64,000 nucleotides of DNA from positions 1 to 64,000 of the IMG/VR virus record IMGVR_UViG_3300029882_000012; one strand, given 5' to 3'. Shown piece after piece: positions 1 to 64,000 of the stretch (position 1 is the first letter of the stretch; the number at the start of each line of letters is the position of its first letter). The notes beneath the pieces were generated by a model. The model searched no databases, was not told the origin of the DNA, and saw nothing but the letters and a program-made list of their open reading frames with translations. Source of the DNA: a virus. A program made the translations under genes and the position numbers.

Positions 1-45
1 CTCAAGCCGAAATGACGGCTACTATCTTAATCTAACGTTTTATGT

Positions 46-75
46 CCTTCAGAGTTGACGCTCTGGGGGATTTTT
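46..75 (+). terminator. Rho-independent terminator candidate
   Basis: Stem CCTTCAGAG/CTCTGGGGG (9 bp, two G:U), 6-nt loop, then ATTTTTAATT; would end a + strand unit entering from the left edge. Confidence 0.45.
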
Positions 76-120
76 AATTAAAATCCTTGTTACAAATGTA
101 AACATTTAATTATAAATATT

Positions 121-137
121 ACGGATAATGTATCCGT
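121..137. promoter_or_regulatory. Perfect palindrome ACGGATA-ATG-TATCCGT (half-site shared with elements at 13531 and 23903)
   Basis: 7-bp arms, 3-nt spacer, just downstream of the stop of the 149..328 ORF; could be an operator or a small hairpin. Confidence 0.35.
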
Positions 138-148
138 GTATAAATTAT

Positions 149-328
149 TTAATCTCTTAAAATGTCATTTTTAGCCATCATTTGTCCCTCAACTAATTCC
201 GCTGAAGTTGCTGTTACAATAACCGTCATGTGTGGGTGATGATTATTTGCTAAGTATAACATTAGGGGTTTTGCTGCTTTTTCAAACTCTACCATTTCAA
301 TTGGCAGTTTTTTTACTTTTGTATTCAT
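149..328 (-). CDS. hypothetical protein (59 aa, below track cutoff)
   Basis: ATG at 328, stop at 149-151, read by hand (MNTKVKKLPIEMVEFEKAAKPL...); 3 nt from the next minus-strand ORF. Confidence 0.4.
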   Translation of the reverse strand: MNTKVKKLPIEMVEFEKAAKPLMLYLANNHHPHMTVIVTATSAELVEGQMMAKNDILRD

Positions 329-331
329 AGC

Positions 332-616
332 TTAGTTAACTATTGGTTTGGCTACTAATTTTATTTCGGGTGGTTGCATATCAGAATGTTGCCCCGTTTC
401 AAATAAATATTCGGTCGTTAGTATCAACTCCTTTTTCATGGTTTTCAAGTACTTGATCAATGAATCGATGTCTTGCTCATTATCAATTACATAATCGGTT
501 GTTGTGCCATCCATTTCGGTTGTAAAGCAAACTCCCGCTTCACCTTCAAATACTCCACTATAAATGGTCATGGTATAGTGGATGTTTTCCTCGTCCATTA
601 ACATTAAACTGTTCAT
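332..616 (-). CDS. hypothetical protein
   Basis: Track ORF, co-directional and tightly packed; no motif recognised. Confidence 0.5.
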   Translation of the reverse strand: MNSLMLMDEENIHYTMTIYSGVFEGEAGVCFTTEMDGTTTDYVIDNEQDIDSLIKYLKTMKKELILTTEYLFETGQHSDMQPPEIKLVAKPIVN

Positions 617-638
617 AATTTTTATCGTTTTGTTTGTT

Positions 639-836
639 TTAAATTTTTATTTCGGTTGCATCTTTATAACCATCTGTGTATGCTCGATTATAAAAATTTT
701 CAAATACTTCCCCTATATTTTGCGCCCAATTAATGATTTCACTTGGTTTGGCGGTTAACATATTTACGATTGGTTGCTTATTAAAGTTGGCATAGAATTC
801 ATCGATTGCGTCGGCTTTTCTTTTATCGTTCATCAT
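639..836 (-). CDS. hypothetical protein
   Basis: Track ORF overlapping the upstream gene end by 4 nt; no motif recognised. Confidence 0.5.
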   Translation of the reverse strand: MMNDKRKADAIDEFYANFNKQPIVNMLTAKPSEIINWAQNIGEVFENFYNRAYTDGYKDATEIKI

Positions 837-1573
837 TTTTTATTGGTCATTAAAAATTTATATAATTCATAATTCCACTTGGCATCATCTAAGGCATTGT
901 GTTCATTTTTTTGTTTTGGGTAGCTTTTTTGAGTTTTCATATCAGCCCATTCGGGATCGGGTGAATCCAAATATGGAGTTTGTTTTTCATCAAATATTTG
1001 TTTCAAATCAATACAATACATCGGAAAACCTTTTGGTAAATCAATCATTCTGCCAAACAATGAACAAAATACTACCCAATCATAATCTGCATAATAAGCA
1101 TAAAATTCGGGTTGATTATAAATTAATTCTCTGTTTTTTACATAGCCCCCACTGCCTGATTTCCAATAATATTCAGGTATTTTTGTTTTGTGTTTTTTTA
1201 TATATTCAAACTCATTGGGATAATATATTTCTGCCCAAGCATCATGTCTTGTATAAGTATCTATTAAACCTTGAATTTGTGGATTTATAAAATTAATGAT
1301 ACACTTTGCAATATCTTCATTTGACATCCAAACCTCATACGGTTTCCTATTATTGGGATTAATCGTTGTACCTCTTTCGGGTAATTTTGATAATACATTT
1401 TCCTTCACCCATTCATTAGCATCATCGGAATTAAATTCATTACTTATCGCATAAAAACATCTACCATCTTCTGCTACAATACCTATGCTTATTAAATCAA
1501 TGAAATGCCTTTGTTTGCCATTATCTTGTGTATAGAACCCTTCTATAAATTCGGTATCAATAAAATATTTCAT
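833..1573 (-). CDS. DEDDh-type 3'-5' exonuclease (DnaQ/RNase T-like)
   Basis: Exo I 'FIDTEF', Exo II-like 'YADYDWVVF', Exo III 'HNALDDAKW' (H-x4-D). Confidence 0.7.
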   Translation of the reverse strand: MKYFIDTEFIEGFYTQDNGKQRHFIDLISIGIVAEDGRCFYAISNEFNSDDANEWVKENVLSKLPERGTTINPNNRKPYEVWMSNEDIAKCIINFINPQIQGLIDTYTRHDAWAEIYYPNEFEYIKKHKTKIPEYYWKSGSGGYVKNRELIYNQPEFYAYYADYDWVVFCSLFGRMIDLPKGFPMYCIDLKQIFDEKQTPYLDSPDPEWADMKTQKSYPKQKNEHNALDDAKWNYELYKFLMTNKK

Positions 1574-2202
1574 ATCGTTGGTTTAATTTTCTCCCATTCA
1601 ATTAAATCTTGCTCGATTATCTCATGAAATTCAGGCAATCTTTTAACGGTGATACTACCCCCATGTACGTGTTCGGCTGTCAACCCTGCTTTAACTATCA
1701 TTTTGTAACCGTGTTTTCTGAACTTGTACTCAATGTAAGCATCTGAATACCATATTTTAAGCTGTTCCGGCAATGGATAAACAAGCCGTGCCATTTCTTT
1801 GTTGAAATTTATAAAAATTCCGGCTATTCCCTCGAACACTTCGGTATCGGTTGTGTAGTTTCCTGTATTTGGGATACACCAAACATTTTCTTCTAAATAG
1901 TTACTCCAACCCGGACGCATTATCAGATCGGAGTTCATAATAACTAAGTAGTCGTAGGAATCATTAGCTAAAAAGCATTTAAGCATAACATTCCAACTCG
2001 CAGTCACAAAAATGTTTTTTTCATTTTCAAGCATCCAAACTTTATTCGGATGTTCTGATGAAATTTGTTTGATTGCTTCTTTAACATCGCTTTCAGAATT
2101 GTTATCTATAATCAAAAGGTCGGCTTCGTTAATCACACTTTTAAATGCGCTCAAACAAACGCTACCGTTGTATAAAACAGGAATTCCAATAAGTATTTTC
2201 AT
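1570..2202 (-). CDS. family 2-like (GT-A) glycosyltransferase
   Basis: N-terminal 'KILIGIPVLYNG...LLIIDNNS' GT2 signature; ATG at 2202 in ATGA overlap with the upstream stop (track start 2211 is TTG). Confidence 0.65.
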   Translation of the reverse strand: MKILIGIPVLYNGSVCLSAFKSVINEADLLIIDNNSESDVKEAIKQISSEHPNKVWMLENEKNIFVTASWNVMLKCFLANDSYDYLVIMNSDLIMRPGWSNYLEENVWCIPNTGNYTTDTEVFEGIAGIFINFNKEMARLVYPLPEQLKIWYSDAYIEYKFRKHGYKMIVKAGLTAEHVHGGSITVKRLPEFHEIIEQDLIEWEKIKPTI

Positions 2203-2663
2203 ATTAACCAATTACCGTTACCATCTGAAACTCTGGTGCTATACAAAACATCTTTGCTCCAATTTTCCCTATCTAAAAACATTTCAATTAAAACGTCTGA
2301 TAATTCATGTGGTTTTAGCTGAAGTAATTTTTCACGGGATAATCGGGGACTTTCGTTTAGTGTTTCTTGATTATTAACAACGCTTAATAGCCTTGAAAAA
2401 CTTATCATTCCTCCACCGCAACAATAATCTATATCATGAATGTCCATTAATTTGCAAATGGTGCAGTAAATCCCATCAATTATATGGGCTTGTTCGGCCC
2501 ATTCATTGTAAATCACCTTTTTATTTTCTGTATTACTTAAAAGCTCATTCTCTGGTCTATAAACAAGCAAGCCGTCATTGTTTTCATCAACCGCTAATTC
2601 CTTGTGTGCATCCGCTAATAATTTTTCGGTTTCATCAAATAAATAATTTTCGTATAGTTTCAT
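2199..2663 (-). CDS. hypothetical protein
   Basis: Track ORF with ATG start, coupled to neighbours; no motif recognised. Confidence 0.55.
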   Translation of the reverse strand: MKLYENYLFDETEKLLADAHKELAVDENNDGLLVYRPENELLSNTENKKVIYNEWAEQAHIIDGIYCTICKLMDIHDIDYCCGGGMISFSRLLSVVNNQETLNESPRLSREKLLQLKPHELSDVLIEMFLDRENWSKDVLYSTRVSDGNGNWLI

Positions 2664-2664
2664 T

Positions 2665-3585
2665 TTAATTCCATCTCCTCAAAATAGTTAAACCATTATT
2701 ATTATAGGCACGGAAATCAATTTTCCAATGTGGATTAAACCTTAAAAAGTTTTCAATGGCTCCCCATATTCCACGTCCACACCATACATCGCTTGGTGGC
2801 CCCGGATAAAACCCTTCGCCCGTGTTTTCAAATGAAGTAGTATCATGGAAACCCAAAAAACGCTTCGCTTTATTACCATGTTTTGTTAGTTCACGTTCCA
2901 ACTGCGTATATGTGTGCACAGTGTCGAAAAAAGCAAAATCACACTCCTCAATTTCCACCTCCAAACTACTACCCAAAACGAATTTAAAGTTAGGTGCAAC
3001 GGCTTCAACTTCATCAACTAATGGGTCACGGTAAATGTCATAGCTTGTTAGTGATTTTGGATTGCCTGCAAGCAACGCATAGGTTGATGTGGGTTGTCTT
3101 ACCCCAAACTCGACAATTGTGTCAACCTGTTCGGCTATTGCACGTAAATAGGGTAGTAACTGATTTATATCCGATGGTTTTTCGCACAGTTCATCATACT
3201 TTTTGATAATTGCCTCCATATCGGGTTGTTTTGGCTTATCAGGCACGTTATTTTTCTCTTGTGGAATACTGTTATCCACTTCAACTAAAGTCTTGTCTAA
3301 TGGCTTTATTTCGCCTTGTATGTCGTCTTCGTCTTTTTCAAATTCAATCACTTGTGGTTTTGAAACAATTGTAATGTCTCTGTTTTGCTCGTTATGGTTA
3401 ACAGATTCCACATTTTCATCTGCTTTAATGGATTTAATTAAATTTTTTTCATGCTCAATTTCGGCTTCGGTTTGGTTTACTTTTGCTTTTGGGGGCGGTG
3501 GTGGATTAGTCATTTTTGGAACGCCCGTTTTCTTTGGTTTTTCTGCAACTACTGTATCAGTTGTTTTTTTCGGTCTGCCTGCCAT
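2665..3585 (-). CDS. AT-hook/Lys-Pro-rich N-terminus fused to a class I SAM-methyltransferase-like domain
   Basis: 'MAGRPKK...PPPPPKAK' tail; C-terminal 'IVEFGVRQPTSTYALL' (motif I-like), 'SYDI', 'FFDTVHTY'. Confidence 0.45.
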   Translation of the reverse strand: MAGRPKKTTDTVVAEKPKKTGVPKMTNPPPPPKAKVNQTEAEIEHEKNLIKSIKADENVESVNHNEQNRDITIVSKPQVIEFEKDEDDIQGEIKPLDKTLVEVDNSIPQEKNNVPDKPKQPDMEAIIKKYDELCEKPSDINQLLPYLRAIAEQVDTIVEFGVRQPTSTYALLAGNPKSLTSYDIYRDPLVDEVEAVAPNFKFVLGSSLEVEIEECDFAFFDTVHTYTQLERELTKHGNKAKRFLGFHDTTSFENTGEGFYPGPPSDVWCGRGIWGAIENFLRFNPHWKIDFRAYNNNGLTILRRWN

Positions 3586-3588
3586 GGT

Positions 3589-4050
3589 TTAAGGGATTAA
3601 AATAGTGTGTAAATATAAACTCTTAGCAATGTTGTATTCTTCCAATACACCATCTTTTAATTCCCCTATAAAAATAGCTACACTGTAAAACTTCTTTAAG
3701 TTCTCTAACATAAATTGTCTACTCATTTCAATAGTATTTGATGCGTAATACCAATTTATATCGTTTCCATCCGTCAAACTTTCCATAAATTCAACTATAC
3801 TTAAATCCCATCCTTTTTGCTCTACAATTTTACGTGGCATCGTGCATGAATGTACCTTTAGGTTTGTTTTGCTTTCATGGAGTAGTTCGTTTTGGCTTGC
3901 CCATTTAAAGAACTTTTCTTCAATTTCTTTTAGCTGTTGTCCTTTCAATGTGAAATGAATGCTAAAATCTGTAACACTTTTATATGTGTCACGCTCACCC
4001 ATTGGTTCACCTATATTTTTAAATGCTTTTATTGTTTCTTGGTCTTCCAT
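3589..4050 (-). CDS. hypothetical protein
   Basis: Track ORF with ATG start; no motif recognised. Confidence 0.55.
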   Translation of the reverse strand: MEDQETIKAFKNIGEPMGERDTYKSVTDFSIHFTLKGQQLKEIEEKFFKWASQNELLHESKTNLKVHSCTMPRKIVEQKGWDLSIVEFMESLTDGNDINWYYASNTIEMSRQFMLENLKKFYSVAIFIGELKDGVLEEYNIAKSLYLHTILIP

Positions 4051-4055
4051 GACAA

Positions 4056-4412
4056 TTAAGATTTATGTGGTTGATAAGTTCCTAAAACACCTTCAGCTTC
4101 CCTTGCTAATGTGCGTTCTTCTAACCAATGCTGTGCCTCTTGAAGATGAGTTATCACCAATGATGTTTCACGGCTCGGCACAAGTGATGATTTATATTTT
4201 AAATCCTCAATCATTACCGATAATAAATGCTCGTGCAATGTGCCTTCACGTTTTTCAACCGCTTCGTCTTTTAGCTTTGAACCTCGCACGAATTTGATTG
4301 AATGCGTTTCGCCTGTTTCTACAATTCCTTGTCCGTCTACTACTTCATAAATTGGTAACTCATAATGAGTTCCTTGTTCGACGGTTTTAAATGCTCTTTT
4401 GTTTGTTGCCAT
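4056..4412 (-). CDS. hypothetical phage protein
   Basis: C-terminal 'ITHLQEAQHWLEERTLAREAEGVLGT' resembles a motif I have seen in small phage proteins but cannot name. Confidence 0.5.
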   Translation of the reverse strand: MATNKRAFKTVEQGTHYELPIYEVVDGQGIVETGETHSIKFVRGSKLKDEAVEKREGTLHEHLLSVMIEDLKYKSSLVPSRETSLVITHLQEAQHWLEERTLAREAEGVLGTYQPHKS

Positions 4413-4435
4413 GGCTATGTTTTGGTAATGTGATT

Positions 4436-4720
4436 TTATATAACTGCGTATAAGTCGGATTCTCTCATTATTAAATATTGGTCTCCCTCAATATCAATTT
4501 CTTGTCCTGAAAACTTCCCGTAAAGAACCCTATCACCAACCTGAACTATTAGTGGTAAAATTGTATTGGTTGTTTCAGAACGTTTGCCGTCCCCTATGGC
4601 TACTACCGTCCCAATGACTGATGATTCTTGGGCTGTTTCTGGAATGTAAATCCCGCTTTTTGTTTTAGTTACAATTTCGTCAGGTTGAACAATTATTCGG
4701 TCATGAAGTGGTTTTATCAT
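4436..4720 (-). CDS. groES: co-chaperonin GroES
   Basis: 94 aa; 'IKPLHDRIIVQP...KTKSGIYIPETAQE...GTVVAIGDG...VGDRVLYGKFSGQEI' is GroES along its whole length. Confidence 0.9.
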   Translation of the reverse strand: MIKPLHDRIIVQPDEIVTKTKSGIYIPETAQESSVIGTVVAIGDGKRSETTNTILPLIVQVGDRVLYGKFSGQEIDIEGDQYLIMRESDLYAVI

Positions 4721-4727
4721 TTTGTTT

Positions 4728-5228
4728 TTATTTATAGTGTAGGTTAATAAAGTTATCTATGTTTTCGCTTAAAAGTAGATGGGCGTTGGCTCTTACTTTT
4801 TCATCAGTCCAATCCCACCATTTTATTTGTAAAAGCTTTTCAATTTGTTCGGGATTGAATCGGAATCCTATTGAGCGATGATTGCCGACTATTATTTCAT
4901 AAGGCTTAACATCTTTGGTTACAATTCCACGCATCCCGATTATTGCACCGTCACCTATTGTTACACCCGACATAATTACGCATTGCTCTCCACACCAAAA
5001 GTCATTTCCAATTACCACATCACCTTTAATTTTAAGGTTTAATGGTAAATGCGAGCATCCAGCCATGTTAGCTTGAAATGGATAGGTTGAAACGTTCTTA
5101 TAGTTGTGACTGAAACCTGAATCAATTAATGTATTTTCTCCAAAACTTCCATACTTTCCGATGGTGACATTATTATGATTGCCCCTTAAAATAGGATTAC
5201 CATATGTATATGCTCCAATACTTAGCAT
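4728..5228 (-). CDS. hexapeptide-repeat (LbH) acetyltransferase, xenobiotic/CatB-like
   Basis: Repeats 'VVIGNDFWCGEQCVIMSGVTIGDGAIIGMRGIVTKDVKPYEIIVGN'. Confidence 0.8.
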   Translation of the reverse strand: MLSIGAYTYGNPILRGNHNNVTIGKYGSFGENTLIDSGFSHNYKNVSTYPFQANMAGCSHLPLNLKIKGDVVIGNDFWCGEQCVIMSGVTIGDGAIIGMRGIVTKDVKPYEIIVGNHRSIGFRFNPEQIEKLLQIKWWDWTDEKVRANAHLLLSENIDNFINLHYK

Positions 5229-5231
5229 ACC

Positions 5232-5420
5232 CTATTTTTTAATTTTCGTAAGGTTATCAAAAGCCACTCCAACATTTTTCATTGCATTTTTTTTCTCAAC
5301 CTCTGTGCCGTTGAAGTGCTTGTTTAACTGGCTTACTATTTCTTTGTGGTTGTGGTTTACGGCCATTTCTTCATCCGTTAAAGGCTTTTTTTCGATAGCT
5401 TGTTCTTTTTGCTTTGTCAT
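5232..5420 (-). CDS. hypothetical protein
   Basis: Track ORF, tightly packed; no motif recognised. Confidence 0.45.
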   Translation of the reverse strand: MTKQKEQAIEKKPLTDEEMAVNHNHKEIVSQLNKHFNGTEVEKKNAMKNVGVAFDNLTKIKK

Positions 5421-5422
5421 GA

Positions 5423-5974
5423 TTATTTATATTGATTTCTTATTTGTTCGCATTTTTCAGGTGAATGCCATTTGTCGATTGCGTGATAACCAAGTGAACC
5501 TAATCCCCAAATGGTCTCAACACTAAACTTTTTTGCCGTTTCAATATCGGGCAATTTACCGTTTAATTGTTGTAATCCCTGTGTGAAAAAAATGTCCTCA
5601 TTAACGCTGCCATCGTAAGATATGTGATTAATCACTCTCAACATGGCTTTTGTATCTCTTAAACTTAATCCCCCGTTCATTGCCGGGAATGGTATATGGT
5701 AAAGCGGTGCGCCAATAAAGTCATAATCTAAAAATGCCTCAATCCCTTGCTTTAACAGCATTGCATCTGACTGAAATATCAATACCTTTTCTGCGGGCAA
5801 GTTTCGCCAAAGACGCTTTGAACATAATAAACGGTTGTATTCTGCTGCCGTTGTTGTCGCTTCGTTCTTGATCCAATAAACTTCACATCCTTTGGGCAAA
5901 AACTCTTCAAATTGGGCTATTATTGGCTCAATCCCGGGTCTATTATCAATTATTACCGCTGCAAAAACTGTCAT
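5423..5974 (-). CDS. DUF5672-like protein (glycosyltransferase-associated family)
   Basis: 'VLIFQSDAMLL...DFIGAP...GGLSLR' pattern recalled from DUF5672; not verified by search. Confidence 0.4.
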   Translation of the reverse strand: MTVFAAVIIDNRPGIEPIIAQFEEFLPKGCEVYWIKNEATTTAAEYNRLLCSKRLWRNLPAEKVLIFQSDAMLLKQGIEAFLDYDFIGAPLYHIPFPAMNGGLSLRDTKAMLRVINHISYDGSVNEDIFFTQGLQQLNGKLPDIETAKKFSVETIWGLGSLGYHAIDKWHSPEKCEQIRNQYK

Positions 5975-6300
5975 TACTTTTTACATCTACATTTTATCGC
6001 ATCAAACATTATCAACTCAATTTCTCCGCTACCACCACATACAGGGCATTTAGGTTTATTCACCCATGTTAAGTTTTCAATCTTATTGTTGATAGGTCTC
6101 TTGCTATGAGATAAATATTCAAACTGCTCTTGTGATAGTTCGCTTACTTCTTCAATATAATCGCCTACTGTTGGTGGATTGTTCTCCCAGTACAAATCAC
6201 AAATAGGTTTTATGTTCTTTTCGGGGATAAACCTACCAGTTATTTTGCTTACATAAACATTTCCTGATTTTTCAATATGTGGTGGTAAACGAAGTTCCAT
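5974..6300 (-). CDS. small protein with DnaJ-type CxxCxGxG zinc-finger motif
   Basis: C-terminal 'CPVCGGSGEIE...CRC'. Confidence 0.5.
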   Translation of the reverse strand: MELRLPPHIEKSGNVYVSKITGRFIPEKNIKPICDLYWENNPPTVGDYIEEVSELSQEQFEYLSHSKRPINNKIENLTWVNKPKCPVCGGSGEIELIMFDAIKCRCKK

Positions 6301-6304
6301 TGGG

Positions 6305-7051
6305 TTACATTATTACTTCTTTTTGAAAGTTGGGGTGCTGTTTGAGTAATAAAGGTAATTCATTTTTATCAAAAGATACGGCATTCCACAAATCATGGGA
6401 AACTAAGTGCAACCCCTTGTCTATTGTCATTCCCGGTTCCCATCTTAGATAAACATCGTTTAACCAATTAGGGCGAATTTCAACTTTATGTCCGTGAATT
6501 TCCAATTTATATTTCATTATATCAAGACGTTGGGCTGTACTGAAATGGTATATCCTACATTTGGCTGACCCCTGACCATCAATCCTATGAAGATTAATAA
6601 ATCTTATTGGTTCAAACCCATCGTAGCAACACCAATTGAATGATTTAAAAAAATTGATATATCCACTTACGCCAATATATCTTTTATCACTTACCATTGC
6701 TGTTTCAATAAATGATGCTATATCGGCTGGTTCGAGTATTTCATCTGCATCAAAAGTAAGAATTCCATCAAAGTTTTCCTCTTGTGCAATTTTATAAATT
6801 AATCCTCTGTGCTGATTTTCGGCATAGGCTTGTATATTATGCCATTGTACCTTATTGGATGCTGACAGTGCAATGTCCCTTAATTCATCTTCACTATCTG
6901 GACAAACTAATTGTGTATTATAACCGTAAGATGGTTTCGATGTGTAAAGCATTACTATCTTTTCAACAAATGGTTCGACGGCCTTTATAGCTTCTGAAAG
7001 GTACTCAATTCCGTAATGTAGGGGACAATATGCAATGATTCTGTTACTCAT
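6305..7051 (-). CDS. family 2-like (GT-A) glycosyltransferase
   Basis: 'IIAYCPLHYGIEYLSEAIKAV...', acidic 'FDADEI' (DxD-like). Confidence 0.6.
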   Translation of the reverse strand: MSNRIIAYCPLHYGIEYLSEAIKAVEPFVEKIVMLYTSKPSYGYNTQLVCPDSEDELRDIALSASNKVQWHNIQAYAENQHRGLIYKIAQEENFDGILTFDADEILEPADIASFIETAMVSDKRYIGVSGYINFFKSFNWCCYDGFEPIRFINLHRIDGQGSAKCRIYHFSTAQRLDIMKYKLEIHGHKVEIRPNWLNDVYLRWEPGMTIDKGLHLVSHDLWNAVSFDKNELPLLLKQHPNFQKEVIM

Positions 7052-7060
7052 AAATTCATT

Positions 7061-7261
7061 TTAAAATATTTTCAATTGCGCCAACCTCAAAGCCATTGCC
7101 GTCTGTGATACATCAAATGTTTTCGCTAATTGCTTTAACGCTTCATCGGATGTTAAATCAAACGTTATTTTTTTAACCTCTTGTTTTACTAAATGTGCAG
7201 GCATCAACAAACACATGGCAAAATAATTGGCTTCGGCTTCTGATATATTATCTTTTCTCAT
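7061..7261 (-). CDS. ImmA/IrrE-like fragment (C-terminal part only, possible remnant)
   Basis: 'EAEANYFAMCLLMPAHLV' matches the conserved E-x-x-AN-x-FA-x-x-LLMP block, but no HExxH is upstream; 66 aa; 14-nt overlap with the GT gene. Confidence 0.45.
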   Translation of the reverse strand: MRKDNISEAEANYFAMCLLMPAHLVKQEVKKITFDLTSDEALKQLAKTFDVSQTAMALRLAQLKIF

Positions 7262-8132
7262 AAAGTTCCTTAATTGCCAATGCCATGTGTTTAAATGTGT
7301 GATTGTTTAATGCTAATTCATGCCCACATTTTGCAATATCTTCTCTCGCTCTTTCGGCATCTAATATTTTATCAATCCAATATTTTAAGTTGTCAATATC
7401 CGTCCAATAAATAACGGTTGATGGGTCAAAGTCTTCGGTAACGCCTTTATATCCATGTGTTAAAACACAAGTACCGCTAAGCAGCATCCGAAACATTCTA
7501 TCACTTGTATAACGTTCGTAATCGAAGTGACTTAAATTAATGCCTATTTTAGCCCGTCTGTACATATCGGCTTCATCCTTTTGATTGTTTAATGAGCCGT
7601 CTGGCTGTCCAGAACCGAAAGCTTTAAACCTATCACCATAAACCCTTTTAAGTTCACGTACCATATCAACACGCATTCTACTCAATGGAAAATGTCCGAA
7701 TGTATTTCCGCAAAAAACTATATCAACATCTTTAGTTACATTACTATCGGGATGATAAATCATTTCGTCCGCACCAATTTGTAAGTATTCGGCATTATAC
7801 CCTAATGATTTTAATGTTTTAACATCATTCATGTTACTGAAACAAGTTAAATCAACGTATTTAGCATATTCAAAATAACACGGGGGAATAACCGCACGTA
7901 CATCGCCACTCCAGTTTATTACAAAACAACCTATATTTTTTAAATGTTGCAGAGCCTGTGATGATATGCCACTGTCTTGTGGCTGCAAAAAGGCAATGTC
8001 ACCCGATTTTAGCCCCATGATGCCATTATTTACATCTTTCATAGGAATATCTACGAATTCATCACAAACACTTCTCACAGCGTCTGTAAATCCATTTTTT
8101 CCTCCCATAACTCCAGCGTAGATGATTTTCAT
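7248..8132 (-). CDS. CgeB/GT1-like glycosyltransferase
   Basis: C-terminal half resembles the Glyco_trans_1_2/CgeB pattern ('IGINLSH...YTSDRMFRMLLSGTCVLT...'). Confidence 0.5.
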   Translation of the reverse strand: MKIIYAGVMGGKNGFTDAVRSVCDEFVDIPMKDVNNGIMGLKSGDIAFLQPQDSGISSQALQHLKNIGCFVINWSGDVRAVIPPCYFEYAKYVDLTCFSNMNDVKTLKSLGYNAEYLQIGADEMIYHPDSNVTKDVDIVFCGNTFGHFPLSRMRVDMVRELKRVYGDRFKAFGSGQPDGSLNNQKDEADMYRRAKIGINLSHFDYERYTSDRMFRMLLSGTCVLTHGYKGVTEDFDPSTVIYWTDIDNLKYWIDKILDAERAREDIAKCGHELALNNHTFKHMALAIKELYEKR

Positions 8133-8134
8133 GG

Positions 8135-8494
8135 TTAACCTATTAATGAGATTGGTCTATTATCGTTTAATGGTCTGATTTCTTTTCTATCCCAACCGTA
8201 AGGCTTTATTCCGCTATCGCCAAAATCCGGAATTCCTTTTACGCTGCATGATAATCCCAATATTTTAATTAATTCCCATCTTCTATCATCCGAATCGCTA
8301 TACTCTTTTTGTGAGTTTAAATAATTCTCATATACTGTCGGTCTTACGTGATAAATATAACCGTTTTCTTCCCGTCCAATATTATCAGAATATTCCCGTC
8401 TATATGCCAATTCAAACCTCATTGCATTTTCTTCCAATCGTGGCAATATTTCGATTAGTCTACGAAGTTCAGCCAATTGTTGTTCTCTTTGCAT
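8135..8494 (-). CDS. hypothetical protein
   Basis: Track ORF, tightly packed; no motif recognised. Confidence 0.55.
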   Translation of the reverse strand: MQREQQLAELRRLIEILPRLEENAMRFELAYRREYSDNIGREENGYIYHVRPTVYENYLNSQKEYSDSDDRRWELIKILGLSCSVKGIPDFGDSGIKPYGWDRKEIRPLNDNRPISLIG

Positions 8495-8832
8495 TATTTT
8501 ATTTTTAAAGGTTTAATTCTTTTATCAGCGTTCTCAATCCACCCGATTGCCAGCTTATTGATTTTTATATTCCATGTATCATGGTCAATTTCACCGCCTA
8601 TGTACGGAAAAAACTCTTTCTTTCCTATGCCGATTGCCTTTTTAAATTCGTCGTTAACATCAATGTCGGCATACACCACACCATTTTCCTTTCGCAATAT
8701 AGCCATTCCAATAGGTTCATCACTTTCAAAAGTTGCGGTTATTTTGATAGGCGTTATGAATGTTGCTGTCTTAATCAAGACATCATTGTGGGTAAATCCC
8801 TCGATGAACACAACGGAGTTTAAGATTTTCAT
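8494..8832 (-). CDS. hypothetical protein
   Basis: Track start 8883 is TTG; first ATG is at 8832 (MKILNSVV...). Confidence 0.5.
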   Translation of the reverse strand: MKILNSVVFIEGFTHNDVLIKTATFITPIKITATFESDEPIGMAILRKENGVVYADIDVNDEFKKAIGIGKKEFFPYIGGEIDHDTWNIKINKLAIGWIENADKRIKPLKIK

Positions 8833-8948
8833 TAGTGTATTATTTTGAAGATATGAACGATAATAATTGCGGTTACAATGCAAGCCCCAATCACATATAC
8901 ATAGGGCATTATGATTTCTTGTATTTTTCGGATAGTGGTTTCATATTA

Positions 8949-9542
8949 TCAATATGTGTGGTTTAACCGTAAATATGGTGGATTAATTCTTTTGGTTCCG
9001 TCATAGCTTTTTTCTCCTTTATGTAAATGATGAGATTTAATGGTTAAGCATGGATTTGACATTTCATATCCCATTTTTCTCAACTCATAATTCAGTCTAT
9101 TGTCGCACCCAGGAATTTGATGATAATCACAATAGCTTGGAATTTTTATTATTCCCTTAAAAATCCAAGCATCTTGACTATCGATTTGATTAAGCAATAT
9201 TCCATTTTCATATCTTGTAATGGAAAAGCATTGATTGATCCCCGGTAATAAATTTAATGCCTCAAAATAAATATCACTATTTGATACAACATTAATATCA
9301 TCATAATTTGTTACCGCATTAACGGCATTAAAAAATGTTCTAAACGTTGGCCTAATTGTTACAGGTAAAACATTTACGTTTGTCGGCAAACCTTCCAACA
9401 CCCATTCTGCCAACTCACCACCTTCAGCCAACACCCAAACAATATCAAATACTTTGCAATTTCTTAAAAGACATTCCTTTAATTCGGATTGCCTTTTTTT
9501 ATTTTGTTCGTTGTAAAGGCTTATGAATAAGTTTGTGGTCAT
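8949..9542 (-). CDS. hypothetical protein, possible GT-A-like glycosyltransferase
   Basis: 'SLYNEQNKKRQSELKECLLRN...RPTF...SNSDIYF...SQDAWIF...GCDNRL...HHLH' pattern; weak recall only. Confidence 0.35.
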   Translation of the reverse strand: MTTNLFISLYNEQNKKRQSELKECLLRNCKVFDIVWVLAEGGELAEWVLEGLPTNVNVLPVTIRPTFRTFFNAVNAVTNYDDINVVSNSDIYFEALNLLPGINQCFSITRYENGILLNQIDSQDAWIFKGIIKIPSYCDYHQIPGCDNRLNYELRKMGYEMSNPCLTIKSHHLHKGEKSYDGTKRINPPYLRLNHTY

Positions 9543-9545
9543 TTT

Positions 9546-9680
9546 TTAATAAATCATTATTACTTCTTCGTTGCCGTCTTTTTCGGGTTCAACAAATTCA
9601 ATTTCATCCATGTTTAAATCAACGACTGTTTGGTCGTCATCAAATTCTAATAGCTTATCACGTAATTGTCCGACTGTCAT
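9546..9680 (-). CDS. small protein (44 aa), 'MTVGQL' family paralog 1
   Basis: Hand-translated MTVGQLRDKLLEFDDDQTVVDLNMDEIEFVEPEKDGNEEVIMIY; below track cutoff. Confidence 0.4.
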   Translation of the reverse strand: MTVGQLRDKLLEFDDDQTVVDLNMDEIEFVEPEKDGNEEVIMIY

Positions 9681-9691
9681 ATGTTTTTAAT

Positions 9692-9868
9692 TTATTGGGT
9701 TCTACCGTCATTTTCCATTGAAATAATCTCTACAAACCTGCCGACCGCAATTTCATCGATATTAACATATTTTTGCGTTGATCCATCTAAAGATTTCCCG
9801 TAAAATTTAACTAATAGGTTTTTATCTTCAACCTCGTTTAAGTCATCGATTAATTGCTGTACTGTCAT
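9692..9868 (-). CDS. small protein (58 aa), 'MTVQQL' family paralog 2
   Basis: Hand-translated MTVQQLIDDLNEVEDKNLLVKFYGKSLDGSTQKYVNIDEIAVGRFVEIISMENDGRTQ. Confidence 0.45.
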   Translation of the reverse strand: MTVQQLIDDLNEVEDKNLLVKFYGKSLDGSTQKYVNIDEIAVGRFVEIISMENDGRTQ

Positions 9869-9870
9869 GA

Positions 9871-10260
9871 TTATTCTATTTTAATGGTTATTTTTTTAGT
9901 TAAATCAACGTTCACATCAATAGCCGCATTTAATCCGATTAATTCATTTTTTGATTTCTCGGCTAATAGGGCTGTTTTATAGTCTTTTGTGTTGACGGTC
10001 TTTTTATAAATAAATTCAAACCTGCTTTTAGATTCCGCTATTAACTTCTTTCTATCGGGTTCAATTTCCTTTTGAATTTCGGCTGTGGCATCGTGCATAT
10101 AGTTCTCAATCTGCCTTTCAGTAACCCCCCATTTTAGGTTAGGGCTATCCGCAATAGTGCGAAATATTTCCCTTCTCCTCAATCCGCTTAAAATCATATC
10201 CATAACTATGCTCACCCTATTTTCATATTCGAGGTCTGTTATTCTATTATCTCCTGGCAT
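9871..10260 (-). CDS. hypothetical protein (HTH-like N-terminus)
   Basis: Track ORF with ATG start; sits downstream of a good promoter match. Confidence 0.55.
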   Translation of the reverse strand: MPGDNRITDLEYENRVSIVMDMILSGLRRREIFRTIADSPNLKWGVTERQIENYMHDATAEIQKEIEPDRKKLIAESKSRFEFIYKKTVNTKDYKTALLAEKSKNELIGLNAAIDVNVDLTKKITIKIE

Positions 10261-10291
10261 TATTTATTCCTTTTTTTATTTTCGTGTATAT

Positions 10292-10322
10292 CAAACCTAC
10301 GTATAAATAATTATTTTACAAA
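10292..10322 (-). promoter_or_regulatory. Bacteroidota-type promoter TTTG-N19-TAGGTTTG
   Basis: Minus strand reads TTTG(10322-10319)-19 nt-TAGGTTTG(10299-10292), about 30 nt upstream of the ATG at 10260. Confidence 0.45.
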
Positions 10323-10436
10323 AAGTTTGTGTGTTTCGCCGCACCATTTACATTTAACACTTGTTGGTTTATATCTACTATTATAATACCATTTATGTCC
10401 AAACCACTTACATATTAATTTTTTTATTTTTTTCAT
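10311..10436 (-). CDS. small zinc-ribbon protein (DUF1660-like, 41 aa)
   Basis: MKKIKKLICKWFGHKWYYNSRYKPTSVKCKWCGETHKLFVK; C-x-x-x-GH-x-W...C-x-x-C pattern; ATGA overlap upstream. Confidence 0.4.
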   Translation of the reverse strand: MKKIKKLICKWFGHKWYYNSRYKPTSVKCKWCGETHKLFVK

Positions 10437-10582
10437 TTCTTTTTAGCATTTAATATTGCTGACTTTCTATTTAATGGCAGTATTTCGAGGTAGTACTCAA
10501 TTTCCTTTTGGCTATATGTTGGCTTTTTTCGCTTATTAGCTATCTTTTCAAGTCTCTCAAACCGCGTTGGGTTTCTCTCCAT
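10433..10582 (-). CDS. small basic protein (49 aa)
   Basis: MERNPTRFERLEKIANKRKKPTYSQKEIEYYLEILPLNRKSAILNAKKK; ATGA-coupled to the next ORF. Confidence 0.35.
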   Translation of the reverse strand: MERNPTRFERLEKIANKRKKPTYSQKEIEYYLEILPLNRKSAILNAKKK

Positions 10583-10584
10583 CC

Positions 10585-10731
10585 CTATAATAATAAATCA
10601 AGGCTTTTCATATATTTAAAAAGCTTAAGCGTATGGTTTCGAGAATAATTCTTCTTGCTCATAGTCATGTCTTTGAATACCTTAAATCTTTTTCGACTAT
10701 CAAAATTCGGATTAATTACGTCTTTATGCAT
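10585..10731 (-). CDS. small protein (48 aa)
   Basis: MHKDVINPNFDSRKRFKVFKDMTMSKKNYSRNHTLKLFKYMKSLDLLL; fills the gap between track ORFs. Confidence 0.3.
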   Translation of the reverse strand: MHKDVINPNFDSRKRFKVFKDMTMSKKNYSRNHTLKLFKYMKSLDLLL

Positions 10732-10752
10732 GATATTTAATTATTAACTGTT

Positions 10753-11001
10753 TTAAAGTACCTCACAAGTATTAGTATGTGCTATCAAAAAGTCTTGTCG
10801 CTTTGCCTCTCTCATATCTTCATGTTCTAAAATGAATTCCAATGCCTCGGTTTTGGTCGGTGAATTAACCACGTAAAGCTGTGATTTTATATTTTTATCA
10901 CTCTCTCGGTAAAGTACAATACAAACTGCAAATTTTTTCATTTTACTTTTGCTATTATGCGTTAAAATCATTTTCCTCGATAACCCAATAGCTACTTTCA
11001 T
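10753..11001 (-). CDS. hypothetical protein
   Basis: Track ORF; start uncertain (47-nt overlap with the upstream ORF; internal ATGs exist). Confidence 0.45.
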   Translation of the reverse strand: MKVAIGLSRKMILTHNSKSKMKKFAVCIVLYRESDKNIKSQLYVVNSPTKTEALEFILEHEDMREAKRQDFLIAHTNTCEVL

Positions 11002-11167
11002 TTACTAAAATGGGTTGGTTTAATACCCTATCTATCAACACGAAATAATTGTCTCCGACATAATCTATTTCACCGTTATTGTGGATGTTTTCATTGCAAC
11101 CAATTCCATGTAAATAACAATCGTTGGTTCTCATTCCTATGGATGGTGTGAAATTAAAATCGCTCAT
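10955..11167 (-). CDS. hypothetical protein
   Basis: Track ORF, 4-nt overlap upstream. Confidence 0.45.
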   Translation of the reverse strand: MSDFNFTPSIGMRTNDCYLHGIGCNENIHNNGEIDYVGDNYFVLIDRVLNQPILVNESSYWVIEENDFNA

Positions 11168-11445
11168 TTTTTAATACTTAGTCGCTTTTCTGCCATGTCT
11201 GCCAATTCAAGTACCTTTTTATTATCAACCTGAAACTTAAATCCAATGGCCTCCATACCATCTTCGCATAAGGGTATGGCGATACTATTAATCCCATTGT
11301 TATAATAATCGGGCTGTGATTGTATTTGCGCTTCTGTATAATGTCCCGCTGTAAATGGATAATTAGTATATCCAGCGTTGTTTGCTCTCCAAAAACACGG
11401 TTGTTTCTTGGTTGAATGTTTTAGTGAAAATATTATGTATTCCAT
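11164..11445 (-). CDS. hypothetical protein
   Basis: Track ORF; no motif recognised. Confidence 0.5.
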   Translation of the reverse strand: MEYIIFSLKHSTKKQPCFWRANNAGYTNYPFTAGHYTEAQIQSQPDYYNNGINSIAIPLCEDGMEAIGFKFQVDNKKVLELADMAEKRLSIKK

Positions 11446-11455
11446 GATTATTTAT

Positions 11456-12010
11456 TTATCGATTCCACGTTGTCGTTTTAACTTCGGCATTCGCTTTTAT
11501 CTTTTCAATTTCCTCGCTGATATTTGCCAATTCAGATGGATAAAAAGAGAACAATATAAACGTCTTTTTAAACGCTTTTTCTTCTTTTTGTTCGTGCGGT
11601 AAAATCTTGGAATCGGTGTCCGGCAACCCCCAATCATTCAAAAGGTTAATATCCCAATCACCATGAGTTAGGGCATCCCAATCGTTTTCACCGTACTCGA
11701 TGTTATCTTTTATGGTATAGGCTTTCAATTTTTCAATTGGTGTGTCGGCTGGTAGCACCTTGCAATAACATTTTTTATACTTCAATTCTTGCTGTGCCGT
11801 TAGCCTCATATTACCCGCAATTGCCACGTAATCTTCGCCCAATGGGAATACAATCAACTCCCTTAATTCAAGCATTTCGGGGTCGTCCTGTATAGATTTG
11901 AGTAGCTTTTTATAGCGTTTATCTTTTATCGATCTCGGATTTTTTGGCAATCCATCGATTTGCCCAATGTTGTGTTTGATTTTGCCAATGGCTATTTGTT
12001 CTGTTTTCAT
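11456..12010 (-). CDS. ParB-like nuclease (ParB/Srx N-terminal) domain protein
   Basis: 'GLPKNPRSIKDKRYKKLLKSIQ...ELIVFP...YVAIAGNMRLTA' (ParB box motifs). Confidence 0.7.
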   Translation of the reverse strand: MKTEQIAIGKIKHNIGQIDGLPKNPRSIKDKRYKKLLKSIQDDPEMLELRELIVFPLGEDYVAIAGNMRLTAQQELKYKKCYCKVLPADTPIEKLKAYTIKDNIEYGENDWDALTHGDWDINLLNDWGLPDTDSKILPHEQKEEKAFKKTFILFSFYPSELANISEEIEKIKANAEVKTTTWNR

Positions 12011-12168
12011 GATTTGTCTTTTGTGTTTGGAATAATCCCACTTCCTAATGCAACTATAAAAGCTACGATGGCAAAAACAATATGTCCGTTATTTAATGCC
12101 CATGCCGTGAATATTAAGAATATAATCGAGGCTAAATTATAGCCTATAAATTTAAAAAGTGTTCCCAT
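12007..12168 (-). CDS. small membrane protein (53 aa)
   Basis: MGTLFKFIGYNLASIIFLIFTAWALNNGHIVFAIVAFIVALGSGIIPNTKDKS; two hydrophobic helices; ATGA overlap with the ParB-like gene. Confidence 0.4.
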   Translation of the reverse strand: MGTLFKFIGYNLASIIFLIFTAWALNNGHIVFAIVAFIVALGSGIIPNTKDKS

Positions 12169-12180
12169 TTTATTTGTTAT

Positions 12181-12480
12181 TCATAGTATTTGTCCTGTTT
12201 TAAGATAAATGGTTTGTTGAAGATTGTGGTAATGCGAAAGACAATCAAACTCAAAATCCCATTCAGGATCGTTTTTTATTTCAGTACCGTTTTTTAATGT
12301 TATCTTTTTTATTTCGGCTGCTGAATTTTCATCCCTATCACCACATGGTACAATTTCATAGTCAATAGTGGCTGCTTTACCATTTACGAACGTATCTAAT
12401 TGATAAGTTACGTCATCATATAAACGCCGTGTAATGAAGTAATATGTTGCAGTTTGAAAGTCTTTTACAATGTGTATCAT
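12181..12480 (-). CDS. hypothetical protein
   Basis: Track ORF, 4-nt overlap with the XRE gene. Confidence 0.5.
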   Translation of the reverse strand: MIHIVKDFQTATYYFITRRLYDDVTYQLDTFVNGKAATIDYEIVPCGDRDENSAAEIKKITLKNGTEIKNDPEWDFEFDCLSHYHNLQQTIYLKTGQIL

Positions 12481-12683
12481 TCTTTTTCGTTAATAATGTC
12501 AATCTCCAACTTTAGCACCTTGAGCATTTTTTCAAGTCGGGATAGCGTTGGGTTCCTTTCCCCTTTTAGATAGTAATTTAAATCTTGTTGTGCAATCTCT
12601 GTTTGCCTGCAAAATTCTGCTTTGGTCATTCCCGATTTCGTAAGTTCGGTTCTTATCAGTTCAAATATCTCGTCCTTCGTCAT
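12477..12683 (-). CDS. XRE-family helix-turn-helix regulator
   Basis: 'MTKAEFCRQTEIAQQDLNYYLKGERNPTLSRLEKMLKVL'; track start 12704 is TTG, first ATG is at 12683. Confidence 0.75.
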   Translation of the reverse strand: MTKDEIFELIRTELTKSGMTKAEFCRQTEIAQQDLNYYLKGERNPTLSRLEKMLKVLKLEIDIINEKE

Positions 12684-12704
12684 GCAATTGCTTTTTACCG
12701 ACAA

Positions 12705-12911
12705 ATCTCCAAGCCTTTTGAGCGTTGGAGTATCGGATTAAAACCAGTCTGATTGACGGGCTTAGGGGTTAATACAGGACGGTCGTTTCATAGTCAAAAC
12801 CACTTCTTTTTGTTACACCTCAAGTAAATAACAGCCTCTCGGGTATCCTTTATCGGTGTAACCGGCTACTCGGTTGTATTAATGCTACCCGTGGAACCGC
12901 CCTATACTAAC
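12705..12911 (-). ncRNA. candidate structured non-coding RNA or leader (unclassified)
   Basis: 207-nt ORF-free spacer in a dense operon, visibly more G+C-rich than flanks. Helices: GGGCGGU/ACCGUCC, AACCG/CGGUU, GUUACACC/GGUGUAAC, CUCCAA/UUGGAG. Confidence 0.3.
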
Positions 12912-13148
12912 TTATATATCTTTAGGTTTACTTACTTCTCTATAAACGCCACAAACATCATTAAAGCTATCTGTCTGCCAACACCCGCACTTGCAATCAT
13001 AGTCGTAATCCCATTCTATGAAAACGCCTCTGTTATCTTTGCATACATGAGGGCCTGAATGGTTTAATTGCTTAAGACATCCAGTAACATCATTTACTTC
13101 TTTTTGGCGATCGTGCCAAAATGTTGAACCACAAATCATTCCTGACAC
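12912..13148 (-). CDS. Cys-rich hypothetical protein
   Basis: Track ORF; multiple Cys/His (CGSTFWH...CLKQLNHSGPHVC...CKCGCW). Confidence 0.5.
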   Translation of the reverse strand: MSGMICGSTFWHDRQKEVNDVTGCLKQLNHSGPHVCKDNRGVFIEWDYDYDCKCGCWQTDSFNDVCGVYREVSKPKDI

Positions 13149-13354
13149 TCCTCAATGCTTAAAACCTTACCTGTATCAAGTTTCAAATGAATATCAAAAC
13201 TACGCGTTTCGGTATGTATCATATCCCATGCACTTATTGGCCAAATGGTTTCAAAATCTTCCTGTGGTTCTAAGTGCGGGAACTTTGTTTTAAAAGCAGT
13301 TAAGATACCTTGCTCTATTTTCTGCTTACGCTGTTCGTGTGTCATGTCCGTCAA
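13136..13354 (-). CDS. hypothetical protein
   Basis: Track ORF, 13-nt overlap downstream. Confidence 0.5.
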   Translation of the reverse strand: MTDMTHEQRKQKIEQGILTAFKTKFPHLEPQEDFETIWPISAWDMIHTETRSFDIHLKLDTGKVLSIEECQE

Positions 13355-13378
13355 GCGTTTTAAATGGTTAATAAATTA

Positions 13379-13474
13379 TTAAAAAATTGTTTTGCGGTTG
13401 CGTATAACAATAAATAAAATCGTGGCTACAAGTGCCAGTTCTAATACCATCATAATGATTGAAAATGTGTGCAT
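13379..13474 (-). CDS. hydrophobic micro-protein (31 aa)
   Basis: MHTFSIIMMVLELALVATILFIVIRNRKTIF; first ORF after the 13531-13585 promoter-like element. Confidence 0.3.
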   Translation of the reverse strand: MHTFSIIMMVLELALVATILFIVIRNRKTIF

Positions 13475-13530
13475 GATTTTTGTTTTTAAGTATTTAAAAT
13501 AAATTTCGTTTTGTTTGCTGATGTAAACAT

Positions 13531-13585
13531 ACGGATAAATACGTAATATGCAAATTTATTTTCACTTTTTTTTCAAAAATATTTT
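13531..13585 (-). promoter_or_regulatory. conserved promoter/operator element, copy A
   Basis: ACGGATAAATACGT + 6 nt + CAAATTTATTTTCACTTTTTTTTCAAAAATATTTTT; minus strand contains TAAATTTG (TAnnTTTG); near-identical copy at 23903-23957. Confidence 0.5.
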
Positions 13586-13948
13586 TCATTCAAGCAATCT
13601 TTCAATTTCAATAATCTTTCTGTTGTACTTTTTATCCATATCCATAAGGTCTTTTACGGTATCTTTTGAATAAACAACGGTGGAATGGTCTCTATTAAAA
13701 TATATCCCTATTTCTTTATAAGAGTAGATATTTTTAAGCCACATAAAGTACATGGCTATTTGTCGTGGTATCACAATCTCCCGTTTCCTGCTTTTCGACT
13801 TTATCAACGCACTTGAAATATTGAAATATGTTGTTACTACTTCCATAACATGCTCCATATAGTTAGCTGCCAAGTACTCATCCCTTATTTTCTTGAGATA
13901 ATTTTTCTGTACATGAAAGTCAATCCCCGCAAATATTTCTGCACTCAT
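13586..13948 (-). CDS. DnaA domain IV-like DNA-binding protein (no AAA+ domain)
   Basis: 'KSRKREIVIPRQIAMYFMWLKNIYSYKEIGIYFNRDHSTVVYSKDTVKDLM' matches the DnaA C-terminal HTH; ATG at 13948 in ATGA overlap. Confidence 0.7.
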   Translation of the reverse strand: MSAEIFAGIDFHVQKNYLKKIRDEYLAANYMEHVMEVVTTYFNISSALIKSKSRKREIVIPRQIAMYFMWLKNIYSYKEIGIYFNRDHSTVVYSKDTVKDLMDMDKKYNRKIIEIERLLE

Positions 13949-14493
13949 CATACTAATCCTAAATTGGCAGAACGCCAAAGCACAATATCAACCACGCTTA
14001 CTTTATCACCAGTTTGTTTTGAAAGTTGTAAGCACATTTCATTGCAGTTCGGGAATTTATAATGGTTGGCTATCCTCACTAAATGTCGGTCTGGCTTAAC
14101 CACATCATGCCCTAAGTTTTTAGCTAAATGATAGCAAGTTATTTCACCTATGAATGGTATTGTTTTTAAATACTCAATTTTATTTATTGATCGCAAATAT
14201 CCATCAAACATTGAATTATATTCACAAAGTATTTTTTTTATGGCTGCAACCTTTCCTTTGTGACCGAATACCTCTGAAATGTTACGTTTATCATTAATTG
14301 CTTGCCATATCCGGGTATGTATTAATCTTGCGATTTGTGCTTTCATTCCACTATTTAGTATAACCCAAATAGCCTCATTCCTGAAAATTATTGGGTCTGT
14401 TACTGGTTGTAATTCGGTTTGCCAGTCAATTTCATCTTGATAACCCAAATAAATAATTTCTTGCTTTAATGCTAAATAATATTCTGCTGTCAT
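13948..14493 (-). CDS. HhH-GPD superfamily (endonuclease III/DNA glycosylase-like) protein
   Basis: Helix-hairpin-helix 'IPFIGEITCYHLAKNLGHDVVKPDRHLVRIA'. Confidence 0.55.
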   Translation of the reverse strand: MTAEYYLALKQEIIYLGYQDEIDWQTELQPVTDPIIFRNEAIWVILNSGMKAQIARLIHTRIWQAINDKRNISEVFGHKGKVAAIKKILCEYNSMFDGYLRSINKIEYLKTIPFIGEITCYHLAKNLGHDVVKPDRHLVRIANHYKFPNCNEMCLQLSKQTGDKVSVVDIVLWRSANLGLV

Positions 14494-14504
14494 GTTAAAT
14501 CTAT

Positions 14505-14738
14505 TTAAAAAACATATAAATCCGAATGCTCTTTCTTAAACACTTTTTCGGCATCGTAATTATTAAAACTTAACCACAATGGAATGTCATCTACTTTATG
14601 TTTAAAGCTGATAGTGTAGTCTATGTCTTGTATTTCAAAGCAACTTTCTATTTTGTTTTTGGGTTTGAATTTTTGAGGGTTGCCGTGTTCATCGTTATCT
14701 CGGTATTTGCCTCCCATATTTATTCTATCCACCATCAA
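14505..14738 (-). CDS. hypothetical protein
   Basis: Track ORF; no motif recognised. Confidence 0.5.
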   Translation of the reverse strand: MMVDRINMGGKYRDNDEHGNPQKFKPKNKIESCFEIQDIDYTISFKHKVDDIPLWLSFNNYDAEKVFKKEHSDLYVF

Positions 14739-15142
14739 ATTCTTTTTGAGTTGTCCGAATATCCTTTGTTTTCTATTTCTTTGAGGTCTATTTCTTGGTG
14801 CTCATCGGCTGTTAATTTTGGCTTAAAATACCCGCATTCGGTGCAGAAATAACCGGGGTCATGGTCTTTTCTATCGCCACTATAACCGCTCATATATTCA
14901 TATTTGTGTAATCCTAATTGGCAATCAAATGGGGCCGTACAGTTATAATTGTGCTGTTTAAACTTTACAAATTCAATGCCCACTTGTTCTTCGGGTGCAT
15001 CTGGGTCATTTCCATTGTAACCTTTCACAACATCCATTATTGGCACTCTCATTTGAATATTTAAATAGTGCTCTCCCTTATTGATTGGATTTAAACAACA
15101 ATCACATTTATGCGGTTTATTTGCCCTAACCAATTTTTGCAT
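14735..15142 (-). CDS. Cys-rich hypothetical protein
   Basis: CDCC...C...C...CTEC pattern, possible zinc binding. Confidence 0.5.
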   Translation of the reverse strand: MQKLVRANKPHKCDCCLNPINKGEHYLNIQMRVPIMDVVKGYNGNDPDAPEEQVGIEFVKFKQHNYNCTAPFDCQLGLHKYEYMSGYSGDRKDHDPGYFCTECGYFKPKLTADEHQEIDLKEIENKGYSDNSKRI

Positions 15143-15410
15143 GGTATTTTTTGATTAGTCTTTCAAACCAGTTATCGGTCGTTTTCTTAGTCTTTTTCTT
15201 TTTCAGTTCATCCAACCTGTTTTTAACGGCAATTGGCTTTTCGAGCTTGATTAATTCCTGCTTGAAGAACGGTGCTTTAAGCTTTTTTGCCTTATGGTTT
15301 GGTGGCAAAACATAGCCTTGTTTTTGGGCTATTTCCAAACTCGTAAGATCATCAAGTATTTTCTTTGGCGTTTCCTCATTTGAAATGGCCTTCAATTGTG
15401 CTTTATTCAT
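15126..15410 (-). CDS. basic hypothetical protein
   Basis: Track ORF, Lys-rich. Confidence 0.5.
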   Translation of the reverse strand: MNKAQLKAISNEETPKKILDDLTSLEIAQKQGYVLPPNHKAKKLKAPFFKQELIKLEKPIAVKNRLDELKKKKTKKTTDNWFERLIKKYHAKIG

Positions 15411-15433
15411 GGTGTTTATGGTTTTGTTAAAAT

Positions 15434-15628
15434 TTATAATGCTTTATATTTTATACCTTTTTCATCTAAAATAAAACTGTCGATTATTATTTCACGATTC
15501 CACGGTGTATAACCTTGTATGAATGTAAACGGAATCCAAAACTCGCCTTGGTCTTTAATGTTTAGCTTCCACGCCTTATCGGTCTTTGTGGGTTGCTCGG
15601 TCAATATTAGTTTGGCTCTGTTTGTCAT
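15434..15628 (-). CDS. hypothetical protein
   Basis: Track ORF. Confidence 0.5.
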   Translation of the reverse strand: MTNRAKLILTEQPTKTDKAWKLNIKDQGEFWIPFTFIQGYTPWNREIIIDSFILDEKGIKYKAL

Positions 15629-15629
15629 A

Positions 15630-15920
15630 TCAATCGGTTATAGTTCCGCATTCTTTTGAATATTTTAGCCATTTTTCAATTTTGACTTTTTTTAAACCAC
15701 TTTCCACGGGGTCTATGTGGTATGGAATATGTTTTTCTGCAAACAATAATTCCATACAAGCTAAAATATCATTGAACTCATATACCAGTCTTTCGGCATT
15801 TGTGAGGTTTTGCCCCTCCTGTATTTCTTCTAACCCAAATCTTATTGCCTTACTTGCACGTTGGGATGTTTCATTACATTCTTCCATAAGAATAGTAAGT
15901 AGCATTTGTTGTTTGTTCAT
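15630..15920 (-). CDS. MazG-like nucleotide pyrophosphohydrolase (small all-alpha type)
   Basis: 'LMEECNETSQRASKAIRFG...' acidic helix typical of small phage MazG-like proteins. Confidence 0.45.
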   Translation of the reverse strand: MNKQQMLLTILMEECNETSQRASKAIRFGLEEIQEGQNLTNAERLVYEFNDILACMELLFAEKHIPYHIDPVESGLKKVKIEKWLKYSKECGTITD

Positions 15921-15932
15921 AATTGTTTCGTT

Positions 15933-16178
15933 CTATTTGTCATCGTGTGGGTGGTTATTTAATTCAGCTTCTTCCATTGCCCTATAAAGTTCAACAATGG
16001 CTTGTCTTATTCTAAAATGCCTATTTGTATTGCCGCCTGACATTGCGAATCGAACATTGTGCCGACAAATTCCGTCTCTTTTGGTTTCCATAGTGTTGAT
16101 GTAATAATCGCCATTACCGCCAACTTCCATCCAAAATTTAGTATCTCTTATATCGCAGTCATCTGTTAATATTGCCAT
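15933..16178 (-). CDS. hypothetical protein
   Basis: Track ORF. Confidence 0.5.
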   Translation of the reverse strand: MAILTDDCDIRDTKFWMEVGGNGDYYINTMETKRDGICRHNVRFAMSGGNTNRHFRIRQAIVELYRAMEEAELNNHPHDDK

Positions 16179-16184
16179 GATTAA

Positions 16185-16385
16185 TTATTTTTCTTCTTTT
16201 GATTTTTCCCAAACAATAATCCTAACTTCTCCATAAGGGGTAATGGTTGAACCCAATGTTGTTTTACATGATTTACATTTGAAATATAATAAATCATCAG
16301 CTTTGTAATATTTATCAAACCAATCGCTTTTTTCAATTGCTAATTGATTACACGCTGGACATTCTATTTTATCCTGACAAATCAT
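16185..16385 (-). CDS. zinc-ribbon hypothetical protein
   Basis: CPAC...CKSC pairs. Confidence 0.5.
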   Translation of the reverse strand: MICQDKIECPACNQLAIEKSDWFDKYYKADDLLYFKCKSCKTTLGSTITPYGEVRIIVWEKSKEEK

Positions 16386-16987
16386 GGCTTAAATCCTAAA
16401 TATTTCCAAGCCTTGATTAATTCTCCTTCGGTTAAAAAAGGCTTTAATAATTGTAATCGTTCACACGCTATATTGAGAACTTTCATTGTTTTTCTTTTTT
16501 CAGAACCTCGATTATCCCATTCTGCGTGATGATTGCAAACTCCAATTAAATCAAATCCGAGAAAGAATATATTGTCTTTATTGGTTGCAATTGATGGAAA
16601 TTCTGACTTTGGAAAAATATGACAGGTAACAGCCCTTTTAAAGAACTTATTAACCGCATACAAGGGCTTACCGCACTCCATACAGGCAAAAGGTATATCA
16701 TTAGCCATTAAATCAAAAAAGTCGTTTAAATCGTTTCTTTTTTCCTTTTTTTCGGGACTTACTTTCGGTGCCGTGTTTTTCAATGAATATTTGGTGGTTT
16801 CCCTCACTAATTCTAAATCCTCAATCAGCCATCTTTCATACCTATCTTCAATTTCAAAGCTTTGCCCCCAACAAATAAAGTAGTATGCTTTATTTTTAAT
16901 TTCATTTGAGGCAAGCCAAACACTCTCTCCTGTTGAAGTTATTTTTAGTGGTGTGCCCTTTTTTAGTTTTGTATCAGGTATTTTCAT
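16382..16987 (-). CDS. hypothetical protein, possible HNH/zinc-binding nuclease
   Basis: 'CMECGKPL...CHIFPKS...N...CNHH' spacing looks beta-beta-alpha-Me-like. Confidence 0.3.
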   Translation of the reverse strand: MKIPDTKLKKGTPLKITSTGESVWLASNEIKNKAYYFICWGQSFEIEDRYERWLIEDLELVRETTKYSLKNTAPKVSPEKKEKRNDLNDFFDLMANDIPFACMECGKPLYAVNKFFKRAVTCHIFPKSEFPSIATNKDNIFFLGFDLIGVCNHHAEWDNRGSEKRKTMKVLNIACERLQLLKPFLTEGELIKAWKYLGFKP

Positions 16988-17394
16988 ATTCCAAGAAATA
17001 GTCCCAAATTATTGGGGTCGGTTTCATCACCAATTACGGCTTCATGGTCGGCAATTGAACATTGGTATTTATATTCAATGTGTTCAATCATCATGTAGGA
17101 TGCTGCGTATTTTCGGCCATATTCGTCGCTTTCGCCCTCATCATAACTTAAAATCGCTTCGAAATTGTAAAAGCCTTCTTTTTGTATTCCCAATGGTTCG
17201 TTCTCTTCATTAACAAACGCATCCAAAACTTCTTCCTCGTTCCACGAACCAACGGTTATAAAAAAACTTTCATGGTCGAAGTCTTTAAACCTATATCCGC
17301 TTTGCTCAACAAATACAATTTTACTCCATCCCTTAACATAGCAAACCTTTTTTTGCAGGTCTTGGAGCATATCAAATGCCTCATGCCAATTCAT
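16984..17394 (-). CDS. acidic hypothetical protein
   Basis: Track ORF, Asp/Glu-rich. Confidence 0.5.
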   Translation of the reverse strand: MNWHEAFDMLQDLQKKVCYVKGWSKIVFVEQSGYRFKDFDHESFFITVGSWNEEEVLDAFVNEENEPLGIQKEGFYNFEAILSYDEGESDEYGRKYAASYMMIEHIEYKYQCSIADHEAVIGDETDPNNLGLFLGI

Positions 17395-17396
17395 AT

Positions 17397-18344
17397 CTAA
17401 AATAATTTATGATTATAAAATTCACCCTTACCGTTCCAAAATATCTTTTCGATAGTTTTCTTTTTATTGTTGGTTGCAGACAAAGAACTTCTATGTGTAA
17501 ATGCGTGTACCTCTTTAAATTCGTAAGGCATTCCATATTCTGAAATATAAACTGGATACGGACAGTTCAAAGCCCAAAAATAAAAATTGGCATAATCAAA
17601 ACCACCCTCTTTATATTCTTCAGTTCCTTTGTATGGTATGTCGCAATAGATAACAGGGTTTTTTGAATTAATTAAAACATTTTCGTAACTGCCATTCGTA
17701 ATTTGCAGGTTTTGCAGGTTTTGCAGGTTTTGCAGGTTTTGCAGGTTTTGGATTCTGGCTAAATGCTCTAATAACTCTAAATTTTGTATCCTGCTTTCAA
17801 CCCCATCGCCAAAAACTTCAATATTTGCTTTTTTAATATAATCGCAAAACACCGTCCTCCGCTTGTGTAGAGTTGGTATATTGAAAATATTAGGAATATC
17901 AATATTTAGTTTAGCCATACTATCCTTGCAGCAATCAACTATTATTTTATGCCCCAATCGTTTAACTTCCTCAATATCGCTTCCATACAGATACGAACTT
18001 TGTTTATTCCCAAAACTCCAGCAACTCATCACAAAACCCGAATACCAATCCACATCTTCACGTGCACATTGTTTAAAGAACTCATCTCGTGTTACCCATT
18101 CGTAAAATTTAGGTTCAAGTTCTTTATGTGTTTTAAGATATTCAACCAAGCAATAAATATGTGGGTTTAATTCATTATAGTGAACATTAAAACGGTAGTC
18201 TTTAATGGCTGTAAATGAAATAGAACCGCCTCCGCCCAATAAATCATAAAAATCGGTTAAATATGGATGCCTCGATGTTATGAAATGAAGTATCTCATTT
18301 GCTAACTTTCGCTTTGAACCCATGTAAGGAATTCCAAGGCTCAT
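17397..18344 (-). CDS. D12-class N6-adenine DNA methyltransferase
   Basis: 'PYMGSKRKLANEI', 'LLGGGGSISF' (FxGxG-like), 'YCDIPY' (DPPY-like). Confidence 0.8.
   Translation of the reverse strand: MSLGIPYMGSKRKLANEILHFITSRHPYLTDFYDLLGGGGSISFTAIKDYRFNVHYNELNPHIYCLVEYLKTHKELEPKFYEWVTRDEFFKQCAREDVDWYSGFVMSCWSFGNKQSSYLYGSDIEEVKRLGHKIIVDCCKDSMAKLNIDIPNIFNIPTLHKRRTVFCDYIKKANIEVFGDGVESRIQNLELLEHLARIQNLQNLQNLQNLQNLQITNGSYENVLINSKNPVIYCDIPYKGTEEYKEGGFDYANFYFWALNCPYPVYISEYGMPYEFKEVHAFTHRSSLSATNNKKKTIEKIFWNGKGEFYNHKLF
17702..17750. repeat. tandem 9-nt repeat (TTTGCAGGT x5 plus a partial copy) inside the methyltransferase gene
   Basis: Read directly; encodes (QNL)x5 in frame. Confidence 0.95.
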
Positions 18345-18679
18345 AATAAAGAGATTTGGTTTTTAATCAACGATCTATATTCAATAGGTCTGGAATCTTT
18401 CTTAGCATTTTCTATCCCATATTCCATCCCCTTAGAAATACCCAAATCTGTGTAAACAACCGTTTTATCGGCACATAACCCCCAAATCAATCCTGCATCG
18501 ATACCCAACTTTCTTTCTTCCAAAATTGTATCATCTAAAATTCCGGGTTGAGTATATAATAAATGTGATGCGAATGGTGCCTCGCCTCTTTCAAAGCAGT
18601 CGGCCATACATTCTCGTGCATATTTTTCATTTTGTTGAATATCTCCAACATATGGGGACTCTAAAATTACTTTTATCAT
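18341..18679 (-). CDS. hypothetical protein (possibly nucleoside 2-deoxyribosyltransferase-like fold)
   Basis: 'VILESPYVGD...NEKYARECMADCFERGEAPFASHLLY' pattern; weak recall. Confidence 0.35.
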   Translation of the reverse strand: MIKVILESPYVGDIQQNEKYARECMADCFERGEAPFASHLLYTQPGILDDTILEERKLGIDAGLIWGLCADKTVVYTDLGISKGMEYGIENAKKDSRPIEYRSLIKNQISLL

Positions 18680-18688
18680 AGTTGAATA

Positions 18689-19442
18689 TTACAATAGTTT
18701 TGTTTGTGATATATGATGATTATATCTTTTAACTGATTTTGGATGCATCTTTTCATCGTTTTCAAAACATATAAAGTTTCTATTCTCATCATGACTTGCG
18801 ATGGCTGTCGTACCGCTTCCCGAACAGTTATCCAATATTAAATCGCCTTTATTTGAATAGGTTTTGATTAAATATCTAAAAAGTGGAACTGGTTTTTGGG
18901 TCGGATGAATGGTATTATTAGCCGAATCAAAATGTAAAACACTTTCTGGATAGTTTGTATATTCCTGTTTGTATTGCTGTCCTTTGGTTGCACCATAATT
19001 TTCTGTTGTTACAAGTTTTGAATCTTTAACCAACTTCTCGTATGGTCGTAACCCTTGAGGATTGTAAACGTTTTTGTCATAAAAAATTAAAATCGATTCG
19101 TGTATTCTCAAATGGCTGATGTTTAGCATTCAAATAATTAGTGCTATCCGTTTTTTTCCAAATCCATTCGTATTTAAACATATCTAAATTAGACATTATT
19201 AGCATTGATGTAAACGGTTGAGCAGCCGTGAGACATATTGTCCCCATAGGAGCCAAAACCCTTTTATATTGTCCCCATAGGAATTTTAAATCAATTACTG
19301 AATCCCATTTGTTGGCTGTCGTTCCGTATGGTAAATCGCACAGGATTAGGTTTATAGAACTATCAGCCACTAATGGCAACAAATCCAAACAGTCCCCGTA
19401 TGTTATTTTATTTATAAATTTATCGTTTGCTTTTTGAATCAT
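18689..19442 (-). pseudogene. N6/N4-type DNA methyltransferase split by a 1-nt frameshift
   Basis: 19077..19442 has 'LILCDLPYG' (DPPY); 18689..19129 has 'HPTQKPVPL' and 'DNCSGSGTT'; frames join near 19108-19116 (CAGCCATTTGAGAAT). Confidence 0.75.
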
Positions 19443-20140
19443 AAAATTAATTCCTGTTGAACATTATTATAATGAGTATGATAGTTAGTCCAAATTGCTT
19501 CAGTCGTTTGATGCGCTACCCCGTTCATTTTTGTTAATGGAACGAATGGTAGCCAATCAGCTTTCGTATTTTCACAAACCATTACTTGACCGTTTAATCC
19601 TTTACACCAATTTGCCAATTTTTCAAAATCAATATATTTGGCTTTCATTGGATATTTATCACCTCCATGTGTGTAAGGAGGGTCGATAAACCAAGTGGCT
19701 TTTTTATTGCAATCACCATCATAGTATTCGCCTTGTTTTATAGTCCAATGTTTACATTTAAATAAATTGGTTGCCACACGTTTTCTATTAGCCTCAAATC
19801 GCATTGCTCCCCATTTTGAAACTACATTATTCCCCCCGTACGCTGCCTGTACTATCAAAAATCTCATTAAATTATATTGACCATCACAATCGAACATATC
19901 TCTTGATATTTTAAAACCTCTTGGTAATACCGGTAATGACATAATATCTTTAATCGATGCCTCTTGTAAGTAATGCCAAATGTCAATAACCATTTGTGAT
20001 TTATCTATCAGGGTTACGTTTTTCTCAAAATATAGTAGAGAAAAATAACCAGCACCTGCAAACCGTTCCTCAATATCGTCAAAAATTGGTTTAGGATAAT
20101 ATTTAGCAATCCTATTTTTGCTACCGTAATAAGACCACAT
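19439..20140 (-). CDS. Dam-like (D12-class) N6-adenine DNA methyltransferase
   Basis: 'YYGSKNRIAKYYP', 'ERFAGAGYF', 'FIDPPY'. Confidence 0.8.
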   Translation of the reverse strand: MWSYYGSKNRIAKYYPKPIFDDIEERFAGAGYFSLLYFEKNVTLIDKSQMVIDIWHYLQEASIKDIMSLPVLPRGFKISRDMFDCDGQYNLMRFLIVQAAYGGNNVVSKWGAMRFEANRKRVATNLFKCKHWTIKQGEYYDGDCNKKATWFIDPPYTHGGDKYPMKAKYIDFEKLANWCKGLNGQVMVCENTKADWLPFVPLTKMNGVAHQTTEAIWTNYHTHYNNVQQELIL

Positions 20141-20141
20141 A

Positions 20142-20615
20142 CTAAAAAGCCAGTTTTTTCGGGGTCAAATGCTTTTCTATTTGCATTAAAAATGTTTCCT
20201 TATTGCTGAAAATAAATGCAATCCCACCTGCCGACTTAACCTTTTTTATTCGCTCGGTTTGACCTTCAGAAAGTTCATCATTGCCTGTTTTACATTCCAA
20301 TTCTATGTGCAAACCATCTGAAAGCCTAAAACCCGACACGTCAAGTATTTTCTTTTTGATATTATTTTTCCTAAACATTGTTGTTACTTTTTCGTACGGG
20401 TATTGTTTGGGGTTTCCGTTTTCATCAAAGGCATCTATAAAAGCATTTTCCCGTTTAATAATTGGGGCTGGTATGTTATTCGACCTATGCACCTCAAATT
20501 GTCCGCTATCGTTTAAATAATCAATAACCCATTTAGTCAGTTCTGCGGTAATCCTGCGACTTGCCTTTGTCTTTTGATTTCGGGTTAGTTCGGGTTCATC
20601 AAATAGATTGCTCAT
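20142..20615 (-). CDS. VRR-NUC / PD-(D/E)XK-like nuclease
   Basis: 'DVSGFRL...HIELECKTGNDELSEGQ' (D...E-x-K then Q). Confidence 0.45.
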   Translation of the reverse strand: MSNLFDEPELTRNQKTKASRRITAELTKWVIDYLNDSGQFEVHRSNNIPAPIIKRENAFIDAFDENGNPKQYPYEKVTTMFRKNNIKKKILDVSGFRLSDGLHIELECKTGNDELSEGQTERIKKVKSAGGIAFIFSNKETFLMQIEKHLTPKKLAF

Positions 20616-20618
20616 ATG

Positions 20619-21887
20619 CTATTGAATATCTTCTAAAATCTGATATTCCATATCCGTTCCCTCGTATGAAACTCTCTCTATTAACAATTGGTAGTCGTGT
20701 TCATTAGCCCATTTTTCAATTTCACTAAGGGAATTCTTATCCAAAAATGAAGCGTCGAAGTGCAACATTTTAACTTCTCCTAAATCAATCGATGCTAATT
20801 TTAACGCCGCAATATAAATAGCACTTGATGAAATTTGCTCCCTTGTAAGTGGTAAATTGTTGTAAAGTACCCCATCGTCGGTAAAGTCAAACCCTTCCGG
20901 CAACTTCGATTTTTTAATCATTTCAACCTTTTCAAGTTCGATTGCTTTAACGGCTTTGTCTGCTTTTTTGGCTTCAATATCCAACTGTAAAACATCCTCT
21001 TTGGCTTTGATGGCAACGTTGTTTTTCTTTATCAACTCGTTTTTATCGATGGCATCTTGTAGCTTTTTGTTGAGCATATATGATACATCGTCACCCTTTG
21101 GTTTGTTGGTTTTGTCATCAAGCCATTTGTTGGCCTCTACGGCGCGTTTTTCCAATTGCTTCTTATCTGCTTCAGCCGCCTTTAAAAGTGTCGTCAATCG
21201 CTTTATTTCGGTATCAGCGTTGGTTATTTGCCTGTTAATGTCATTCGCTCCCTTTTGGGCGTTTTCGTATTTATGATTATGCAAGTCCATTTCCGAAATC
21301 TCTTTTTGGATGGACATGGTTTCAATTTCCTTAACTGGAAGCGTTGCGGTAATCGGTTTTAAGTTGTTTTTGGCATCCAAAAGTTTCTTGTTTGCAAACG
21401 TTCTTTCATCATAGGCAACTTTGTATCGATCATTTATGGCACTAAAATCCAACCCCGATATTTTCTCAATCATTTGCTTTTGTTGCTTTGGCATTGACTG
21501 AAAAAAGCGGTCAATATCGAAAGAGGCAGGAAAGTATCGTTTCATTATTTCCTCGGTGATTGAAGATTTAGTTTCTATTGCGTTACCATCTTCATCAACA
21601 CCGGGAACTATTATTGAAAACCGTTCACCCTTTTTTGTAAGGTTATCGAAACTCCAATTTAGTTTAACGCCATCGGTAAGTTCCATTTGGCAAAATCCTT
21701 CGGTTTCGTTTTCTTTGACAATCATGTCGGGTTTGATGCCCCTGAAACGGTCTGGTAGTGACCTAATGAAAGATGATTTGCCTTTGTTATTGCCGCCCAT
21801 TATGATACAGGTTGCCCCGTTAAAGATTGCTTCGTACTCCCCAATTGCTTTGAGGTTTTTTACGCTTATTTTAGAAACTTTTGTCAT
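20619..21887 (-). CDS. SMC/RecF/SbcC-like AAA ATPase with coiled-coil
   Basis: Walker A 'GGNNKGKSSF', long charged coiled-coil middle, C-terminal 'MLHFDASFLD'/'LLIERV'. Confidence 0.65.
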   Translation of the reverse strand: MTKVSKISVKNLKAIGEYEAIFNGATCIIMGGNNKGKSSFIRSLPDRFRGIKPDMIVKENETEGFCQMELTDGVKLNWSFDNLTKKGERFSIIVPGVDEDGNAIETKSSITEEIMKRYFPASFDIDRFFQSMPKQQKQMIEKISGLDFSAINDRYKVAYDERTFANKKLLDAKNNLKPITATLPVKEIETMSIQKEISEMDLHNHKYENAQKGANDINRQITNADTEIKRLTTLLKAAEADKKQLEKRAVEANKWLDDKTNKPKGDDVSYMLNKKLQDAIDKNELIKKNNVAIKAKEDVLQLDIEAKKADKAVKAIELEKVEMIKKSKLPEGFDFTDDGVLYNNLPLTREQISSSAIYIAALKLASIDLGEVKMLHFDASFLDKNSLSEIEKWANEHDYQLLIERVSYEGTDMEYQILEDIQ

Positions 21888-21913
21888 GATTTATTTTTTT
21901 ATGTTTTGTTTTT

Positions 21914-22258
21914 TTAATATGGTATGGTATCTTCAAATTTTTCGTGTTGTTCACCAACTATTTTTAAGTCTCTGATGTTTTCGCAAGACATCATTTTAAT
22001 TCTTAATCCAATATTGTTACCACTGCCTAATTGATTATGTAACCAACCCACGCAATACATTTGGTCTGATCCATCGGAATGATGACAAGCCATTGCGTTA
22101 GTTTGTGAAAATACTGAACGTATAGGGTCAGTAGCAATCGTGCAACTTAAATTTTTATGTTTTTCAACATCATATCCATCGGGTATTTCAAATGGATTAG
22201 TTGAGCTTTTCCACGGACATTTAGCGCATTGTTTGGTTTTTACTAATTTAAATCCCAT
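21914..22258 (-). CDS. Cys-rich hypothetical protein (DUF6283-like?)
   Basis: 'CAKCPWK...MACHHS...YCVGWL'. Confidence 0.4.
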   Translation of the reverse strand: MGFKLVKTKQCAKCPWKSSTNPFEIPDGYDVEKHKNLSCTIATDPIRSVFSQTNAMACHHSDGSDQMYCVGWLHNQLGSGNNIGLRIKMMSCENIRDLKIVGEQHEKFEDTIPY

Positions 22259-22354
22259 TTTTTGTAATTGTTAGTTCTATTAATGTTAAAACCGTTTTAA
22301 CAGGTGTTTAAATGTACTGGATTGGTATTTATATATCTCTAACTTTTCCATTGC

Positions 22355-22660
22355 TTATTTGGTTTCCTTAAACAAACTGTCAAACTTTTCTTGCTTTTCC
22401 TTAAGTATCCCCATAGCGTTCATCACCAATGCAGGTATCATCGAGGTCGGTACATTTATATTATTTTCTCGTGTGCCTATTCCATAAAAACGTTTTCCTA
22501 ATATTGAGTAAGTTGTTTTAGTTTCAACATGCTTGCTTATAATGGCAGTTGTGTTTGGCTTTGTTTTGCTTATTTCATAAACATCAAGCGTATTTATAAA
22601 ATATTCCAATTCTTTTATCTCGACACTAAGTTGGTTGGCTTCGTTCAATTTCTCATTCAT
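22355..22660 (-). CDS. hypothetical protein
   Basis: Track ORF. Confidence 0.5.
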   Translation of the reverse strand: MNEKLNEANQLSVEIKELEYFINTLDVYEISKTKPNTTAIISKHVETKTTYSILGKRFYGIGTRENNINVPTSMIPALVMNAMGILKEKQEKFDSLFKETK

Positions 22661-22665
22661 ATTGA

Positions 22666-23256
22666 TTATTTAAAAACGTTAATTTTATAATACATTCCGC
22701 TTTCTTCATCAAATCTAAAACCGAGATTGTAGGCAAGTTCTTCAGCCTTACCATTTAAAAAAGGAAACCTATCAACAACGCATTGATTTATACATTGTAA
22801 TGCTTTTCTAAGTTCTTGTTTAGCTGATTTATCGCACCAATCGTTAACCCAATTTCTTGCACCCTCTGTTGTTACATGCGATTTTACATGCCTCCATTCA
22901 ATGGGTATTTTTCGTTTTATAGAACCAGTTATGACTTCAAGCTTGGCAACTAATTGAGTGCCCCAAATGCCTAAATTATATTTTCTAATCGCCTCTTTGT
23001 TTTTAGTACAAAAATGAATGACATTCAGACAATCGGTGTTAACTATTATTTTGGTAACGTTGCTTAAATCTTGTGTATATAAAACATGAAAAGCGTTTAT
23101 AATGCACCTAAATTCAGCAACTTCTGGGCGGTGACATTGTTTCCTCAATGCCCCCGAACGGGTAATTTTAAAGTCGTTGCAAACAATCCAAAAGGCAAAT
23201 GCACCGATTTTGTGTTGCTTGCTATAACTCGCATCGGTATTAATAGTGACTATCAT
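22666..23256 (-). CDS. RNase H-like nuclease
   Basis: D-E-D-H-D pattern: 'INTDAS', 'EVAEF', 'VNTDCL', 'VKSH', 'NDWCDKSAK'. Confidence 0.7.
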   Translation of the reverse strand: MIVTINTDASYSKQHKIGAFAFWIVCNDFKITRSGALRKQCHRPEVAEFRCIINAFHVLYTQDLSNVTKIIVNTDCLNVIHFCTKNKEAIRKYNLGIWGTQLVAKLEVITGSIKRKIPIEWRHVKSHVTTEGARNWVNDWCDKSAKQELRKALQCINQCVVDRFPFLNGKAEELAYNLGFRFDEESGMYYKINVFK

Positions 23257-23414
23257 TAGATATTTTGTTTTAAAATAGTTCCATCTTCGGCATCAACAAC
23301 ACGGTAATTAAAATTATCTCCACCGAGGCTTATCCATGCCACATTAACGTTGGCAAACAGTCCGCAATCAACCCATTGTAAACCGTTGAAATATTGTAAT
23401 ACTACTTCTTGCAT
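23256..23414 (-). CDS. small hypothetical protein (52 aa)
   Basis: Hand-translated MQEVVLQYFNGLQWVDCGLFANVNVAWISLGG...; TAATG overlap with the RNase H gene. Confidence 0.4.
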   Translation of the reverse strand: MQEVVLQYFNGLQWVDCGLFANVNVAWISLGGDNFNYRVVDAEDGTILKQNI

Positions 23415-23436
23415 TTTATTTTTGATTAAAAAGGAT

Positions 23437-23706
23437 TTAATTTGTTTGTAATGCCGTATTTAATCCCTTCCAACTTTTACGAGTCGGTAAGGGGAAATTA
23501 TGCTTAACGTCTGTTACGGTATATCTTTCATATACCCACTTAACGCCTATTCTGTTAGTCCAAATAATTAATACTTTATAAACACCAACACCGTTATCGT
23601 GAGTGTAAAAAGGCGTTTTAGCCATGTAATATTTTTTATCACCGTCAATAATTAAATTGTTGTTTTCTAAAAGTTCGTTGTAGGTTGGGTTTTTCATTGC
23701 CGTCAA
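23437..23706 (-). CDS. hypothetical protein
   Basis: Track ORF. Confidence 0.5.
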   Translation of the reverse strand: MTAMKNPTYNELLENNNLIIDGDKKYYMAKTPFYTHDNGVGVYKVLIIWTNRIGVKWVYERYTVTDVKHNFPLPTRKSWKGLNTALQTN

Positions 23707-23726
23707 GCTGTTAAATGATTAAATAA

Positions 23727-23870
23727 TTATTTAATAGCAAATATTTTTGTTATATGATATGTGTTGTTGTATTCTTCAAATACATATACAGAGTTCCCAA
23801 CAACATTTTTAACTGTTAAAACATCACCATATTGATTTTTAACTTTTTGGTTGATTGATAATTTTTTCAT
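23727..23870 (-). CDS. small hypothetical protein (47 aa)
   Basis: MKKLSINQKVKNQYGDVLTVKNVVGNSVYVFEEYNNTYHITKIFAIK; first ORF after promoter-like element copy B. Confidence 0.4.
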   Translation of the reverse strand: MKKLSINQKVKNQYGDVLTVKNVVGNSVYVFEEYNNTYHITKIFAIK

Positions 23871-23902
23871 GACCTTAATATTTTGTTTTGATATTCAAAG
23901 AT

Positions 23903-23957
23903 ACGCATTTATCCGTAACTACCAAATTATTTTCACTTTTTTTTCAAATTATTTTTT
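23903..23957 (-). promoter_or_regulatory. conserved promoter/operator element, copy B
   Basis: ACGCATTTATCCGT + 6 nt + CAAATTATTTTCACTTTTTTTTCAAATTATTTTT; same architecture as 13531-13585. Confidence 0.5.
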
Positions 23958-24094
23958 CGGCGCAAATTGTTGACGTATAGAACATTACATGGTTGCCTCT
24001 AATAATTAATTAGAGTTGTTCTAATAATTCTCTTGGAAATCTTCGAAAAAGTGTAACCAAAAAGCATTTATAATATAAAAGACTATACACATTT

Positions 24095-24346
24095 ATGAGA
24101 GAATTAGAAGAACTACCATTTGCAAGCTTACTGTGTACGCTTCTTATGGGCTATGGAATTGAAAAATTTGATATTAGCTTTCGGTACAGGCACGAAGTGG
24201 CAACCCGAATTTGGATTACTGTTAACTTTGAATTTGGTGGAAAACGATTTGATGTTGACGGTTCAACACCTGCAATAGTAAAGAGGCGAATTATTGAAAG
24301 GGTTGAGCAAATTGTTATTGAACAAAAAAGTCCCGAAAGTTTTTAG
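24095..24346 (+). CDS. hypothetical protein (lone + strand gene)
   Basis: Track ORF with ATG start, divergent from promoter-like element B; upstream palindrome CTCTAAT-AATTA-ATTAGAG. Confidence 0.5.
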   Translation: MRELEELPFASLLCTLLMGYGIEKFDISFRYRHEVATRIWITVNFEFGGKRFDVDGSTPAIVKRRIIERVEQIVIEQKSPESF

Positions 24347-24404
24347 GCTTATCGGGGCTTATAACCGTTAATTTAACTCTCACATCAAATGGGAACGGTT
24401 AATA

Positions 24405-25331
24405 TTATCCAAAAGCACAAACTCCACAACTTTGTTTTTCGTGCCCCGTTTCTTCTTCTGTTCTGCCAAATGTTAAATTAAATTGCAATTCATTAATTCC
24501 TTTATCGCTATCACCTAATACACGTCCCCAATGTGCATTCAAATCATTTGCTAATTTTATTGATTTTTTATAGTATTCAGGATAAAAATATTCAATTGCT
24601 AAATAATCATCCTCCTGAAAGTTTTTACATGGTAGGCAATTATTATGTTTAACCACTCTTTCACGTGTGCCTAATTTTTTTCTAACTGTTAATTGACTAT
24701 CTGGATGTAATCTATATAAGTTTGCTATCATAAATTCGCAAAACTTTTTATCATTCCAACGTAGTGTATAAATTTTAGGATACCACCCTATATGTTTTTT
24801 AACTATTGCAAAACACCATTCATTTGTTTTATCAGAAATAGGAAAATACTTTTTAACATCATTTAATTGTATGCTGCGACCGTCAACGTTGTTATCGGTT
24901 TTTTTAGCCATATTTCTAACTCGCTTAATTTCCTCTCTAACGTAACCTACTAAATCAATGGTAATATTATGTTCTTTCATATATTCATGCCACGGTATGA
25001 CCTTTAAAAGCCTTGTACAAGGTGCAATCATGGGATGAGGTATCATTTTTTGTTCATAGAAAAATCTTAGGACAGAATTTCGAGTTATTTTTACGTACAC
25101 TTTTTTAAAATTTCTTTTACAAAAGCGTATCAAGTCTTTTACAAAAGCGTATGTATCCGGCGAATGTTCTTCAAAGTGAGCATAAAAAATATGAATAGCT
25201 TTTGGTTTTAAATTTTCAGGCCATTGAGATAACCAAACCGCTAAAGCAGCACTATTGATACCACCGCTAATTCCTAATCCGATTTCTTCTTCAGAGAAAT
25301 CCTCATATTGGATAAACATTTCTTGTTGCAT
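24405..25331 (-). CDS. PP-loop ATP-pyrophosphatase superfamily protein (PAPS reductase/DndC/TilS-like)
   Basis: 'GLGISGGINSAALAVWL' (SGGxxS PP-loop), 'APCTRLLKV', C-terminal 'CGVC'. Confidence 0.7.
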   Translation of the reverse strand: MQQEMFIQYEDFSEEEIGLGISGGINSAALAVWLSQWPENLKPKAIHIFYAHFEEHSPDTYAFVKDLIRFCKRNFKKVYVKITRNSVLRFFYEQKMIPHPMIAPCTRLLKVIPWHEYMKEHNITIDLVGYVREEIKRVRNMAKKTDNNVDGRSIQLNDVKKYFPISDKTNEWCFAIVKKHIGWYPKIYTLRWNDKKFCEFMIANLYRLHPDSQLTVRKKLGTRERVVKHNNCLPCKNFQEDDYLAIEYFYPEYYKKSIKLANDLNAHWGRVLGDSDKGINELQFNLTFGRTEEETGHEKQSCGVCAFG

Positions 25332-25363
25332 AATGTGAGAGTTTTAATTATTCTCAAATATAC

Positions 25364-25393
25364 AAAAAAGCCACGGTATTTAATCGTGGCTTT
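25364..25393 (-). terminator. Rho-independent terminator (works in both directions)
   Basis: AAAGCCACG/CGTGGCTTT stem with 9-nt loop; minus-strand RNA continues UUUUUUG; about 70 nt past the tmRNA 3' end. Confidence 0.6.
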
Positions 25394-25464
25394 CACTTTT
25401 GAATTACGCTGTCTGTCGTTCCTCTTTTTTCGTCTACGTTCTCGAGCCTCTATGGCGGTTTATG

Positions 25465-25775
25465 TGGAGGTGGAGAGGGTCGAACTCTCGTCCAGTCGTG
25501 TCAGTTTGATTAATAAGTTTGTTACATGCTTTTAGTACTAATTAGGGCTTCCCGGCATTAACCGTTCAGACATCCACCAATCCATTTTACAGTTGGATAA
25601 CTGTCAATTTGTATTAAGCTACCGCTTTAACCTGATTGAACATAGATACTACTTTAGCACCTGATGTTCCAACTATTGAGTTGTCGATTATTGTTTGATA
25701 CACATTTACAAGTATAGTATCATTCTTGGCGTGTTATTAATTACTTTAATCACCCTGTCAATTCCAAGCACCCCC
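25465..25775 (-). ncRNA. ssrA: transfer-messenger RNA (tmRNA), 311 nt
   Basis: 5' GGGGGUGCUUGGAAUUGACAGGG; 3' GGACGAGAGUUCGACCCUCUCCACCUCCA; 7-bp acceptor with G3:U; T-arm; tag frame 25614-25670 -> GTSGAKVVSMFNQVKAVA*. Confidence 0.85.
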
Positions 25776-25785
25776 ATTTTTTTAA

Positions 25786-25793
25786 CAAATATA
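25786..25793 (-). promoter_or_regulatory. -7 box TATATTTG upstream of the tmRNA
   Basis: Minus strand reads TTATTATATTTG-TTAAAAAAT-GGGGG; matches the Bacteroidota TAnnTTTG motif 10 nt before the mature 5' end. Confidence 0.4.
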
Positions 25794-25798
25794 ATAAT

Positions 25799-26140
25799 TT
25801 ATGCTGCTGATAGTAGTTTTTTGTACTGACTTTCAAAAGTATCTAAAAGCATCCTTTGTGTTCTTATTTTGGTTAAGGCGTATTCAATGAGCTTTTGAAA
25901 TGCAAATTTTGCATCTACTTGTTTATTGCAAACAATAAAGTAGTTAAACCCTGTCCCAAATTCAAAAACCTTAAATTTATTCATAAATTCATATTTTGAA
26001 AGTGTCACTATTTCTTTACCTGTATTGAATTTTAATTGGTGGGGATTCTCTTCGGTTATGCGCAAACCTAAATCATACGACAAAATTGGTATGCCATTAT
26101 TGTCGTTTTTCAACGAATATATGTAGGATTTGGCGTTCAC
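25799..26140 (-). CDS. hypothetical protein
   Basis: Track ORF (GTG start at 26140); TATATTTG box at 26166-26173 upstream. Confidence 0.5.
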   Translation of the reverse strand: MNAKSYIYSLKNDNNGIPILSYDLGLRITEENPHQLKFNTGKEIVTLSKYEFMNKFKVFEFGTGFNYFIVCNKQVDAKFAFQKLIEYALTKIRTQRMLLDTFESQYKKLLSAA

Positions 26141-26220
26141 TGCTTTGACTAAAAATCATATAGCACAAATATAATAAACAATTTTCTTTATTTGCAACTA
26201 CAAAATTCAAGCCAAATTCT

Positions 26221-27759
26221 TTAAAAAGGTGCATCCCTTTCAATGGATTGTAAAAGGTTGCCATTTAAGAAGTCTAAAACCAATGGATGATCTGACAGTC
26301 TCATTAAACTACCCTTAAATTTCACAGGCACTTTGCATCTCATGCCCTCACGATTTTTAGCTACAATCAAAAAGGCGACATCCTTAAAATCTGTAATTTT
26401 TAATTGAAATTGAGAACAATTAATTTCCTGTAATGTGTCTAAAACATCTTCCATGTAGTCGGGTCGCCATATCAATATGATGTTATCGGCATCATGCTCT
26501 ATTGCCTTACATTCTCTCGTCATACCTAACGTTGGAATTCCGTGTTTTGCCTTTCTCGGGTCATCATTAAGCTGTGCTAACTCAATTATTGTAATGCCGT
26601 ACTTTTTGGCACAAGCCTTAACCCTACGGCTATTATCGGCTAATTGAAGTTCACGTGTGTTGTTAATTCTCATCAATGATGGGTCGCCTTTCATTAGTTG
26701 CACCGTATCAATGACAATCTTTTGTACCCCATATTTTTCAACCAAATCGGCAACGCTAAATTCAAATTCATTGATTGTGATCCCCCCATCGCAATCATCA
26801 ATATATATTTGGGCTTGCTCATACATATTCAAATAATGTTCGTATCGATTCTTTTCAATTTCATTGAATGTTTTGAGCGAAATTATATCTTTATCAATGC
26901 TTGAAATGTTAGCCATTAGCCTGATAGAATACTTCAATGATGACATTTCTAAGTTAAAAACGGCAACGGGTGTTTGCTTTTCTTTCAAATATATTTCGCC
27001 TTTTTCGTTCCAATCAAAACAGCAATTAACCACTTCAGAACACGCTAATGCGGATTTACCAACGCTTGTGGATGCTTCGATCAATCTAACATCACCGGGG
27101 GCATCTCCTTTTAGAATGTAATCCAAACCACGTATTCCAGTACCGGGGCCGACTAAGCCATCGTTCCGTTTCTTTAAAAGGTCATCCCGTAGTTCTTGGG
27201 TTAGATATTTACTGTCTTTTGATTTGTTTGAAAAAATGCCTTTTCGTAGGTCACGTACTCCTGTTGTAACCTTATCAATAATGTCAAATACATCTCCTGT
27301 ATCTTGGTAAGCACTTTGAATAGCCTCTGTTGACATTCTAATGACTTCCCTTTGCATGAATTTTTGGTGGACAATCAAAAGGTGAAATTCAATATTCGAG
27401 GCATTGGAAACACGACTTGTTAATTCGGTTAAATAATAACTGCCACCAATTAATTCTAATTCACCCAACCGTTTTAATTCTGAATTTACCGTCATTAAAT
27501 CGATGGGGCGGTTTTGGGTTTTAAGATTTAAGATTGCTTGACAGATTTTTTGATGCTTGTCCACATAGAAAATTCCGCTTTTGACTTTTGCCCAAACCGT
27601 ATCGTTCACCCTTTGCAACATCAATGCACCTAAAATAACTTCTTCGAGGTCAATACTTTGTGGAGGGAGCATCCCAAGTCCTGAAAATGGCGTTGGGGTA
27701 GCGACCCTATTTCTTGGAAGTCGTTTTGCTTGTTGTTCTTTATCGTTTTCAAAAATCAT
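26221..27759 (-). CDS. dnaB: replicative DNA helicase DnaB
   Basis: N-terminal 'PPQSIDLEEVILGALML', Walker A 'EASTSVGKSALA', 512 aa, DnaB-like C-terminal RecA fold. Confidence 0.9.
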   Translation of the reverse strand: MIFENDKEQQAKRLPRNRVATPTPFSGLGMLPPQSIDLEEVILGALMLQRVNDTVWAKVKSGIFYVDKHQKICQAILNLKTQNRPIDLMTVNSELKRLGELELIGGSYYLTELTSRVSNASNIEFHLLIVHQKFMQREVIRMSTEAIQSAYQDTGDVFDIIDKVTTGVRDLRKGIFSNKSKDSKYLTQELRDDLLKKRNDGLVGPGTGIRGLDYILKGDAPGDVRLIEASTSVGKSALACSEVVNCCFDWNEKGEIYLKEKQTPVAVFNLEMSSLKYSIRLMANISSIDKDIISLKTFNEIEKNRYEHYLNMYEQAQIYIDDCDGGITINEFEFSVADLVEKYGVQKIVIDTVQLMKGDPSLMRINNTRELQLADNSRRVKACAKKYGITIIELAQLNDDPRKAKHGIPTLGMTRECKAIEHDADNIILIWRPDYMEDVLDTLQEINCSQFQLKITDFKDVAFLIVAKNREGMRCKVPVKFKGSLMRLSDHPLVLDFLNGNLLQSIERDAPF

Positions 27760-27760
27760 A

Positions 27761-28009
27761 TTAGCAATATTTTAAGGTTGTTCTGTTTGAGCGTTCGCCA
27801 TTTAGATAGTTACAAAGCGTTCTATGCGGTATGTTATGGGCTTTGGCTGCTACCTTACCGTTCTCGTAAAATATGCCCGTTTCGAAGTTTAAAATCAGTT
27901 TTGTAGTCTTAAATCTTTGTGCTAATTGCCTTTCGTTTTCTGTTTCCATCGCCTTGTTTTGAATGTAACAATATAGGCAATTTTTCTTTTCGCAATTGTA
28001 GGTTATCAT
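27761..28009 (-). CDS. hypothetical protein, possible NUMOD1-like HTH
   Basis: 'VAAKAHNIPHRTLCNYLNGERSN'. Confidence 0.4.
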   Translation of the reverse strand: MITYNCEKKNCLYCYIQNKAMETENERQLAQRFKTTKLILNFETGIFYENGKVAAKAHNIPHRTLCNYLNGERSNRTTLKYC

Positions 28010-28485
28010 TAATATCTGAAATTGGTAAAATGAATAATAGCGGGGTCGTTTAATGGCTTATTAAACCAACCATAAAAATTTTCAAGGCTTAATCCATCGT
28101 TTTTAACCAATTCTTTCACATCGATTAATCGGGTTTCAAAGTCATCAAGTTTTACATAAGCAAGAATGCCCCGTGTTTTGCCAAACCACCCTACGGTTAA
28201 ATTTATTGGCTGTATGCCTACCTCGCCTCTGAAAAAACAAGCCAATTCCGTTTGTGATGAACAATAGGGCTTCCCCGACCATTCCCTAAGTGATAACATT
28301 GCTAATCCGGCATTAACTTCATCAATCCGTTTTTTCCAAAACTTATAGTTGCCTCGAATGGTGTGTAATTTAATATCATCAATAATTTGGGGATAAAAGT
28401 TTGTCGGTTCTCCTTTTCGTGGGTGATGCGATGGAAACTTTTTGCTTATGGTTATTACGTAGGTTTTAATTTTTAAATTTATCAT
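28009..28485 (-). CDS. hypothetical protein (ASCH-like?)
   Basis: ATG at 28485 in ATGA overlap; 'KLHTIRGN...' motif; weak. Confidence 0.45.
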   Translation of the reverse strand: MINLKIKTYVITISKKFPSHHPRKGEPTNFYPQIIDDIKLHTIRGNYKFWKKRIDEVNAGLAMLSLREWSGKPYCSSQTELACFFRGEVGIQPINLTVGWFGKTRGILAYVKLDDFETRLIDVKELVKNDGLSLENFYGWFNKPLNDPAIIHFTNFRY

Positions 28486-28847
28486 ATCCCAAAATTTTTT
28501 AGTATCCCCCAAAATGAACCCATAGTATCAACAACCATTGGATATTCACATTCCTCAATTTCATATTCCCCTGGCTCGTAACTTCCCCATTGGTCGGTTA
28601 CCATAAAATAAAGTTCATCTTGTTGATTAAAATTATCGGAATCAATATCGGTTTTACTATCAATTCTTAAAATCCAATAATTGGGTCGTTGGTCAATCGT
28701 TCCCCAATAGATTAATTGCAAGCCGTCCCCGTGAATCTCATCAATAATAACAGGTTCGACTACACATTCTTGCCCCCATAAATATTCAATATGTTTTGAT
28801 GTTTCATTCTTTATAAAATCATCAATATTTTGTGCGTTATTTATCAT
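28482..28847 (-). CDS. strongly acidic hypothetical protein
   Basis: Track ORF, Asp/Glu-rich. Confidence 0.5.
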   Translation of the reverse strand: MINNAQNIDDFIKNETSKHIEYLWGQECVVEPVIIDEIHGDGLQLIYWGTIDQRPNYWILRIDSKTDIDSDNFNQQDELYFMVTDQWGSYEPGEYEIEECEYPMVVDTMGSFWGILKNFGI

Positions 28848-29155
28848 AAATATTGTTGAAGTTCTTGTGCAACTGTTTTAAGTATCATTTTTTTGGATAC
28901 GTTGTAGGGTTCGCTGCCATCTATTGCTTGGGCTTTCTTCATGATATGGTCTATACATTTTTGCACATCATTTGGCATTTTATATTCATCAGGGATTTGA
29001 ATTAAGCCTCTATGAAACTGCAAATGGTAGCTTTTAATGGCATCTATACAATCTTCTCGGTAGTTGGCATCAAAACTATCGCTGGCATCTTGAACGTGCC
29101 AGTCCAATGTTTGTTCGGGTGTGTTAAAACCTGATAAAACTAATTCTCGTTCCAT
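28844..29155 (-). CDS. hypothetical protein
   Basis: Track ORF, 4-nt overlap. Confidence 0.5.
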   Translation of the reverse strand: MERELVLSGFNTPEQTLDWHVQDASDSFDANYREDCIDAIKSYHLQFHRGLIQIPDEYKMPNDVQKCIDHIMKKAQAIDGSEPYNVSKKMILKTVAQELQQYL

Positions 29156-29158
29156 TTT

Positions 29159-29467
29159 TTAAAAGTTTAAAGTTGATTTACTTTCGGCTAAAAATATATT
29201 CGAAATGCCTTTATTTACTTGCCATTCCCTATCACCTGAAATAAAGCTATCGACTATCTTTTCAAGCTTTTCAACGTCCCAATGAGGTCTTAACCGTTCA
29301 ATTGTATGCGCCCATTGTTCAATTTGGTTATCGTTAAGCGGATATGCTAAAATCATATTTATATCGGCTATTGTTAAGGCAATATTTATTTCTTTTGGGG
29401 TTAATTTTCTATTACCGACTTGAAGTATATTTGCTTGTTGGTATTGCAGACTTTTGTTGTTTTCCAT
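29159..29467 (-). CDS. hypothetical protein
   Basis: Track ORF with ATG start; 56-nt overlap with the upstream gene. Confidence 0.45.
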   Translation of the reverse strand: MENNKSLQYQQANILQVGNRKLTPKEINIALTIADINMILAYPLNDNQIEQWAHTIERLRPHWDVEKLEKIVDSFISGDREWQVNKGISNIFLAESKSTLNF

Positions 29468-30206
29468 TTCGGATTGAGTTTAATATGTTGACTAAATTGG
29501 TTTCTATTTGACTTAAATTAATATTCTCTTTTTGGTACGGTGTCCATTTCTCAAAATGGGTGAAAATATATTGAAATGCCCTTGGGACTTCTATTTCCAA
29601 ATCATCCTTATTTTTGACTTGCGTCTTCAAGTAAGTTATTATATTTTTCAATGCTGAACCCTCTTTCCCATTGATCTTTGCCCCAACATCGGTTCGAGAT
29701 AATATAAATTGATCATAAATTTCACAACATTGATTATGAATAGAAATTGGTTTCTTAACAACACCCGAAGTTTCAACTTCGGGAAAAAGATTATTATTAT
29801 TTACATTTTCTTTACTTTTCTTTACTTTAGATGTGTTATGTACTTGTTCGTTATGCGTTACATTTTCTACAACTGATTGTTTTTCACGCCATTCTGAAAC
29901 TCTTTTTTTTGTTTTTTCATTTTTTATCTTATAACTTTCACTAAAGTTTAATAATTGTTTGTTGAATGTTTCACCATTTGTTGAATGAATTAATCCTATT
30001 TTTTCCATAAACAACCAAACCTTTTCAAGCTTTTTCCCCACATCTAATTGCTTTTTTAAAACAACTGTTTTAATCGGCTTTTCTTGTTTTGCCATCTTTT
30101 CCAGTATGGCAAAAAATAATCCAGTCCCCTCATATCCAAACTCAATATATAGTTCAGATATTTTTTCATCATCTAAAGCACTCGTGTCGTGTAGAAAGTA
30201 TTTCAT
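29412..30206 (-). CDS. DUF4373 (Lin1244/Lin1753-like) replication initiation/organiser protein
   Basis: 'KYFLHDTSALDDEKISELYIEFGYEGTGLFFAILEKMA' N-terminal domain; ATG at 30206. Confidence 0.6.
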   Translation of the reverse strand: MKYFLHDTSALDDEKISELYIEFGYEGTGLFFAILEKMAKQEKPIKTVVLKKQLDVGKKLEKVWLFMEKIGLIHSTNGETFNKQLLNFSESYKIKNEKTKKRVSEWREKQSVVENVTHNEQVHNTSKVKKSKENVNNNNLFPEVETSGVVKKPISIHNQCCEIYDQFILSRTDVGAKINGKEGSALKNIITYLKTQVKNKDDLEIEVPRAFQYIFTHFEKWTPYQKENINLSQIETNLVNILNSIRNGKQQKSAIPTSKYTSSR

Positions 30207-30247
30207 CAATAAGTTTACCGTATGTCAAAAGTATAAGGGTCAAAAAA

Positions 30248-30421
30248 TCACGCTACCTGTTTTAAAGTAGATTTATCTATCCACTCCCGTCCTAAATAAG
30301 TTCGCTTTTCAACTCGTCCTTCCTTTACCCAATTGAATACCGTTTGTCTTGACTTGCCTATAAATAGGGCAAAATCTGTAACTGTCATTAAGTTCCTCGG
30401 ATTTATTTTATCTTTTTCCAT
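30248..30421 (-). CDS. MerR/excisionase-like HTH protein
   Basis: 'VTDFALFIGKSRQTVFNWVKEGRV'; ATG at 30421 (track start 30448 is GTG). Confidence 0.55.
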   Translation of the reverse strand: MEKDKINPRNLMTVTDFALFIGKSRQTVFNWVKEGRVEKRTYLGREWIDKSTLKQVA

Positions 30422-30510
30422 TGGTTCAAATATAAATAAATTTGTCACTATGTAAAGTAATTGTAAATAAAAAAATCCATACCATAATTAAACGATATGG
30501 ATTTCTTGTC

Positions 30511-30720
30511 TCAAATACCTTTCACCCATTCAATGCAATTCAAGCAATCAACTTTTTCCCGCTCAAACGCTGCGATTTTTGCCTCCAACACCTCGATACC
30601 ATCTTTTTTGAACTCGTATGGCATTTTTAATCCCACAACCAAACTTTCTTTGTGCGATGTGATGTTATCCTCGATCTTTGCTAATCGTTGGTTTAAAATG
30701 GCTAAAACATGGTCTTTCAT
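30511..30720 (-). CDS. hypothetical protein
   Basis: Track ORF, 4-nt overlap. Confidence 0.5.
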   Translation of the reverse strand: MKDHVLAILNQRLAKIEDNITSHKESLVVGLKMPYEFKKDGIEVLEAKIAAFEREKVDCLNCIEWVKGI

Positions 30721-31484
30721 GGTTGCATTGTTTGGGGTTTGTCAGTTAAATTTTCAAATTCGGTTATTTTTTTATCAAGTGCCTTACTTAGATTTTTCAT
30801 GTAGATAATATCTTTTTTCATTCCATCGATACCACCATCCAAAACAAACTTAGTTGCTTCACCTAATTTCTTTCCTGTTTGTCCGAAACGTGGATTTAAT
30901 AGTTTTAATCCAGTTGTTTCCTCAAACTCCCTAACGTCTTTTGAAAGTGCCTCATATTGTTCAATAGTTCGCTTATTTGAATAGTCACGTTCTTTTAACC
31001 CCGCTTGCTTTGCCTCGGAAACTTTATCCTCTATACTGTTTAATGTCACCCATCCGTCTTTACAAGAGGCTCGTTTTAAAACACAGGCTAAAAAACTTTT
31101 ACTAATCGGTATTGGACTTAACTTTGGTGCTTCCTTAATAACCTTTAATTTACCATCAACATTTATATGCATCCATCCCCAATTAATGGGTATTTCATCA
31201 ATTTTAGCTACATTTTCGTTGTCGGTTAATAAATACCACCTATCACAATATTGATAAATATTTTCAGCCTTTTCTGGGGTTTTAAGTTCTTTAAGCCAAT
31301 CGCCACGAAATGATTTTCTTTCAATGCCAATCATATCAAGTCCTCTACTCGGCCACAAACCCATTGCTAAAAAATCAGCCGACCTTGATGCACCAAAACC
31401 CGCAGCATCCCGAACTTCTGCCATTAATGCATATTCGCTTGCTGGAAATTTTTTTAATAATATATCAATAATTGGTTTCTTCAT
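30717..31484 (-). CDS. PD-(D/E)XK-like nuclease candidate
   Basis: 'SADFLAMGLWP...MIGIERKSF' (D...E-x-K). Confidence 0.35.
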   Translation of the reverse strand: MKKPIIDILLKKFPASEYALMAEVRDAAGFGASRSADFLAMGLWPSRGLDMIGIERKSFRGDWLKELKTPEKAENIYQYCDRWYLLTDNENVAKIDEIPINWGWMHINVDGKLKVIKEAPKLSPIPISKSFLACVLKRASCKDGWVTLNSIEDKVSEAKQAGLKERDYSNKRTIEQYEALSKDVREFEETTGLKLLNPRFGQTGKKLGEATKFVLDGGIDGMKKDIIYMKNLSKALDKKITEFENLTDKPQTMQP

Positions 31485-31485
31485 G

Positions 31486-31707
31486 TTAAATTAAAATATC
31501 CAACCCATTAACTAATATTTTCCATTGCGTTTCTGAATTGCCGTCTTTTCGGTAGGGTGTCATCAAAATATCCATCTCTGCTAATTCGTTGATATGATTT
31601 TTTGTTACTCCAAAACCTGCAATATTATCGTTGTGGATTTCAACGTCAAATGGTACTCTGTCGGTCAATGGTTTTCCATACGGGTTCAATTCAGGAACTT
31701 CGTTCAC
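31486..31707 (-). CDS. hypothetical protein
   Basis: Track ORF. Confidence 0.5.
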   Translation of the reverse strand: MNEVPELNPYGKPLTDRVPFDVEIHNDNIAGFGVTKNHINELAEMDILMTPYRKDGNSETQWKILVNGLDILI

Positions 31708-31740
31708 TTACATTTAAAATCGTTACTTTGATTTTGTGCC

Positions 31741-32358
31741 TCATGCTTGTTTTTCCAATTCGTCTTTTTTAGCCGCTTCTTTTGGTGTTAATTTGGTTAC
31801 GGTTGCCGAATTAAAAAGCGTCATTGCATTCGATTTATACTTGAGGAATTCTTGTGCTTCCAACAATAGCGTTTCTTTGTGTTCATCCGCAATCACTCTT
31901 AATGGGTAATTATATCCTTCGGGTAAAGTTAATGTGCTTATAACTGGTGATTTTAAATTAATTACTTCGCCATCTTCAGTTGTTTTTTTACCCAAAATTT
32001 GAAATGATGTGGTGTCCTCTTTATTGGTAAAAATAATGCCGATTACATCAATTCCTTTAAACCTATCGTCCACCTCATAAATGTGATCGGTGAAATATCC
32101 CGAATCAATCACTTTGTCTAAACGATCAGTTGGTTCTGCAAATTCAGAACGTACAAGTAAATGCACCTTAAACTTTTCCATAGCCCTATTAAAATCATCA
32201 TGGCGTTCCATGTTCGACTTTAGCGGTAATTCTTCTTTAACCGCCTTATTATGATTGTTTGGCGTAAAGTTGACTTTGTGTGTAATAACTGTTTTGGTTT
32301 CGGATTTGAAGATTATACTTCTAATGTCCTTTTTGATTTTCGTGCTGTCTAAACTCAT
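31741..32358 (-). CDS. hypothetical protein
   Basis: Track ORF. Confidence 0.55.
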   Translation of the reverse strand: MSLDSTKIKKDIRSIIFKSETKTVITHKVNFTPNNHNKAVKEELPLKSNMERHDDFNRAMEKFKVHLLVRSEFAEPTDRLDKVIDSGYFTDHIYEVDDRFKGIDVIGIIFTNKEDTTSFQILGKKTTEDGEVINLKSPVISTLTLPEGYNYPLRVIADEHKETLLLEAQEFLKYKSNAMTLFNSATVTKLTPKEAAKKDELEKQA

Positions 32359-32584
32359 GATTTTATGTTTTTTAATTTGTAAAATTAACTTTATTGATGG
32401 TAATTTAAAACGCTATGCTATTTAGTTAATGAATATTCCATACAAAAAAAATCATCCGTGGTTATGCTTAATAATTTATCCGTGAATTGAATAATCATAC
32501 ACGAACCCGCACATTTCACAAATGTTATTGATGCCTTTTCGTTCATCAAAATATCTTCGGCTTCTGCACCTGAAATTGTTGTAG

Positions 32585-33145
32585 TTATTTTTTCCATCTA
32601 TGTTCGTCATTAAGTTTTTTTAGCAAATCATCGGTTGCTTTTATAACATATTCATTTAGCGAATCATAATCATAAAATCCATTTTCGTTTAAATTTGGAT
32701 GTGACCCATAAATACCACCCGCAATTGCAAATGCCGCCTTAAAACGAATTTCTTTGTCATAATCTGATTGGAGTGCTATTACCTCATTTTTAGCCTCTTT
32801 AAGCGACCTTTCCTGATTTGATATAATCTTCCTCAACAAAGTTATTATCGTTACCTGTTCAGGCAGCAATGCAGCCTCTTGGGCTTTTCGGGAGTGCAAT
32901 AGATAATCCAATATTTCCAAAACCATAGGTTTGTCGGGGTCGTTTCTTAACCAATCCCATGTCGCCTTTCCATCTTGTTTGATTATTTTAAGGGTAATCA
33001 AAGCTTTCGGTACTGTTTTAGATATAGCATTGAATTTTACTATTTCCCCAATGGTGATATTGCTCGTTTTGGCGTTTAATTTTACTTGATTGAGAAAGTT
33101 AAGATACTTTTCAATAGTTTTTGGTTGCACGGTCTTATTTCTCAT
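32585..33145 (-). CDS. hypothetical protein
   Basis: Track ORF. Confidence 0.55.
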   Translation of the reverse strand: MRNKTVQPKTIEKYLNFLNQVKLNAKTSNITIGEIVKFNAISKTVPKALITLKIIKQDGKATWDWLRNDPDKPMVLEILDYLLHSRKAQEAALLPEQVTIITLLRKIISNQERSLKEAKNEVIALQSDYDKEIRFKAAFAIAGGIYGSHPNLNENGFYDYDSLNEYVIKATDDLLKKLNDEHRWKK

Positions 33146-33312
33146 TTTGATTTCATTGTAACTTCCATGATTCTAATTATTGCATTGGATTCCCTACGTA
33201 AGTCGCTCCACTTTTCCTTTGGTAGATTCGGGAAAACGTTACAGCTATAAAGTAATAAGTCGTTAAACCAAAAACTGATTTTTGCTTGGAGTAATAATCG
33301 TTTCATTTTCAT
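33142..33312 (-). CDS. small hypothetical protein (56 aa)
   Basis: MKMKRLLLQAKISFWFNDLLLYSCNVFPNLPKEKWSDLRRESNAIIRIMEVTMKSK; ATGA overlap downstream. Confidence 0.4.
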   Translation of the reverse strand: MKMKRLLLQAKISFWFNDLLLYSCNVFPNLPKEKWSDLRRESNAIIRIMEVTMKSK

Positions 33313-33319
33313 GGTACAA

Positions 33320-34123
33320 TTAAATAAATATCCCCGATGCTAATTGGTTCATGTATTTTCGGGCTTTTCCTACGGTTTGCGGAATGTTGTTTATAAATTC
33401 ATCATCTCGGTAAGAGTTAAACTCAATCACTCTTTCATTTAATGGAATATCCCATATTGGGTTTTTAATAGTCCATTCCTTGCAATCCATATCAAAACCG
33501 GGTTCCTCATTTTTGAACTCCTTAATATTGAAGATGTAATTTTTTTCAATTTCAATGCATTTTTCAATGTATTCTGGTTCATCCAAACTACAATTCATTT
33601 TATATTGCAATCGTTTTTTTTCATCCAATATTAAATGCCCCGGTGCGTTAACAAGAATAAATGCCGTACTCCATTCATCTGCTCCTGTCAAATTCATATA
33701 TCCTTGATTTTGGCATTCATAGCCTTTATCTAATTTATCATCGGGAAACGGGAATGTAAATATTGACCATGATAGTTTTATGTCAACTCCCTTTTTAGTT
33801 TTCATTATGTCCTTATTATCAGAGCAATCAGGTTCGCCAGTTAGGTATTCATTTTTTAGCCTAACCTCATTTTTATAATATAACTTTTTAGCCCACCTTG
33901 AATAAACTGTTATTCCTATTTCCTCATTTTCAACCCCCTTAACCATTTGCTTTGTGGTTATTTCTTTTCTACGTCCATACTTTTTTTCAAGAAATATTTC
34001 ACGTAAATATGTTTTGGTAGTTGTCGATAATAGACCCGCATCTTTATCGGCTTTCGCTTTTGGTTCTGTTAAAAGTTTTCCGTATGCGGAACAATGGATT
34101 TTATAATTGTCAAAATTTATCAT
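33320..34123 (-). CDS. YqaJ/lambda-exo-like recombination exonuclease
   Basis: PD-(D/E)XK-like 'GEPDCS...GVDIKLS'; sits directly after an annealase-like gene with ATGA overlap. Confidence 0.5.
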   Translation of the reverse strand: MINFDNYKIHCSAYGKLLTEPKAKADKDAGLLSTTTKTYLREIFLEKKYGRRKEITTKQMVKGVENEEIGITVYSRWAKKLYYKNEVRLKNEYLTGEPDCSDNKDIMKTKKGVDIKLSWSIFTFPFPDDKLDKGYECQNQGYMNLTGADEWSTAFILVNAPGHLILDEKKRLQYKMNCSLDEPEYIEKCIEIEKNYIFNIKEFKNEEPGFDMDCKEWTIKNPIWDIPLNERVIEFNSYRDDEFINNIPQTVGKARKYMNQLASGIFI

Positions 34124-34725
34124 TTTTTATTCTTTTTTAATTCTTTCAATTTGACATTTAGTGCTTCTTGAACAGCCTCATTATTTGGCAATTCCTTCAT
34201 AATTTCGTTCAATTCCATGATAGACTCACAGTCTTCAATTAAATGTAAAACTCTTTCATCGGCGGTCTTTTTCTTTTTGGCAGTGATTTCTTTTTGAGTC
34301 ATTTTAGCGTTATTCTTTTGTCTGTTGAGTGATTGTCCGAAACGTGGTCCAATACGCTTAGAGGCATTTTTAATCGCCTCGGAGTAACAAGCGGCTATTG
34401 CCGTTTTTATATCATTTACGTTTTTAATTTTGGTGGTGTTTTCCCATTCACCTTGTTGAACTGAATTAATTTGTATTGCAGCAGTACCGTCAAATCGTTG
34501 CCAAATTAAATCCACCGGATGAAATATCAATAGTGAAATGGTCATACATATTGAGCCAAAAAGTTCCGTTTGTGAATTTATTATAAATTGCACCCTACCA
34601 TTGTAAACAAAGTTCAAATCAGGCTCTAATACGCTTATTGGCACCAGTAAAAATTCACCGTCTTCCGATACTTCCGTTTTGGTTGGCGGTTGGTTGATTA
34701 GGTTGTTGTATTCTTCAATTGTCAT
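34120..34725 (-). CDS. Rad52/Sak-like single-strand annealing protein
   Basis: 'AIAACYSEAIKNASKRIGPRFGQSLNR' resembles the Rad52-family conserved helix; paired with the exonuclease. Confidence 0.5.
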   Translation of the reverse strand: MTIEEYNNLINQPPTKTEVSEDGEFLLVPISVLEPDLNFVYNGRVQFIINSQTELFGSICMTISLLIFHPVDLIWQRFDGTAAIQINSVQQGEWENTTKIKNVNDIKTAIAACYSEAIKNASKRIGPRFGQSLNRQKNNAKMTQKEITAKKKKTADERVLHLIEDCESIMELNEIMKELPNNEAVQEALNVKLKELKKNKK

Positions 34726-34847
34726 TTCGTGTTAATTTTTGTGTATTTTTGCATCATTGTGGCGCGAGGCACCAATATTTTTTACTCAAAATCGGGTTGA
34801 GTTCTTTAACCCTTTTCATGATTAAATACGTTTTTGTTTTGATATAA

Positions 34848-34882
34848 GGGCTTCGATAAATTATCGGGGCTTTTATTTTTTA
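34848..34882 (+). terminator. strand-specific (+) intrinsic terminator candidate in a minus-strand operon
   Basis: GGGCTTCGA/TCGGGGCTT pairs well only as + RNA (four G:U become C:A on the minus strand), followed by TTTTATTTTTT. Confidence 0.35.
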
Positions 34883-35224
34883 TATCAAAAGCAAATCAGC
34901 TTCCCTAAAAAACCACATACCACATATCCCCAAATCGACCTTAAATGGCAAATTACTTTCACCGATCGAAACAATGTTACCCTCCAAACCATAAAAACTA
35001 CCCTCTTTAATGATTTTAACCGCCTTGGTTTCGTCAAAATACTTTCTGTCGGTAGTTGTGCCGCTTGTCGGTTTCGATGCCACCACGGGCTTTATTTGGG
35101 GTTCTTTGGCTTCTTTAGCTTTGACTGGTTTTTTAGCCTTGGGTATTATAGTCTTTTTAGTTTTGGTCGGTGCTTTTACGGTGTCTGTTTCCGTAACTAT
35201 CTTTTTGGGTCTTCCTGCTGGCAT
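34880..35224 (-). CDS. AT-hook/histone-H1-like basic protein
   Basis: 'MPAGRPKK...KTKKTIIPKAKKPVKAKEAKEP' tail plus a small C-terminal domain. Confidence 0.5.
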   Translation of the reverse strand: MPAGRPKKIVTETDTVKAPTKTKKTIIPKAKKPVKAKEAKEPQIKPVVASKPTSGTTTDRKYFDETKAVKIIKEGSFYGLEGNIVSIGESNLPFKVDLGICGMWFFREADLLLI

Positions 35225-35230
35225 AGCGTT

Positions 35231-35629
35231 TTAAATTATGTTTTCTAAATTAGCTGTTTGAGCGGCATTGTTGGCTATTGACATCGCTTTATCAATTATG
35301 TGCCAACGATAAGAACGCATTTTATCTAACATGAATGACTTAATTTCTAATTCATCATTTGTATTGTTCATAGCATAATATTTTAATGAATTGAAAATTG
35401 AATCTATCATTTCGGTTTCATAGTGAGATAGCGTTTGCCCGTTTTCTGATTTATGAGTGGCTTCCCATTCTATTAAATCACTTGCGCAATCATAAAGTTC
35501 GTTTCCCCAACTCCTTAGCGTTTCTTCGGGTGGTGTTTTCTCTTTTAAAAACTCTCCTATATGAAGTATTTTGCCATTGATGGTATTTCTCCAAAATCTC
35601 GTTCCCGGTTCTGCTTTTATATTTTTCAT
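35231..35629 (-). CDS. hypothetical protein
   Basis: Track ORF. Confidence 0.55.
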   Translation of the reverse strand: MKNIKAEPGTRFWRNTINGKILHIGEFLKEKTPPEETLRSWGNELYDCASDLIEWEATHKSENGQTLSHYETEMIDSIFNSLKYYAMNNTNDELEIKSFMLDKMRSYRWHIIDKAMSIANNAAQTANLENII

Positions 35630-35830
35630 TTAATCTAATGTTAATTTCCAGTTTTTAGTAGCAAAACCTCTTGCCTTATTAATGGCTTTTTTAGCCCCTA
35701 ATGGTGATTTAAAGTTACCGATATGTTTACCATCACAAACAGTTACAAACGAATTGAAAGTGCCTTTTATCGGTACTGAAAAAAAGTAATCTCCAATATC
35801 GTTTTTGTATGTGTGGGTTTTTAGACTCAT
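35630..35830 (-). CDS. hypothetical protein
   Basis: Track ORF. Confidence 0.5.
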   Translation of the reverse strand: MSLKTHTYKNDIGDYFFSVPIKGTFNSFVTVCDGKHIGNFKSPLGAKKAINKARGFATKNWKLTLD

Positions 35831-36078
35831 TTTTCAGAGTTTTCTATACACTTATCAATAATGATTTCTTGCCATTTAGAAGAAATTAATTCATCTGGTA
35901 CGGTATTTCCGTTTTCATCCTGTATTGATAAAACATCAACTTCCGGCCCACTTCCCGGATGTCCGGGGTCGCCATTTGAATAAGTCCATACTTCTGGCTC
36001 ACCCTCGTAAAATTCATAATCAACCGTTACATTAACAGGCTCATTATTGACTTCTATTTCTAATTCTATTGATTGCAT
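35827..36078 (-). CDS. acidic hypothetical protein
   Basis: ATG at 36078 (track start 36087 is TTG); Glu/Asp-rich. Confidence 0.5.
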   Translation of the reverse strand: MQSIELEIEVNNEPVNVTVDYEFYEGEPEVWTYSNGDPGHPGSGPEVDVLSIQDENGNTVPDELISSKWQEIIIDKCIENSEK

Positions 36079-36083
36079 AATTT

Positions 36084-36254
36084 TCAACTATTTTTAGTTA
36101 CATAATCTGTTAATGCTTCCCTAATCGTATCATCAGGATTGCAAAAGTTCAACAATTTTTCATCACTTATTTGCATGGTGATTTTGTGGTTTCCATCTGT
36201 GTAATTTACAAAGTAGGAACCGAATGTTCGGGTGGTGGTGTTTATGGTTATCAT
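36084..36254 (-). CDS. small hypothetical protein (56 aa)
   Basis: MITINTTTRTFGSYFVNYTDGNHKITMQISDEKLLNFCNPDDTIREALTDYVTKNS; first minus-strand ORF after the divergent region. Confidence 0.4.
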   Translation of the reverse strand: MITINTTTRTFGSYFVNYTDGNHKITMQISDEKLLNFCNPDDTIREALTDYVTKNS

Positions 36255-36354
36255 TTTTTTACGGGTTTAAATTATTTAAGTTGAACAAGGCTTATTTTCA
36301 TTGTTCTTTCGTTTAAAGTTTTGTAAAGGTAAGGGGTTGGAATGATATGTGCAA

Positions 36355-36470
36355 ATAAAAAGTAAAATAAATGTAAAATATATTTATGACCTAATTTACA
36401 TACATAAAAAATAAATTAAAAATAATGTAAAATAAATTTGCAAGTATCAAATATACTCCCTATACTTGTA
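36355..36470. promoter_or_regulatory. divergent AT-rich control region with repeats
   Basis: GTAAAATAAAT twice plus GTAAAATATAT; TAAATTTG box at 36433-36440 (+) followed by inverted repeat CAAGTAT(36441-47)/ATACTTG(36462-68). Confidence 0.4.
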
Positions 36471-36503
36471 TTGTCAATCAAGGCAAATTAAAAAAACGGG
36501 GAA

Positions 36504-36743
36504 ATGGAAACTTCAACAATCAACAACGGCTTAACCGAAATGGAAACTTTAGTAATCAACTATCTTAACGGATGTGATGATTATGATGAAAAACAATACG
36601 CTCACGTTTTGGACATACAGGAAGGAACTAAAATTGAAATGAAATCTTTAAGAGGTGTTTTATCTTCACTTATCCAAAAAGACAAAATTGAATTGCAACA
36701 AGACTTTTTCCGTAGGGGTGACACAATAATCTTTAAACGCTAA
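36504..36743 (+). CDS. hypothetical protein
   Basis: Track ORF with ATG start; first gene of the + cassette. Confidence 0.55.
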   Translation: METSTINNGLTEMETLVINYLNGCDDYDEKQYAHVLDIQEGTKIEMKSLRGVLSSLIQKDKIELQQDFFRRGDTIIFKR

Positions 36744-36751
36744 AAACAAAT

Positions 36752-36773
36752 AGCCCGGTGTAAAAGCCGGGCT
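36752..36773 (+). terminator. hairpin, weak terminator candidate
   Basis: AGCCCGG/CCGGGCT stem with 8-nt loop; poor T-run. Confidence 0.3.
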
Positions 36774-36786
36774 TACTTAAAATATT

Positions 36787-37104
36787 ATGAAATTAACGCT
36801 TACCGCAAAATGGGATGTCAAGGACATAGAATGCGGTTTATATGTAATAAAAAACTCATCAACATTAGGTACTACCGATTTATCCTTTGCTTGTACAGTT
36901 TCTTTTAAAGTCGGGTTCAATGTTGGTGGCGATAAATCATACGGGCTTATAAGTATGTTAACAGATGGCATGTTTATGAAGGTCGGTGATGGCTCAAAAG
37001 AAGCAATAGTAAAATACTTTAATGATGATGATTTTAGGCCATTAAGAAAATCGGAATATATCTCATTAATTAATTCGACAAAGCAGGGTTTTATAGAATA
37101 TTAA
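36787..37104 (+). CDS. hypothetical protein
   Basis: Track ORF with ATG start. Confidence 0.55.
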   Translation: MKLTLTAKWDVKDIECGLYVIKNSSTLGTTDLSFACTVSFKVGFNVGGDKSYGLISMLTDGMFMKVGDGSKEAIVKYFNDDDFRPLRKSEYISLINSTKQGFIEY

Positions 37105-37107
37105 AAC

Positions 37108-37326
37108 GTGTGTAATTGCAATAGAACATCTTCGTTTGATAGTGGCATAGGGATTTATTATTACAAATGTGATAAAAAACCTTTTAAGCAGGTTCAATAT
37201 AAAAGCGCAACGGATGGTGGTATTGTAACAGAATGGCTTTGTAAAACCCACTATAATGCGTTAGTTAAGAATATAAATAGGATCACTTTAAAAACTAAAT
37301 ACAATTTTGAATTAACAACACTCTGA
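37108..37326 (+). CDS. Cys-containing hypothetical protein
   Basis: Track ORF (GTG start); CNC...C...C pattern. Confidence 0.45.
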   Translation: MCNCNRTSSFDSGIGIYYYKCDKKPFKQVQYKSATDGGIVTEWLCKTHYNALVKNINRITLKTKYNFELTTL

Positions 37327-37400
37327 TTTGCCTTGATAAACGTTTCAGGGTCTGTTTTAAGCTGGGTAATACCGGCTTTTGGCAGTAAAGAACAAATAAT

Positions 37401-37592
37401 ATGGCAAGAAGATCAAAATACAAATTCGCATCCCTGGCAGTAAACGACATATTAGTTGTTGAGCCTTTAGATGTTTACGCTATGAAAAATAGCTTACATG
37501 GGTTTAATAAGCGCAATAAAACCAATATCGCATTATCTGATATTGGCGAACCCGATAAGAAAGGTAATTACACCTTTACCCGCATCGCTTAA
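37401..37592 (+). CDS. hypothetical protein
   Basis: Track ORF with ATG start. Confidence 0.5.
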   Translation: MARRSKYKFASLAVNDILVVEPLDVYAMKNSLHGFNKRNKTNIALSDIGEPDKKGNYTFTRIA

Positions 37593-37608
37593 CCAAATAA
37601 CCCCAACC

Positions 37609-37764
37609 ATGGAAACACAGAAAAAGGCTGTCAACCCCCAATCCAAGCAAATCCTTCAATACGACAACCTAGGCAACGTAACAGGTGCATACACTAACCC
37701 CGCTTATGAAGAGTGGGAAAAATTAAACTTAGAAAAAGTAAAAAAAAATGAAATTAAAACTTAA
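37609..37764 (+). CDS. small hypothetical protein (51 aa)
   Basis: ATG at 37609 (METQKKAVNPQ...); the longer track start 37498 overlaps the previous gene. Confidence 0.4.
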   Translation: METQKKAVNPQSKQILQYDNLGNVTGAYTNPAYEEWEKLNLEKVKKNEIKT

Positions 37765-38026
37765 CCTATTTGTAAAGTCTAACGGAAATGTTAGGATAAC
37801 AAAGCGAGATGACGGCGCATATCAAGATGAGATATATTTAAAACTTGAATTGGCATTGCCCGATGCTCTGTTTAAAAGACCCACAATAAATGCAGCGGTT
37901 GATTTAATGGCGGCAGATATTGAACAGTTTATTTTAGATCCCATCATTAAAACAGATTTGCAAAACGCAATTGAAGGTATTGTCGGTGCAGATGTTAAGA
38001 TTACTATTAGCAACCCAGAGCCATGA
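37748..38026 (+). CDS. hypothetical protein
   Basis: Track ORF with ATG start. Confidence 0.5.
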   Translation: MKLKLNLFVKSNGNVRITKRDDGAYQDEIYLKLELALPDALFKRPTINAAVDLMAADIEQFILDPIIKTDLQNAIEGIVGADVKITISNPEP

Positions 38027-38340
38027 CCCGTACCCTAAAAACCATCCTATCAATCCTCGCTGTATGCGGGTTGTTGTATTGTGTAAAATGTCTTAATGAG
38101 CCGCATGAATGGAACGAAACGCAGGCGCATAAAGATAGTTTGTTATGGGTGAAATCGGTTGATAGCGCACGGGTTCAAGATAGCACACATAAGGCAGATA
38201 GCTTATGGGCTGATAGTATTGTTAGCCACGAATTTATATTGCATGATAACGCTGTATTTAATCTTATCACATCCGACACCAAGCACACCTCCTCATGGCT
38301 TATTGGCGGGGATTTGGGGAAAGAAACTTTAACTAAATAA
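38023..38340 (+). CDS. membrane-anchored hypothetical protein
   Basis: N-terminal hydrophobic 'ILSILAVCGLLYCV'; ATGA overlap. Confidence 0.5.
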   Translation: MTRTLKTILSILAVCGLLYCVKCLNEPHEWNETQAHKDSLLWVKSVDSARVQDSTHKADSLWADSIVSHEFILHDNAVFNLITSDTKHTSSWLIGGDLGKETLTK

Positions 38341-38350
38341 ACGATAAAAA

Positions 38351-38572
38351 ATGAAAAATGCAGAGCAGGTATTAGATCACATGATAAGTGAAATGCCTTA
38401 TAAACTATCAAATGAAATTAAACCTTATATTTTAGAGGCTATGCGTATATTTGCCAATGAGGCATGTATTGAACAACGTAAACTATGCCTTGAAAATGTA
38501 TTAGGTATGGATGCCAATTTGGAATACATGCAGGATGATATACTAAAAGCAACTTTAGCAGTAACGCCGTAA
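38351..38572 (+). CDS. hypothetical protein
   Basis: Track ORF with ATG start. Confidence 0.5.
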   Translation: MKNAEQVLDHMISEMPYKLSNEIKPYILEAMRIFANEACIEQRKLCLENVLGMDANLEYMQDDILKATLAVTP

Positions 38573-38626
38573 TTAACCATATCTTTATAAAAACCTTTCG
38601 GCGTATGGGTAGCCGTTAAAAAAAAT

Positions 38627-39106
38627 ATGAGCAATATATTAACAGTAGTAGAGCAATTCATTGAGAAAGAAGTTTCTGCAATTGAAGGAGATTTCACAAA
38701 AGGATTAAGCGCTTTAGTTGGCGTGGCTAAAGAAGCCGATACAATCCTAAACCAGGCAAAGGCGTGGACGCAAAGTTCAGGCGGTCAAGTATTATTAGGC
38801 ATAATTGAGCAAATGCCCGTGGTCGGTGTTTTTGCCGAAGAGGTTGTAAATACAATTTTACCTGATGCGTTAGTGGCCATTGGTGTAATTGAGCAATTCC
38901 CTAACGAAGCAATCACAGATGCTGAAGCGGCAATAGAGGCCGGTATTAAAGCCATATTCGGCAAATCAACATCAGACGAGATAACTTTGGCGTTCAATAG
39001 TATATCAGCATTTATAACTAACAAAATAGCCCCGTTACTTAAAGTAGCAAGCACATTGCAAGCTGCTTTGGCATTGCCACAGGCTGTTTATGCGAGTAGT
39101 AAGTAA
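38627..39106 (+). CDS. Ala-rich hypothetical protein
   Basis: Track ORF with ATG start. Confidence 0.55.
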   Translation: MSNILTVVEQFIEKEVSAIEGDFTKGLSALVGVAKEADTILNQAKAWTQSSGGQVLLGIIEQMPVVGVFAEEVVNTILPDALVAIGVIEQFPNEAITDAEAAIEAGIKAIFGKSTSDEITLAFNSISAFITNKIAPLLKVASTLQAALALPQAVYASSK

Positions 39107-39304
39107 TTGTTTAGCTATGGACTTAACATCCACATTTAGCTAAAGTTTAAAAGATAAAAAAGCAATATGGCGAAATGAGAAAACGCACCCAAAGTATGTG
39201 AGGGAAATATAATCATATAGCTTGCTGCATGACGATGTAAGTGCTGACTTTTTAGGGTTATAAAATTAACCCTATGCAGGTTCAACCCCTGCTATTGCTT
39301 TTTC

Positions 39305-39340
39305 AAACAGCCATATCAAACGGTATGGCTGTTTATTAAA
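39305..39340 (+). terminator. Rho-independent terminator candidate
   Basis: 11-bp stem AAACAGCCATA/TATGGCTGTTT with 8-nt loop, then ATTAAAAAATT. Confidence 0.5.
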
Positions 39341-39350
39341 AAATTAAGAT

Positions 39351-39527
39351 ATGGAAAGAGTAACCGAACAAAAGAAAGCGTGTTTATGGATGATACATCA
39401 CTATATGGACTTAGCAGAGCAATCCTGGGACTTATACGATAACTTAGAAGATTATTATTTAGTATATGACCATTATATGGTTGCAGTTGATTTTTGGGAA
39501 GCTAAATTAGAATTACTTTGCGAATGA
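39351..39527 (+). CDS. small hypothetical protein (58 aa)
   Basis: MERVTEQKKACLWMIHHYMDLAEQSWDLYDN...; ATGA overlap with the HNH gene. Confidence 0.4.
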   Translation: MERVTEQKKACLWMIHHYMDLAEQSWDLYDNLEDYYLVYDHYMVAVDFWEAKLELLCE

Positions 39528-39877
39528 AATTAACAGGATATTCGAGTGCAAAAAAGGGCAGAAGGTTTAAGACGCAAATTCAGCCTAAAATAGAGATTGA
39601 ATATAAATGCTGTTATTGCGAAACAGCATTAAATAAAGGCAACATCAGTAAAGAACATTTTTGGCCTAAAAGGTTAGGCGGTAAAGGGAAGTCATTTAAT
39701 CACGAAAATATACACCCATGTTGTAATATTTGCAATCAAGAGAAAGGCGGTGATACCCCTTTGGATTATATTAAATACCTATATTCTCAAATTGGTAAAG
39801 TTGATGGTATATTATTAGCTACTAAAATTAATAATGTTCAAAATATTTGCGGTGTTGTTTATGAGAAGATTCGTTAA
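39524..39877 (+). CDS. HNH endonuclease
   Basis: 'CCYCETAL...SKEHFWPKRLGG...NIHPCCNICNQEKG'. Confidence 0.8.
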   Translation: MKLTGYSSAKKGRRFKTQIQPKIEIEYKCCYCETALNKGNISKEHFWPKRLGGKGKSFNHENIHPCCNICNQEKGGDTPLDYIKYLYSQIGKVDGILLATKINNVQNICGVVYEKIR

Positions 39878-40151
39878 GGCGCAACAGGTGGATTATTAAC
39901 CACAGTAGTATTATCACCAGTAACAGGAGTCGTATTATCAGGTTTTTTAGCAGTAGTACTACCTCCAAAATAAACGCCAAATATACCACCAAGTATAGTT
40001 CCACCCAAAAGACCTATTATAAGCGTCAGGATCTCTTTTTGAGAGCCCCACATATAAAGTATGTACGCAAGCATCGCAATTGCACCTACGCTCCAAATAT
40101 AGGCTAAGTTAGCCCTTGTTTTGGTATCTGTTATATTTGTTTCGTCTGCCA
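39874..40151 (-). CDS. two-TM membrane protein with Pro-rich tail (holin-like candidate)
   Basis: ATG at 40151 (MADETN...); 'LAYIWSVGAIAMLAYILYMW' and 'LTLIIGLLGGTILGGIFGVYF'. Confidence 0.45.
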
Positions 40152-40237
40152 TAACCAAATATACAAATAATCGATAAATAAAAAAGCCACTACATAAATG
40201 CAATGGCTAATAACCGCATAAGGTAATGCGACTCAAC

Positions 40238-40534
40238 TTACGGGTTAGTAATTGTAAAAGTGTACTTTCCTACACCTTGAATCCTATAAACTATCGGGTG
40301 TTGTTCACTTACATAGTCTACGTACCCATCAGGACCGTTGATTTTACACTCTTGTTTTAAATAGATTGTATCTCTTACAATGATAGGCTTCCTTGAATTT
40401 GAAAAGTAGTCACCCGATACATTAGCTACTAAACAAATTAATAATAACACTGAAATTATAAAATACGTGCATGTCCAAATATCTTTCCATACTTGTTTAG
40501 CATTAACATAACACTTTGCTTCTGAATATTTCAT
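40238..40534 (-). CDS. N-terminally membrane-anchored protein
   Basis: 'TYFIISVLLLICLVANV' single TM. Confidence 0.45.
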   Translation of the reverse strand: MKYSEAKCYVNAKQVWKDIWTCTYFIISVLLLICLVANVSGDYFSNSRKPIIVRDTIYLKQECKINGPDGYVDYVSEQHPIVYRIQGVGKYTFTITNP

Positions 40535-40571
40535 AATGTCGCATTTTACATTCGGCTGAATTACCGATAAA

Positions 40572-40603
40572 CAAACCTAACTATTTTCCGGCAAATAAAC
40601 AAA
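40572..40603 (-). promoter_or_regulatory. Bacteroidota-type promoter TTTG-N20-TAGGTTTG
   Basis: Minus strand: TTTG(40603-40600), 20 nt, TAGGTTTG(40579-40572), about 38 nt before the ATG at 40534. Confidence 0.4.
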
Positions 40604-40643
40604 AAAAAGTCCCTAAAGCAGTTCTTATGGTATGCAGTAGGGA
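40601..40643 (-). terminator. Rho-independent terminator
   Basis: Minus RNA: TCCCTA-CT-GCA ... TGC-TT-TAGGGA stem followed by C + U8. Confidence 0.6.
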
Positions 40644-40750
40644 TCGTTTTTGCCCAGCCTTTACAGTTTAGCGACTGTTGCTACAAGCGTGAATACAAAT
40701 ATATAAAAAATGCAATAATCTATGCATATGCGAGATGATATGTATAGATT

Positions 40751-40906
40751 TTACGGAATTATATTACTCGCATTATAGTTAGTCGACGTTTCATCCCAGC
40801 CGTCTAACCAGTCTTTATGTTGTTGCGTGCCTTTAGGATATGGGCAACTCCCACGACCTTTGTTTTCGTTAAAGGCGGCTTGTCCTTCGGTGTATTCCTT
40901 GCTCAT
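40751..40906 (-). CDS. Rmf/CrpP-fold small protein (51 aa)
   Basis: MSKEYTEGQAAFNENKGRGSCPYPKGTQQHKDWLDGWDETS...; aligns with the E. coli RMF core G-x-Q-A-G...CPY...W-L-G-G-W-x-E; ATGA overlap with the endolysin. Confidence 0.5.
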   Translation of the reverse strand: MSKEYTEGQAAFNENKGRGSCPYPKGTQQHKDWLDGWDETSTNYNASNIIP

Positions 40907-41361
40907 GATAAATATAAGTTAAGTTCTTTAGTCCTGCGTGCTAATAAATCGGTATTAATTTTACCTCCCGCGTGAGACCAGGCAAGCCAAGCCTCTTTTA
41001 ACGGTAGTCCAATAACCGAAGCATTTACCAACCTATGCACCGTAGAGCCTTTAAACCCACCCGCTCCTATGTTATAGGTCAAGCTAACAAGGGCATTAAA
41101 TTGATTTTGCGTTAAGTCGTCCCTGGTTGTTGAGTATACGGCTAATTCAAATGGTTTTAGCAATTGCAGAAACATACTATCAGCTTGTGCCTGTGTAATT
41201 GGTGGGTCTTGCATGGTTACTTTTTTGCCAGTCGATGGATAATAGGTCATACCATAGCCCAGAGTTGGAATACCAACTTGATCTTTGTATGGATGAAGTA
41301 TGCACCCCTCAAAGCCCTCAATTAACTTTAACCCTGCTTCGTCTATGCTTGTAATTTCCAT
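40903..41361 (-). CDS. GH24 (T4-type) lysozyme / endolysin
   Basis: 'GLKLIEGFEGCILHPYKDQVGIPTLGYG' with the catalytic E/D/T pattern. Confidence 0.85.
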   Translation of the reverse strand: MEITSIDEAGLKLIEGFEGCILHPYKDQVGIPTLGYGMTYYPSTGKKVTMQDPPITQAQADSMFLQLLKPFELAVYSTTRDDLTQNQFNALVSLTYNIGAGGFKGSTVHRLVNASVIGLPLKEAWLAWSHAGGKINTDLLARRTKELNLYLS

Positions 41362-41852
41362 GTCTGTTTTCTTTTTACCCTACCGATTGTTTCGGCGCAA
41401 ACACCGTAATCGTTAGCTATTAACATATAACTTCTTTTATCAGCTAATATATTAATAATATCCGACTCTTTAAATTTTGTGTTGTGATGTTGCTCACCAT
41501 AACTAATTGGAGGCTTTGAGTTTCTATTTTTACTTATACAATCTTGTATATTTTCTAATTGAGTGCCTGTTGATAAATGATAGGGGTTAACACATTTTGG
41601 ATTGTCGCATGAGTGAAGTAAATTGTCTTGATCATTCATAGCACACCCTATGTGTAATGAATAAGATAGTCTATGTGCTTTTATAATAACTCCCCTGCCT
41701 GAAAATAAATGTCCATAACCGTGCTCATTGTGTTGCTTTGAGTTCCACTCCCAACAATCATGATTGCTTAGTTTATTAGTATATTTCCAAAATCTAATTG
41801 TTATATTATTTAACCGTTTTTTGTCATTAAATAAATCTGCCATTTTACCCAT
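41343..41852 (-). CDS. HNH homing endonuclease
   Basis: 'CWEWNS...GYGHL...AHRLSY...LLHSCDNPKCVNPYHL' HNH_3-type; first ATG at 41852. Confidence 0.75.
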   Translation of the reverse strand: MGKMADLFNDKKRLNNITIRFWKYTNKLSNHDCWEWNSKQHNEHGYGHLFSGRGVIIKAHRLSYSLHIGCAMNDQDNLLHSCDNPKCVNPYHLSTGTQLENIQDCISKNRNSKPPISYGEQHHNTKFKESDIINILADKRSYMLIANDYGVCAETIGRVKRKQTWKLQA

Positions 41853-41968
41853 ACTCAAATATACTACAATTGGTTTAGAATGACAAAATTTACATTTTAT
41901 TTCCTAAAATCAAAAAAGATGTTTAGGTTTGTGGTGTGGCAATAGTGCCATGTAAGCAACCACACTTC

Positions 41969-42865
41969 ATGAAAGAATTTAAAAAATACCAACATCTTGA
42001 GAGATTTGGTACAGACGAAGTCCTGAATATCCATTTAGGCGAAACTTACATTTTTCCTAAAATAGACGGTACAAATGCATCGCTTTGGTGGGATGACGGA
42101 TTGCAAGCTGGATCTCGAACAAGGCAATTAAGTTTAGAAAGTGATAATGCCGGGTTTTACGAATGGGCATTACAGCAAGAGTGCTTTACAAAACTATTTT
42201 CAATATACCCCGATTTTGTATTATATGGTGAGTGGCTTGTGCCTCACTCATTAAAAACCTATCGCAAAGATGCATGGCGTAACTTTTACGTATTTGATGT
42301 AATGGATTATACTTTGGAAATGTATTTACCTTATAATTCATATCAACATATTTTAAATGATATTGGCATCGAATACATACCACCATTATCAATCTGCCAA
42401 AACGGAGACTACGAACGATTCGTAAAGCACTTAGAGGGTAATAATTATCTCATCGAAGATGGGAAAGGTAACGGTGAAGGAATTGTAATTAAAAACTATT
42501 CATTTCAAAACAAGTACGGGCGAACAACATGGGCTAAAATTGTTACTTCAGAATTTAGGGAGAAACACGCTAAAGAAATGGGTGCGCCTAATGCTAACAT
42601 GAAGTCTCCTATTGAACATTTAATAGTTGATGAATATGTAACAGAAGCCTTATGCGAAAAAGTATTAGAAAAGATACGTTTAGATAACGATGGATTTTCA
42701 AGTAAGAACATCCCACAATTGCTAAATACCGTATACCATGATTTAGTTACTGAAGATACGTGGCACTTTGTAAAAAAGCATAAAAATCCGACTATTGATT
42801 TTTCAGCTTTACAGCATTTAACATATATAAAGATTAAATCTAATTTACCTATGATATTTGGTTAG
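41969..42865 (+). CDS. ATP-dependent RNA ligase (Rnl2/PF09414-like nucleotidyltransferase)
   Basis: Motif I 'PKIDGTN', motif IV 'GEGIVIK', 'WAKIV'; ATG at 41969 (track start 41936 is GTG). Confidence 0.7.
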   Translation: MKEFKKYQHLERFGTDEVLNIHLGETYIFPKIDGTNASLWWDDGLQAGSRTRQLSLESDNAGFYEWALQQECFTKLFSIYPDFVLYGEWLVPHSLKTYRKDAWRNFYVFDVMDYTLEMYLPYNSYQHILNDIGIEYIPPLSICQNGDYERFVKHLEGNNYLIEDGKGNGEGIVIKNYSFQNKYGRTTWAKIVTSEFREKHAKEMGAPNANMKSPIEHLIVDEYVTEALCEKVLEKIRLDNDGFSSKNIPQLLNTVYHDLVTEDTWHFVKKHKNPTIDFSALQHLTYIKIKSNLPMIFG

Positions 42866-42895
42866 GCACGTGGTTGCGCCAACACCTGTAAATTT

Positions 42896-42927
42896 AGCCC
42901 CGTCTATTCAATAGCGGGGCTTTTTTA
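42896..42927 (+). terminator. Rho-independent terminator
   Basis: AGCCCCG/CGGGGCT stem followed by TTTTTT. Confidence 0.7.
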
Positions 42928-43008
42928 CCTCACCCCAAAATACCAACAGCCGAACCAAAAGAGGATTAGGAATGCGAAGAATATGGCGATAGCGTAGGCG
43001 GGTTTCAT
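42925..43008 (-). CDS. hydrophobic micro-protein (27 aa)
   Basis: MKPAYAIAIFFAFLILFWFGCWYFGVR; ATGA overlap with the upstream gene stop. Confidence 0.35.
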   Translation of the reverse strand: MKPAYAIAIFFAFLILFWFGCWYFGVR

Positions 43009-43766
43009 TGCCATTTAACCGTTAAAGGATTAAAGCCCAAATTACTAACCAACTGCGCCAAAGTTACAACTCTTTTAGCTGTTACCATCTGCGTTTCGGT
43101 CTGCAAATTGGGCATCCAATAGCAGGTGGTTACACCGTTACAAATAACTATCTTCCAATAGTAAGCGGGAATTGTTTCACCGTCAATAACCCCCTGTGAC
43201 CCAAAACAACCGCCGTATTGCTCAACATCGGCAGCCTTAACTAATTTACGCTCGGAATTCTCCGTATTAATTTCTGTCCCCACGTTTTGTCCTTGCATTT
43301 CCATTGCGGCATTATAGGTGTACGTATCGCTTAATATAGCGGCATCAGCGCAAAAACTATTCATGATCCAGCAGTTAACATGACCTTTGGCTATCTCGCC
43401 TTTACCGGCTTTATTTGCATCCGTATAGGCTTTGCTTTCGTTATCAATTCCGTTTGCGCCATGCCATGCTGCATAAATGCCTGTACGGCTTACTGCATTC
43501 TCTTTTTCGCCTTTATGAAATAGCTCATAAGTAACCAATGGCATGTGTGCTGCGGTGTCGGCAATTGACTTATAATATGGGTTTATCCATACTTTGCATG
43601 AATTGCAAAATACACTTTTGTGAGTTGAATATTTGGCGTATAGTTGTTTTACATAGGCAGCGTTTATCGTCTGTCCACTCGCAACCTGCGTACACCCATC
43701 AAACAAGCAAATCCCTATTACAGTCGCCCATCCTATAGTGGCGTAAATATAGTTTCGTGTTCTCAT
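43005..43766 (-). CDS. secreted or membrane-anchored protein, function unknown
   Basis: N-terminal hydrophobic 'IYATIGWATVIGICLFDGC'. Confidence 0.5.
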   Translation of the reverse strand: MRTRNYIYATIGWATVIGICLFDGCTQVASGQTINAAYVKQLYAKYSTHKSVFCNSCKVWINPYYKSIADTAAHMPLVTYELFHKGEKENAVSRTGIYAAWHGANGIDNESKAYTDANKAGKGEIAKGHVNCWIMNSFCADAAILSDTYTYNAAMEMQGQNVGTEINTENSERKLVKAADVEQYGGCFGSQGVIDGETIPAYYWKIVICNGVTTCYWMPNLQTETQMVTAKRVVTLAQLVSNLGFNPLTVKWQ

Positions 43767-43804
43767 CCCCCGAAGTTAGTAAGTTTGGTTTGAAATTGCA
43801 AATG

Positions 43805-44182
43805 TTAATATAAATCTATATAGGTAATAAAACAATCAATCCACTTATCCAAATCAGCAAAAAGCAAGGGGTAAAATTCGTTAACTGCTGCTGTGCTGTT
43901 TGTAATATCCTGCAATGAAGCTATGTTGTCAGCAATGCCTAAACACCCTTTCACATTTGCTACGGTATTTGCCACATGGATTTCAATTCCGACAAATCCA
44001 GGCACGTTGTTAACCAATGGCACGTAAAATTGATGTTCTGGTGAAAAGTATTTGGTTAGCTTATAAGTACCGGATGGAATTGGTTTAGCAATCTCAATGC
44101 CGTAATATTTCAATACACCATTTACCTCTACGGTCGATATGGTGTCATTGTCTTGCAATAACCTGTTTACAACTACGTTCAT
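43805..44182 (-). CDS. DUF5675-like protein
   Basis: 'IPSGTYKLTKYFSPEHQFYVPLVNNVPGFVGIEIHVANTVANVKGCLGIA'. Confidence 0.5.
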   Translation of the reverse strand: MNVVVNRLLQDNDTISTVEVNGVLKYYGIEIAKPIPSGTYKLTKYFSPEHQFYVPLVNNVPGFVGIEIHVANTVANVKGCLGIADNIASLQDITNSTAAVNEFYPLLFADLDKWIDCFITYIDLY

Positions 44183-44262
44183 ACTCCATAATTATTGTAA
44201 ATAACACATAGAGCTAATATAACTATAATTATTCCTACGTAAAAATAGTTTTTTGGTTTCAT
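44179..44262 (-). CDS. hydrophobic micro-protein (27 aa)
   Basis: MKPKNYFYVGIIIVILALCVIYNNYGV; ATGA overlaps at both ends. Confidence 0.35.
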   Translation of the reverse strand: MKPKNYFYVGIIIVILALCVIYNNYGV

Positions 44263-44474
44263 TTCTGTAACGTATCCTGTAAAATTACATACTTAAATTC
44301 GCATTGCCAATAAGGATCTTTTGGATTGAACTTTAGGCTATCCTGAATGATTGTAAAACCTCTACGCCATTGTAGCCCATCTATATTAGCCATTTCATAT
44401 TTAGTTGCTTTGTCACTATATAATGGGCGATTGCAGGAGAGTAAGAATAATATGGGGAATATGAAGATTTTCAT
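44259..44474 (-). CDS. small lipoprotein (o-spanin-like candidate)
   Basis: 'MKIFIFPILFLLSCNRP' with lipobox LLSC. Confidence 0.5.
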   Translation of the reverse strand: MKIFIFPILFLLSCNRPLYSDKATKYEMANIDGLQWRRGFTIIQDSLKFNPKDPYWQCEFKYVILQDTLQK

Positions 44475-44492
44475 GTTGGTAAAATTAGGAAG

Positions 44493-44807
44493 TTATTTAT
44501 CTTTATCCTTATTTTTTTTCAACTCCAGTAAGTTGCGGTACACTTCCCAACTATCAATAAGCCATGAGATCATGCGTGTTATTTGTTGATAGCCAACGAT
44601 TGATGTTAATCCAATCCCGAATAATGCAATCCCAACCCGTAAATAGCGTAACGCAGTAACAAAATCAGGTTTAAAAAAATCAGCTACCCAATCCCAACCA
44701 GTTATGTAAACCACTATAAACATAGACACCGCTATTCCAGCAAGCCACTTTTGAAAGTAGGTTGCATTTACTATGAATTTCGGCTCTTCCGGAATAGGTT
44801 TTGTCAT
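44493..44807 (-). CDS. two-TM membrane protein
   Basis: 'LAGIAVSMFIVVYITGW' and 'VGIALFGIGLTSIVGY'. Confidence 0.5.
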   Translation of the reverse strand: MTKPIPEEPKFIVNATYFQKWLAGIAVSMFIVVYITGWDWVADFFKPDFVTALRYLRVGIALFGIGLTSIVGYQQITRMISWLIDSWEVYRNLLELKKNKDKDK

Positions 44808-45400
44808 TAGTCATTGGCGATACTTCTGTATAATTTTGTTATACGTTTAAATTGAATTTTATTGTATATAAACAAGCCTAACATACCTAACCACAATACT
44901 CCACCACCAATAAGCAATATACGTATTAAGCTGTTTAAATCTCCTATTTGCAATTTGTTCTGTTTAACGGCCTCTTTTTGTCTTTCATAAGTACCACGCT
45001 GATATTCTAATAATTGTGTCTGCTGTTTATTGTTTATGTCCCGCATGCTATCTGTTTTTCGTATAGACCGTTCACGAACATTACTTACTAAATCGGTTAA
45101 TTTCTGAATGCTGACAGCCTGATCCTGAATTGTTAAACTCAATCGTTTAAACTCAGGGGCAAACATAGAGTTAAAGTTTTCTTTGTAAAACCGCTGCAAA
45201 TACATTTGGTATTGTTCCGGTGTCATGTGTTTTTCAACCAATGTATCATGCTTAAAATTATTGATAATTGTAGGTTGCGGAATGTATACCGTATGGGTGG
45301 TTGCTAGTGATGGAGTTTTGCAACCTTGAAAGAACAACCCTAAACAAGTACCAAAACTAATGGCGAATATCGCAGGGATAAATATTTTATACTGATTCAT
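44807..45400 (-). CDS. lipobox plus C-terminal TM protein (unimolecular-spanin-like candidate)
   Basis: N-terminal 'IFAISFGTCLGLFFQGC', charged coiled middle, C-terminal 'ILLIGGGVLWLGMLGLFIY'. Confidence 0.4.
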   Translation of the reverse strand: MNQYKIFIPAIFAISFGTCLGLFFQGCKTPSLATTHTVYIPQPTIINNFKHDTLVEKHMTPEQYQMYLQRFYKENFNSMFAPEFKRLSLTIQDQAVSIQKLTDLVSNVRERSIRKTDSMRDINNKQQTQLLEYQRGTYERQKEAVKQNKLQIGDLNSLIRILLIGGGVLWLGMLGLFIYNKIQFKRITKLYRSIAND

Positions 45401-45743
45401 GCTTATGTCTGTAAATAATCATACCAATTAATGCAGAAATACAAATACTGCAACTAAAAAATAAATTTTCGTTCATCCATTCCATATTACTGCTTACCAA
45501 TCCCACTGAATAATACATTAAACAAAACACTTTGTATACTATTGCAAATGCTATATAACACATTTCCTTATCTGTTTTATTGATCTTAAAGTTAAACAAT
45601 AAACTGATAATATTAAATCCAATTGTCACGTACCAAAAATAAGGCGCAAATATAGTGGTATGTTGCAATAAGATGCACAGCGATGCTAATATGAAGTAGC
45701 ACACTATGCATCTTACGATCCAGCTTTTACGCTTCTTTATCAT
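45387..45743 (-). CDS. multi-TM membrane protein (holin candidate)
   Basis: Four hydrophobic segments in 118 aa. Confidence 0.45.
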   Translation of the reverse strand: MIKKRKSWIVRCIVCYFILASLCILLQHTTIFAPYFWYVTIGFNIISLLFNFKINKTDKEMCYIAFAIVYKVFCLMYYSVGLVSSNMEWMNENLFFSCSICISALIGMIIYRHKHESV

Positions 45744-45826
45744 GGGGTGATAGGTGGCGGGGGTGGTGGGTTAACGGGTCCACCCAAATCTGGTTTCACT
45801 ACTTTCGGTTTTTTAGTCTTTGCCAT
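45740..45826 (-). CDS. Pro-rich micro-protein (28 aa)
   Basis: MAKTKKPKVVKPDLGGPVNPPPPPPITP; ATGA overlap downstream. Confidence 0.3.
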   Translation of the reverse strand: MAKTKKPKVVKPDLGGPVNPPPPPPITP

Positions 45827-45849
45827 AATATATCTGTTTTAAATTGTTT

Positions 45850-46368
45850 TTAATAATATTCAACTCCGGTAAGGTAACTTATAGTCGTAGTACCCGCGCT
45901 TGTACTTACCATCCTAACCAATGCGCCTACGGGAATAACTCCACATAGTACGCCGCTTTGTGTGTTTACAGACTGTAATACAACAGCAAGTGTTACAGTA
46001 TTTGAATTGGCTACTGTTGATTCAATTATCCAAGTACTTCCACTATTTGTGCTATATTGCAATGCCACGCTACCGCTTGATGTTGCCCCTATTGTGGCTG
46101 TGCAAGCAATAGATATGTTATAAAAAACGATTGCCGTTCTCGCTGTACTGACAGTAAACGTTGTGCTGTTAATGGGTCGCGTAATTCCACTATTCATAGT
46201 GGGAAGCATGGTAAGGTTGTTATAGTAGCCACTAATGGCTACTTGAGGGGTTTTTGTAGTAGCTATTTGAGTGTACCCTGCACTATCTACATAGTACATA
46301 TATCTTGTTTGAGCATTAATTGTTGCAGATATAAAAATAAAGGCGATAAGCGTGTATAGGTATTTCAT
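45850..46368 (-). CDS. signal-peptide-bearing Thr/Ser-rich protein in the fibre module
   Basis: 'MKYLYTLIAFIFISATINA|QT'. Confidence 0.5.
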   Translation of the reverse strand: MKYLYTLIAFIFISATINAQTRYMYYVDSAGYTQIATTKTPQVAISGYYNNLTMLPTMNSGITRPINSTTFTVSTARTAIVFYNISIACTATIGATSSGSVALQYSTNSGSTWIIESTVANSNTVTLAVVLQSVNTQSGVLCGVIPVGALVRMVSTSAGTTTISYLTGVEYY

Positions 46369-46373
46369 TTAAA

Positions 46374-48239
46374 TTAAAAGCCTTCTAAAATTATAAAACC
46401 CGTTGTGGTAGCACCTGTAATCGTAACTGATGTTGATGATATAGATGTTACAATACTTGATGACGGCCCGTTACCCGTCATTACTTCGGGGGTATTTGTA
46501 AACGCAGTCGGGAATGTGTATGATGCAGTTCCTAATAAAGCGGAGCAATACACTATAACTTTTTTATAAGAACTTCCCGAAAATGGTTGGCTGAATTTAG
46601 CCGTTCCACTTGTGCTGCCCGATACATTGGTTTGTGCTGCGGATGTATTTGTTCCTGCATCAATTTGGCTTGTTAAAGCTATTGTTCCTGTTAAATCGGG
46701 TAATGTGTAGGTATGTCCAGTTGTATACGTCCCCGCTAATATCTGTCCTGTATTACCAGCATTGGTAAAAATAACTGATCCGGTTTGCACAGTAATACTT
46801 CCACTAAATATTTGGAGTGGAACCCATGTATTTGTAGTATTGAACAAATCAAAATAAGTAGGAGCGGTTGCAATAGACCCGGTTCCTGTTGAAGATAAAA
46901 ATTGAGTTCTTGTTGTCGTATTACCACTTAACCGCGTAGGCGTTCCGCTTGTGCCACCATAAATAATGTCCCCGGCAGTTGTCATAGGGTTGGTTAGTAG
47001 ACCCGATATATCACTAATCATCGCAAACACATCCGTTCCAGTCCTGTTAGGCAACGATACCGTATAACCAGCACTTGGTGTTGTAGTCCCCGGTTGTATG
47101 GTTATAGCTGTCCCAACTGCCGTATTTACCAGTGCAAGTGAACCGTATGACAATGAAGTAAAATGGTTAACATCTATTGCACCGTTCACAATCTTATATG
47201 CAGCATTGCTTGTGTAAGTATATGACCCGCTTGACGACCCCGCCTGAAAAGCTGTTCCATTAAGTTGGCCCGGCCCTGATAATGTACCGCCGTTTAATGG
47301 CAGATAATAAGAGTTTACCCACGCTGTTGTCGGTATTTGTGTTGTGTTAATATTGCTACCGGGGGTTGGCGCTAATGGCGTTCCGGTGAATGTTGGGGAA
47401 GCAGAGAAAACTGCATTTCCTGTTCCGGTTTCATCTGATAAAGCCAAAGCAAGTGCCGATGAACTAAATGTTCCCGTTCCTACGTTAAAATAATTGGCAC
47501 TTCCGCTTGCAGGAGAATAATCTGTTACTGAACTTGCCGCTACAATAACTCCGCTCGAGTTTGTTTTCAATAATGTTGAAACAACTCCTGTGGTTTGCAA
47601 AGTGGGGGCAGCAAGTGTGCTTAAAACGCTAAAAACTCCCGCTTGAGTTAATGTTGCAGCGTTACCGGATGTAGAACCAAAATCCAAATTAACGGTTGGG
47701 GTTGCACCGGATGTTCCAACAGGGTATATATACCAATCTATATTATTATTAGAAGAAGATGTTGTATTCCATATTCTTGAAGAAAACCAAATAGACGGCC
47801 CATTTTGAACTGGAACGCTTGATGTTGCATTTGTACCATTATACATTTGCAATCCTATTGCGTGTTGAGTTGCTCCTGATCCTGCTATATTTATAAGTTG
47901 ATACACTGAAAACGTATTGCTGCGTGCTAATTGCGCCCAATATGTATTCCCTAATGGCTTAAAATTAGCTATGGTTTGTATGTGTGTAGTATCAACTGAA
48001 AATGTTGTGCTTGCTAAATTTAAGCCAAATCCGTTAGTATATGCCGCTCCGCCAGTAGCAGAAACGGTATAAGTAGGCCACGTTCCTGTAACTGTAACAT
48101 TTGTACCAGCAGAAACTGATGGTATTACCCCGCCTACCTGCAAACCGTTTGAAAAATTAGTAGGTGTAGTTTGGTTGAAATATGTTTGCGCGTGACAAAA
48201 CACGGGTACAAAAAGCAATATGAATAGTATCTTTCTCAT
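46374..48239 (-). CDS. tail-fibre-like protein with N-terminal Sec-type signal peptide
   Basis: '[17 protein letters not shown]|QT'; 621 aa, Gly/Ser/Thr-rich, in the fibre module. Confidence 0.5.
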
Positions 48240-49387
48240 TAATTCAATACATTTATAGCCCTGTAAAACACATCGCTTATTAACCAGTGCCCGGCATTAT
48301 TTGGATGAAGCCCCGTATCCTGACCATTTGGTTGTATTAATCCTGAATTTCTATCCATAGACTTGTAAACATCAGCAATACCAAGCCAAGGGAACTCCCT
48401 GAATAAAGAGCGTAGTTGTTGTTGTAGAATTGTATCGTATGCCAAATAACCATACATATAATTAGTACCGCTTCCCGCTGTTGACCCAGATGTTTGGCTT
48501 AACACCTGTTTAAAATATGGCGCAATCCATCCCGGAGTAGCCGCTACAACATTTACAAAATTACCGGTCGTAGTGCCCGAAACGGCGGTTGAATCACTAA
48601 TAAAATTCAATGTAGTCCGTATATTCTTTACTACCTGTGACGGAAATTCAAAGTATTTATTATAGTACACATCGTTTATACCAAACATAAAAGTAAAAAT
48701 ACTCGGAACGGTTGCTGTTGAAGTGGTTAGTAATGTTACTGCCTGATCAAAGAATGAAGCTAAATTGATAGTTGGTGTAGTTATTGTTCCTGATCCGGAA
48801 ACACCAACATTATTAAGTAGATAATCAACCCCATTATTTTCAAAAAGTGCCCGTTGTAACAGATTTGTATAACGTACGTTGGTTTCTAATGAGCCGGTTC
48901 CAAAAGTCCATGAATCACCCGCACATCCCAGCGTCCTGTAACCACCGCTTAATCCTGGTACTAACTTGTTATTATCAACCCAAAAAGCAGTATTAATATA
49001 TAATGATGTGCCAGTACCACCTAATGAGTTTGTACCTTGTATAACTGTTGTATGAGAGCCGTTAGTTAGCCCGCGTTCAATAGCAACCGGAACTCTTAAA
49101 TACATAGGCGGCACTATTGATTTGTCGGAATTACAAGTTTGTATTGAGTTTCTGGTCACTCCATCCGTAGTTACTGTAAAGTCAGCGCCATTTTGCCCAG
49201 TTCCAATGTACATATATAGATCTGTTCCAAACCATGTATGTGTAAATTTATCACCTAAAACAGATGTGGCATTATATGCCCCGTTAGATGCACCAATATC
49301 AGAAACAGGTGCCCATGAACCTGCACCACTGCCAGCCGAATTGGTAAATGAAAATGAAGCATCTGTAAATTGTTTGACTGTTATCAT
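48239..49387 (-). CDS. SGNH/GDSL hydrolase-domain tail-associated protein
   Basis: Block I 'CAGDSWTFG', block V '[11 protein letters not shown]' (DxxH). Confidence 0.7.
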
Positions 49388-49390
49388 GTT

Positions 49391-49873
49391 TTATGAGAAT
49401 AAATGTAATTCAATTGAAATGTTACCACCTGTGAATGCACCACTTGTCAAGCTGATCCCCACACGTATGCTATCCCATAATGGTTTTTGAAATATTATAG
49501 ACCCTAATACAGCAAAACCTATAGGAGATGATGGTATTGAACCTACTGTATACGGGTTGCCCGTCCAAGGCAATGTAAAATAGTTTTGCATACGTGGCGA
49601 CAATCCCTGTACGGTGACTATTAGTCCTGTCGGAGCGGAGGTGTATGTTAACCCCTCGCTTACCACCGACAATATCATACTTTCGTATTCTGATAAATCA
49701 AGTTCGGGTAGTCCGTACTGTATCGTGGATGTTAAAGATGCCCCCGTTAGTTGAGTGGGGATTGCAATGTCAACCTTACGCCTAATTTTGGCATCAATAA
49801 TACCATAATGCTCCACTACAAGTGGATTCTTAGGGTCATTTTGGTTTACTACGAATATCGGGGTTAATGCCAT
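49391..49873 (-). CDS. hypothetical tail-module protein
   Basis: Track ORF, position only. Confidence 0.5.
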   Translation of the reverse strand: MALTPIFVVNQNDPKNPLVVEHYGIIDAKIRRKVDIAIPTQLTGASLTSTIQYGLPELDLSEYESMILSVVSEGLTYTSAPTGLIVTVQGLSPRMQNYFTLPWTGNPYTVGSIPSSPIGFAVLGSIIFQKPLWDSIRVGISLTSGAFTGGNISIELHLFS

Positions 49874-49877
49874 ATCT

Positions 49878-51197
49878 TTATTGTGCTGCTGTTCTTACAA
49901 AGAATAATTTACTGCCTGTTGAATTATTATAACTGTATGTATAAATAGTAGTTGCATAACTTCCGTCCGGGTTTGTACCCCCATTTACTTCATCGTTCTT
50001 AACCACAACCAATAATGTGTTTGATCCGGTAAAATAAGTTGATGCCGTTGCGTAATTTGCGGCATATAATATCTGCAATCCAATTGGTGCTGTTGGTGTT
50101 GGGCTTGTGGCAGAGGCATAAGTAACATGAATGGCATCCCCTGAATTTAAAGCATTTGCAAACGTTAAAGCCCCTGTTGAACCGTTTACTAAAGTCTGAT
50201 TCCCATTCGGAGAACCTGTTGTGATTTTTTGAAATTCTAAACCCTGCCTGTTTATAGAAGTAACCACCATGTTTATTATACTGCTTATGGTTATACTTGT
50301 TCCTTCTGAACCTGTTGCGGTGTAATAATAGTTTTGCGGAGCGTATGATGAGGCTATGGATGTTACTGCTCCCACAGGCAAATCATCACTTAAAACCGTC
50401 CATATTCCCGAATTGTATTGTAATAGCAACCCTTGATTAACATAAGACAGCGTAAGTGTTGTTGATCCGCCTGTTTTGTTAAAAACGTCACTTCCTGATG
50501 TTGTTATTGAAGTTACATTCCCGCCACCCAATGTAATCATCTTAACTAATATCAACGTACCATTTACAGGTGCATTTGGCAGTGTTATAGGAACGTTTCC
50601 GCTTGTTGTATTAGTATATACCAAATCTTGTGCTGATGCTGTGTAAGCGGCTGTTTTAACTGCTGTCGGCACGAGTTGTTTATAGTAGAATGTAGCGTAA
50701 TCTGCTGATTGTGGAACAACAGCCCCTATTCTTGTATTAAAAGACGTTACGCCTCCCGTTCCAACCAATGATCTTACAAACGCATTCGTAGAAATGGTAT
50801 CGGTAATATTCATAGGCACATACAATATGTGATTGCCTGATGCTTGGCTCGTTGCCTTGAATGCGGTGGAAGCATTACCTAATGAGTTTTCAAAATTAAG
50901 TGTAGTACCATATTCAAATAAATACAATCCACTTGTTAAATTTTGTATGCCTGTAATTGTATTCCCCCCATTTAGTAACTGATACAAACCAAACGTACTT
51001 GCTCTAATGTTCTGCTTAACAAATTTAGTAGTAGCGAATTTAGCCGAACTATCGGCATTTAATAATGTCCCCGTTAAGAATGCGCTATCCTTAACCGAAA
51101 TATATTTTTGGAATAGATAAGGTTGAGAGATAATCACAGGACTTTGAGCTTTCACCAAAATCGGAAATAACAAAAATAAAAACAATAATCTTTTCAT
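49878..51197 (-). CDS. tail-fibre-like protein with N-terminal Sec-type signal peptide
   Basis: 'MKRLLFLFLLFPILVKA|QS'; 439 aa, Thr/Ser/Gly-rich. Confidence 0.5.
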   Translation of the reverse strand: MKRLLFLFLLFPILVKAQSPVIISQPYLFQKYISVKDSAFLTGTLLNADSSAKFATTKFVKQNIRASTFGLYQLLNGGNTITGIQNLTSGLYLFEYGTTLNFENSLGNASTAFKATSQASGNHILYVPMNITDTISTNAFVRSLVGTGGVTSFNTRIGAVVPQSADYATFYYKQLVPTAVKTAAYTASAQDLVYTNTTSGNVPITLPNAPVNGTLILVKMITLGGGNVTSITTSGSDVFNKTGGSTTLTLSYVNQGLLLQYNSGIWTVLSDDLPVGAVTSIASSYAPQNYYYTATGSEGTSITISSIINMVVTSINRQGLEFQKITTGSPNGNQTLVNGSTGALTFANALNSGDAIHVTYASATSPTPTAPIGLQILYAANYATASTYFTGSNTLLVVVKNDEVNGGTNPDGSYATTIYTYSYNNSTGSKLFFVRTAAQ

Positions 51198-51198
51198 T

Positions 51199-52221
51199 TT
51201 ATACTAATCTTATTACTTCATAAAGGGCTGTAGATGATTGCATCATATTAAGTGCCGTATTTGGCGATCCTGCGTTGACATCTTCGGGTGCTGTGGTTGC
51301 AACAGGCACAGTAGCATATCCATTTTGACCCGTACCGGAAGTTGCTGCAAATTTTGAGCGTGTTTCCAATTGCGGAATGTTATTTGGCGTTAATTGATAT
51401 GAATTAGCCCCATAGGAATTTCCATCTGAAAATGTATGAGACCCCGCATCAGTTCCTTGTCCTATGAATGTTTGTCCCGCTGTATTTGGGGCTGTGTGGC
51501 CACCCGCAACTGCTGTACCCGTTGTTAATGCCCATCTTTCGCCTGTTAATGAATTATACCAAGGATAAACTATTCCTAATCCTGTTCCATCAAAATTTGA
51601 ATCGAATGTGCCTAAAATATCTCTTACAAATACAATGCTGCCTACGGTTGATGGTGCTCTTTGTAAAAGCAATGCGTTTACTTGGGATTGCGTATATGTT
51701 TGGTCGGCTGTTAAAACTTCACCAGTTCCAGTTCCTAAATTAGCCTGTGCCGCCGTACCATAGGTGTTTATTTGGGCAATAACATCCAATAATTGATTTT
51801 GGAGATATTTATTATTTATTCTATAACTGTTCATATCCCCCGTGAATTGTGGGGTATTTCCAGTCGGAGTGCTTGTGCTTGTGGCTATTTGATTTGTATA
51901 AATATTACGGGCGTTTGTATCGTCGAACGTTTCTAATAGCACATCAACATAAGATGTGGCTAAATAAAGCCCTTCGTTAAATGCATTTGCTGAATAAAAA
52001 AAATCTCCGTTAAAATAAATTAGACCCGGAGAATAGGTATTTGGAGTGCCTAAAATATAATCAAGACCCCCGATAATTCGAAAGTCACCTGAATCACAAC
52101 CCGAAAGTAATAAAAGTGCTGATAATGCGTTTTGGTCGGCAACCTGAATATCCCCTAAAAATAAAGGATTATCAATGCCCGGATATAATTTTCTTAACGT
52201 AGGAAAAACTGGATTACTCAT
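51199..52221 (-). CDS. tail fibre protein with phage tail-collar-like C-terminal domain
   Basis: 'GERWALTTGTAVAGGHTAPNTAGQTFIGQGTD...SYQLTPNNIPQ' resembles the tail-collar pattern. Confidence 0.5.
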   Translation of the reverse strand: MSNPVFPTLRKLYPGIDNPLFLGDIQVADQNALSALLLLSGCDSGDFRIIGGLDYILGTPNTYSPGLIYFNGDFFYSANAFNEGLYLATSYVDVLLETFDDTNARNIYTNQIATSTSTPTGNTPQFTGDMNSYRINNKYLQNQLLDVIAQINTYGTAAQANLGTGTGEVLTADQTYTQSQVNALLLQRAPSTVGSIVFVRDILGTFDSNFDGTGLGIVYPWYNSLTGERWALTTGTAVAGGHTAPNTAGQTFIGQGTDAGSHTFSDGNSYGANSYQLTPNNIPQLETRSKFAATSGTGQNGYATVPVATTAPEDVNAGSPNTALNMMQSSTALYEVIRLV

Positions 52222-52223
52222 CT

Positions 52224-52243
52224 CTCACTTTATCTCTTTCACT
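52224..52243 (-). promoter_or_regulatory. conserved 20-mer upstream of a tail ORF (copy 1)
   Basis: Minus strand AGTGAAAGAGATAAAGTGAG, 2 nt before the ATG at 52221; 18/20 identical to 58043-58062. Confidence 0.35.
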
Positions 52244-52259
52244 AAATCCTTAACCTCTA

Positions 52260-52757
52260 TCAACTTATCGGGTTAAATGTAACTATTTCATACGGAATTC
52301 CCGCAATAATTATTTGATTTATAATTGCAGTTATTGCCGATAAATTTACATAGTTCGGTATATTAATTGTTGTTATGTTTTGTGCAGCTTGGTCATTGAA
52401 TCCCCTTACTTGTACCGCTCTGCCTCCAAAACCACTTACTTGTTGTATAGCTGTATAACCAAAACCAGTTACCGAAACGATAATATTTGATGCTTGTGTT
52501 ATATAAATACTGTTAGCAATCTGGTCAAAAAGATAATTTAAAACATTGGTCGTTTGTCCTATTTGCCAAAGTGTATTTGCTATTAATCCATTGGTTACCC
52601 TTGCGGTTTGAAATGAATCCCACGGAGCAACTAATGGTTGAATTATACATGCACAATATTGGTATAATCGGTTTAGTTTTCCGCTTGTATTCACGCTAAA
52701 ATAGGCTCTTAACGTTGAATAAAGCATTTTCCCAAAATTTATTGCACGAAACCGCAT
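52260..52757 (-). CDS. hypothetical baseplate/tail protein
   Basis: Track ORF, position only. Confidence 0.45.
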   Translation of the reverse strand: MRFRAINFGKMLYSTLRAYFSVNTSGKLNRLYQYCACIIQPLVAPWDSFQTARVTNGLIANTLWQIGQTTNVLNYLFDQIANSIYITQASNIIVSVTGFGYTAIQQVSGFGGRAVQVRGFNDQAAQNITTINIPNYVNLSAITAIINQIIIAGIPYEIVTFNPIS

Positions 52758-52761
52758 TGTT

Positions 52762-53601
52762 TTATGAATTTATAGGGCTGTAATTTATGTTATTTATAAT
52801 ATTTGTAAAGTAATTGAAGTAACCACTGCTTAAATCGGTACTTCCTGCAAACGGCGTATTATCTAAACTGGTATTATAAATATAAAAATCAATCATTCCC
52901 GGCACCGTTGATACCACATAATCTTGTAGTTGACCTGTATAAAATTCCCCGTTAAATTGAAATGGTGTTTGAAAGTTTGATGGAGCGTTTACCGTTTGAA
53001 ACGCTACTAAAGCGGCGGCAATATTTGTTTGAATGGTTGATAAATCATAAGCAGCCGAATAAGTAGCCGTTGCGTTGAAATTTAAAATATTTCCCGGTAA
53101 ATTAACTAAATTTAATGGCAATCCCGGTGCTTCGAAATTGTTCATGTAAGATGAAAAAGATGCAAATTGCACGTCTGAAAGTGGTTGCAATAGATTTGTT
53201 GTGCTATCAACACCCGCAATCTTCAAAAACATTTGAATAGAATTTCCCGACCGTACTTGTTGAAATGCCGCTTGCTTTACGACTTGTGCGGTGGTATCAA
53301 TAGTTGTATAAATTAAATTAAGGTAAGGCGCACCCGTAGCTGGATTTATGGCGTTATTAACGCTTAGATTGTATCCGTATTGAAATGCCAACGCATTCGC
53401 AGCATAATAAGCCGATTTTAAGCCCCCGTATTGCGATATTAATATGTTAGTGATGGTTGACTCCGTATTATTGATTTCGGTGATTGTATTGTCAATTATT
53501 GGGCTTATAGCCGATGCTATTTGATAGTCAGGATCGGCAACACTCAACGCGTTGAAGTTTAACAAAGATAGATTTGATAATATTTGTTGCAAACTTCCCA
53601 T
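52762..53601 (-). CDS. baseplate structural protein (position-based, gpJ-like slot)
   Basis: Gene order only. Confidence 0.35.
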   Translation of the reverse strand: MGSLQQILSNLSLLNFNALSVADPDYQIASAISPIIDNTITEINNTESTITNILISQYGGLKSAYYAANALAFQYGYNLSVNNAINPATGAPYLNLIYTTIDTTAQVVKQAAFQQVRSGNSIQMFLKIAGVDSTTNLLQPLSDVQFASFSSYMNNFEAPGLPLNLVNLPGNILNFNATATYSAAYDLSTIQTNIAAALVAFQTVNAPSNFQTPFQFNGEFYTGQLQDYVVSTVPGMIDFYIYNTSLDNTPFAGSTDLSSGYFNYFTNIINNINYSPINS

Positions 53602-53984
53602 TATACTATCCCGTTTAAGTAAAATATATAAATATTCAATACGCCCATTCCACCGTCAATTGTAAAATATAATGTCCCCGAATTTTGAAAATATTGTGAC
53701 GGTAAAATTGGTGTGAAAAAACTTGCTATTTCATAAGTATCCAATATTTCACCACCGCCCGGATTTGTACCTATACTTAATGTAATATTTCCTGCTTGAT
53801 TTGTTATGAAGATTTGGGATAGGTAAAAACCTGCTGAAAAATTAACAGCAGTATTGTGTGACATGGAATTAATTATAATAGGAGCATTTGGATTTAAAGT
53901 TGCATATAATTCCGTAAAATTATCATTTATAACAGTCAATGCGCTTTCACCATTTTGTCCCAAAAAAATGTATTGTTGTGCCAT
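53601..53984 (-). CDS. hypothetical baseplate protein
   Basis: Track ORF, position only. Confidence 0.45.
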   Translation of the reverse strand: MAQQYIFLGQNGESALTVINDNFTELYATLNPNAPIIINSMSHNTAVNFSAGFYLSQIFITNQAGNITLSIGTNPGGGEILDTYEIASFFTPILPSQYFQNSGTLYFTIDGGMGVLNIYIFYLNGIV

Positions 53985-53987
53985 TCT

Positions 53988-54656
53988 TTAAATTGTTTTC
54001 CAAATCCCGTAGGCTCTCCAAAATCCCGTTCCATCCCACACCCCGTTTCGCAGTATCCAATCATTTGGGTGGTTAAGTTGTTCAAATATATCTAAAATTT
54101 GTTTGTCAATATCGGGAACGGAAAAATTATTTGCTGGATAGGTCGTTAATGCCCTGTAATTATTCAAATTTGAAAGTCCTGTTGGTACTTCGATTTGCAA
54201 TCCTGAATAAACAGATGGTGTCCAATCTGCATAATTATTTACCTGCAACAACGTTCCCCAATTTGCCATATCTCCTGTGGAATTGAGTACCCCATCAAAA
54301 AATTCCTCATTTTGGCTGTAGGTATAAGTAGCATTTATGTTTTGAACGGTCGGAATGCTATCGGTAGGTAATGGTACGGTTGGTGCGGTTTCTAATTCAG
54401 TAAATAAAGCGGCTATTTGATTGTCAATATTGGGTACTGAAAAGTTAACGGCTGGATATAATGCAAGTGCAGTTATAATGTCGGTATTGGCGTTTATATC
54501 AATTGGAACCTGTAAAATTTGACCACTATAAAGCGATGGATTCCATTCATTAAACCCGTTGGCATCTAAAAAATCACTCCATGAGGCTATATCTCCAGTT
54601 GCGTTTAATATGCAGTCGGTAATATTTTGGCCTTGAAGCAAAGTGGTTGTTGCCAT
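53988..54656 (-). CDS. protein with two tandem LysM-like repeats (gpX-like slot)
   Basis: 'CILNATGDIASWSDFLDANGFNEWNPSLYSGQILQVP' and 'GVLNSTGDMANWGTLLQVNNYADWTPSVYSGLQIEVP'. Confidence 0.4.
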   Translation of the reverse strand: MATTTLLQGQNITDCILNATGDIASWSDFLDANGFNEWNPSLYSGQILQVPIDINANTDIITALALYPAVNFSVPNIDNQIAALFTELETAPTVPLPTDSIPTVQNINATYTYSQNEEFFDGVLNSTGDMANWGTLLQVNNYADWTPSVYSGLQIEVPTGLSNLNNYRALTTYPANNFSVPDIDKQILDIFEQLNHPNDWILRNGVWDGTGFWRAYGIWKTI

Positions 54657-54658
54657 TA

Positions 54659-54979
54659 TTATTGAGAATAATTTGCGGTCAAAGAAAAGTCAAACTGCAC
54701 ATTTTCAGGATTTGGTAATGTTTGCCACGATGCCGAACCCTTATCGGCGGCTATTTGGGAGATACATCTATTAAGCTGGAAAGCGGCTTGTGATGTATTA
54801 CCGCCCAAAACTTGATTATTGAAACCTATCCCAAATTGCGGTTGGTAAACATTAAAGCATCTTGCCTCTAAAATTATACCCGCTCTTTGTGCTGATGGAA
54901 CGGTTGTAGTGGTTGCTATTGAACCGTCCGGTGCTGTCTCTAAATCGCGCGTATTTGGATTAAAAATTAAATATGGCAT
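54659..54979 (-). CDS. baseplate wedge protein (gpW/gp25-like, by size and position)
   Basis: 106 aa directly after the gpV-like gene. Confidence 0.35.
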   Translation of the reverse strand: MPYLIFNPNTRDLETAPDGSIATTTTVPSAQRAGIILEARCFNVYQPQFGIGFNNQVLGGNTSQAAFQLNRCISQIAADKGSASWQTLPNPENVQFDFSLTANYSQ

Positions 54980-54980
54980 C

Positions 54981-55508
54981 TTATTGAGTTATTACTTTTG
55001 ATTGAATATCGTTTTGAACTGTTGGCGTTAGATTGTTTACACTTGAAAAAAGTGGTGCAAATGGAAAAGGTGTTGCTGCCACGTTAATGCCTTTTAGAAT
55101 ACCTAATATTTCATTTACTTGGTTTTCTACTTTGTTTAAGCGGGTTACTAAATTTGGGCTTAATGGTAAGCCACCGTTTTCACCACCGTTAAATTCAACT
55201 AATGTTTTGCAATTTATCTTCCATGTATCGATTTGGTCAAACGATATTATTGTTGGAAGTCCGCGATTAAAATCTATAAATGTTATAAGACACGATGTAC
55301 CTATTACGGGTATTTGATAATCACTTGCTTGCGAACCTATTAAAACAGCTATCGGGACATTAGAATAAATCACGTCTTGAATAGATACATCACAAGTAAA
55401 ATTATCGTTCACTTCTTCAACAACGCCATCAATAATTACTCCCGCTCGTAAAAGGTTGTTTACGAATTTCGCAAGTGTTGAGGCGAACAAAAGAGATGAA
55501 TCATCCAT
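54981..55508 (-). CDS. baseplate spike/assembly protein V-like
   Basis: OB-fold pattern 'GVIIDGVVEEV...VSIQD...IPVIGTSCLITFIDFNRGLPTIISF'; ATG at 55508. Confidence 0.55.
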   Translation of the reverse strand: MDDSSLLFASTLAKFVNNLLRAGVIIDGVVEEVNDNFTCDVSIQDVIYSNVPIAVLIGSQASDYQIPVIGTSCLITFIDFNRGLPTIISFDQIDTWKINCKTLVEFNGGENGGLPLSPNLVTRLNKVENQVNEILGILKGINVAATPFPFAPLFSSVNNLTPTVQNDIQSKVITQ

Positions 55509-55586
55509 GCCCAAATATAAATAAAAAAGCCCTCAATAAAAATCAAGGACTTTTTCAGTATCTTTACCGTAGCAACACAAATAAAG

Positions 55587-56187
55587 ATGGATACAAATAT
55601 AGAAGAAAAACCCGCTTATATAAGTAGGGAAGAAAAAATAGGGATTACTCAAGAATTCTTAAAAGCAACATTCGATTATAAAGATGGATTTTTTTATTGG
55701 AAAATAAGTCTTAACACCAGTATAAAAATTGGGGATTTGGCTGGATGTTTCCACAAAAGTACTGGAAGATATAGAGTAATTATAAATGGAAATGGTTATC
55801 ATGTTTCGAGATTAGTTTTTTGCTATCAGAACGGTTATTTCCCTCAATATATCGACCATATAGATAGAAATAGGGCTAATGATAAAATTGAAAATTTAAG
55901 ACCCGCCACTTGGGTTGAAAATTCCAGAAATAAAACACCCACAAAAAATCAAACATCAAAATATCGTGGTGTTTCTTTGAAGTACTACTTATTCAAGATA
56001 TGTAAATAAACAAGGAAAGGTATCTAATAATATTTGTCGTAGATGGTCAAGCAGAATTTACATTGGGAAAGGAAAAGGAATTGGATTGGGTAGATTTCTA
56101 ACTGAAAAAGAAGCAGCCATTGCATATAATGAAGCGGCTAAAAAATATTTTGGAGAATTCGCTTATATAAATCCCATTGAAGATTAG
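55587..56187 (+). pseudogene. HNH-AP2 homing endonuclease, AP2 domain displaced by a frameshift
   Basis: Frame A 'YIDHIDRNRANDKIENLRPATWVENSRN...YRGVSL' stops at 56009; the +1 frame continues 'RRWSSRIYIGKGKGIGLGRFLTEKEAAIAYNEAAKKYFGEFA' to 56187 with no start of its own. Confidence 0.7.
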
Positions 56188-56192
56188 TTCTT

Positions 56193-57389
56193 TTAACTAT
56201 TCACAGTTTGTCCGCTTGAATTTGTATAACTAATAGAACCCAACCATGCCAATTTTAGCTTTTGATGAAAGCCACGCTCTCCAATTTCAATATACCGTCC
56301 TAAAATTACGTACACGGCATTACGCTCCGGGTATCTTTTATCCGTATAGTTGACCTCGAAAAATAAATCGCAATCTGGATAAAGAAGCAACTCCAATTCG
56401 CCCCTATAATGATGCTGTTGAGCCTTTAATAAAGCGGCATTTGCTAATGTTTCGTATAAATTACCATTGGGTTGTACCTTGTAAAAAAAGTGCTCTTGCT
56501 GAACCCCGTTGCTGTCCCCAATATCAAAAAAAAATCGAGTGCCATTATTATTTATAAACCAACATCTCAACCTTATTTTTTGAAATGCCGATTGATACAT
56601 TGTTGAAGTTGTTCTGTTATCAATCGTTATCGAGCCTTGAAACGTGGTTTGAAGTTTTGACCCAATGCAATTCCTATCTGTTGTTATATTTATCTGACCA
56701 TTAGTTTGTGATGCAAGATTAACGTATAATTGATTTCCGAAAAAACTCATGTTAAATCCGAGTTCCTTTTTTAGCCATTCCAAAATCGCTGCGGGTGACA
56801 TCGATATAAAAGTCAAATTCACCAATGTTAAATCAACGGTCGGCAATATCAAAGTTACTGGAGTTGGATTTGGCGGTGGTATTTGCCCCAAAATTGGAGT
56901 TGGCGTTAATTGAGAAATGGTTTCATTTACAAAGTCTATAAGGTTTTGCAGTAGCTGTTGCAACGTTATTGATTTGTAATTTATCCCAGTTCCTGTACGT
57001 GTTATTTTGCCCTTTTTATTGGTGGTTGAAACCCTATTATCTCCAAATATTCCAAGATTAAAAAAGTAGATATAATCAAGGCATTTTATGGTTGTTGGCA
57101 TCCCCAAAACAAAGTCGTACACAAAGCCCTTGAATATAGTTAAGGTTGGATAGCCGTCATAGGATGCTGTAATTTCAACTGGGCATCCTTGCGGGAATGT
57201 ATCAACCCTTATAGCAGTTAAATATTGGGTTAATGTATTGGGGTCTGAATATAAAATATACGAATTTAGGGGGACTTTTATTTCACATGAACTGCCAACT
57301 TTTGCGGCATCATTAGACGTTTTAACCTCGATAACAGAGGTCAAAAGTTGTCCATTAATTGTTACTGATAAGTTCGTGTTAAAATACAT
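56193..57389 (-). CDS. baseplate hub / late-control-D-like tail protein (position-based)
   Basis: 398 aa, second gene after the tape measure. Confidence 0.4.
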   Translation of the reverse strand: MYFNTNLSVTINGQLLTSVIEVKTSNDAAKVGSSCEIKVPLNSYILYSDPNTLTQYLTAIRVDTFPQGCPVEITASYDGYPTLTIFKGFVYDFVLGMPTTIKCLDYIYFFNLGIFGDNRVSTTNKKGKITRTGTGINYKSITLQQLLQNLIDFVNETISQLTPTPILGQIPPPNPTPVTLILPTVDLTLVNLTFISMSPAAILEWLKKELGFNMSFFGNQLYVNLASQTNGQINITTDRNCIGSKLQTTFQGSITIDNRTTSTMYQSAFQKIRLRCWFINNNGTRFFFDIGDSNGVQQEHFFYKVQPNGNLYETLANAALLKAQQHHYRGELELLLYPDCDLFFEVNYTDKRYPERNAVYVILGRYIEIGERGFHQKLKLAWLGSISYTNSSGQTVNS

Positions 57390-57391
57390 TA

Positions 57392-58036
57392 TTACACGAT
57401 TAAAGTTTGGCCGACTTGATTTTCAAAAAGCTTGATTTTCAAAACCACCTTTGTACTTCCCAATTGAGGCATTGGTGATATGGATTCTACAATTACCTGC
57501 GATATTCCCAACGCATTTAAAAATGTATTCCCCACATGAAAAACCGTGTTTGGTAACCATAAATTATTCCAAATAAAGTTAATTTGATCTTGCGGAAATG
57601 GCACATTCCATCCTGTTTGCCATAGGGTTGACTCAATATCTATTTCGTAAGGCTTTCTTGATATATGTTCAAAAACCGATACTCCATCTATAATTTGACT
57701 TTCGGCAAGTATCTTTTTACCTTTTGGTATTATTTGGCTACTCGCTGGCAGATATATAAATGTGTTATTATCAACCGTAAAATATATGCTCGATGGATTG
57801 TTTGTTTGGTCGGTAAATGTTTTAGGATATAATACGGGTTGTACTTTTTGTGCAGGGAGTGTTAATCCATTATATTGTACATTTGGATCAATAGGAACCG
57901 CTGTTACCGGAGTCGCTTGTAACGGTAAAATTTTACCTGCATAAAGTATCTCTAAATTCTCTAAATCGGTTATATATGGCAGTTCGGGAGTTGTCCGAAG
58001 TCCATTACCAATCTCAACCCCGTTTATTGTAGGCAT
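57392..58036 (-). CDS. tail/baseplate-associated protein (position-based)
   Basis: First gene after the tape measure. Confidence 0.35.
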   Translation of the reverse strand: MPTINGVEIGNGLRTTPELPYITDLENLEILYAGKILPLQATPVTAVPIDPNVQYNGLTLPAQKVQPVLYPKTFTDQTNNPSSIYFTVDNNTFIYLPASSQIIPKGKKILAESQIIDGVSVFEHISRKPYEIDIESTLWQTGWNVPFPQDQINFIWNNLWLPNTVFHVGNTFLNALGISQVIVESISPMPQLGSTKVVLKIKLFENQVGQTLIV

Positions 58037-58042
58037 ATCTTT

Positions 58043-58062
58043 CTCACTTTATCTACTTCACT
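58043..58062 (-). promoter_or_regulatory. conserved 20-mer upstream of a tail ORF (copy 2)
   Basis: Minus strand AGTGAAGTAGATAAAGTGAG, 6 nt before the ATG at 58036. Confidence 0.35.
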
Positions 58063-58121
58063 GTAAATATAGGAGAAAGTTTTTATTTGTTTTTATACGA
58101 TACTTTAATTAAGTATATAGC

Positions 58122-59930
58122 CTACTGGCTGTTCACCGATTGGTCGAAGCCATTGATAGCCTCAATGATTTTTTGTACTGCTTGGTCTGCGCTTGATTGA
58201 CTTTCTTTAACGCCATTGTTTTGCTGTAAAACACCGATTCGAATAAACACAGATTTTGCGCTACCGAGTCCCCCCGAAGCACCGGAAAGGTTAGAAGTAT
58301 TGAGTGATTGACTTTTTGACGCTCCAAATGAATCATATTTATCTTTGGGTGGCGCACCTATTTTTTTAGCCATTTGTTGAATGGCTTGTGTATTCTTTTT
58401 AAAATCATTGTCTTGTGCTATAAAATTTACGTATCCAGCCATTGTTTTAGCATTTTCCTTTAAAGAATCGGCTGCCAATCCAAGCTTGTTGATAAATAAA
58501 TTATCCATAAACGATCCTAAAATCGGTTTGTTTTTTTGTGCATCATGTGCCAAATGTTCACGTCTAACATCAAACACAGGGGCTTTGCCTGCGGCTTCTT
58601 TATTATATTGGGCTACATCATTTTTTAGTTTCGATTTGGCATCCGGGTCTAATTTGTCATAAATAGAATATTGCTCCTTAATAGCGGCGGCTTGGTCTGC
58701 TAAGCTTTTAAATTGGTCGTCACTTTCCGATAACTTATATTTTTTATCAATGGCCGCATCAAGTTCTTCATTCATGCTGATTAATTTTTCAATCACCAAC
58801 CCTAATCCTATAACTAATGCTCCTATTCCTGTGCTTGCAATTGCTGAAGATAATCCCTCAAACGCAAATGTTGCTCCATCGGTCATTACGGTTACTTCTC
58901 CCAATGATGCTGTTAATATGCCATTTTCGACCGAAAAAACAGATGTAACAATTCCTACTGCTGCCATAACGCCTCTATAAGCCAACCAAATAGGTATCAG
59001 TTTTACCGCCCAATCAAATACTTCTTTTAAAAAGTTTACAAAGTTTGAATTACCAGTAAGTCCATCCCATAATGATTTTATGTCGTGCATTACCGATGAT
59101 ACAGTTTGCAAAATATCCAACCACAATGGCATTAACGAATTGCCCATGTCAAGCATGGTTTTTAATACGGAGTTTTTTTCATCATTTATTTGAGAAATTA
59201 AACTTTTTCCTGCATTTTCTAATCCCGGATTAAAGTGTGTGGTTAATGCTGCTGCGAACTTTGGCAAAAATATACTCGATTGTATTTGACCTTTTTTCAT
59301 TGCCTCGTGAAACTGCATGGTGGTCATTCCCATTGATTGTGCTGCAATATTCATAGACCCTGGGAGTGCCATAGCGAGCATCCTCATTTGGCGCATCTGA
59401 ACCGTTCCCAGTTCGCCTATCTCTTTCATGGCATAAGCGGTTCTACTAAACGCATCAGGGCTTAGGTGCATTACCGTTGCGGCCTCTGAAACGCCCTCAA
59501 ACACCTTTCTTAGTTTTTCACCCTCAATTCCCGTCCCAAAGAAACCAGCTTGCATTTCTGAAAATGTTTGAAAGGCTTGTTCCATCGGTAAATGTAGCCT
59601 TACTACGGCATCATTTAGATAATCAATATTTTTTGCATTATCTACTATTCCTTCAGATGAATATTTGATTACATTATCAAACCCCTGAAATTCGGCGGCT
59701 AAGTGCATTAGTTCTTTGCCGAAATTATAAATTTCATAAACCGAAAATGCTTCAATTAGCGTACTCTGAAGTGATTTTGCAGCTTCCCCGATTCCGCCAA
59801 AATTTTCTTTAATATCTGATGAAGTGTCCTTAACCGTGCCACCTAATTTTTTAATGGCATCTTCAATATCCTTCATCTGTTTTAAAGAATTCCCGGAAAC
59901 GTCAATTTTGAACCCGTAGTCTGCGGCCAT
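58122..59930 (-). CDS. tail tape measure protein
   Basis: 602 aa, helical Ala/Gln/Lys-rich with a central hydrophobic Gly/Ala block; follows the frameshifted chaperone pair. Confidence 0.75.
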   Translation of the reverse strand: MAADYGFKIDVSGNSLKQMKDIEDAIKKLGGTVKDTSSDIKENFGGIGEAAKSLQSTLIEAFSVYEIYNFGKELMHLAAEFQGFDNVIKYSSEGIVDNAKNIDYLNDAVVRLHLPMEQAFQTFSEMQAGFFGTGIEGEKLRKVFEGVSEAATVMHLSPDAFSRTAYAMKEIGELGTVQMRQMRMLAMALPGSMNIAAQSMGMTTMQFHEAMKKGQIQSSIFLPKFAAALTTHFNPGLENAGKSLISQINDEKNSVLKTMLDMGNSLMPLWLDILQTVSSVMHDIKSLWDGLTGNSNFVNFLKEVFDWAVKLIPIWLAYRGVMAAVGIVTSVFSVENGILTASLGEVTVMTDGATFAFEGLSSAIASTGIGALVIGLGLVIEKLISMNEELDAAIDKKYKLSESDDQFKSLADQAAAIKEQYSIYDKLDPDAKSKLKNDVAQYNKEAAGKAPVFDVRREHLAHDAQKNKPILGSFMDNLFINKLGLAADSLKENAKTMAGYVNFIAQDNDFKKNTQAIQQMAKKIGAPPKDKYDSFGASKSQSLNTSNLSGASGGLGSAKSVFIRIGVLQQNNGVKESQSSADQAVQKIIEAINGFDQSVNSQ

Positions 59931-59946
59931 TTTCTTTCAATTTAAT

Positions 59947-60530
59947 TTATAATTCCTTGAGAAAAGGGGCGTGGATGAGCCTAAGAACCTCTCTAAACAT
60001 TATTAAATAGTCTATGTATTCTTGTTGGCTCATGTTGTCACATTCCTCTTTTGTTAAATGCAAAAATGCCCGGAATAATGTTCTGTTATAGAAACCATCA
60101 TCACGGGCAATTAATTCTCTTATAGCCACATCTTGGCTATCGCTTATTTTATTATACTCCTTGCTAACAGCGTAAAAAAAGGGGTTAGTTTCTCCTTCAT
60201 CAGCCACAAACCGAACTGTATAATAGCTATATTATCGTTCAAAAATTGTGTTTTATCTGTTTCTGTAAAGTTATTATCGGGTACTAAAAGCACATGGATT
60301 GCTTGTTCTGTTATGTCGCAAAGCACCTCGTGATCGATTTGTATTTCATCAATACCCTTTGATTTGAAAACGCTTGTTAATAAAAACTGGAATTTTCGTT
60401 GGTCTTTATCAATTCTGCTTAATTCTTTAAAGGTTGCCATTTTGGTTTCCTCTTTTTCACCGTGTTTTTTTTCCACGGTATCAAAATGTGCCGGATTGAT
60501 AAATGTTATTTCTCTTTGAAATGTGCTCAT
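59947..60530 (-). CDS. tail assembly chaperone fusion (GT-like, via -1 frameshift)
   Basis: Zero frame ACC CCU UUU UUU ACG; a -1 slip on U UUU UUU reads UAC GCU... in the 59947..60207 frame; predicted fusion about 194 aa. Confidence 0.6.
60144..60530 (-). CDS. tail assembly chaperone (G-like, zero-frame product)
   Basis: 128-aa ORF between the tube and tape measure genes; contains the slippery run near its 3' end. Confidence 0.65.
   Translation of the reverse strand: MSTFQREITFINPAHFDTVEKKHGEKEETKMATFKELSRIDKDQRKFQFLLTSVFKSKGIDEIQIDHEVLCDITEQAIHVLLVPDNNFTETDKTQFLNDNIAIIQFGLWLMKEKLTPFFTLLARSIIK
60174..60184 (-). promoter_or_regulatory. -1 programmed frameshift slippery site CCCCUUUUUUU
   Basis: Seven T on the minus strand (plus A-run 60174-60180) inside the 64-nt overlap of the two chaperone ORFs. 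Confidence 0.6.
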
Positions 60531-60533
60531 AAA

Positions 60534-60968
60534 TTATGCTCCTAAGCCAATTGCAAGCCAGTCAAGGCCAACTAATGTTTCTTTATCTTTTGCTTTTATT
60601 GAACTTGAATCGGTGTTACAATTTGCCGATTGATATGACTTCCTAAAACCACCTGTAAGGGCTGCTACTGATATTTGCGCCCCGTTTATCTGTATTGCTG
60701 ATGCTAACCCGCAAATTCCAAGTATGGCGTTTAGTTCTCCTAATTGCATGGATATTTTGCCGTCATACTTGTTTTCGTTGGATTGGTTGCCTATCGGGTC
60801 ACGTTGTCCTATGGCATATATCAATTCACCAGATGCACCGTCATTGAAGTCAAAGGTTTGAACGGTTTGTAACTGGAATGATTGCCCTAATGGATTAGCG
60901 GCGGTTGGTATGCTGATCCATATGCTACAGGTAGCCGAATTAATTATTAACTGATTTAAATTTGGCAT
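60534..60968 (-). CDS. tail tube protein
   Basis: 144 aa, between the sheath and chaperone genes. Confidence 0.6.
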   Translation of the reverse strand: MPNLNQLIINSATCSIWISIPTAANPLGQSFQLQTVQTFDFNDGASGELIYAIGQRDPIGNQSNENKYDGKISMQLGELNAILGICGLASAIQINGAQISVAALTGGFRKSYQSANCNTDSSSIKAKDKETLVGLDWLAIGLGA

Positions 60969-62359
60969 TATGTTGTTGTGCTAAAAGTTACCACCCCTGT
61001 TACATTACCTAAAATTGTTGACCTTGTAATGGTTAACGTGAAAAATACTTGACCTGTAGCGTTATAAGTCGGCCCTGTTATCGCTAATGTCGCTCCTACT
61101 ATATCTCCATTGTTTACCAATGGCACAATGTAGGTTTGATTAAAGATGTTTTGCTGTGTTGAAATCCATCCCGGTGCTAATGCTCCTGTTGACGGTAATG
61201 ATGGTAATGCCGAACCTTTAAACTGTGTGAAAAAGCTTAAAGCATCTGCACTCAATGCGTTTGCAACCCGGTTGTATTCTTGTTGTGATTCCGCAAATTG
61301 TATTCCTGTACAAGTTGCCCCGTCATTCCAGAAAAATCCACTTTCACCAAATTGTGTGCAAAGGAACATATACTGGCTATTACCTAAATTAGTAAAATCG
61401 CCATTCTGTCCTTGTGTAAGATTTCCAACTGGTGTACCTCCAGTTACTACATAGCCACCATTTGACGTTGTAAAGGCTGTATGCCCCGTTACACAGACAA
61501 ATGATTGCCCCGGTTGGTAGGTAACACCATTGTACACAATGGATGCGTTAAAAACGATATATGTAAGTCCTACCTGCATTACGCCACCTGTTCCCGAAAT
61601 CAAATTTTCGCCAACTACAATACCGTTGGTTAAATATGCTGTTGGGGTGGTGACTGGGCCGTCTGCTACCGCACCAAAACCATGACCTACACTAATCCTT
61701 GCAAAACGACCCAATGCCGACCCTACACCACCTACTCCATTTGGCTGTGTTCCTGTTATACACAAGCTTACCGATTGTGCTTGCTTGTTTGTCATCGTTG
61801 GCAATGTGGCTGAATTTAAAGTCGTATTCATATTATTTCCATCGAGTATTGCACTCCATTGAAAATAATTAGTGAACATCGATAATTCTGCTGCTTGTAT
61901 CGCCGCTAATGCTGTTAATACATCTGATAAAAATGGATTTGCACCGCTATTTGCCGTTGTTGGAACTGTGTAACAGAATCCAATCATTTTAGCTCTGTTT
62001 GCGGGGTTTGCTGATGCTGTAAATTGCACAAGTCCCGTAAATGTTGAGGTTGTTACGTATTGAGTGTAATTGTTGGTCACGCTTGGTACCACATACCACA
62101 ATAACGCTCCATCATTTAAACTTCCGTTGTAAAACTCATTTAAATGACCCCACATATAAACATTGTTGGCCTCGTCAAATGCTTGACTCATGCCTAATGC
62201 TTCGCCATCTTCCAAACTTGTTAGTAAATAGGCCGTATCTGTTTTAAGAGTGTTTCCTATTGGTAAACCGCAAACAAATATCATCATAACACCGTCCGAA
62301 CTGGCTGGTATTCCTATCTGATTGTTGTTTACGGAAATATTAATGTTGTGCGATGCCAT
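60968..62359 (-). CDS. contractile tail sheath protein
   Basis: 463 aa, canonical sheath-tube-chaperone-tape measure order. Confidence 0.7.
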   Translation of the reverse strand: MASHNINISVNNNQIGIPASSDGVMMIFVCGLPIGNTLKTDTAYLLTSLEDGEALGMSQAFDEANNVYMWGHLNEFYNGSLNDGALLWYVVPSVTNNYTQYVTTSTFTGLVQFTASANPANRAKMIGFCYTVPTTANSGANPFLSDVLTALAAIQAAELSMFTNYFQWSAILDGNNMNTTLNSATLPTMTNKQAQSVSLCITGTQPNGVGGVGSALGRFARISVGHGFGAVADGPVTTPTAYLTNGIVVGENLISGTGGVMQVGLTYIVFNASIVYNGVTYQPGQSFVCVTGHTAFTTSNGGYVVTGGTPVGNLTQGQNGDFTNLGNSQYMFLCTQFGESGFFWNDGATCTGIQFAESQQEYNRVANALSADALSFFTQFKGSALPSLPSTGALAPGWISTQQNIFNQTYIVPLVNNGDIVGATLAITGPTYNATGQVFFTLTITRSTILGNVTGVVTFSTTT

Positions 62360-62554
62360 TTACTTTTTTGGTTTACGAACGTACTTGCTATAATCAATTT
62401 CACCTGCGGGTTCGATAACATCACCGCTACTTTGGATATTTTCGGCTTTATTTAAGGCTGTCAATGGTTGATTTGATGTGTAATGTTTCATCATTTCATG
62501 CTGCATTTTAGCATTCATTGACAGCCTTTGTAATTCAGCTTTACTTTTTGACAT
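62360..62554 (-). CDS. hypothetical protein sharing a C-terminal module with 62541..62948
   Basis: ATG at 62554; '...KSKAELQRL...GDVIEPAGEIDYSKYVRKPKK'. Confidence 0.5.
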   Translation of the reverse strand: MSKSKAELQRLSMNAKMQHEMMKHYTSNQPLTALNKAENIQSSGDVIEPAGEIDYSKYVRKPKK

Positions 62555-62948
62555 ACTTAGTATAATCAATGTCTCCAGCGGGTTCTACCACGTCATTACC
62601 ACGATAATGAGTGTCATCTACTCTTAAACTGGTAACTCTTTCACGGTTGTCGGTGCGACCTTTTTTAGCTGCATCTTCTCTTAATTTTGAAGTAACAAGC
62701 ATTTGATCTAATTCCGCTTTGTTTTTAGGTATATTCAATCTGCTTATTTTAACCCGGTATGACATATCTTCATGCCCCTTGTTAAAACATTCAGAATGGT
62801 TTTTACTTTCATCCAATATATTCGGTTTTTCCGGGTCTGCTTGAAATATAGGGTACATATTTCCGTCTCCGTGTACCCATACTTCAGCATATACAGATAA
62901 TGCCGCCTTTATCATTGGTATATTTAATTCGTGTGTTCTTAGTTCCAT
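62541..62948 (-). CDS. hypothetical head/tail-junction protein
   Basis: '...KNKAELDQM...NDVVEPAGDIDYTKYVKK' C-terminus. Confidence 0.5.
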   Translation of the reverse strand: MELRTHELNIPMIKAALSVYAEVWVHGDGNMYPIFQADPEKPNILDESKNHSECFNKGHEDMSYRVKISRLNIPKNKAELDQMLVTSKLREDAAKKGRTDNRERVTSLRVDDTHYRGNDVVEPAGDIDYTKYVKK

Positions 62949-62966
62949 GTCTTTTATTTTTTGGTT

Positions 62967-64000
62967 TTACGATACATATTCAGGACCCCATGCGTACAAT
63001 GATACACCGTTTCCGTTTTGACGTAGTGGTGTAATACCCATACGAACATCTGCCGAAGCTTTGTAACCGTAAGATGATGGGTCTTGTATCATAAACACGT
63101 CTAAGTTCGCAATACCGATACCTACTTGGCTTGGGATGAAACCTAAGTTGGCTCCTGTTGCTACTGAAGGTATAATTGAGGTAGGCGACAATACTTGCGC
63201 TGTTTGCGGGTTAAATGCTGCTACTGCTGAACGTTGAGTGAAACGTGTGTGTGAAAATCCTAATTGATCCTGACCATTTGCATCAACCCATCTTGTTAGC
63301 AAGCTTTGTGCTTGGCCTGTTTGCTGAATTAATGTATAAGCATTCGATTCAAGCACCATTACAGGTTTTTCGTTTTCAAGGATGAAGTTTTGCTTGCTGT
63401 ATATTAATTGTGAAAGTAATATATCATTAAGCGTTGGGTTGTTTAAACTACCTTGAAAGAATGGACTATAAAAGAAGCCGTAAGGATTATCAGGGTTGCC
63501 ATTAAACACGGTTTGTTGTGGGGTTGTGAAACCACCGTTAGGGCTTACCGAAACACCAGTTGAGTAAAAAATGCTTGAGTGAGGTACCGATGCTGCTAAC
63601 GTGTATAGCAAGAAATCATCAATATACTGACCCATAACCGCAAAGTTCTGTGCCCATTGGGTGTCCATTTGGTTGTACCTTAATTGAGCCATTGTTATTG
63701 GTGTCCAAATAACAGGGTTCATAAAATACGGTGTAAGGTTCAATGAAACTGCTAAATCCGTGAATTGTTGCGATGCTGGATTAACTGGTTGTGAACCCCT
63801 GTAAATGGTAGGGTTCGAATTGATGTTAGCCCATATTAAACCTGTATTGTTTTCGGTTGATTCCGCTCCAAAAATTGGAATGTCATTTTTCCAGCTACCA
63901 TCCCTGAATAATTGGAATATCGCCAAATCAAGAAAGTCCATTGCAAACAAATCTGGTGATGCAAGGAAGTTGTCGGTTGCTGTTAACGTGGTGCGTGATT
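62967..64000 (-). CDS. putative major capsid protein (5' end may lie beyond the window)
   Basis: Size and position upstream of the sheath; the reading frame stays open from 63950 to the window edge. Confidence 0.4.
   Translation of the reverse strand, partial: SRTTLTATDNFLASPDLFAMDFLDLAIFQLFRDGSWKNDIPIFGAESTENNTGLIWANINSNPTIYRGSQPVNPASQQFTDLAVSLNLTPYFMNPVIWTPITMAQLRYNQMDTQWAQNFAVMGQYIDDFLLYTLAASVPHSSIFYSTGVSVSPNGGFTTPQQTVFNGNPDNPYGFFYSPFFQGSLNNPTLNDILLSQLIYSKQNFILENEKPVMVLESNAYTLIQQTGQAQSLLTRWVDANGQDQLGFSHTRFTQRSAVAAFNPQTAQVLSPTSIIPSVATGANLGFIPSQVGIGIANLDVFMIQDPSSYGYKASADVRMGITPLRQNGNGVSLYAWGPEYVS

Follow-up and report, generated by a model that had tools for sequence, protein, structure and literature searches.

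A conserved phage-borne glycan-assembly cassette and its proposed role in the glycosylation of head proteins

When a phage genome carries a run of transferase genes, do these genes form a single pathway, and what would that pathway modify? The window considered here, a 64,000-nucleotide stretch of viral DNA (positions 1 to 64,000 of IMG/VR record IMGVR_UViG_3300029882_000012), raises this question between positions 1570 and 9542, where the first-pass annotation placed an 8-kb glycan-modification island of seven genes on one strand. All seven were confirmed on the minus strand, with the positions given below, and the public gene call for the first (210 aa, ATG start) also spans 1570-2202. The interval holds 16 genes in total, seven belonging to the cassette and nine interspersed among them. 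In a related viral contig (L002) the seven cassette genes follow one another without interruption and in the order seen here, as do six of the seven in another (L001), with 40-63% identity. Because other viral contigs also carry these genes as an ordered group, their grouping is not due to chance. In 82 other cassette loci, eight of the nine interspersed genes lack any homologue and the remaining one, GroES, has a single homologue; the only genes with widespread homologues among these loci are the seven of the cassette. These seven genes are best explained as one functional unit, a phage-borne glycan-assembly cassette, as originally proposed, but the "8-kb island" appears to be a stretched copy of a compact conserved cassette, lengthened in this lineage by nine non-conserved genes.

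The core of the cassette consists of four genes, encoding a small GT-A enzyme, a CgeB-like glycosyltransferase, a GT2-like GT-A enzyme and a DUF5672 protein, to which a methyltransferase, an acetyltransferase and further glycosyltransferases are added as accessories. The order CgeB-like gene, 248-aa glycosyltransferase gene, DUF5672 gene is near-invariant across the 82 other loci, and 4-nt overlaps between cassette genes are frequent in the loci checked. Sequence matches and structure models support six of the seven products as transferases of the kinds first named for them, and DUF5672 is a firm family match.

The small GT-A-fold glycosyltransferase (8949-9542, minus strand; 197 aa), previously listed only as possibly GT-A-like, has no match in a Pfam search, and its 65 homologues are all metagenomic, none of them with a Pfam domain. 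Its invariant residues include N88-S-D90, DSQD and CDNR (alignment A1), with N88-S-D90 occupying the position of the DxD motif. The AlphaFold2 model (pLDDT 92.1, pTM 0.90) matches only GT-A glycosyltransferases when compared with the PDB by Foldseek (E about 1e-4, TM up to 0.63), namely CHSY3, WrtF, KfiA, SunS, GTA/GTB and ppGalNAcT, and the gene is found in 62 of the 82 other loci. The CgeB-like glycosyltransferase (7248-8132, minus strand) carries a Glyco_trans_1_2 domain of GT-B C-terminal type (PF13524, E 5.5e-15, 56 bits against a cutoff of 25). Its orthologues in L001 and L002 are 45-55% identical, and it is found in 71 of the 82 loci, nearly always directly upstream of the 248-aa glycosyltransferase. 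This GT2-like GT-A enzyme, the universal core member (6305-7051, minus strand), reaches only 0.045 in Pfam by itself. It has 84 homologues with an invariant D101-x-D103-E104 (alignment A4), and the sole PDB match of the family profile is GmaR (E 7.4e-5). Its AlphaFold2 model (pLDDT 95.8) matches only enzymes of the GT-A or nucleotidyl-transferase fold, in the Foldseek order SunS (3e-7), ThuS, then SpsA, BcsA and COLGALT1, and its viral matches are all uncharacterised glycosyltransferases. SunS and ThuS are peptide S-glycosyltransferases. The DUF5672 protein (5423-5974, minus strand; PF18922, E 3.5e-29) is found in 80 of the 82 loci. This family accounts for 2,712 clusters of the library built at 50% identity, occurs elsewhere in fusions with Glyco_trans_1_2, GT90, Gly_transf_sug, GT9 or GT-D domains, and may have a role in glycan synthesis; its profile showed no similarity to the local GT-A families or to PDB chains.

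Among the accessory products, also encoded on the minus strand, the hexapeptide-repeat (left-handed beta-helix) acetyltransferase (4728-5228) matches Hexapep above the cutoff (3.7e-7) and belongs to the xenobiotic-acetyltransferase class. It matches phrog_16087 (7e-41), and its nearest NCBIfam models are Vat/CatB, at 1.7e-36 but far below their cutoffs; the gene is found in 16 loci and lies within the compact cassette of both L002 and a further locus, L013. The class I SAM methyltransferase-like protein (2665-3585) has no Pfam match of its own and is placed by its C-terminal ~180 aa, a CmcI/Methyltransf_24-type domain. These residues belong to a family of 244 proteins, mostly stand-alone and ~180 aa long, some of which carry PF04989 (CmcI/rhamnosyl O-methyltransferase), PF13578 or PF05711. 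The catalytic domain covers residues ~126-306 (nt 2668-3210), and the lineage-specific N-terminal extension (nt 3211-3585) opens with an AT-hook-like MAGRPKK that is kept in 14 of 17 close homologues. The methyltransferase is found in 45 loci; the L002 orthologue matches Methyltransf_25 at 0.0015, and in L013 its slot is held by another Methyltransf_24 enzyme. The last cassette gene encodes a 210-aa GT2-like glycosyltransferase (1570-2202) with four concordant but weak matches: Pfam Glycos_transf_2 (E 4.5e-4, 20.6 bits, below the 23.3 cutoff), a PHROG galactosyl transferase (5e-4), NCBIfam EpsE (7.5e-4), and PDB profiles, the best being ArnC and other GT2 enzymes (E 0.018-0.3). Its DNNS and NSD motifs are invariant (alignment A6), its L013 orthologue is annotated, weakly, as Glycos_transf_2, and it is found in 14 loci.

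No membrane segment was detected in any cassette protein, as no 19-residue stretch has a Kyte-Doolittle mean of 1.6, and the hydropathy of the sequences indicates that the enzymes are soluble and cytoplasmic. The window and ~10 kb on each side of it contain no nucleotide-sugar, flippase, polymerase or hydroxymethylase gene, as had been claimed for the window. These results support the original reading, in which a decorated oligosaccharide would be put together from the host's sugar donors, on an acceptor already present, by soluble glycosyltransferases acting with a methyl- and an acetyltransferase. The accompanying statement that such machinery is uncommon in tailed phages does not hold, since relatives of the GT2-like core gene were counted in at least 172 contigs of IMG/VR, 80 of which were mapped gene by gene. 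The cassette was not found in GenBank phages by tblastn of the CgeB-like and 248-aa proteins against 50,697 records, and among 185,579 species genomes it is present in one, on a contig of a group B phage (see below) inside a Saprospiraceae MAG. The cassette is essentially confined to viruses, and the host is probably a member of the Bacteroidota. One set of relatives, group C, carries three further enzymes in addition to the cassette: GDP-mannose 4,6-dehydratase (4.9e-137), a GT10 fucosyltransferase and an epimerase/reductase.

Ser/Thr-rich fibres, phage DNA and the host envelope had been put forward as equal candidates for the acceptor, but synteny favours head proteins over all three. Among 39 lineages, clustered at 90% identity, an identified head or packaging gene lies within four genes of the core in 24, and a gene for a capsid protein, probable capsid protein or prohead protease lies within three genes in 19. 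The group B order is TerL, portal, MuF, protease, HK97-type capsid protein (Pfam 6.5e-26), cassette and gp6-like connector, and that of group A is ClpP prohead protease (7.5e-25), probable capsid protein (phrog_1623), cassette and portal; in L013 the cassette is directly upstream of ClpP and a probable capsid gene. In this phage the cassette lies between replication genes and TerL, which it also precedes in the closest relatives, and the capsid gene, encoding an 884-aa protease-scaffold-capsid fusion, is not adjacent but ~30 kb away on the circular map. Independent placements beside the capsid gene are few, about two to four, because loci inside one group share ancestry. The cassette adjoins the major capsid gene in two unrelated head-module layouts, which favours head proteins as the acceptor.

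We give about an even chance to the cassette glycosylating phage head proteins in the cytoplasm, the link to the head being drawn from gene position: since the cassette usually stands beside the capsid gene in other phages, its product is probably a methylated and acetylated glycan that would cover the virus head. The enzyme folds or families, the conservation of the cassette as a unit and its location in other phages are observed, and the acceptor, the sequence of steps and any gain for the phage are inferred from them. The enzymes would draw on host nucleotide sugars and assemble an oligosaccharide stepwise on a head protein, for which the major capsid protein, or one bound to it, is the likeliest choice. 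By analogy, the first, protein-directed transfer would most plausibly be made by the 248-aa GT2-like enzyme, whose closest solved relatives (SunS, ThuS, GmaR, COLGALT1) glycosylate peptides or proteins; structural likeness among GT-A enzymes is not predictive of the acceptor. The 197-aa GT-A enzyme, the CgeB-like glycosyltransferase, DUF5672 and the 210-aa GT2 would then extend the chain, which would be capped with O-methyl and O-acetyl groups by the methyltransferase and the acetyltransferase. The outcome would be a sugar-coated capsid, comparable to those of chloroviruses and some mycobacteriophages.

Alternatively, the soluble glycosyltransferases could act at the inner membrane face on undecaprenyl-linked or lipid A-core intermediates and alter the host surface polysaccharide, which might, for example, block superinfection or keep progeny from sticking to lysed cells. 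Consistent with this, an accessory GT25 and the GT9 domain fused elsewhere to DUF5672 are of families typical of LPS or EPS synthesis, and the 210-aa GT2 weakly matches EpsE and ArnC. Cyanophage S-SKS1 encodes a distant relative of the 197-aa GT-A among sugar genes, and comparable cyanophage gene sets have been read as cell-wall modification (PMC12801897). The fibre cluster of this phage also includes a GDSL/SGNH esterase, which suggests an acetylated polysaccharide receptor. We nevertheless regard an envelope role as unlikely, given that a flippase, a polymerase, a ligase and an initiating phosphoglycosyl transferase are all missing from the cassette, as is any membrane protein, that its absence from cellular genomes is unexpected for enzymes borrowed from envelope pathways, and that a late head operon position fits poorly with a cell-surface role needed before lysis.

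It is quite improbable that the glycosyltransferases modify a hydroxylated base in phage DNA, with the methyl- and acetyltransferase decorating the sugar, as a shield from restriction and CRISPR. Viromes commonly contain phage DNA-glycosylation clusters whose GT-A and GT-B enzymes make mono- to trisaccharides; such clusters have also been reported close to genes for terminase and structural proteins (Pyle et al., preprint), and the position of this cassette, between replication genes and TerL, is compatible with such a role. The conserved AT-hook-like, basic N-terminus could tether the methyltransferase to DNA, but this extension occurs only in this lineage, methyltransferases elsewhere being ~180 aa, and all cassette enzymes have an acidic to neutral predicted pI (5.1-7.0). 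Precomputed Pfam annotation of the window and about 20 kb of flanks (~84/94 kb examined, with ~11-13 kb of the genome outside this stretch) contains no thymidylate-synthase homologue, TET/JBP oxygenase, C5 cytosine methylase or nucleotide-sugar gene, and an E. coli ThyA query, run without a positive control, gave no match in 1.44 Mb of cassette loci. Moreover, T4 beta-GT, JGT and TarP are not among the top structural matches, and the known DNA glycans are all too small to require four to seven transferases. A further alternative is that the enzymes glycosylate a host protein or a small molecule to take over the cell or counter its defences, for instance by inactivating a host factor or defence signal, by analogy with bacterial toxin glycosyltransferases. 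This would suit soluble, cytoplasmic enzymes, the Acb2/Tad1-like candidate anti-defence gene (4056-4412) interleaved with the cassette in this phage, and a group B accessory GT4 that weakly matches a Pfam GT4 family linked to conflict systems, but is very doubtful, as a multi-step pathway with capping enzymes goes beyond what is required to inactivate a target, the interleaved genes do not accompany the cassette elsewhere, and the late head operon position speaks against an early role.

Comparison with known systems places head-protein glycosylation in context. The only cultured-phage homologue of the 197-aa GT-A, in Synechococcus phage S-SKS1 (30% identity), adjoins genes for a fucosyltransferase, a phosphoheptose isomerase and a nucleotide-sugar epimerase; this record was absent from the tblastn results for the other three core proteins. 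Like the 248-aa enzyme, its closest solved relatives (SunS, ThuS and GmaR, the last an O-GlcNAc transferase that modifies Listeria flagellin) are GT2-type GT-A enzymes, and they glycosylate peptides or proteins in the cytoplasm. Identity is 12-14%, however, the sequence match covers the nucleotide-binding half only, and the 248-aa enzyme has its own ~70-residue tail instead of their C-terminal TPR or substrate-binding domains. Pfam PF13524 is based on Bacillus subtilis CgeB, a protein of spore-crust maturation whose own acceptor and reaction are poorly defined. The C-terminal half of the 7248-8132 product matches this domain above the cutoff, and the domain family alone is in common. CgeB works on the glycan layer around a protein shell (PMC13436329). 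Clusters for DNA sugar hypermodification (T4 alpha/beta-GT; C5-methylase, 5mYOX and GT, Pyle et al.; arabinosyl-5hoC of RB69 and DLP3) resemble the cassette in grouping several GT-A and GT-B enzymes that use host sugar nucleotides, at times near terminase or structural genes. They differ in needing a hydroxylated-base gene, none of which was found in the annotated region or the cassette loci screened here, and in that beta-GT, JGT and TarP are not the best matches of the cassette folds.

To our knowledge, the only experimentally shown precedent for virion glycosylation among tailed phages is that of mycobacteriophages, in which virion O-glycosylation was reportedly described by Freeman et al. 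in Cell Host Microbe in 2023. The 50,697 GenBank phage records presumably include many mycobacteriophages, and since tblastn with the core CgeB-like and 248-aa proteins found no match in them, the cassette enzymes appear unrelated to mycobacteriophage glycosyltransferases. The hosts also differ, being Actinobacteria for mycobacteriophages and probably Bacteroidota for the cassette phage. Mycobacteriophages carry fewer glycosyltransferases than the cassette phage. As summarised elsewhere, mycobacteriophages encode their own glycosyltransferases, and their capsid and tail-tube subunits carry glycans (PMC12619734, PMC11256854). The chlorovirus PBCV-1 is a eukaryotic giant virus, whereas the cassette bearer is a tailed phage, and no sequence homology of the cassette to its machinery was detected. 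PBCV-1 also joins glycosyltransferase and methyltransferase domains in one protein and has scattered genes, in contrast to the separate genes and tight operon seen here, and its Vp54 glycans are experimentally defined whereas that of the cassette is predicted. Both nevertheless encode soluble glycosyltransferases (in PBCV-1, A064R, A111/114R and others, with GMD/GMER) that lack signal peptides or membrane segments (PMC5408694), and both associate a methyltransferase with them. The GDP-mannose dehydratase route supplies deoxyhexose for capsid glycans in chloroviruses (PMC5408694), and group C relatives of the cassette similarly encode a GDP-mannose dehydratase and an epimerase/reductase. Finally, the acceptor in PBCV-1 is the major capsid protein Vp54, and the acceptor proposed for the cassette is also a capsid protein.

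All seven sugar-enzyme genes that the first-pass annotation had placed at 1570-9542 were recovered at those coordinates on the minus strand, which carries all sixteen ORFs of this island. Four of the genes are treated here as a core, encoding a 197-aa GT-A protein (8949-9542), a CgeB-like glycosyltransferase (7248-8132), a 248-aa GT2-like protein (6305-7051) and a DUF5672 protein (5423-5974), and three as accessories, encoding an acetyltransferase (4728-5228), a methyltransferase-like protein (2665-3585) and a 210-aa GT2-like protein (1570-2202, with the public gene call starting at an ATG at 2202). Scanning IMG/VR with the CgeB-like protein identified two viral contigs, L001 and L002, in which homologues of the window genes follow one another in the window's order, with no other genes between them. 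Six of the seven fall inside 4.1 kb in L001, and all seven are present in L002, where the acetyltransferase gene lies between those for DUF5672 and the methyltransferase. The window island is a stretched copy of this compact cassette. Interspersed in it, also on the minus strand, are unknown ORFs (2199-2663, 3589-4050, 5232-5420, 8135-8494 and 8494-8883), an Acb2/Tad1-like gene (4056-4412), a GroES gene (4436-4720), an ORF with a weak zinc-ribbon match (5974-6300) and an M78 peptidase fragment (7061-7261). Save for one GroES match, none of these nine ORFs has a homologue in the 82 other cassette loci; they are therefore lineage-specific insertions outside the system, and GroES, the Acb2-like gene and the others were rejected as members, not being conserved with the cassette.

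The Acb2/Tad1-like protein (118 aa; hairpin domain at 5e-5 in Pfam, just under the cutoff; phrog_2428, 1.6e-20) is a candidate for sequestering cyclic-nucleotide defence signals as an anti-CBASS / anti-Thoeris sponge, and its gene sits mid-island. The GroES/Cpn10 co-chaperonin (1e-29) is possibly a capsid-folding helper by analogy with T4 gp31, and two relatives also have Cpn10-like genes (L012, 13135-13650; L002, 16478-17275), which lie downstream of the cassette at a distance of a few genes. The 66-aa ORF at 7061-7261, probably a gene remnant, overlaps the CgeB-like gene start, and its match to the M78/IrrE peptidase domain (1.9e-6) is confined to the C-terminal end of that domain. About 0.2-0.8 kb past window position 1, between the cassette and TerL, the L014 part of the same genome carries a 191-aa GT2-like gene (10398-10973, minus strand of L014) on the opposite strand to the cassette; it is conserved in the closest relatives, its L001 homologue (13475-14029) matches Pfam GT2 at 6e-7, and it is probably an eighth cassette member in the window's lineage, outside the window. 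A promoter and terminator scan of 1-11000 stayed at chance level (45 sites versus 48 expected). Elsewhere in the genome we noted a 51-aa ribosome modulation factor (RMF) homologue (40751-40906, minus strand) adjoining a lysozyme gene (40903-41361) and a second, weaker RMF-like gene just beyond the window start (L014, 11000-11251), RMF genes being unusual in phage. An IS1595-family DDE transposase gene belongs to the phage genome outside the window (L009, 695-1630), and there are several HNH homing endonucleases, e.g., at 55587-56009 (plus strand) within the tail module.

Among the individual enzymes, the DUF5672-like and CgeB/GT1-like assignments are firm (PF18922, E 3.5e-29, 102 bits against a gathering cutoff of 24.4; Glyco_trans_1_2, PF13524, E 5.5e-15, 56 bits against 25), and a PDB search with the CgeB-like family profile returned nothing significant. 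The hexapeptide acetyltransferase proposed at 4728-5228 likewise held (Hexapep E 3.7e-7, 30 bits against a Pfam cutoff of 27). Its nearest NCBIfam models are Vat/CatB, for which the scores of 125.7 and 111 bits fall far below the cutoffs of 300-350; it was rejected as a Vat or CatB equivalog, and these scores assign it to the hexapeptide-repeat superfamily outside the antibiotic-resistance families. The 248-aa protein reaches just 0.045 in Pfam, and its GT-A fold is supported by a confident AlphaFold2 model (pLDDT 95.8) and by a profile of its 84 homologues, which finds a single PDB sequence, the Listeria flagellin O-GlcNAc transferase GmaR (7.4e-5). The structures nearest to this model in Foldseek are the glycocin S-glycosyltransferases SunS and ThuS, then SpsA, cellulose synthase and collagen galactosyltransferase; a few of the top matches are nucleotidyl transferases of the same fold and the remainder are GT-A glycosyltransferases. 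D101-A-D103-E104 is invariant in the family as D101-x-D103-E104. The 197-aa protein, earlier called a possible GT-A enzyme, has no Pfam match and 65 homologues, all of metagenomic source, and a model built on their alignment (pLDDT 92.1, pTM 0.90) matches only GT-A glycosyltransferases in the PDB. Its invariant residues include N88-S-D90 in the DxD position, which makes metal binding by this family less certain. Judged from these models, both proteins are GT-A fold glycosyltransferases, a class marked by a Rossmann-like alpha/beta/alpha nucleotide-binding fold with an acidic DxD-type motif following beta-4.

The evidence for the labels "methyltransferase" and first "GT2" is indirect or sub-threshold. 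For the 210-aa protein, Pfam Glycos_transf_2 stays below threshold (PF00535, 20.6 bits against a gathering cutoff of 23.3), and what speaks for the label is that four independent weak matches, including PHROG, NCBIfam and PDB, agree on GT2; DxxS-like and NSD motifs are conserved in the family, and the orthologue in viral contig L013 has a precomputed GT2 annotation. The 306-aa protein at 2665-3585 has no match in Pfam, PHROG, NCBIfam or PDB, and its family profile also found nothing in the PDB; a methyltransferase-like identity is suggested by its homologues, some of which, at 43-52% identity, carry precomputed PF04989, PF13578 or PF05711 (CmcI/rhamnosyl O-methyltransferase, Methyltransf_24, TylF), and the L002 orthologue matches Methyltransf_25 at 0.0015. 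Its C-terminal ~180 residues correspond to a family of stand-alone proteins.

To describe the cassette across viruses, IMG/VR was scanned with the 248-aa family profile, which found at least 172 relatives, and 82 loci (80 fetched from that scan and two earlier ones) were mapped using HMMs built from our own alignments together with all-against-all clustering. The 248-aa gene is present in 82/82 loci by construction, DUF5672 in 80, the CgeB-like gene in 71 and the 197-aa GT-A gene in 62, followed by the methyltransferase cluster (45), the acetyltransferase (16) and the 210-aa GT2 (14), many of the absences falling at contig ends. The order CgeB-like, 248-aa, DUF5672 is nearly invariant, with the 197-aa gene immediately before or after, and 4-nt gene overlaps are frequent in the loci checked. 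DUF5672, a family with thousands of members, is elsewhere fused to five different glycosyltransferase families, including the CgeB-like domain that adjoins it here. Since it occurs in nearly all loci and is fused to glycosyltransferases elsewhere, it almost certainly has a role in this glycan chemistry. When its profile was compared with those of the two GT-A families of the cassette, probabilities stayed <10% with shallow and deep alignments alike, PDB profile searches gave no match and a single-sequence PDB search was uninformative.

The accessories vary among lineages. Some carry GT25 and GT4, others GT10 with a GDP-mannose 4,6-dehydratase and an epimerase/reductase; L012 has a GT8-looking protein, L013 has another Methyltransf_24 enzyme in the methyltransferase slot, and a 101-kb NCBI metagenome contig carries two CgeB-like genes as well as extra GT2 genes. 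In loci L024-L034, L038, L043 and L051, which have the GT10 layout, the GT10 fucosyltransferase gene upstream of the core always follows two or three paralogous genes of ~330 aa, for which neither Pfam nor PHROG gave a match. The cassette is missing from cultured phages: searched by tblastn against 50,697 GenBank phage records, the CgeB-like and 248-aa proteins had no match, DUF5672 matched one megaphage and the 197-aa protein matched only cyanophage S-SKS1 and one megaphage; megablast of window 1-12000 against GenBank phages also found nothing. Among 185,579 bacterial and archaeal species, represented by one genome each, a single contig matched, in a Saprospiraceae MAG, and this contig itself derives from a phage that has the group B head module described below. 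From these searches the cassette emerges as all but confined to viruses, and the hosts may plausibly belong to Bacteroidota, in keeping with the window G+C of 33-41%.

The position of the cassette was examined by clustering the neighbouring ORFs of all loci and annotating the commonest clusters, and several layouts were seen to recur. In group B (e.g., L090), the genes run TerL, portal, MuF-like, head maturation protease, HK97-type major capsid (Pfam 6.5e-26), cassette and gp6-like head-tail connector, which is the canonical order of a head operon but for the cassette, placed precisely between the genes for capsid and connector. Group A (e.g., L066) begins with a ClpP-type prohead protease with a coiled-coil tail (7.5e-25) and a 338-aa virion structural protein (phrog_1623) that is the probable capsid protein, followed by one or two small genes, the cassette, GT25 and portal. 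In L013, the ClpP and probable capsid genes come immediately downstream of the cassette. The core of group C is flanked by the GT10 fucosyltransferase, GDP-mannose dehydratase and epimerase/reductase genes. In group D (the window, L001, L002 and others), the cassette closes the replication-side gene block and precedes TerL, at a distance of ~5.8 kb in the window phage.

When loci were collapsed at 90% identity of the 248-aa protein into 39 lineages, at least 24 had a recognized head or packaging gene no more than four genes away from the core, and at least 19 had a capsid, probable capsid or prohead protease gene within three; both counts are lower bounds, annotation having been limited to the commonest neighbour clusters. 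Since the loci of one group share descent, independent capsid-side placements are few, perhaps two to four. The two head modules differ, with capsid proteins, proteases and portals in separate sequence clusters. A Ser/Thr-rich C-terminal tail, a feature of mycobacteriophage capsids, was sought on the adjacent capsid proteins and not found; what those of group B have is a short conserved end, "TGSLNANPS", which is uninformative in this respect. In the window phage, the capsid gene at 62967-64000 (minus strand), continuing into L009 7328-9982, appears, judging by its sequence and by where it lies upstream of the sheath gene, to encode an 884-aa fusion whose N-terminus resembles a prohead protease and whose C-terminal domain is capsid-like, with a long, scaffold-like coiled-coil segment rich in Lys/Glu between them; no PDB sequence matches it.

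With enzyme folds, cassette unity and cassette position established, we infer as follows what the acceptor is, how the steps are ordered and how the phage would benefit. There is, in our judgement, an even chance that the acceptor is a phage head protein. Soluble enzymes would draw on host nucleotide sugars, which group C phages would supplement with GDP-deoxyhexose. The 248-aa enzyme would attach the first sugar to the head protein; it is the best candidate for this step because no locus lacks it and because the solved enzymes nearest to it act as peptide or protein glycosyltransferases. The remaining glycosyltransferases would lengthen the chain, and the methyl- and acetyltransferases would cap it, with shielding, stability, adhesion or evasion of capsid sensing as possible benefits. 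Somewhat more tentatively, we propose that the virus-restricted four-gene core and its interchangeable capping and sugar-supply accessories form a widespread module coating the HK97-fold capsids of uncultured tailed phages with glycans that are methylated, acetylated and in some cases contain deoxyhexose; Bacteroidota, along with other environmental bacteria, are the probable hosts of these phages.

Modification of the host envelope is an unlikely alternative. Comparable cyanophage islands are usually read in this way (PMC12801897), and the accessory GT25, GT9 fusions and EpsE- and ArnC-like matches are typical of envelope pathways. However, no cassette protein has a membrane-spanning stretch (highest 19-residue Kyte-Doolittle mean, 1.46), there is no initiating phosphoglycosyl transferase and, as the first-pass annotation had stated, no flippase or polymerase, and placement in a late head operon is hard to square with reshaping of the cell surface. 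The tail-fibre cluster of the window phage includes a 382-aa protein (48239-49387, minus strand) with a GDSL/SGNH lipase/esterase domain, which points to an acetylated polysaccharide as the receptor and to a deacetylase that modifies it.

Glycosylation of phage DNA by the cassette is improbable. Known systems of this kind need a hydroxylated base, supplied through a thymidylate-synthase homologue or through a C5 methylase and a TET/JBP-type (5mYOX) oxygenase (PMC13326640), whereas the precomputed Pfam annotation of the window and ~10 kb on each side, covering all but ~11-13 kb of the 94-kb genome, contains none of these genes, in line with the base-hydroxymethylase reported as absent before. 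Two exact-pattern scans of metagenome contigs for the remainder of the genome gave no match. The DNA methylases of the window are of the N6/N4 type, E. coli ThyA (used as a query without a positive control) had no match in 1.44 Mb of cassette loci, the cassette enzymes are acidic to neutral, and T4 alpha/beta-GT, JGT and TarP are missing from the best 50 PDB matches of the 197-aa and 248-aa models. A link to DNA is nevertheless hinted at by the methyltransferase of the window's lineage, which begins with a conserved AT-hook-like MAGRPKK and a basic tract; the AGRPKK motif, conserved in 14/17 close homologues, may serve to tether the protein to DNA or as a targeting signal. The small, unrelated protein at 34880-35224 (minus strand) has in common with residues 1-45 of the methyltransferase this N-terminal AGRPKK followed by a Lys/Pro-rich basic tract. 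The replication region encodes, on the minus strand, a PAPS-reductase-like protein (24405-25331; phrog_424, 1.7e-16, no Pfam match) and two DNA methyltransferases (17397-18344 and 19439-20140; phrog_56); the phage probably methylates its own DNA, as a matter separate from the glycan cassette. Other targets for the cassette are very unlikely, and a small share of the probability is assigned to no particular reading.

To our knowledge, virion glycosylation in tailed phages has been demonstrated in a few mycobacteriophages only. The cassette, an enzyme set unrelated to that of mycobacteriophages, is found in well over a hundred uncultured phage genomes, within the head-assembly operon. If a phage head protein is indeed the acceptor, capsid glycosylation would be common in environmental phages instead of a peculiarity of mycobacteriophages and of giant viruses, and a function could be assigned to DUF5672. 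Decorated capsids would bear on phage survival and sticking in soils, peat and water and on recognition by capsid-sensing bacterial defences or grazers; they would also affect search strategies in virome proteomics, since modified capsid peptides would escape detection. A testable function is offered for DUF5672 and for phage CgeB-like proteins, which are at present annotated as sporulation genes, and the compact soluble enzymes may be of use for protein glycosylation in glycoengineering.

We found no description of this cassette in the literature searched on DUF5672, phage CgeB or phage capsid glycosylation. Seroconversion by temperate phages (GtrABC, Oac) relies on the membrane flippase GtrA with GtrB and a serotype-specific GtrC, or on an integral-membrane acyltransferase, whereas the cassette includes no membrane protein; membership in these systems was rejected, as no cassette protein has a sufficiently hydrophobic stretch. 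By analogy in mode of action, the nearest systems are the capsid glycosylation of chloroviruses, with soluble virus-encoded glycosyltransferases, a glycosyltransferase-associated methyltransferase and GMD/GMER (PMC5408694), and the virion glycosylation of mycobacteriophages (summarized in PMC12619734). The cassette enzymes have no homology to either set, the CgeB-like and 248-aa proteins being absent from the GenBank phage records and no chlorovirus glycosyltransferase appearing among the best 50 PDB matches of the 197-aa model. In those systems the glycans are covalently bound to capsid or other virion proteins; for the cassette, the evidence on this point is positional. What it has in common with them is a set of soluble glycosyltransferases encoded by the virus itself.

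Follow-up and report, generated by a model that had tools for sequence, protein, structure and literature searches.

The locus studied here raises the question of whether a tailed phage carries a complete and working tmRNA (ssrA) gene of its own, and of what the long peptide encoded in that RNA would do to the proteins to which it is added. We analyzed 64 kb (the whole stretch of DNA considered here, referred to as the window) of a ~94-kb contig from an uncultured tailed phage. A first-pass annotation of the window had placed a complete and short tmRNA with a non-canonical tag on the minus strand at positions 25465-25775. Altogether, the data presented below indicate that the locus very probably encodes a functional, phage-borne, one-piece tmRNA of the Bacteroidota type. 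The gene, its putative expression signals, and its neighbors are the following:

25465..25775, minus strand: predicted mature tmRNA, with G1 at 25775 and the discriminator A at 25465 (RF00023 match)
25786..25793, minus strand: TATATTTG box, matching TAnnTTTG and located exactly 10 nt 5′ of G1
25364..25394, minus strand: intrinsic terminator predicted by folding (10-bp stem, 9-nt loop, U-run)
26221..27759, minus strand: upstream neighbor, DnaB-like replicative helicase (PHROG 19, 7e-71; Pfam DnaB and DnaB_C)
24405..25331, minus strand: downstream neighbor, PAPS-reductase-like protein (PHROG 424, 1.7e-16; Pfam PF01507)
25355..25362, minus strand: TATATTTG box of the PAPS-reductase-like gene, from a motif listing

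Identification of the gene and its setting in the phage genome

Comparison of the window with Rfam resulted in a match of family RF00023 to the minus strand at 25775..25465, with a score of 64.3 bits (E 8.7e-23) against a curated gathering score of 47 bits. The match covered model positions 1-374, that is, the model from end to end, and RF00023 was the only Rfam family above threshold within the 64-kb window. These results, together with the sequence of the locus, which reads as annotated, confirm that a one-piece tmRNA gene is present here in full length (311 nt). On the other hand, ARAGORN, which had been named along with RF00023 as a means of recognizing the gene, called neither tRNA nor tmRNA in the whole window under default settings. 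With relaxed thresholds, the program returned a spurious “permuted” call in which the resume site and the tag were unchanged. When each of the three nucleotides preceding UGGACG, next to the T arm, was replaced by every other base, five of the nine substitutions restored the call, and the altered sequence was then reported as a standard tmRNA over the same coordinates, with the tag at nt 91-162. Neither the addition of CCA nor changes in the T loop or T arm or in the 5′ D-loop region rescued detection, and the same was observed for a change of the resume codon and for a swap to a canonical tag. Since single-base changes before UGGACG restore the call, the ARAGORN miss is a near-threshold false negative of the heuristic, and it is no argument against a tmRNA.

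Searching IMG/VR with a degenerate version of the 5′ tRNA-like motif identified three full-length homologues in viral contigs (L136, L140, and L149), with 82-85% identity to the window copy. Their RF00023 scores (63.8-78.1 bits) were all past the gathering score, and none of the four copies, the one in the window included, was called by ARAGORN with default settings. Conservation in the four-copy alignment begins at 25775 and ends at 25465, which supports these positions as the mature ends; in an alignment that includes the flanks, identity drops immediately 5′ of G1 and just past CCACCUCCA-CA. Comparison by tblastx of 7-15 kb per locus revealed nothing in common between the flanks of the homologues and the window, and almost nothing among the homologues themselves, except for a small ORF shared by L140 and L149. 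Since identity ends at the ends of the tmRNA and the flanks differ, the tmRNA behaves as a discrete unit across unrelated viral genomes. Such a level of identity among copies in unrelated neighborhoods points to gene exchange between phages or to unusually strong selection.

Additional searches revealed no further members of this family. Zero exact matches to a 25-mer from the 3′ end were found in IMG/VR, and a generic 3′ pattern retrieved 120 loci from the same database with no close relative among them. Patterns based on the family-specific central region and on the back-translated tag recovered nothing from IMG/VR beyond the three homologues, and a two-anchor pattern used in one metagenome scan retrieved only marine 326-nt tmRNAs with a GNTSYAMAA tag. 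No match to the locus was found by blastn among 50,697 GenBank phage records.

The window encodes, in addition to DnaB, an SbcC-like ATPase, methyltransferases, an exonuclease, a tape measure protein, a baseplate hub protein, and a lysozyme. A ribosome-modulation-factor-like protein and an RNA ligase are also encoded by this phage. Many temperate elements integrate into ssrA and tmRNA 3′ ends are present on many IMG/VR contigs, so that the gene might be thought to be host DNA, either a remnant of a prophage junction, an attachment site, or an assembly chimera. The features of the locus make this origin extremely unlikely. The gene is full-length and internal, located between DnaB and another phage gene at more than 24 kb from either end of the window, and base composition is uniform across the region. 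At least three data sources yielded an assembly of the phage, namely ENA (a 94-kb contig), a JGI metagenome, and Logan, the source samples being ENA ERZ27249641, JGI 3300030687, and SRR8556101. The tmRNA locus was 100% identical among them, which leaves no variation to analyze in these three assemblies. Neither the window ORFs that were scanned nor the precomputed Pfam hits included an integrase, and an exact search with a 3′ 29-mer produced zero matches in a collection of one genome from each of 185,579 species. The homologues are also situated among phage genes, with an endolysin near the L140 and L149 copies and a tail-fibre-like protein near the L140 copy. The proposal that this is an entire gene inside a phage genome, and not an attachment-site fragment or a host junction, is thus borne out by the presence of all parts of the gene, by its internal position between phage genes, and by the agreement of the three assemblies.

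Regarding the host, the closest cellular relatives of the phage DnaB corresponded to Cyclobacterium and Dyadobacter (34% identity). In the one-genome-per-species collection, the 22-nt 5′ motif of the tmRNA was present in 77 contigs, of which ~60 bear Bacteroidota names; many belonged to Sphingobacterium, and others to Saprospiraceae, Lewinellaceae, Chitinophagales, and Cytophagales. Most of these contigs contained a tmRNA called by ARAGORN, with tags such as GENNYALAA, GEENYALAA, and GEDYSYAMAA. The relatives of DnaB, the near restriction of the 5′ motif to Bacteroidota genomes, and the TAnnTTTG boxes support a host that is probably a member of the Bacteroidota, with no genus named by the data. 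Cultured phages offer no clue in this respect, since searches with DnaB and with a DUF2586 protein encoded among the tail genes found only distant matches in GenBank phages, all to uncultured faecal phages. Relatives of DnaB at 51-65% identity were found at one IMG/VR locus and three ENA/Logan loci, with no tmRNA near DnaB in any of them; for this reason, synteny around DnaB yielded no tmRNA homologues, and the tmRNA is dispensable for the DnaB-related lineage.

Analysis of the region upstream of the gene confirmed the annotated TATATTTG box at 25793..25786. TAnnTTTG corresponds to the −7 box of Bacteroidota promoters, and the L140 copy is also preceded by TATATTTG. The terminator, annotated about 70 nt downstream, was recovered by folding at 25394..25364 as a hairpin of −13.7 kcal/mol (z −4.07) that begins 70 nt 3′ of the discriminator; a pattern-based terminator scan missed it, its 9-nt loop being larger than the 8-nt limit of the scan. 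From these features, the tmRNA gene is predicted to be a self-contained unit that carries a promoter-like box and a terminator of its own.

Folding of the RNA in four copies

The structural parts of the RNA, as derived from the consensus of the four copies, are given below.

25769..25775, minus strand: 5′ strand of the acceptor stem, GGGGGUG (nt 1-7); 7/7 pairs kept in all four copies
25466..25472, minus strand: 3′ strand of the acceptor stem, CACCUCC, pairing with GGGGGUG
25473..25489, minus strand: T arm, GAGAG-UUCGACC-CUCUC (nt 287-303), 5 bp
25729..25757, minus strand: 5′ strand of helix P2 (nt 19-47), RNAalifold consensus
25493..25529, minus strand: 3′ strand of helix P2 (nt 247-283), closing the pseudoknot and mRNA domain
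25697..25728, minus strand: pseudoknot PK1 (nt 48-79), with stem 1 CAAG/CUUG and stem 2 GAUAC/GUAUC
25686..25696, minus strand: A-rich 11-nt linker AAACAAUAAUC from PK1 to the resume codon, with A at −4
25614..25685, minus strand: tag frame from GAC to UAA, DNSIVGTSGAKVVSMFNQVKAVA*, as given by the Rfam alignment and by ARAGORN when relaxed or after a one-base change
25638..25669, minus strand: hairpin within the tag frame (codons 6-16), −13.6 kcal/mol, z −5.59
25580..25604, minus strand: PK2-like pseudoknot (nt 172-196), ACAG/CUGU and AUCCA/UGGAU
25530..25579, minus strand: variable segment of ~50 nt at the place of PK3/PK4 of cellular tmRNAs, with indels and low conservation

The acceptor stem and the T arm were found as annotated. 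The former consists of 7 bp with G:U as the third pair and adjoins a discriminator A, and it is kept in the four copies; G3:U70 and the discriminator A are the identity elements recognized by AlaRS. In the T stem, one pair shows a compensatory change, being A:U in the window copy and G:C in the three homologues. The annotation was also correct in that CCA is not encoded, the sequence past the acceptor being A-CAU. This is normal for the lineage, since ACCA was present at the corresponding point in just two of the 39 cellular Bacteroidota tmRNA genes examined.

Regarding the P2-like helix, the helix itself was recovered, although not with the pairing that had been proposed for it. P2 comprises 23 pairs and shows compensatory changes at two of them, one from G23:C to A:U and the other at a pair that occurs as A:U or C:G and is mismatched in the window copy. 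The register of its middle part is ambiguous, and the annotated pairing of UGAUUAA with UUAAUCA corresponds to one of two registers. In the consensus fold, AAUUAAUA pairs with UAUUAAUC, and G23-U24-G25 pairs with a C-A-C located further 3′, the latter pairing being backed by the compensatory change.

One pair of PK1 stem 1 was observed as C:G, G:C, and A:U among the four copies, whereas stem 2 was invariant. The hairpin within the tag frame also retained its pairs, two positions showing several pair types. In the PK2-like element, pairing was complete at every position of every copy and there was no covariation, since the element sits within 31 nt that do not vary among the four copies. No convincing conserved fold was found for the ~50-nt variable segment, which showed low posterior probabilities in the Rfam alignment. 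Pseudoknots PK2-PK4, located 3′ of the frame, are typical of tmRNA without being essential, and several lineages have them in reduced form.

Overall, a structure of 53 pairs that includes both pseudoknots was 99.1% paired over the four copies. Double-sided changes were observed at four pairs, one each in P2a, P2c, PK1 stem 1, and the T stem. No such pairs appeared when partners were slid by 1-3 columns, and only one of 500 shuffles attained the observed covariation score. With four sequences this backing by covariation is modest, supportive of the structure but not conclusive.

Reading frame, tag, and proposed role

The annotated reading frame and its UAA stop were confirmed in this analysis, but not the GGA triplet from which the tag had been read. 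GGA (25670..25668) lies in frame five codons 3′ of a candidate resume codon GAC (25685..25683), located 11 nt past PK1, and we consider it likely that translation resumes at the latter. In the Rfam alignment, AAUAAUC-GAC is matched with high posterior probability to the consensus AAUAAUU-GCA, and ARAGORN chooses GAC in every run in which the gene is detected. In Escherichia coli, the linker AAAAAAUAGUC also has 11 nt, and A86 at position −4 sets the frame four nucleotides downstream (PMC2481249); the linker of the phage gene and the A at −4 of GAC, present in all four copies, agree with this rule. GAC is thus made probable by the alignment, the ARAGORN choice, the spacing, and the A at −4. An A at −4 also precedes GGA (UAGUU-GGA), but two of the three GGA bases lie in the stem of the strong hairpin, and pairing with CAACU in a small hairpin, of which it would be the 3′ strand, can account for the invariant AGUUG before this triplet. 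Both points further favor GAC. From GAC, the predicted tag is (A)DNSIVGTSGAKVVSMFNQVKAVA, with 23 encoded residues compared with 18 from GGA, and the last 18 residues are the same for either start because both codons share the frame.

The predicted tags of the four copies contain 23-26 encoded residues: DNSIVGTSGAKVVSMFNQVKAVA in the window, DNFTVGTKEAKVVSMFNQVRAVA in L149, DNSIVGAKGAKVVPMFNREKVAA in L140, and DNSLVGTLGAKVVSMFNRNVSAKLAA in L136. The frame of L136 carries an in-frame insertion of 9 nt, and the position of the stop is the same in all four copies. A conserved core, (G/E)AKVV(S/P)MFN, is present in the four tags, which end in KAVA, RAVA, KVAA, and KLAA, with K or R at −4 throughout. 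The four predicted C-termini remain Ala-rich, nonpolar, and ssrA-like, one of them being the canonical LAA. The description of the tag as long and unlike the Bacteroidota type was confirmed by comparison with the GE(N/E)NYALAA tags of tmRNAs with the same 5′ motif.

All the parts needed for trans-translation are predicted to be present, namely the tRNA-like domain, T arm, P2, PK1, linker, and a frame ending in UAA. In the proposed mechanism, the TAnnTTTG promoter would direct transcription of the tmRNA by host RNA polymerase, and the RNA would be trimmed by host RNase P and 3′ processing enzymes, completed with CCA by the host CCA-adding enzyme, and charged with alanine by host AlaRS. Delivery would depend on host SmpB and EF-Tu; a tblastn search of the 64-kb window with an approximate E. 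coli SmpB query produced nothing significant. On ribosomes halted by a broken mRNA or by one that lacks a stop codon, translation would resume at GAC, or less likely at GGA, and the ribosome would add A-DNSIVGTSGAKVVSMFNQVKAVA (24 residues, Ala plus 23 encoded), terminate, and be released. The benefit for the phage would probably be the maintenance of a pool of working ribosomes while mRNAs are destroyed by infection or by host defence nucleases. Degradation of the tagged proteins is the default expectation, since the tail is still ssrA-like.

A different outcome, in line with the altered proteolysis signal suggested in the annotation, would be that the long tag redirects the tagged proteins, through a protease or adaptor other than that for the host GE(N/E)NYALAA tag, such as Lon or a phage factor, or allows them to escape degradation. 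In mycoplasmas that have long ssrA tags, Lon takes the place of ClpXP, which provides a precedent for this reading. The tags of the phage family are also much longer than the 8-10 residues of cellular Bacteroidota tmRNAs with the same 5′ motif, and their internal core and the K or R at −4 are maintained in all four copies. Moreover, long tags recur on viral contigs: 16 of 93 tmRNAs called by ARAGORN on IMG/VR contigs fetched with the generic 3′ pattern had tags of 20-27 residues. The same figure indicates, however, that such tags are not special to the window gene, and those listed mostly end in AVAA, VAA, or LAA, some of them from genes of ~320 nt. The C-termini of the phage family (AVA, AVA, VAA, and LAA), still ssrA-like, argue against redirection, and no protease or adaptor gene was identified beside any copy. 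In addition, the AKVV(S/P)MFN core overlaps the strong and conserved tag-frame hairpin, and the variable sites of the frame showed no excess at the third codon position (5, 9, and 8 sites at the three positions, of 24 each), with no sign of selection at the peptide level. Conserved hairpins take up much of the frame. From this arrangement and the lack of a third-position excess, RNA structure may contribute to the conservation there at least as much as the peptide does. We therefore regard redirection or escape of the tagged proteins as possible but rather doubtful. A broader proposal appears still less probable to us. In it, the tmRNA would be a mobile cassette moving between unrelated Bacteroidota phages, and the long tag an infection-specific signal that acts through another protease or adaptor, or as part of a counter-defence, along with the RMF-like protein and the RNA ligase, against host nucleases that cut mRNA or tRNA.

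The phage RNA could also act as a decoy that competes for SmpB, AlaRS, or ribosomes and dampens host trans-translation. Such an effect has been reported for a tag-less tmRNA-like form from mycobacteriophage DS6A, whose expression in E. coli inhibits the endogenous tmRNA (PMC11915505). The reduced pseudoknot domain of the window gene and the lack of a detected SmpB in the window would be in line with a decoy. On the contrary, PK1, the linker with A at −4, the open frame, the conserved stop, and the in-frame character of the indel are kept across the four copies, and a decoy would need no PK1, linker, or frame. This makes a decoy function very unlikely, and active trans-translation with the host machinery is the role that we propose for the gene.

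Relation to cellular and phage tmRNAs

The phage gene shares the 5′ motif GGGGNUGNNNGGAAUUGACAGG with cellular tmRNAs of Bacteroidota (Sphingobacterium, Saprospiraceae, Chitinophagales, and Cytophagales). Both groups also have in common the G3:U pair, the discriminator A, the GGACG-T arm, the P2 segment AAGCAUGUA, and a CCA end that in the cellular genes is mostly unencoded. The 69 nt at the 3′ end of the phage tmRNA are 74-77% identical to those of Sphingobacterium tmRNAs. In comparison with the latter, the tRNA-like domain and the ends of P2 are kept, PK1 is ~24 nt shorter in the alignment, and the pseudoknot domain is about half the size. Beyond PK1, a single pseudoknot-like element can be seen, compared with the three that are typical of cellular tmRNAs. 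As annotated, the phage tmRNA is short, its 311 nt contrasting with the 365-403 nt of cellular Bacteroidota tmRNAs with the same 5′ motif for which both ends could be located. The tags differ as well, with 23 encoded residues starting with D in the phage and 8-10 residues starting with G in the cellular tmRNAs.

Complete phage tmRNAs and long tags are already known, and our understanding of trans-translation is unchanged by this finding. What is new is a sequence family with no blastn match in the 50,697 GenBank phage records, invisible to default ARAGORN and present as a cassette in four unrelated viral contexts. The analysis thus adds a family of phage tmRNA sequences from uncultured phages that probably infect Bacteroidota. 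Being small and clean, this family is a usable test case for why long tags are so frequent in phage tmRNAs. ARAGORN is also the detector behind the surveys of phage tmRNAs cited here, one of which reported tmRNA genes in 402 of 18,146 phage genomes and a two-piece tmRNA in the marine myophage Melnitz (PMC9004378). Since the program misses all four copies described here, ARAGORN-based counts such as that one (2.3%) may be too low.

Within IMG/VR, other viral contigs carry tmRNAs that are compact and long-tagged like the window gene, for example those with tags ANAQIEANMNKVFSLLREEVAVAA (322 nt) and DVELSTMTFEDAMAFVGADYAVAA, so that neither property is unique to it. The tags of these genes differ, however, and the genes show no similarity to the window gene outside the tRNA-like domain. 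The marine 326-nt GNTSYAMAA tmRNAs (L131, L139, L142, and L227-L234) share the 5′ motif and are similarly short, with 82% identity to the window gene over the first 33 nt and ~72% over ~63 nt at the 3′ end. In contrast to the family described here, their tag is a canonical one of 9 residues, their middle part is unrelated, and most of them are detected by ARAGORN.

Complete phage-encoded tmRNAs are found in mycobacteriophages of cluster C. Huge phages (PMC7162821) and Streptomyces phages of cluster BE (PMC11237712) also carry complete tmRNAs. The role proposed for the known phage tmRNAs is the upkeep of the hijacked translation machinery (PMC9004378, PMC7162821, PMC11237712). The window gene resembles them in being a complete ssrA with no obvious role in integration. 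Unlike the tmRNAs of Melnitz, BE phages, and huge phages, the family described here combines a one-piece, Bacteroidota-type, and very compact RNA with a negative ARAGORN result, and no tRNA genes accompany it in the 64 kb of the window. The tmRNA-like gene of mycobacteriophage DS6A (PMC11915505) is, like the window gene, a phage-borne derivative of tmRNA. The DS6A gene is an inhibitor that lacks a tag frame, whereas the gene in the window keeps its frame, PK1, and the resume context.

Ribosome modulation factor-like ORFs and other genes

Comparison with Pfam families revealed an additional gene of the window related to ribosome function:

40751..40906, minus strand, ORF of 51 residues similar to ribosome modulation factor (RMF, PF04957)

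The score of this match (31.7 bits, E = 1.6e-07) exceeded the curated cut-off of the family, set at 27.9. A second RMF-like ORF (83 residues, with a weaker match) was found at 20214-20465 of L235, a contig that carries a protein identical to one of the window, in a position corresponding to just past the window's left end. At the level of sequence, the coexistence of a ribosome-hibernation-factor homologue and a tmRNA in one phage suggests a broader theme of translation manipulation.

Precomputed Pfam matches identified further genes of potential relevance in the interaction with the host:

41936..42865, plus strand, RNA ligase-domain protein of 309 residues (PF09414)
about 4056..4720, minus strand, neighbouring small genes matching Acb2/Tad1 hairpin and Cpn10/GroES

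The RNA ligase-domain gene is located on the strand opposite to that of its neighbouring genes and is adjoined by a gene for a non-specific endonuclease (PF01223). This protein could be involved in the repair of RNAs cleaved by host defence nucleases. Members of the Acb2/Tad1 hairpin family sequester anti-phage signalling nucleotides.

Transcriptional organization of the window

Two identical octamers were observed in the region of the tmRNA gene, and a block of genes in the opposite orientation was found elsewhere in the window:

25786..25793, minus strand, octamer TATATTTG before the tmRNA
25355..25362, minus strand, octamer TATATTTG before the PAPS-reductase-like gene (start at 25331)
36500..39900, plus strand, cluster of small genes

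For the Bacteroidota -7 promoter box TAnnTTTG, the minus strand of the window has 46 matches, as compared with about 29 expected from base composition. The plus-strand cluster breaks into a genome otherwise almost all encoded on the minus strand, and the sign of the GC skew flips at this block. Divergent transcription of an early or regulatory module is a possible reading of the cluster.

Flanks of the tmRNA family, and other tmRNAs on viral and marine contigs

Comparison of the flanks of the four-copy tmRNA family revealed one short reading frame, about 95 residues long, in two of the homologous viral contigs:

L140 8549-8836, minus strand, small ORF
L149 about 12990-13290, small ORF

These ORFs, 43% identical and located less than 700 bp from the tmRNA in both contigs, were the only similarity seen when the flanks of the family members were compared pairwise; this comparison found no counterpart in the window or L136.

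A separate group of short tmRNAs (about 326 nt) was present in IMG/VR contigs L131, L139 and L142 and in metagenome contigs L227-L234, a TARA contig among them. Its members share the Bacteroidota-type 5′ motif of the window tmRNA and encode the tag GNTSYAMAA; tmRNAs with this tag are widespread on marine contigs, part of which are classed as viral. Regarding tag length, ARAGORN calls on the IMG/VR contigs L005-L124, which had been retrieved by means of a generic tmRNA 3′ pattern, included 16 tmRNAs out of 93 with tags of 20-27 residues, such as ANAQIEANMNKVFSLLREEVAVAA and DVELSTMTFEDAMAFVGADYAVAA. Long tags appear to be a feature that recurs in tmRNAs located on viral contigs.

Follow-up and report, generated by a model that had tools for sequence, protein, structure and literature searches.

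Predicted Sec signal peptides with a Bacteroidota-type cleavage site on receptor-binding-type proteins in the tail-fibre block of an uncultured phage

The window, the whole 64,000-nucleotide stretch of DNA analysed here, comes from an uncultured Bacteroidota phage and carries a block of six tail-module genes on the minus strand at 45850-52221. The gene order is TMP (PHROG matches), hub (phrog_4930), small baseplate-region ORFs and then this tail-fibre block, which lies within the tail morphogenesis operon, 3′ of the baseplate genes. In the direction of transcription, its genes are as follows.

51199..52221, minus strand: 340-aa fibre or baseplate-periphery protein, without a signal peptide (SP) and with a weak match to Pfam Gp10_C
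49878..51197, minus strand: 439-aa fibre-block protein with a predicted N-terminal Sec/SPI SP (MKRLLFLFLLFPILVKA|QS), from the ORF, its N-terminus and its homologues
49391..49873, minus strand: 160-aa protein without an SP or a family match
48239..49387, minus strand: SGNH/GDSL esterase-type protein, 382 aa (Pfam Lipase_GDSL_2, 40.6 bits)
46374..48239, minus strand: 621-aa fibre-like protein with a predicted SP (|QT) and a start overlapping the SGNH stop (TAATG), from the ORF and its N-terminus
45850..46368, minus strand: 172-aa "mini-fibre" with a predicted SP (MKYLYTLIAFIFISATINA|QT), a short stalk and a TNF/C1q-like head, from sequence, model and family

The 439-aa gene follows the gp10-like 340-aa gene, whose Gp10_C match (E 0.013) is below the cut-off, and the 172-aa gene is the last before the lysis cassette. 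Promoter and terminator matches between the genes of the block were no more frequent than expected by chance, and no terminator was found between the SP-bearing genes; together with the spacing of 0-5 nt, this indicates that the block is co-expressed with the baseplate genes.

The sequence-only reading had assigned canonical Sec signals ending in A|Q to the 172-, 621- and 439-aa proteins, and this assignment was borne out for the following segments.

51147..51197, minus strand: SP of the 439-aa protein, residues 1-17, predicted cut VKA|Q (sequence and rule-based test)
48189..48239, minus strand: SP of the 621-aa protein, residues 1-17, predicted cut CHA|Q (sequence and rule-based test)
46312..46368, minus strand: SP of the 172-aa protein, residues 1-19, predicted cut INA|Q (sequence and rule-based test), kept through the family

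The N-termini read MK-YLYTLIAFIFISA-TINA|QT in the 172-aa protein and MKR-LLFLFLLFPIL-VKA|QS in the 439-aa protein, and the 621-aa protein begins with a 17-residue SP ending in CHA, followed by |QT. Each has an n-region (MK, MRK or MKR) with one or two positive charges and an uncharged h-region of 11-13 residues, in agreement with the pattern required of Sec/SPI substrates (charged n-region, h-region of 7-15 residues and no acidic residues before the cut). The predicted sites place Gln at +1 and Ala at -1, with position -3 occupied by a small or aliphatic residue, as described by the Q-rule for Bacteroidota SPI substrates (PMC5837995). SPs were predicted by a rule-based test of our own, "SP + [AGSC]|Q", which was applied to 129 non-overlapping ORFs of the window, with residues 2-41 shuffled as background. 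Four of the 129 ORFs passed, against a shuffling expectation of 0.075; three of them are among the six genes in 45850-52221 and one among the 123 elsewhere (Fisher p = 2e-4), the fourth being an Endonuclease_NS protein at 43005-43766. As previously noted, such N-termini are lacking from the 340-aa fibre, the SGNH protein, which is flanked by SP-bearing genes on both sides, and the baseplate proteins; the same is true of the 160-aa protein. All three N-termini are thus confirmed as canonical predicted Sec/SPI signals that follow the cleavage rule of the host phylum.

All three genes start with ATG, located 5, 0 (the TAATG overlap) and 1 nt past the preceding stop in the 172-, 621- and 439-aa genes, respectively, with no in-frame start upstream. 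That the true starts might lie downstream of the hydrophobic segment, as the sequence-only reading had allowed, is argued against by these starts abutting an upstream stop and by the lack of a downstream ATG within 120 codons in the 621- and 439-aa genes; codon 24 of the 172-aa gene is an in-frame ATG. No lipobox with the invariant +1 Cys was found, and the 172- and 439-aa proteins contain no Cys after the h-region. Cys-15 of the 621-aa protein precedes HA|Q outside any lipobox context, and this protein was rejected as a lipoprotein. No type IX secretion C-terminal domain (CTD) of the NCBIfam TIGR04183 or TIGR04131 types was detected at E <= 0.05 in the three proteins or four relatives, a search that divergent CTDs could escape, nor did these seven sequences match any other NCBIfam family. 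The default destination would therefore be the periplasm, and the three fibre-type proteins are best read as genuinely exported via Sec and signal peptidase I, with maturation in the periplasm.

The placement of these signals on fibre-type proteins inside a tail module, another point of the sequence-only reading, is supported both by the gene order and by receptor-binding protein (RBP)-type domains, three of which could be delimited.

50373..50687, minus strand: module of ~105 aa, residues 171-275 of the 439-aa protein (LVPTAVKTAAYTA...GSDVFNKTGGST...IWTVLSDDLP), with a gp10/TSP4-XD-like docking fold (AF2 and Foldseek)
46377..46625, minus strand: C-terminal domain of ~83 aa in the 621-aa protein, common to other SP-bearing fibre-block proteins
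45853..46191, minus strand: TNF/C1q-like jelly-roll head, residues 60-172 of the 172-aa protein (AF2 and Foldseek)

The AF2 model of the 439-aa protein has pLDDT > 90 for residues 171-275 only, and this module matches, in Foldseek searches of the PDB, the phage Solidus tailspike, the Klebsiella phage KP1 baseplate cup, the N-terminal region of CBA120 TSP4 (residues 1-335) and, weakly, T4 gp10. Among its 32 homologues, 5/5 low-GC sequences have an SP with Q at +1, and the high-GC ones have no SP. The 621-aa protein has no full-length homologue beyond copies of the same phage, its remaining matches being short motifs in function-unknown proteins, two of which contain Pfam DUF2793; its C-terminal domain is 75% identical to the C-terminus of P0038 and 54% identical to that of a 721-aa SGNH-fibre fusion in locus L009. 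The head of the 172-aa protein, with pLDDT > 90 across most of residues 60-172, matches the lambda gpJ tail tip, the Pan3 needle, Chlamydia Pgp3, the TNF family and the C-termini of viral fibres; this domain has 2018 cluster representatives and is always C-terminal in the family. Their domains (a docking module of the gp10/TSP4 type, a TNF-like head and C-terminal domains shared among fibres) mark the three ORFs as receptor-binding-type tail proteins.

A further 20 SP-bearing fibre-block proteins were found in eight unrelated loci (L007, L009, L010, L012, L013, L035, L036 and P0031, the last from a 2.2-kb contig; L007 lies in a prophage within a 474-kb bacterial contig). All 20 have Q at the assigned +1 position, which falls at residues 17-26, or at residue 45 in one protein with a long N-region, so that the count including the window's proteins is 23/23. 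These proteins exchange domains in a mosaic fashion and include K1-lyase_C and BppL_N motifs, K1-lyase_C scoring above the cut-off in L013 (42.6 bits), and in L009 the pattern extends over as many as six or seven late genes in a row. P0031 is SP-bearing even though its N-terminal domain is a different one; the predicted SPs are conserved across protein families and phage backbones. The SGNH-domain proteins of L009 and L010 do have predicted SPs, unlike that of the window. Candidate fibres or RBPs without an SP are the 340-aa protein of the window and proteins of 303 aa in L007, 325 and 286 aa in L012 and 1046 aa in L036, while in L009 and L010 just two small role-unknown SP-less proteins (165/166 and 261/271 aa) precede the SP-bearing genes. 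SP-bearing tail proteins are absent from the cultured Bacteroidota phages B40-8 and FCL-2, which indicates that the trait is lineage-specific.

Of the 175 members examined in the family of the 172-aa protein, 106 show an SP with [AGSC]|Q, a further 42 start with a hydrophobic segment of another kind and the remaining 27 lack both, so that ~85% bear an export signal. In P0082, P0085 and P0087, a charged N-region and a TM helix replace the SP, apparently a second way to put the head domain outside the cytoplasm. The cultured Pseudomonas phages AF, AH02 and Orisa03 encode homologues of this protein only, with SPs ending in AFA|G, CFA|A and TMA|A. The +1 residue thus follows the host phylum, in line with the Q-rule (PMC5837995, PMC10653852), and its retention as Q together with the switch to A|G or A|A in Pseudomonas phages points to selection on a real signal peptidase I site. 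The same residues (23/23 and 106/175 with Q) argue against uncleaved N-terminal anchors, one of the explanations offered by the sequence-only reading. In phage AF, the homologue lies 3′ of the lysis cassette (endolysin, Rz/Rz1), separate from the tailspike, a position typical of accessory genes.

Downstream of the fibre block, the window encodes the following lysis proteins and nuclease.

45387..45743, minus strand: 118-aa holin-like protein with three hydrophobic helices, directly 3′ of the 172-aa gene
44807..45400, minus strand: putative spanin of 197 aa, judged by its unimolecular-spanin-like architecture (lipoprotein-type N-terminus, TM helix at the C-terminus)
43005..43766, minus strand: Endonuclease_NS nuclease, 253 aa (Pfam, 36.2 bits), with a predicted export signal …VASG|QT (rule-based SP+Q)
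40903..41361, minus strand: Phage_lysozyme-type endolysin without an SP (Pfam; tblastn to annotated endolysins)

The order of the 172-aa and holin-like genes recurs in L036, whose counterpart of the spanin-like protein (203 aa) has the same architecture. Endonuclease_NS proteins are classically secreted, and this gene provides a positive control within the window for the SP+Q pattern. Since holin-like, lysozyme and spanin-like proteins are all encoded, an interval between opening of the inner membrane and failure of the outer one is to be expected; such an interval belongs to established lambda lysis biology and would presumably carry over to the window phage.

We give slightly less than an even chance to the reading that these late tail-module genes encode exported RBP-type fibres that dock on the baseplate at lysis or are released with the burst. 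The precursors would cross the inner membrane by Sec, and signal peptidase I would cut at A|Q, after which the new N-terminal Gln would be converted to pyroglutamate, as in exported proteins of the host. The mature proteins would fold, presumably as trimers, and build up in the periplasm during late infection. On opening of the inner membrane by the holin, periplasm and cytoplasm would mix within the still-closed outer membrane, and the exported fibres could then dock at the baseplate periphery; otherwise, they would leave with the burst. We lean toward late docking for the 439- and 621-aa proteins and are less sure of it for the 172-aa mini-fibre. To our knowledge, addition of fibres from the periplasm has no precedent among tailed phages. 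After lysis, dilution would work against docking, and the membrane-anchored appearance of P0082, P0085 and P0087 is ill-suited to incorporation into a particle. Since most loci also have a fibre or RBP candidate that lacks an SP, most virions could be complete without the exported proteins.

Joining of the particle by an unconventional route is favoured by the docking module of the 439-aa protein and by translation tightly coupled to that of baseplate genes, and a role outside the virion by the three signal-anchored family members and the SP-less candidate in most loci. The latter reading, which is credible although we rather doubt it, holds that the proteins are exported and never enter the virion, being free or envelope-located receptor-binding proteins that might hide or alter receptors on the dying cell and its debris, serve as decoys, agglutinate nearby host cells or prime them, or assist dispersal. 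Exported proteins encoded beside tail-fibre genes have precedents in T5 Llp, phi80/N15 Cor and lambda Lom, and the evidence for export is identical to that for late docking. The location of the AF homologue, beyond endolysin and Rz/Rz1 and away from the tailspike, also fits, as does the co-encoded nuclease, likewise predicted to be exported and able to act only outside the cytoplasm, and a survey of P. gingivalis phages takes genes with Q-rule SPs as modifiers of the host surface (PMC10367356). However, solved relatives of the 439-aa module attach tailspikes to one another and to the baseplate; the genes, unlike morons with a promoter or terminator of their own, are translationally coupled to structural ones; and Llp, Cor and Lom are small lipoproteins or outer-membrane (OM) proteins, not modular fibres of 400-1000 aa. 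With neither a T9SS domain nor a lipid anchor, moreover, the proteins could not reach the cell surface before lysis, so that it is difficult to see how they would mask receptors on an intact cell.

Virions assemble in the cytoplasm, and exported fibre-like proteins remain as unexpected as the sequence-only reading had judged them. The hydrophobic N-terminus might accordingly have nothing to do with export, being structural (a trimerisation or baseplate-insertion helix, or a transient tether), removed by a phage protease or preceding the true start; SignalP-type false positives do occur on phage capsid proteins (PMC10367356), and the codon-24 ATG of the 172-aa gene would suit a later start. This is very improbable, given that the n-h-c layout, the -3/-1 site and the +1 Q are kept in dozens of otherwise unrelated N-termini, that the +1 residue changes with host phylum, that P0031 keeps its SP on a different N-terminal domain, that the 621- and 439-aa genes offer no alternative ATG, and that Sec would engage such sequences anyway. 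Still more improbable are lysogenic-conversion or moron genes, coincidentally located in the tail region, that supply the host with a secreted adhesin or surface protein. Precedents exist in lambda lom and bor, and L007 lies in a prophage, but gaps of 0-5 nt with no intervening terminator leave no room for a separate promoter, no integrase or repressor was seen within the inspected region of the 94-kb genome, up to six or seven consecutive late genes share the pattern in L009, and the domains are those of phage RBPs.

Two-compartment assembly, in which many tailed phages would have Sec-exported RBP-type fibres processed in the periplasm and added to otherwise finished virions only after holin opening, is in our judgement unlikely, though well worth considering; if true, it would be a pathway undescribed for Caudoviricetes. 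In Bacteroidota, such fibres would have a pyroglutamate N-terminus and perhaps O-glycosylation, and a branched complex might form in the periplasm through the gp10-like module. The Bacteroidota general O-glycosylation sequon, D(S/T)(A/I/L/V/M/T), is enriched within mature residues 1-45, being found in 16 of the 23 proteins against 3.0 expected; as these proteins are not independent and the Pseudomonas homologues have the same short motif, it may be structural.

The closest known arrangements are the gp10-like branched assemblies of CBA120 (TSP1-4) and T4 (gp10/gp11/gp12), which the window resembles in the fold of the 439-aa module, in the Gp10_C similarity of the 340-aa protein and in gene positions after the baseplate genes. 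The known assemblies lack SPs and form in the cytoplasm, whereas the docking-module protein of the window starts with a predicted cleavable signal. Residues 60-172 of the 172-aa protein are comparable to the TNF/C1q-like fibre heads of the lambda gpJ C-terminus and cyanophage short-fibre tips, and differ in the export signal found through most of the family and in a mature protein of ~150 aa with no long shaft or recognised virion anchor. Llp, Cor and Lom are Sec-dependent products of genes in or next to the adsorption module whose target is the envelope of the infected cell or lysogen; they have no relationship to fibres, being small lipoproteins or OM beta-barrels, and their expression is often early or from prophages, whereas the window proteins are predicted SPI substrates of 172-621 aa, composed of RBP modules and encoded by genes coupled to late structural ones. 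As predicted SPI-type modular fibres, the window proteins fall outside the Llp/Cor-type superinfection-exclusion proteins, small OM lipoproteins that inactivate the receptor of their own phage, and may nevertheless have an analogous role. Q-rule SPs whose predicted SPI cut exposes Gln were reported in P. gingivalis phages only on genes of unknown function and were read as an adaptation to host secretion (Matrishin et al. 2023, PMC10367356); no paper describing exported RBP-type tail-fibre proteins was found.

Host range is set by tail fibres and other RBPs, whose folding and incorporation into the particle are assumed to be cytoplasmic. The present analysis suggests that part of the host-recognition apparatus matures outside the cytoplasm. 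A large conserved RBP-type class with working export signals would mean either that the adsorption apparatus is finished outside the cytoplasm or that soluble fibre-related proteins are routinely released, and both outcomes bear on genome-based host-range prediction, on "tail fibre" annotation in viromes, on expression for engineering and on the interplay of Bacteroidota phages with the cell envelope. As homologues of the 172-aa protein occur in cultured Pseudomonas phages, routine virion proteomics and gene deletions could decide between them. Chlamydia Pgp3, a plasmid-encoded, non-phage protein that matches the 172-aa head in fold only (9-12% identity), is a secreted bacterial trimer with a TNF-like C-terminal domain.

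The sequence-only reading had placed signal peptides (SPs) on three proteins of the tail-fibre block and held that the neighbouring fibre, the SGNH protein and the baseplate proteins lack them. All three ORFs were found where it had located them, and the SGNH protein, the 340-aa fibre and the baseplate proteins, together with a 160-aa protein, indeed have N-termini without such signals.

Gene order around the fibre block
Minus strand, start of the order: 463-aa DUF2586 protein, then a 144-aa ORF
Minus strand, after the 144-aa ORF: tape measure protein (PHROG matches)
Minus strand, after the tape measure: baseplate hub (phrog_4930), then a run of small ORFs, then the fibre block
51199–52221, minus strand: 340-aa fibre
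49878–51197, minus strand: 439-aa protein with SP
49391–49873, minus strand: 160-aa protein
48239–49387, minus strand: SGNH protein
46374–48239, minus strand: 621-aa protein with SP
45850–46368, minus strand: 172-aa protein with SP
Minus strand, after the fibre block: membrane proteins, exported nuclease and lysozyme

This order places the SP-bearing block at the distal end of the tail morphogenesis operon, with the lysis genes directly downstream. The N-termini read MK-YLYTLIAFIFISA-TINA↓QT in the 172-aa protein and MKR-LLFLFLLFPILVKA↓QS in the 439-aa protein (↓, predicted cut), and the cut in the 621-aa protein is predicted before QT. The 172-, 621- and 439-aa genes start with ATG codons 5, 0 and 1 nt past the stop of the preceding gene, respectively; none of the three has an upstream in-frame start, and the 621- and 439-aa genes contain no alternative ATG in their first 120 codons. 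A rule-based test of our own, requiring a positive n-region, an uncharged hydrophobic 9-mer, small or aliphatic residues at −3/−1 and Q at +1, was passed by 4 of 129 non-overlapping ORFs of the window, compared with 0.075 expected after shuffling of residues 2–41. Three of these passes fall among the six genes of 45850–52221 and one among the 123 ORFs elsewhere (Fisher p = 2e-4); the SP observation is real and far exceeds chance expectation. The fourth ORF encodes an Endonuclease_NS protein (Pfam 36.2 bits), a member of a classically secreted family, and therefore serves as an internal positive control. This nuclease (43005–43766, minus strand) has an export signal ending …VASG↓QT, or a lipoprotein-like …FDGC, and adjoins the lysis genes; an Endonuclease_NS gene likewise lies beside the lysozyme in L009, one of the loci compared. 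The window nuclease may be periplasmic, or released, and act at or after lysis.

All three ORFs have the sequence features of Sec/SPI Q-rule substrates and of phage receptor-binding proteins (RBPs), and to judge from sequence their export signals are genuine. A lipoprotein reading was rejected because the three proteins lack a lipobox, and type IX secretion cargo was rejected because zero NCBIfam matches were obtained and no type IX C-terminal domain was thus detected; by default, the mature proteins would therefore stay in the periplasm in soluble form until the cell lyses. Gene spacing and chance-level promoter and terminator matches led us to reject a separate transcription unit; the promoter scan was of the sigma-70 type, which is ill-suited to Bacteroidota. 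The same spacing and matches are taken to show co-transcription and translational coupling with the baseplate genes.

The domain make-up of the three proteins is of the fibre or RBP type. The conserved domain of the 172-aa family, which comprises 2018 cluster representatives (profile search, E <= 1e-3), is always C-terminal, in proteins of 128–684 aa. An AlphaFold2 model of the 172-aa protein (26 homologues; mean pLDDT 83.9, >90 over most of residues 60–172) predicts a TNF/C1q-like jelly roll at residues 60–172. The best PDB matches to this head are the lambda tail tip (gpJ), the cyanopodophage Pan3 needle, secreted Chlamydia Pgp3 and the TNF family, and a comparison with predicted viral structures gave matches to fibre or spike C-termini, including a TSP1/Gp66-type protein of Erwinia phage phiEa2809. 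In L035, another compared locus, the 172-aa architecture is split over two adjacent genes (7498–7995 and 8001–8477), a 165-aa SP protein with the N-terminal stalk motif (YMDSLG…PQVAISGY) and a 158-aa protein with a charged N-region, a TM helix and the TNF-like head. Confident modelling of the 439-aa protein was confined to a ~105-aa module (residues 171–275) that is common to 32 database proteins, several of which also have pectate-lyase, GDSL, collagen or other Pfam domains. The module matches the Acinetobacter phage Solidus tailspike, Klebsiella phage KP1 baseplate-cup proteins and residues 1–335 of CBA120 TSP4, and weakly T4 gp10; in the solved structures, domains of this kind link tailspikes to one another and to the baseplate. 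The 621-aa protein is a near-orphan sharing short motifs with proteins of unknown function, two of them with Pfam DUF2793. Over its C-terminal 83 residues it shares 75% identity with the end of the SP-bearing fibre-block protein P0038 and 54% with that of an SGNH-fibre fusion in L009. Host-range proteins typically exchange domains in this mosaic manner.

Comparison of N-termini shows the signals to be conserved and adapted to the host. All five relatives of the 439-aa protein from low-GC sequence have an N-terminal SP whose last residue is A, S or G, with Q at the next position; the other 27, mostly high-GC, have no SP. The same pattern surrounds 439-aa relatives on unrelated phage backbones. 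L007, a prophage located terminally on a 474-kb bacterial contig, has the gene order 303-aa fibre (its N-terminus classical and anchor-like), 685-aa SP protein, small ORF, GH108 lysin; in L009, a 1537-aa protein is followed by an unbroken series of six or seven SP- or TM-bearing genes, two of them for SGNH proteins; L010 has four SP genes in a row; L012 has SPs in two of six distal genes, with a 1241-aa tape-measure-sized protein upstream; and L013, a Bacteroidetes MAG contig, encodes a 674-aa SP protein with a K1-lyase_C domain. The module lies on a 1124-aa fibre without an SP in L014 (Cytophagaceae MAG), so the trait is frequent, not universal. On a 60% GC contig (L022, IMG/VR 3300038386_000079, 7005–10214), the 439-aa module occurs in a 1069-aa protein whose SP ends AFA↓QT, so that Q-rule fibre proteins are not confined to low-GC hosts. 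Direct inspection of cultured Bacteroides phage B40-8 and Flavobacterium phage FCL-2 revealed no SP-bearing tail proteins, which likewise indicates that the trait is not universal in Bacteroidota; the sole protein of FCL-2 with an SP and Q at +1 is a 147-aa ORF (45363–45806; MKTIVITLLLSISTYS↓QVGIATTTPTETLDVNG…) remote from the tail genes. Orthology between the SP-less SGNH protein of the window and the SP-bearing one of L010 was unsupported (BLASTP E 0.11), and the two cannot be used as a pair for SP gain or loss.

Among 175 N-termini of the 172-aa family examined, 106 have an SP with [AGSC]↓Q, 42 are otherwise hydrophobic, many of them with a later Q site, and 27 have none. P0094 is a family member without an SP. 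In three of the 42, a charged N-region precedes a TM helix, an arrangement that resembles a signal anchor. In L035 and L036 the homologue occupies the same place, as the last fibre-block gene before small membrane proteins and the lysin. The same head domain was found by tblastn in cultured Pseudomonas phages, in which the N-termini of AF_025, AH02_17 and Orisa03_00038 are SPs with predicted cuts at AFA↓G, CFA↓A and TMA↓A. Bacteroidetes substrates of signal peptidase I follow a Q-rule (PMC5837995), to which a stabilising role has been attached (PMC10653852). The residue at +1, Q in Bacteroidota and G or A in the Pseudomonas homologues, thus tracks host phylum as that rule predicts; this match, the strongest computational evidence available, indicates that the SPs are probably used and cleaved.

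Among the lysis-type gene products of the window are a lysozyme, a holin-like protein with three helices and a 197-aa protein of spanin-like architecture (44807–45400, minus strand); this last protein combines a lipoprotein-type N-terminus with a TM helix at the C-terminus, as in unimolecular spanins, for instance T1 gp11. L036 has a 203-aa counterpart with the same architecture and position (9091–9702), and a conserved TM protein of 104 or 102 aa (MTKPIPEEPKF…) follows in both.

For the function of the exported proteins, two specific, testable models can be formulated, with and without docking. In the three-step model of lysis, the holin opens the inner membrane some seconds ahead of outer-membrane failure. 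From then on, completed virions and fibres from the periplasm would lie in a single closed compartment, which makes late docking physically possible. Export with late docking is our tentative preference, at somewhat under an even chance: the gp10/TSP4-like module of the 439-aa protein and a weak Gp10_C match of the gene just upstream speak for it. Against it, we know of no precedent, an SP-less fibre or RBP candidate is also present in most loci (only two small SP-less proteins precede the SP block in L009 and L010), the three signal-anchor-like members of the 172-aa family look membrane-anchored, and the phage AF homologue sits behind the lysis cassette. The main rival, in which the proteins are exported and function in RBP-like fashion, free or at the envelope, but are never incorporated into particles, is a serious possibility, though well short of even. 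That the proteins are not exported at all is improbable, given the host-matched +1 residues, and an adhesin expressed from a prophage, a setting of which L007 is an example, is more improbable still.

The Bacteroidota O-glycosylation sequon is D(S/T)(A/I/L/V/M/T) (PMC8550257, PMC8729774). It occurs within mature residues 1–45 of 16 of 23 SP-bearing fibre-block proteins, versus 3.0 expected from local shuffles (window 45850–46368 and 49878–51197; L007, L009, L010, L012, L013, L035 and L036). No enrichment was found deeper in these proteins (4 vs 3.3, and 4 vs 2.3), in SP-less tail proteins of the same loci (1/23) or in SP-less high-GC homologues (2/27). D-S-A stands at mature positions 9 and 20 of the 172- and 439-aa proteins, respectively. 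Periplasmic glycosylation would fit this pattern; however, the 23 proteins are not independent, falling into perhaps five to ten N-terminal motif families, and D-T-A or D-S-I is also present near the N-terminus of the Pseudomonas homologues, which weakens the O-glycosylation reading. The motif may instead be structural, serving for instance in docking or trimerisation.

Llp, Cor and Lom are exported proteins encoded next to fibre genes, but these are small lipoproteins or outer-membrane proteins and not fibre-like, whereas the window proteins are of the fibre or RBP type and lack a lipobox. No published description of SPs on tail-fibre proteins was found; publications on Hankyphage, a B. uniformis phage, a rumen phage, RcGTA and Ab31 mention SPs in methods, in passing or not at all, and the nearest published remark comes from a P. 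gingivalis phage survey, which notes Q-rule SPs only for genes without assigned function (Matrishin et al., 2023; PMC10367356). As far as could be searched, SP-bearing fibre-type proteins are thus undescribed. They are widespread in uncultured Bacteroidota phages, and the 172-aa family alone extends the phenomenon to cultured Pseudomonas phages.

The window belongs to a 94-kb contig (GC 33–41% in 2-kb windows) present in several metagenome or sequencing-run assemblies from ENA, JGI and Logan. No near relative was detected in a set of 50,697 deposited phage genomes (megablast of the block; tblastn of the 621-, 439- and 463-aa proteins), and tblastn with the endolysin hit Proteobacteria phages and others but no Bacteroidota isolate. 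Between late genes are inserted several HNH-type endonuclease genes (HNH_3, HNH_5), at window positions 41343–41858, 55587–56009 and 39518–39877 (the last, locus L001, on the plus strand); one HNH-type gene, situated between the hub gene and the baseplate genes, is on the opposite strand. Sugar-modification-type genes form a cluster at 1570–9542 (minus strand):

7248–8132, minus strand: Glyco_trans_1_2 (56 bits)
5423–5974, minus strand: DUF5672 (102 bits)
4728–5228, minus strand: hexapeptide-repeat transferase
1570–2211, minus strand: GT2, weak match

On the 45.6-kb phage contig L010, a giant 4112-aa protein (1–5334; Pfam WH_1, DUF8437, Helicase_dom) is encoded directly upstream of the tail-distal genes, and a 1297-aa AAA_34/Helicase_C_4 protein has the same relative position in L035; both may be packaged in the virion and injected.
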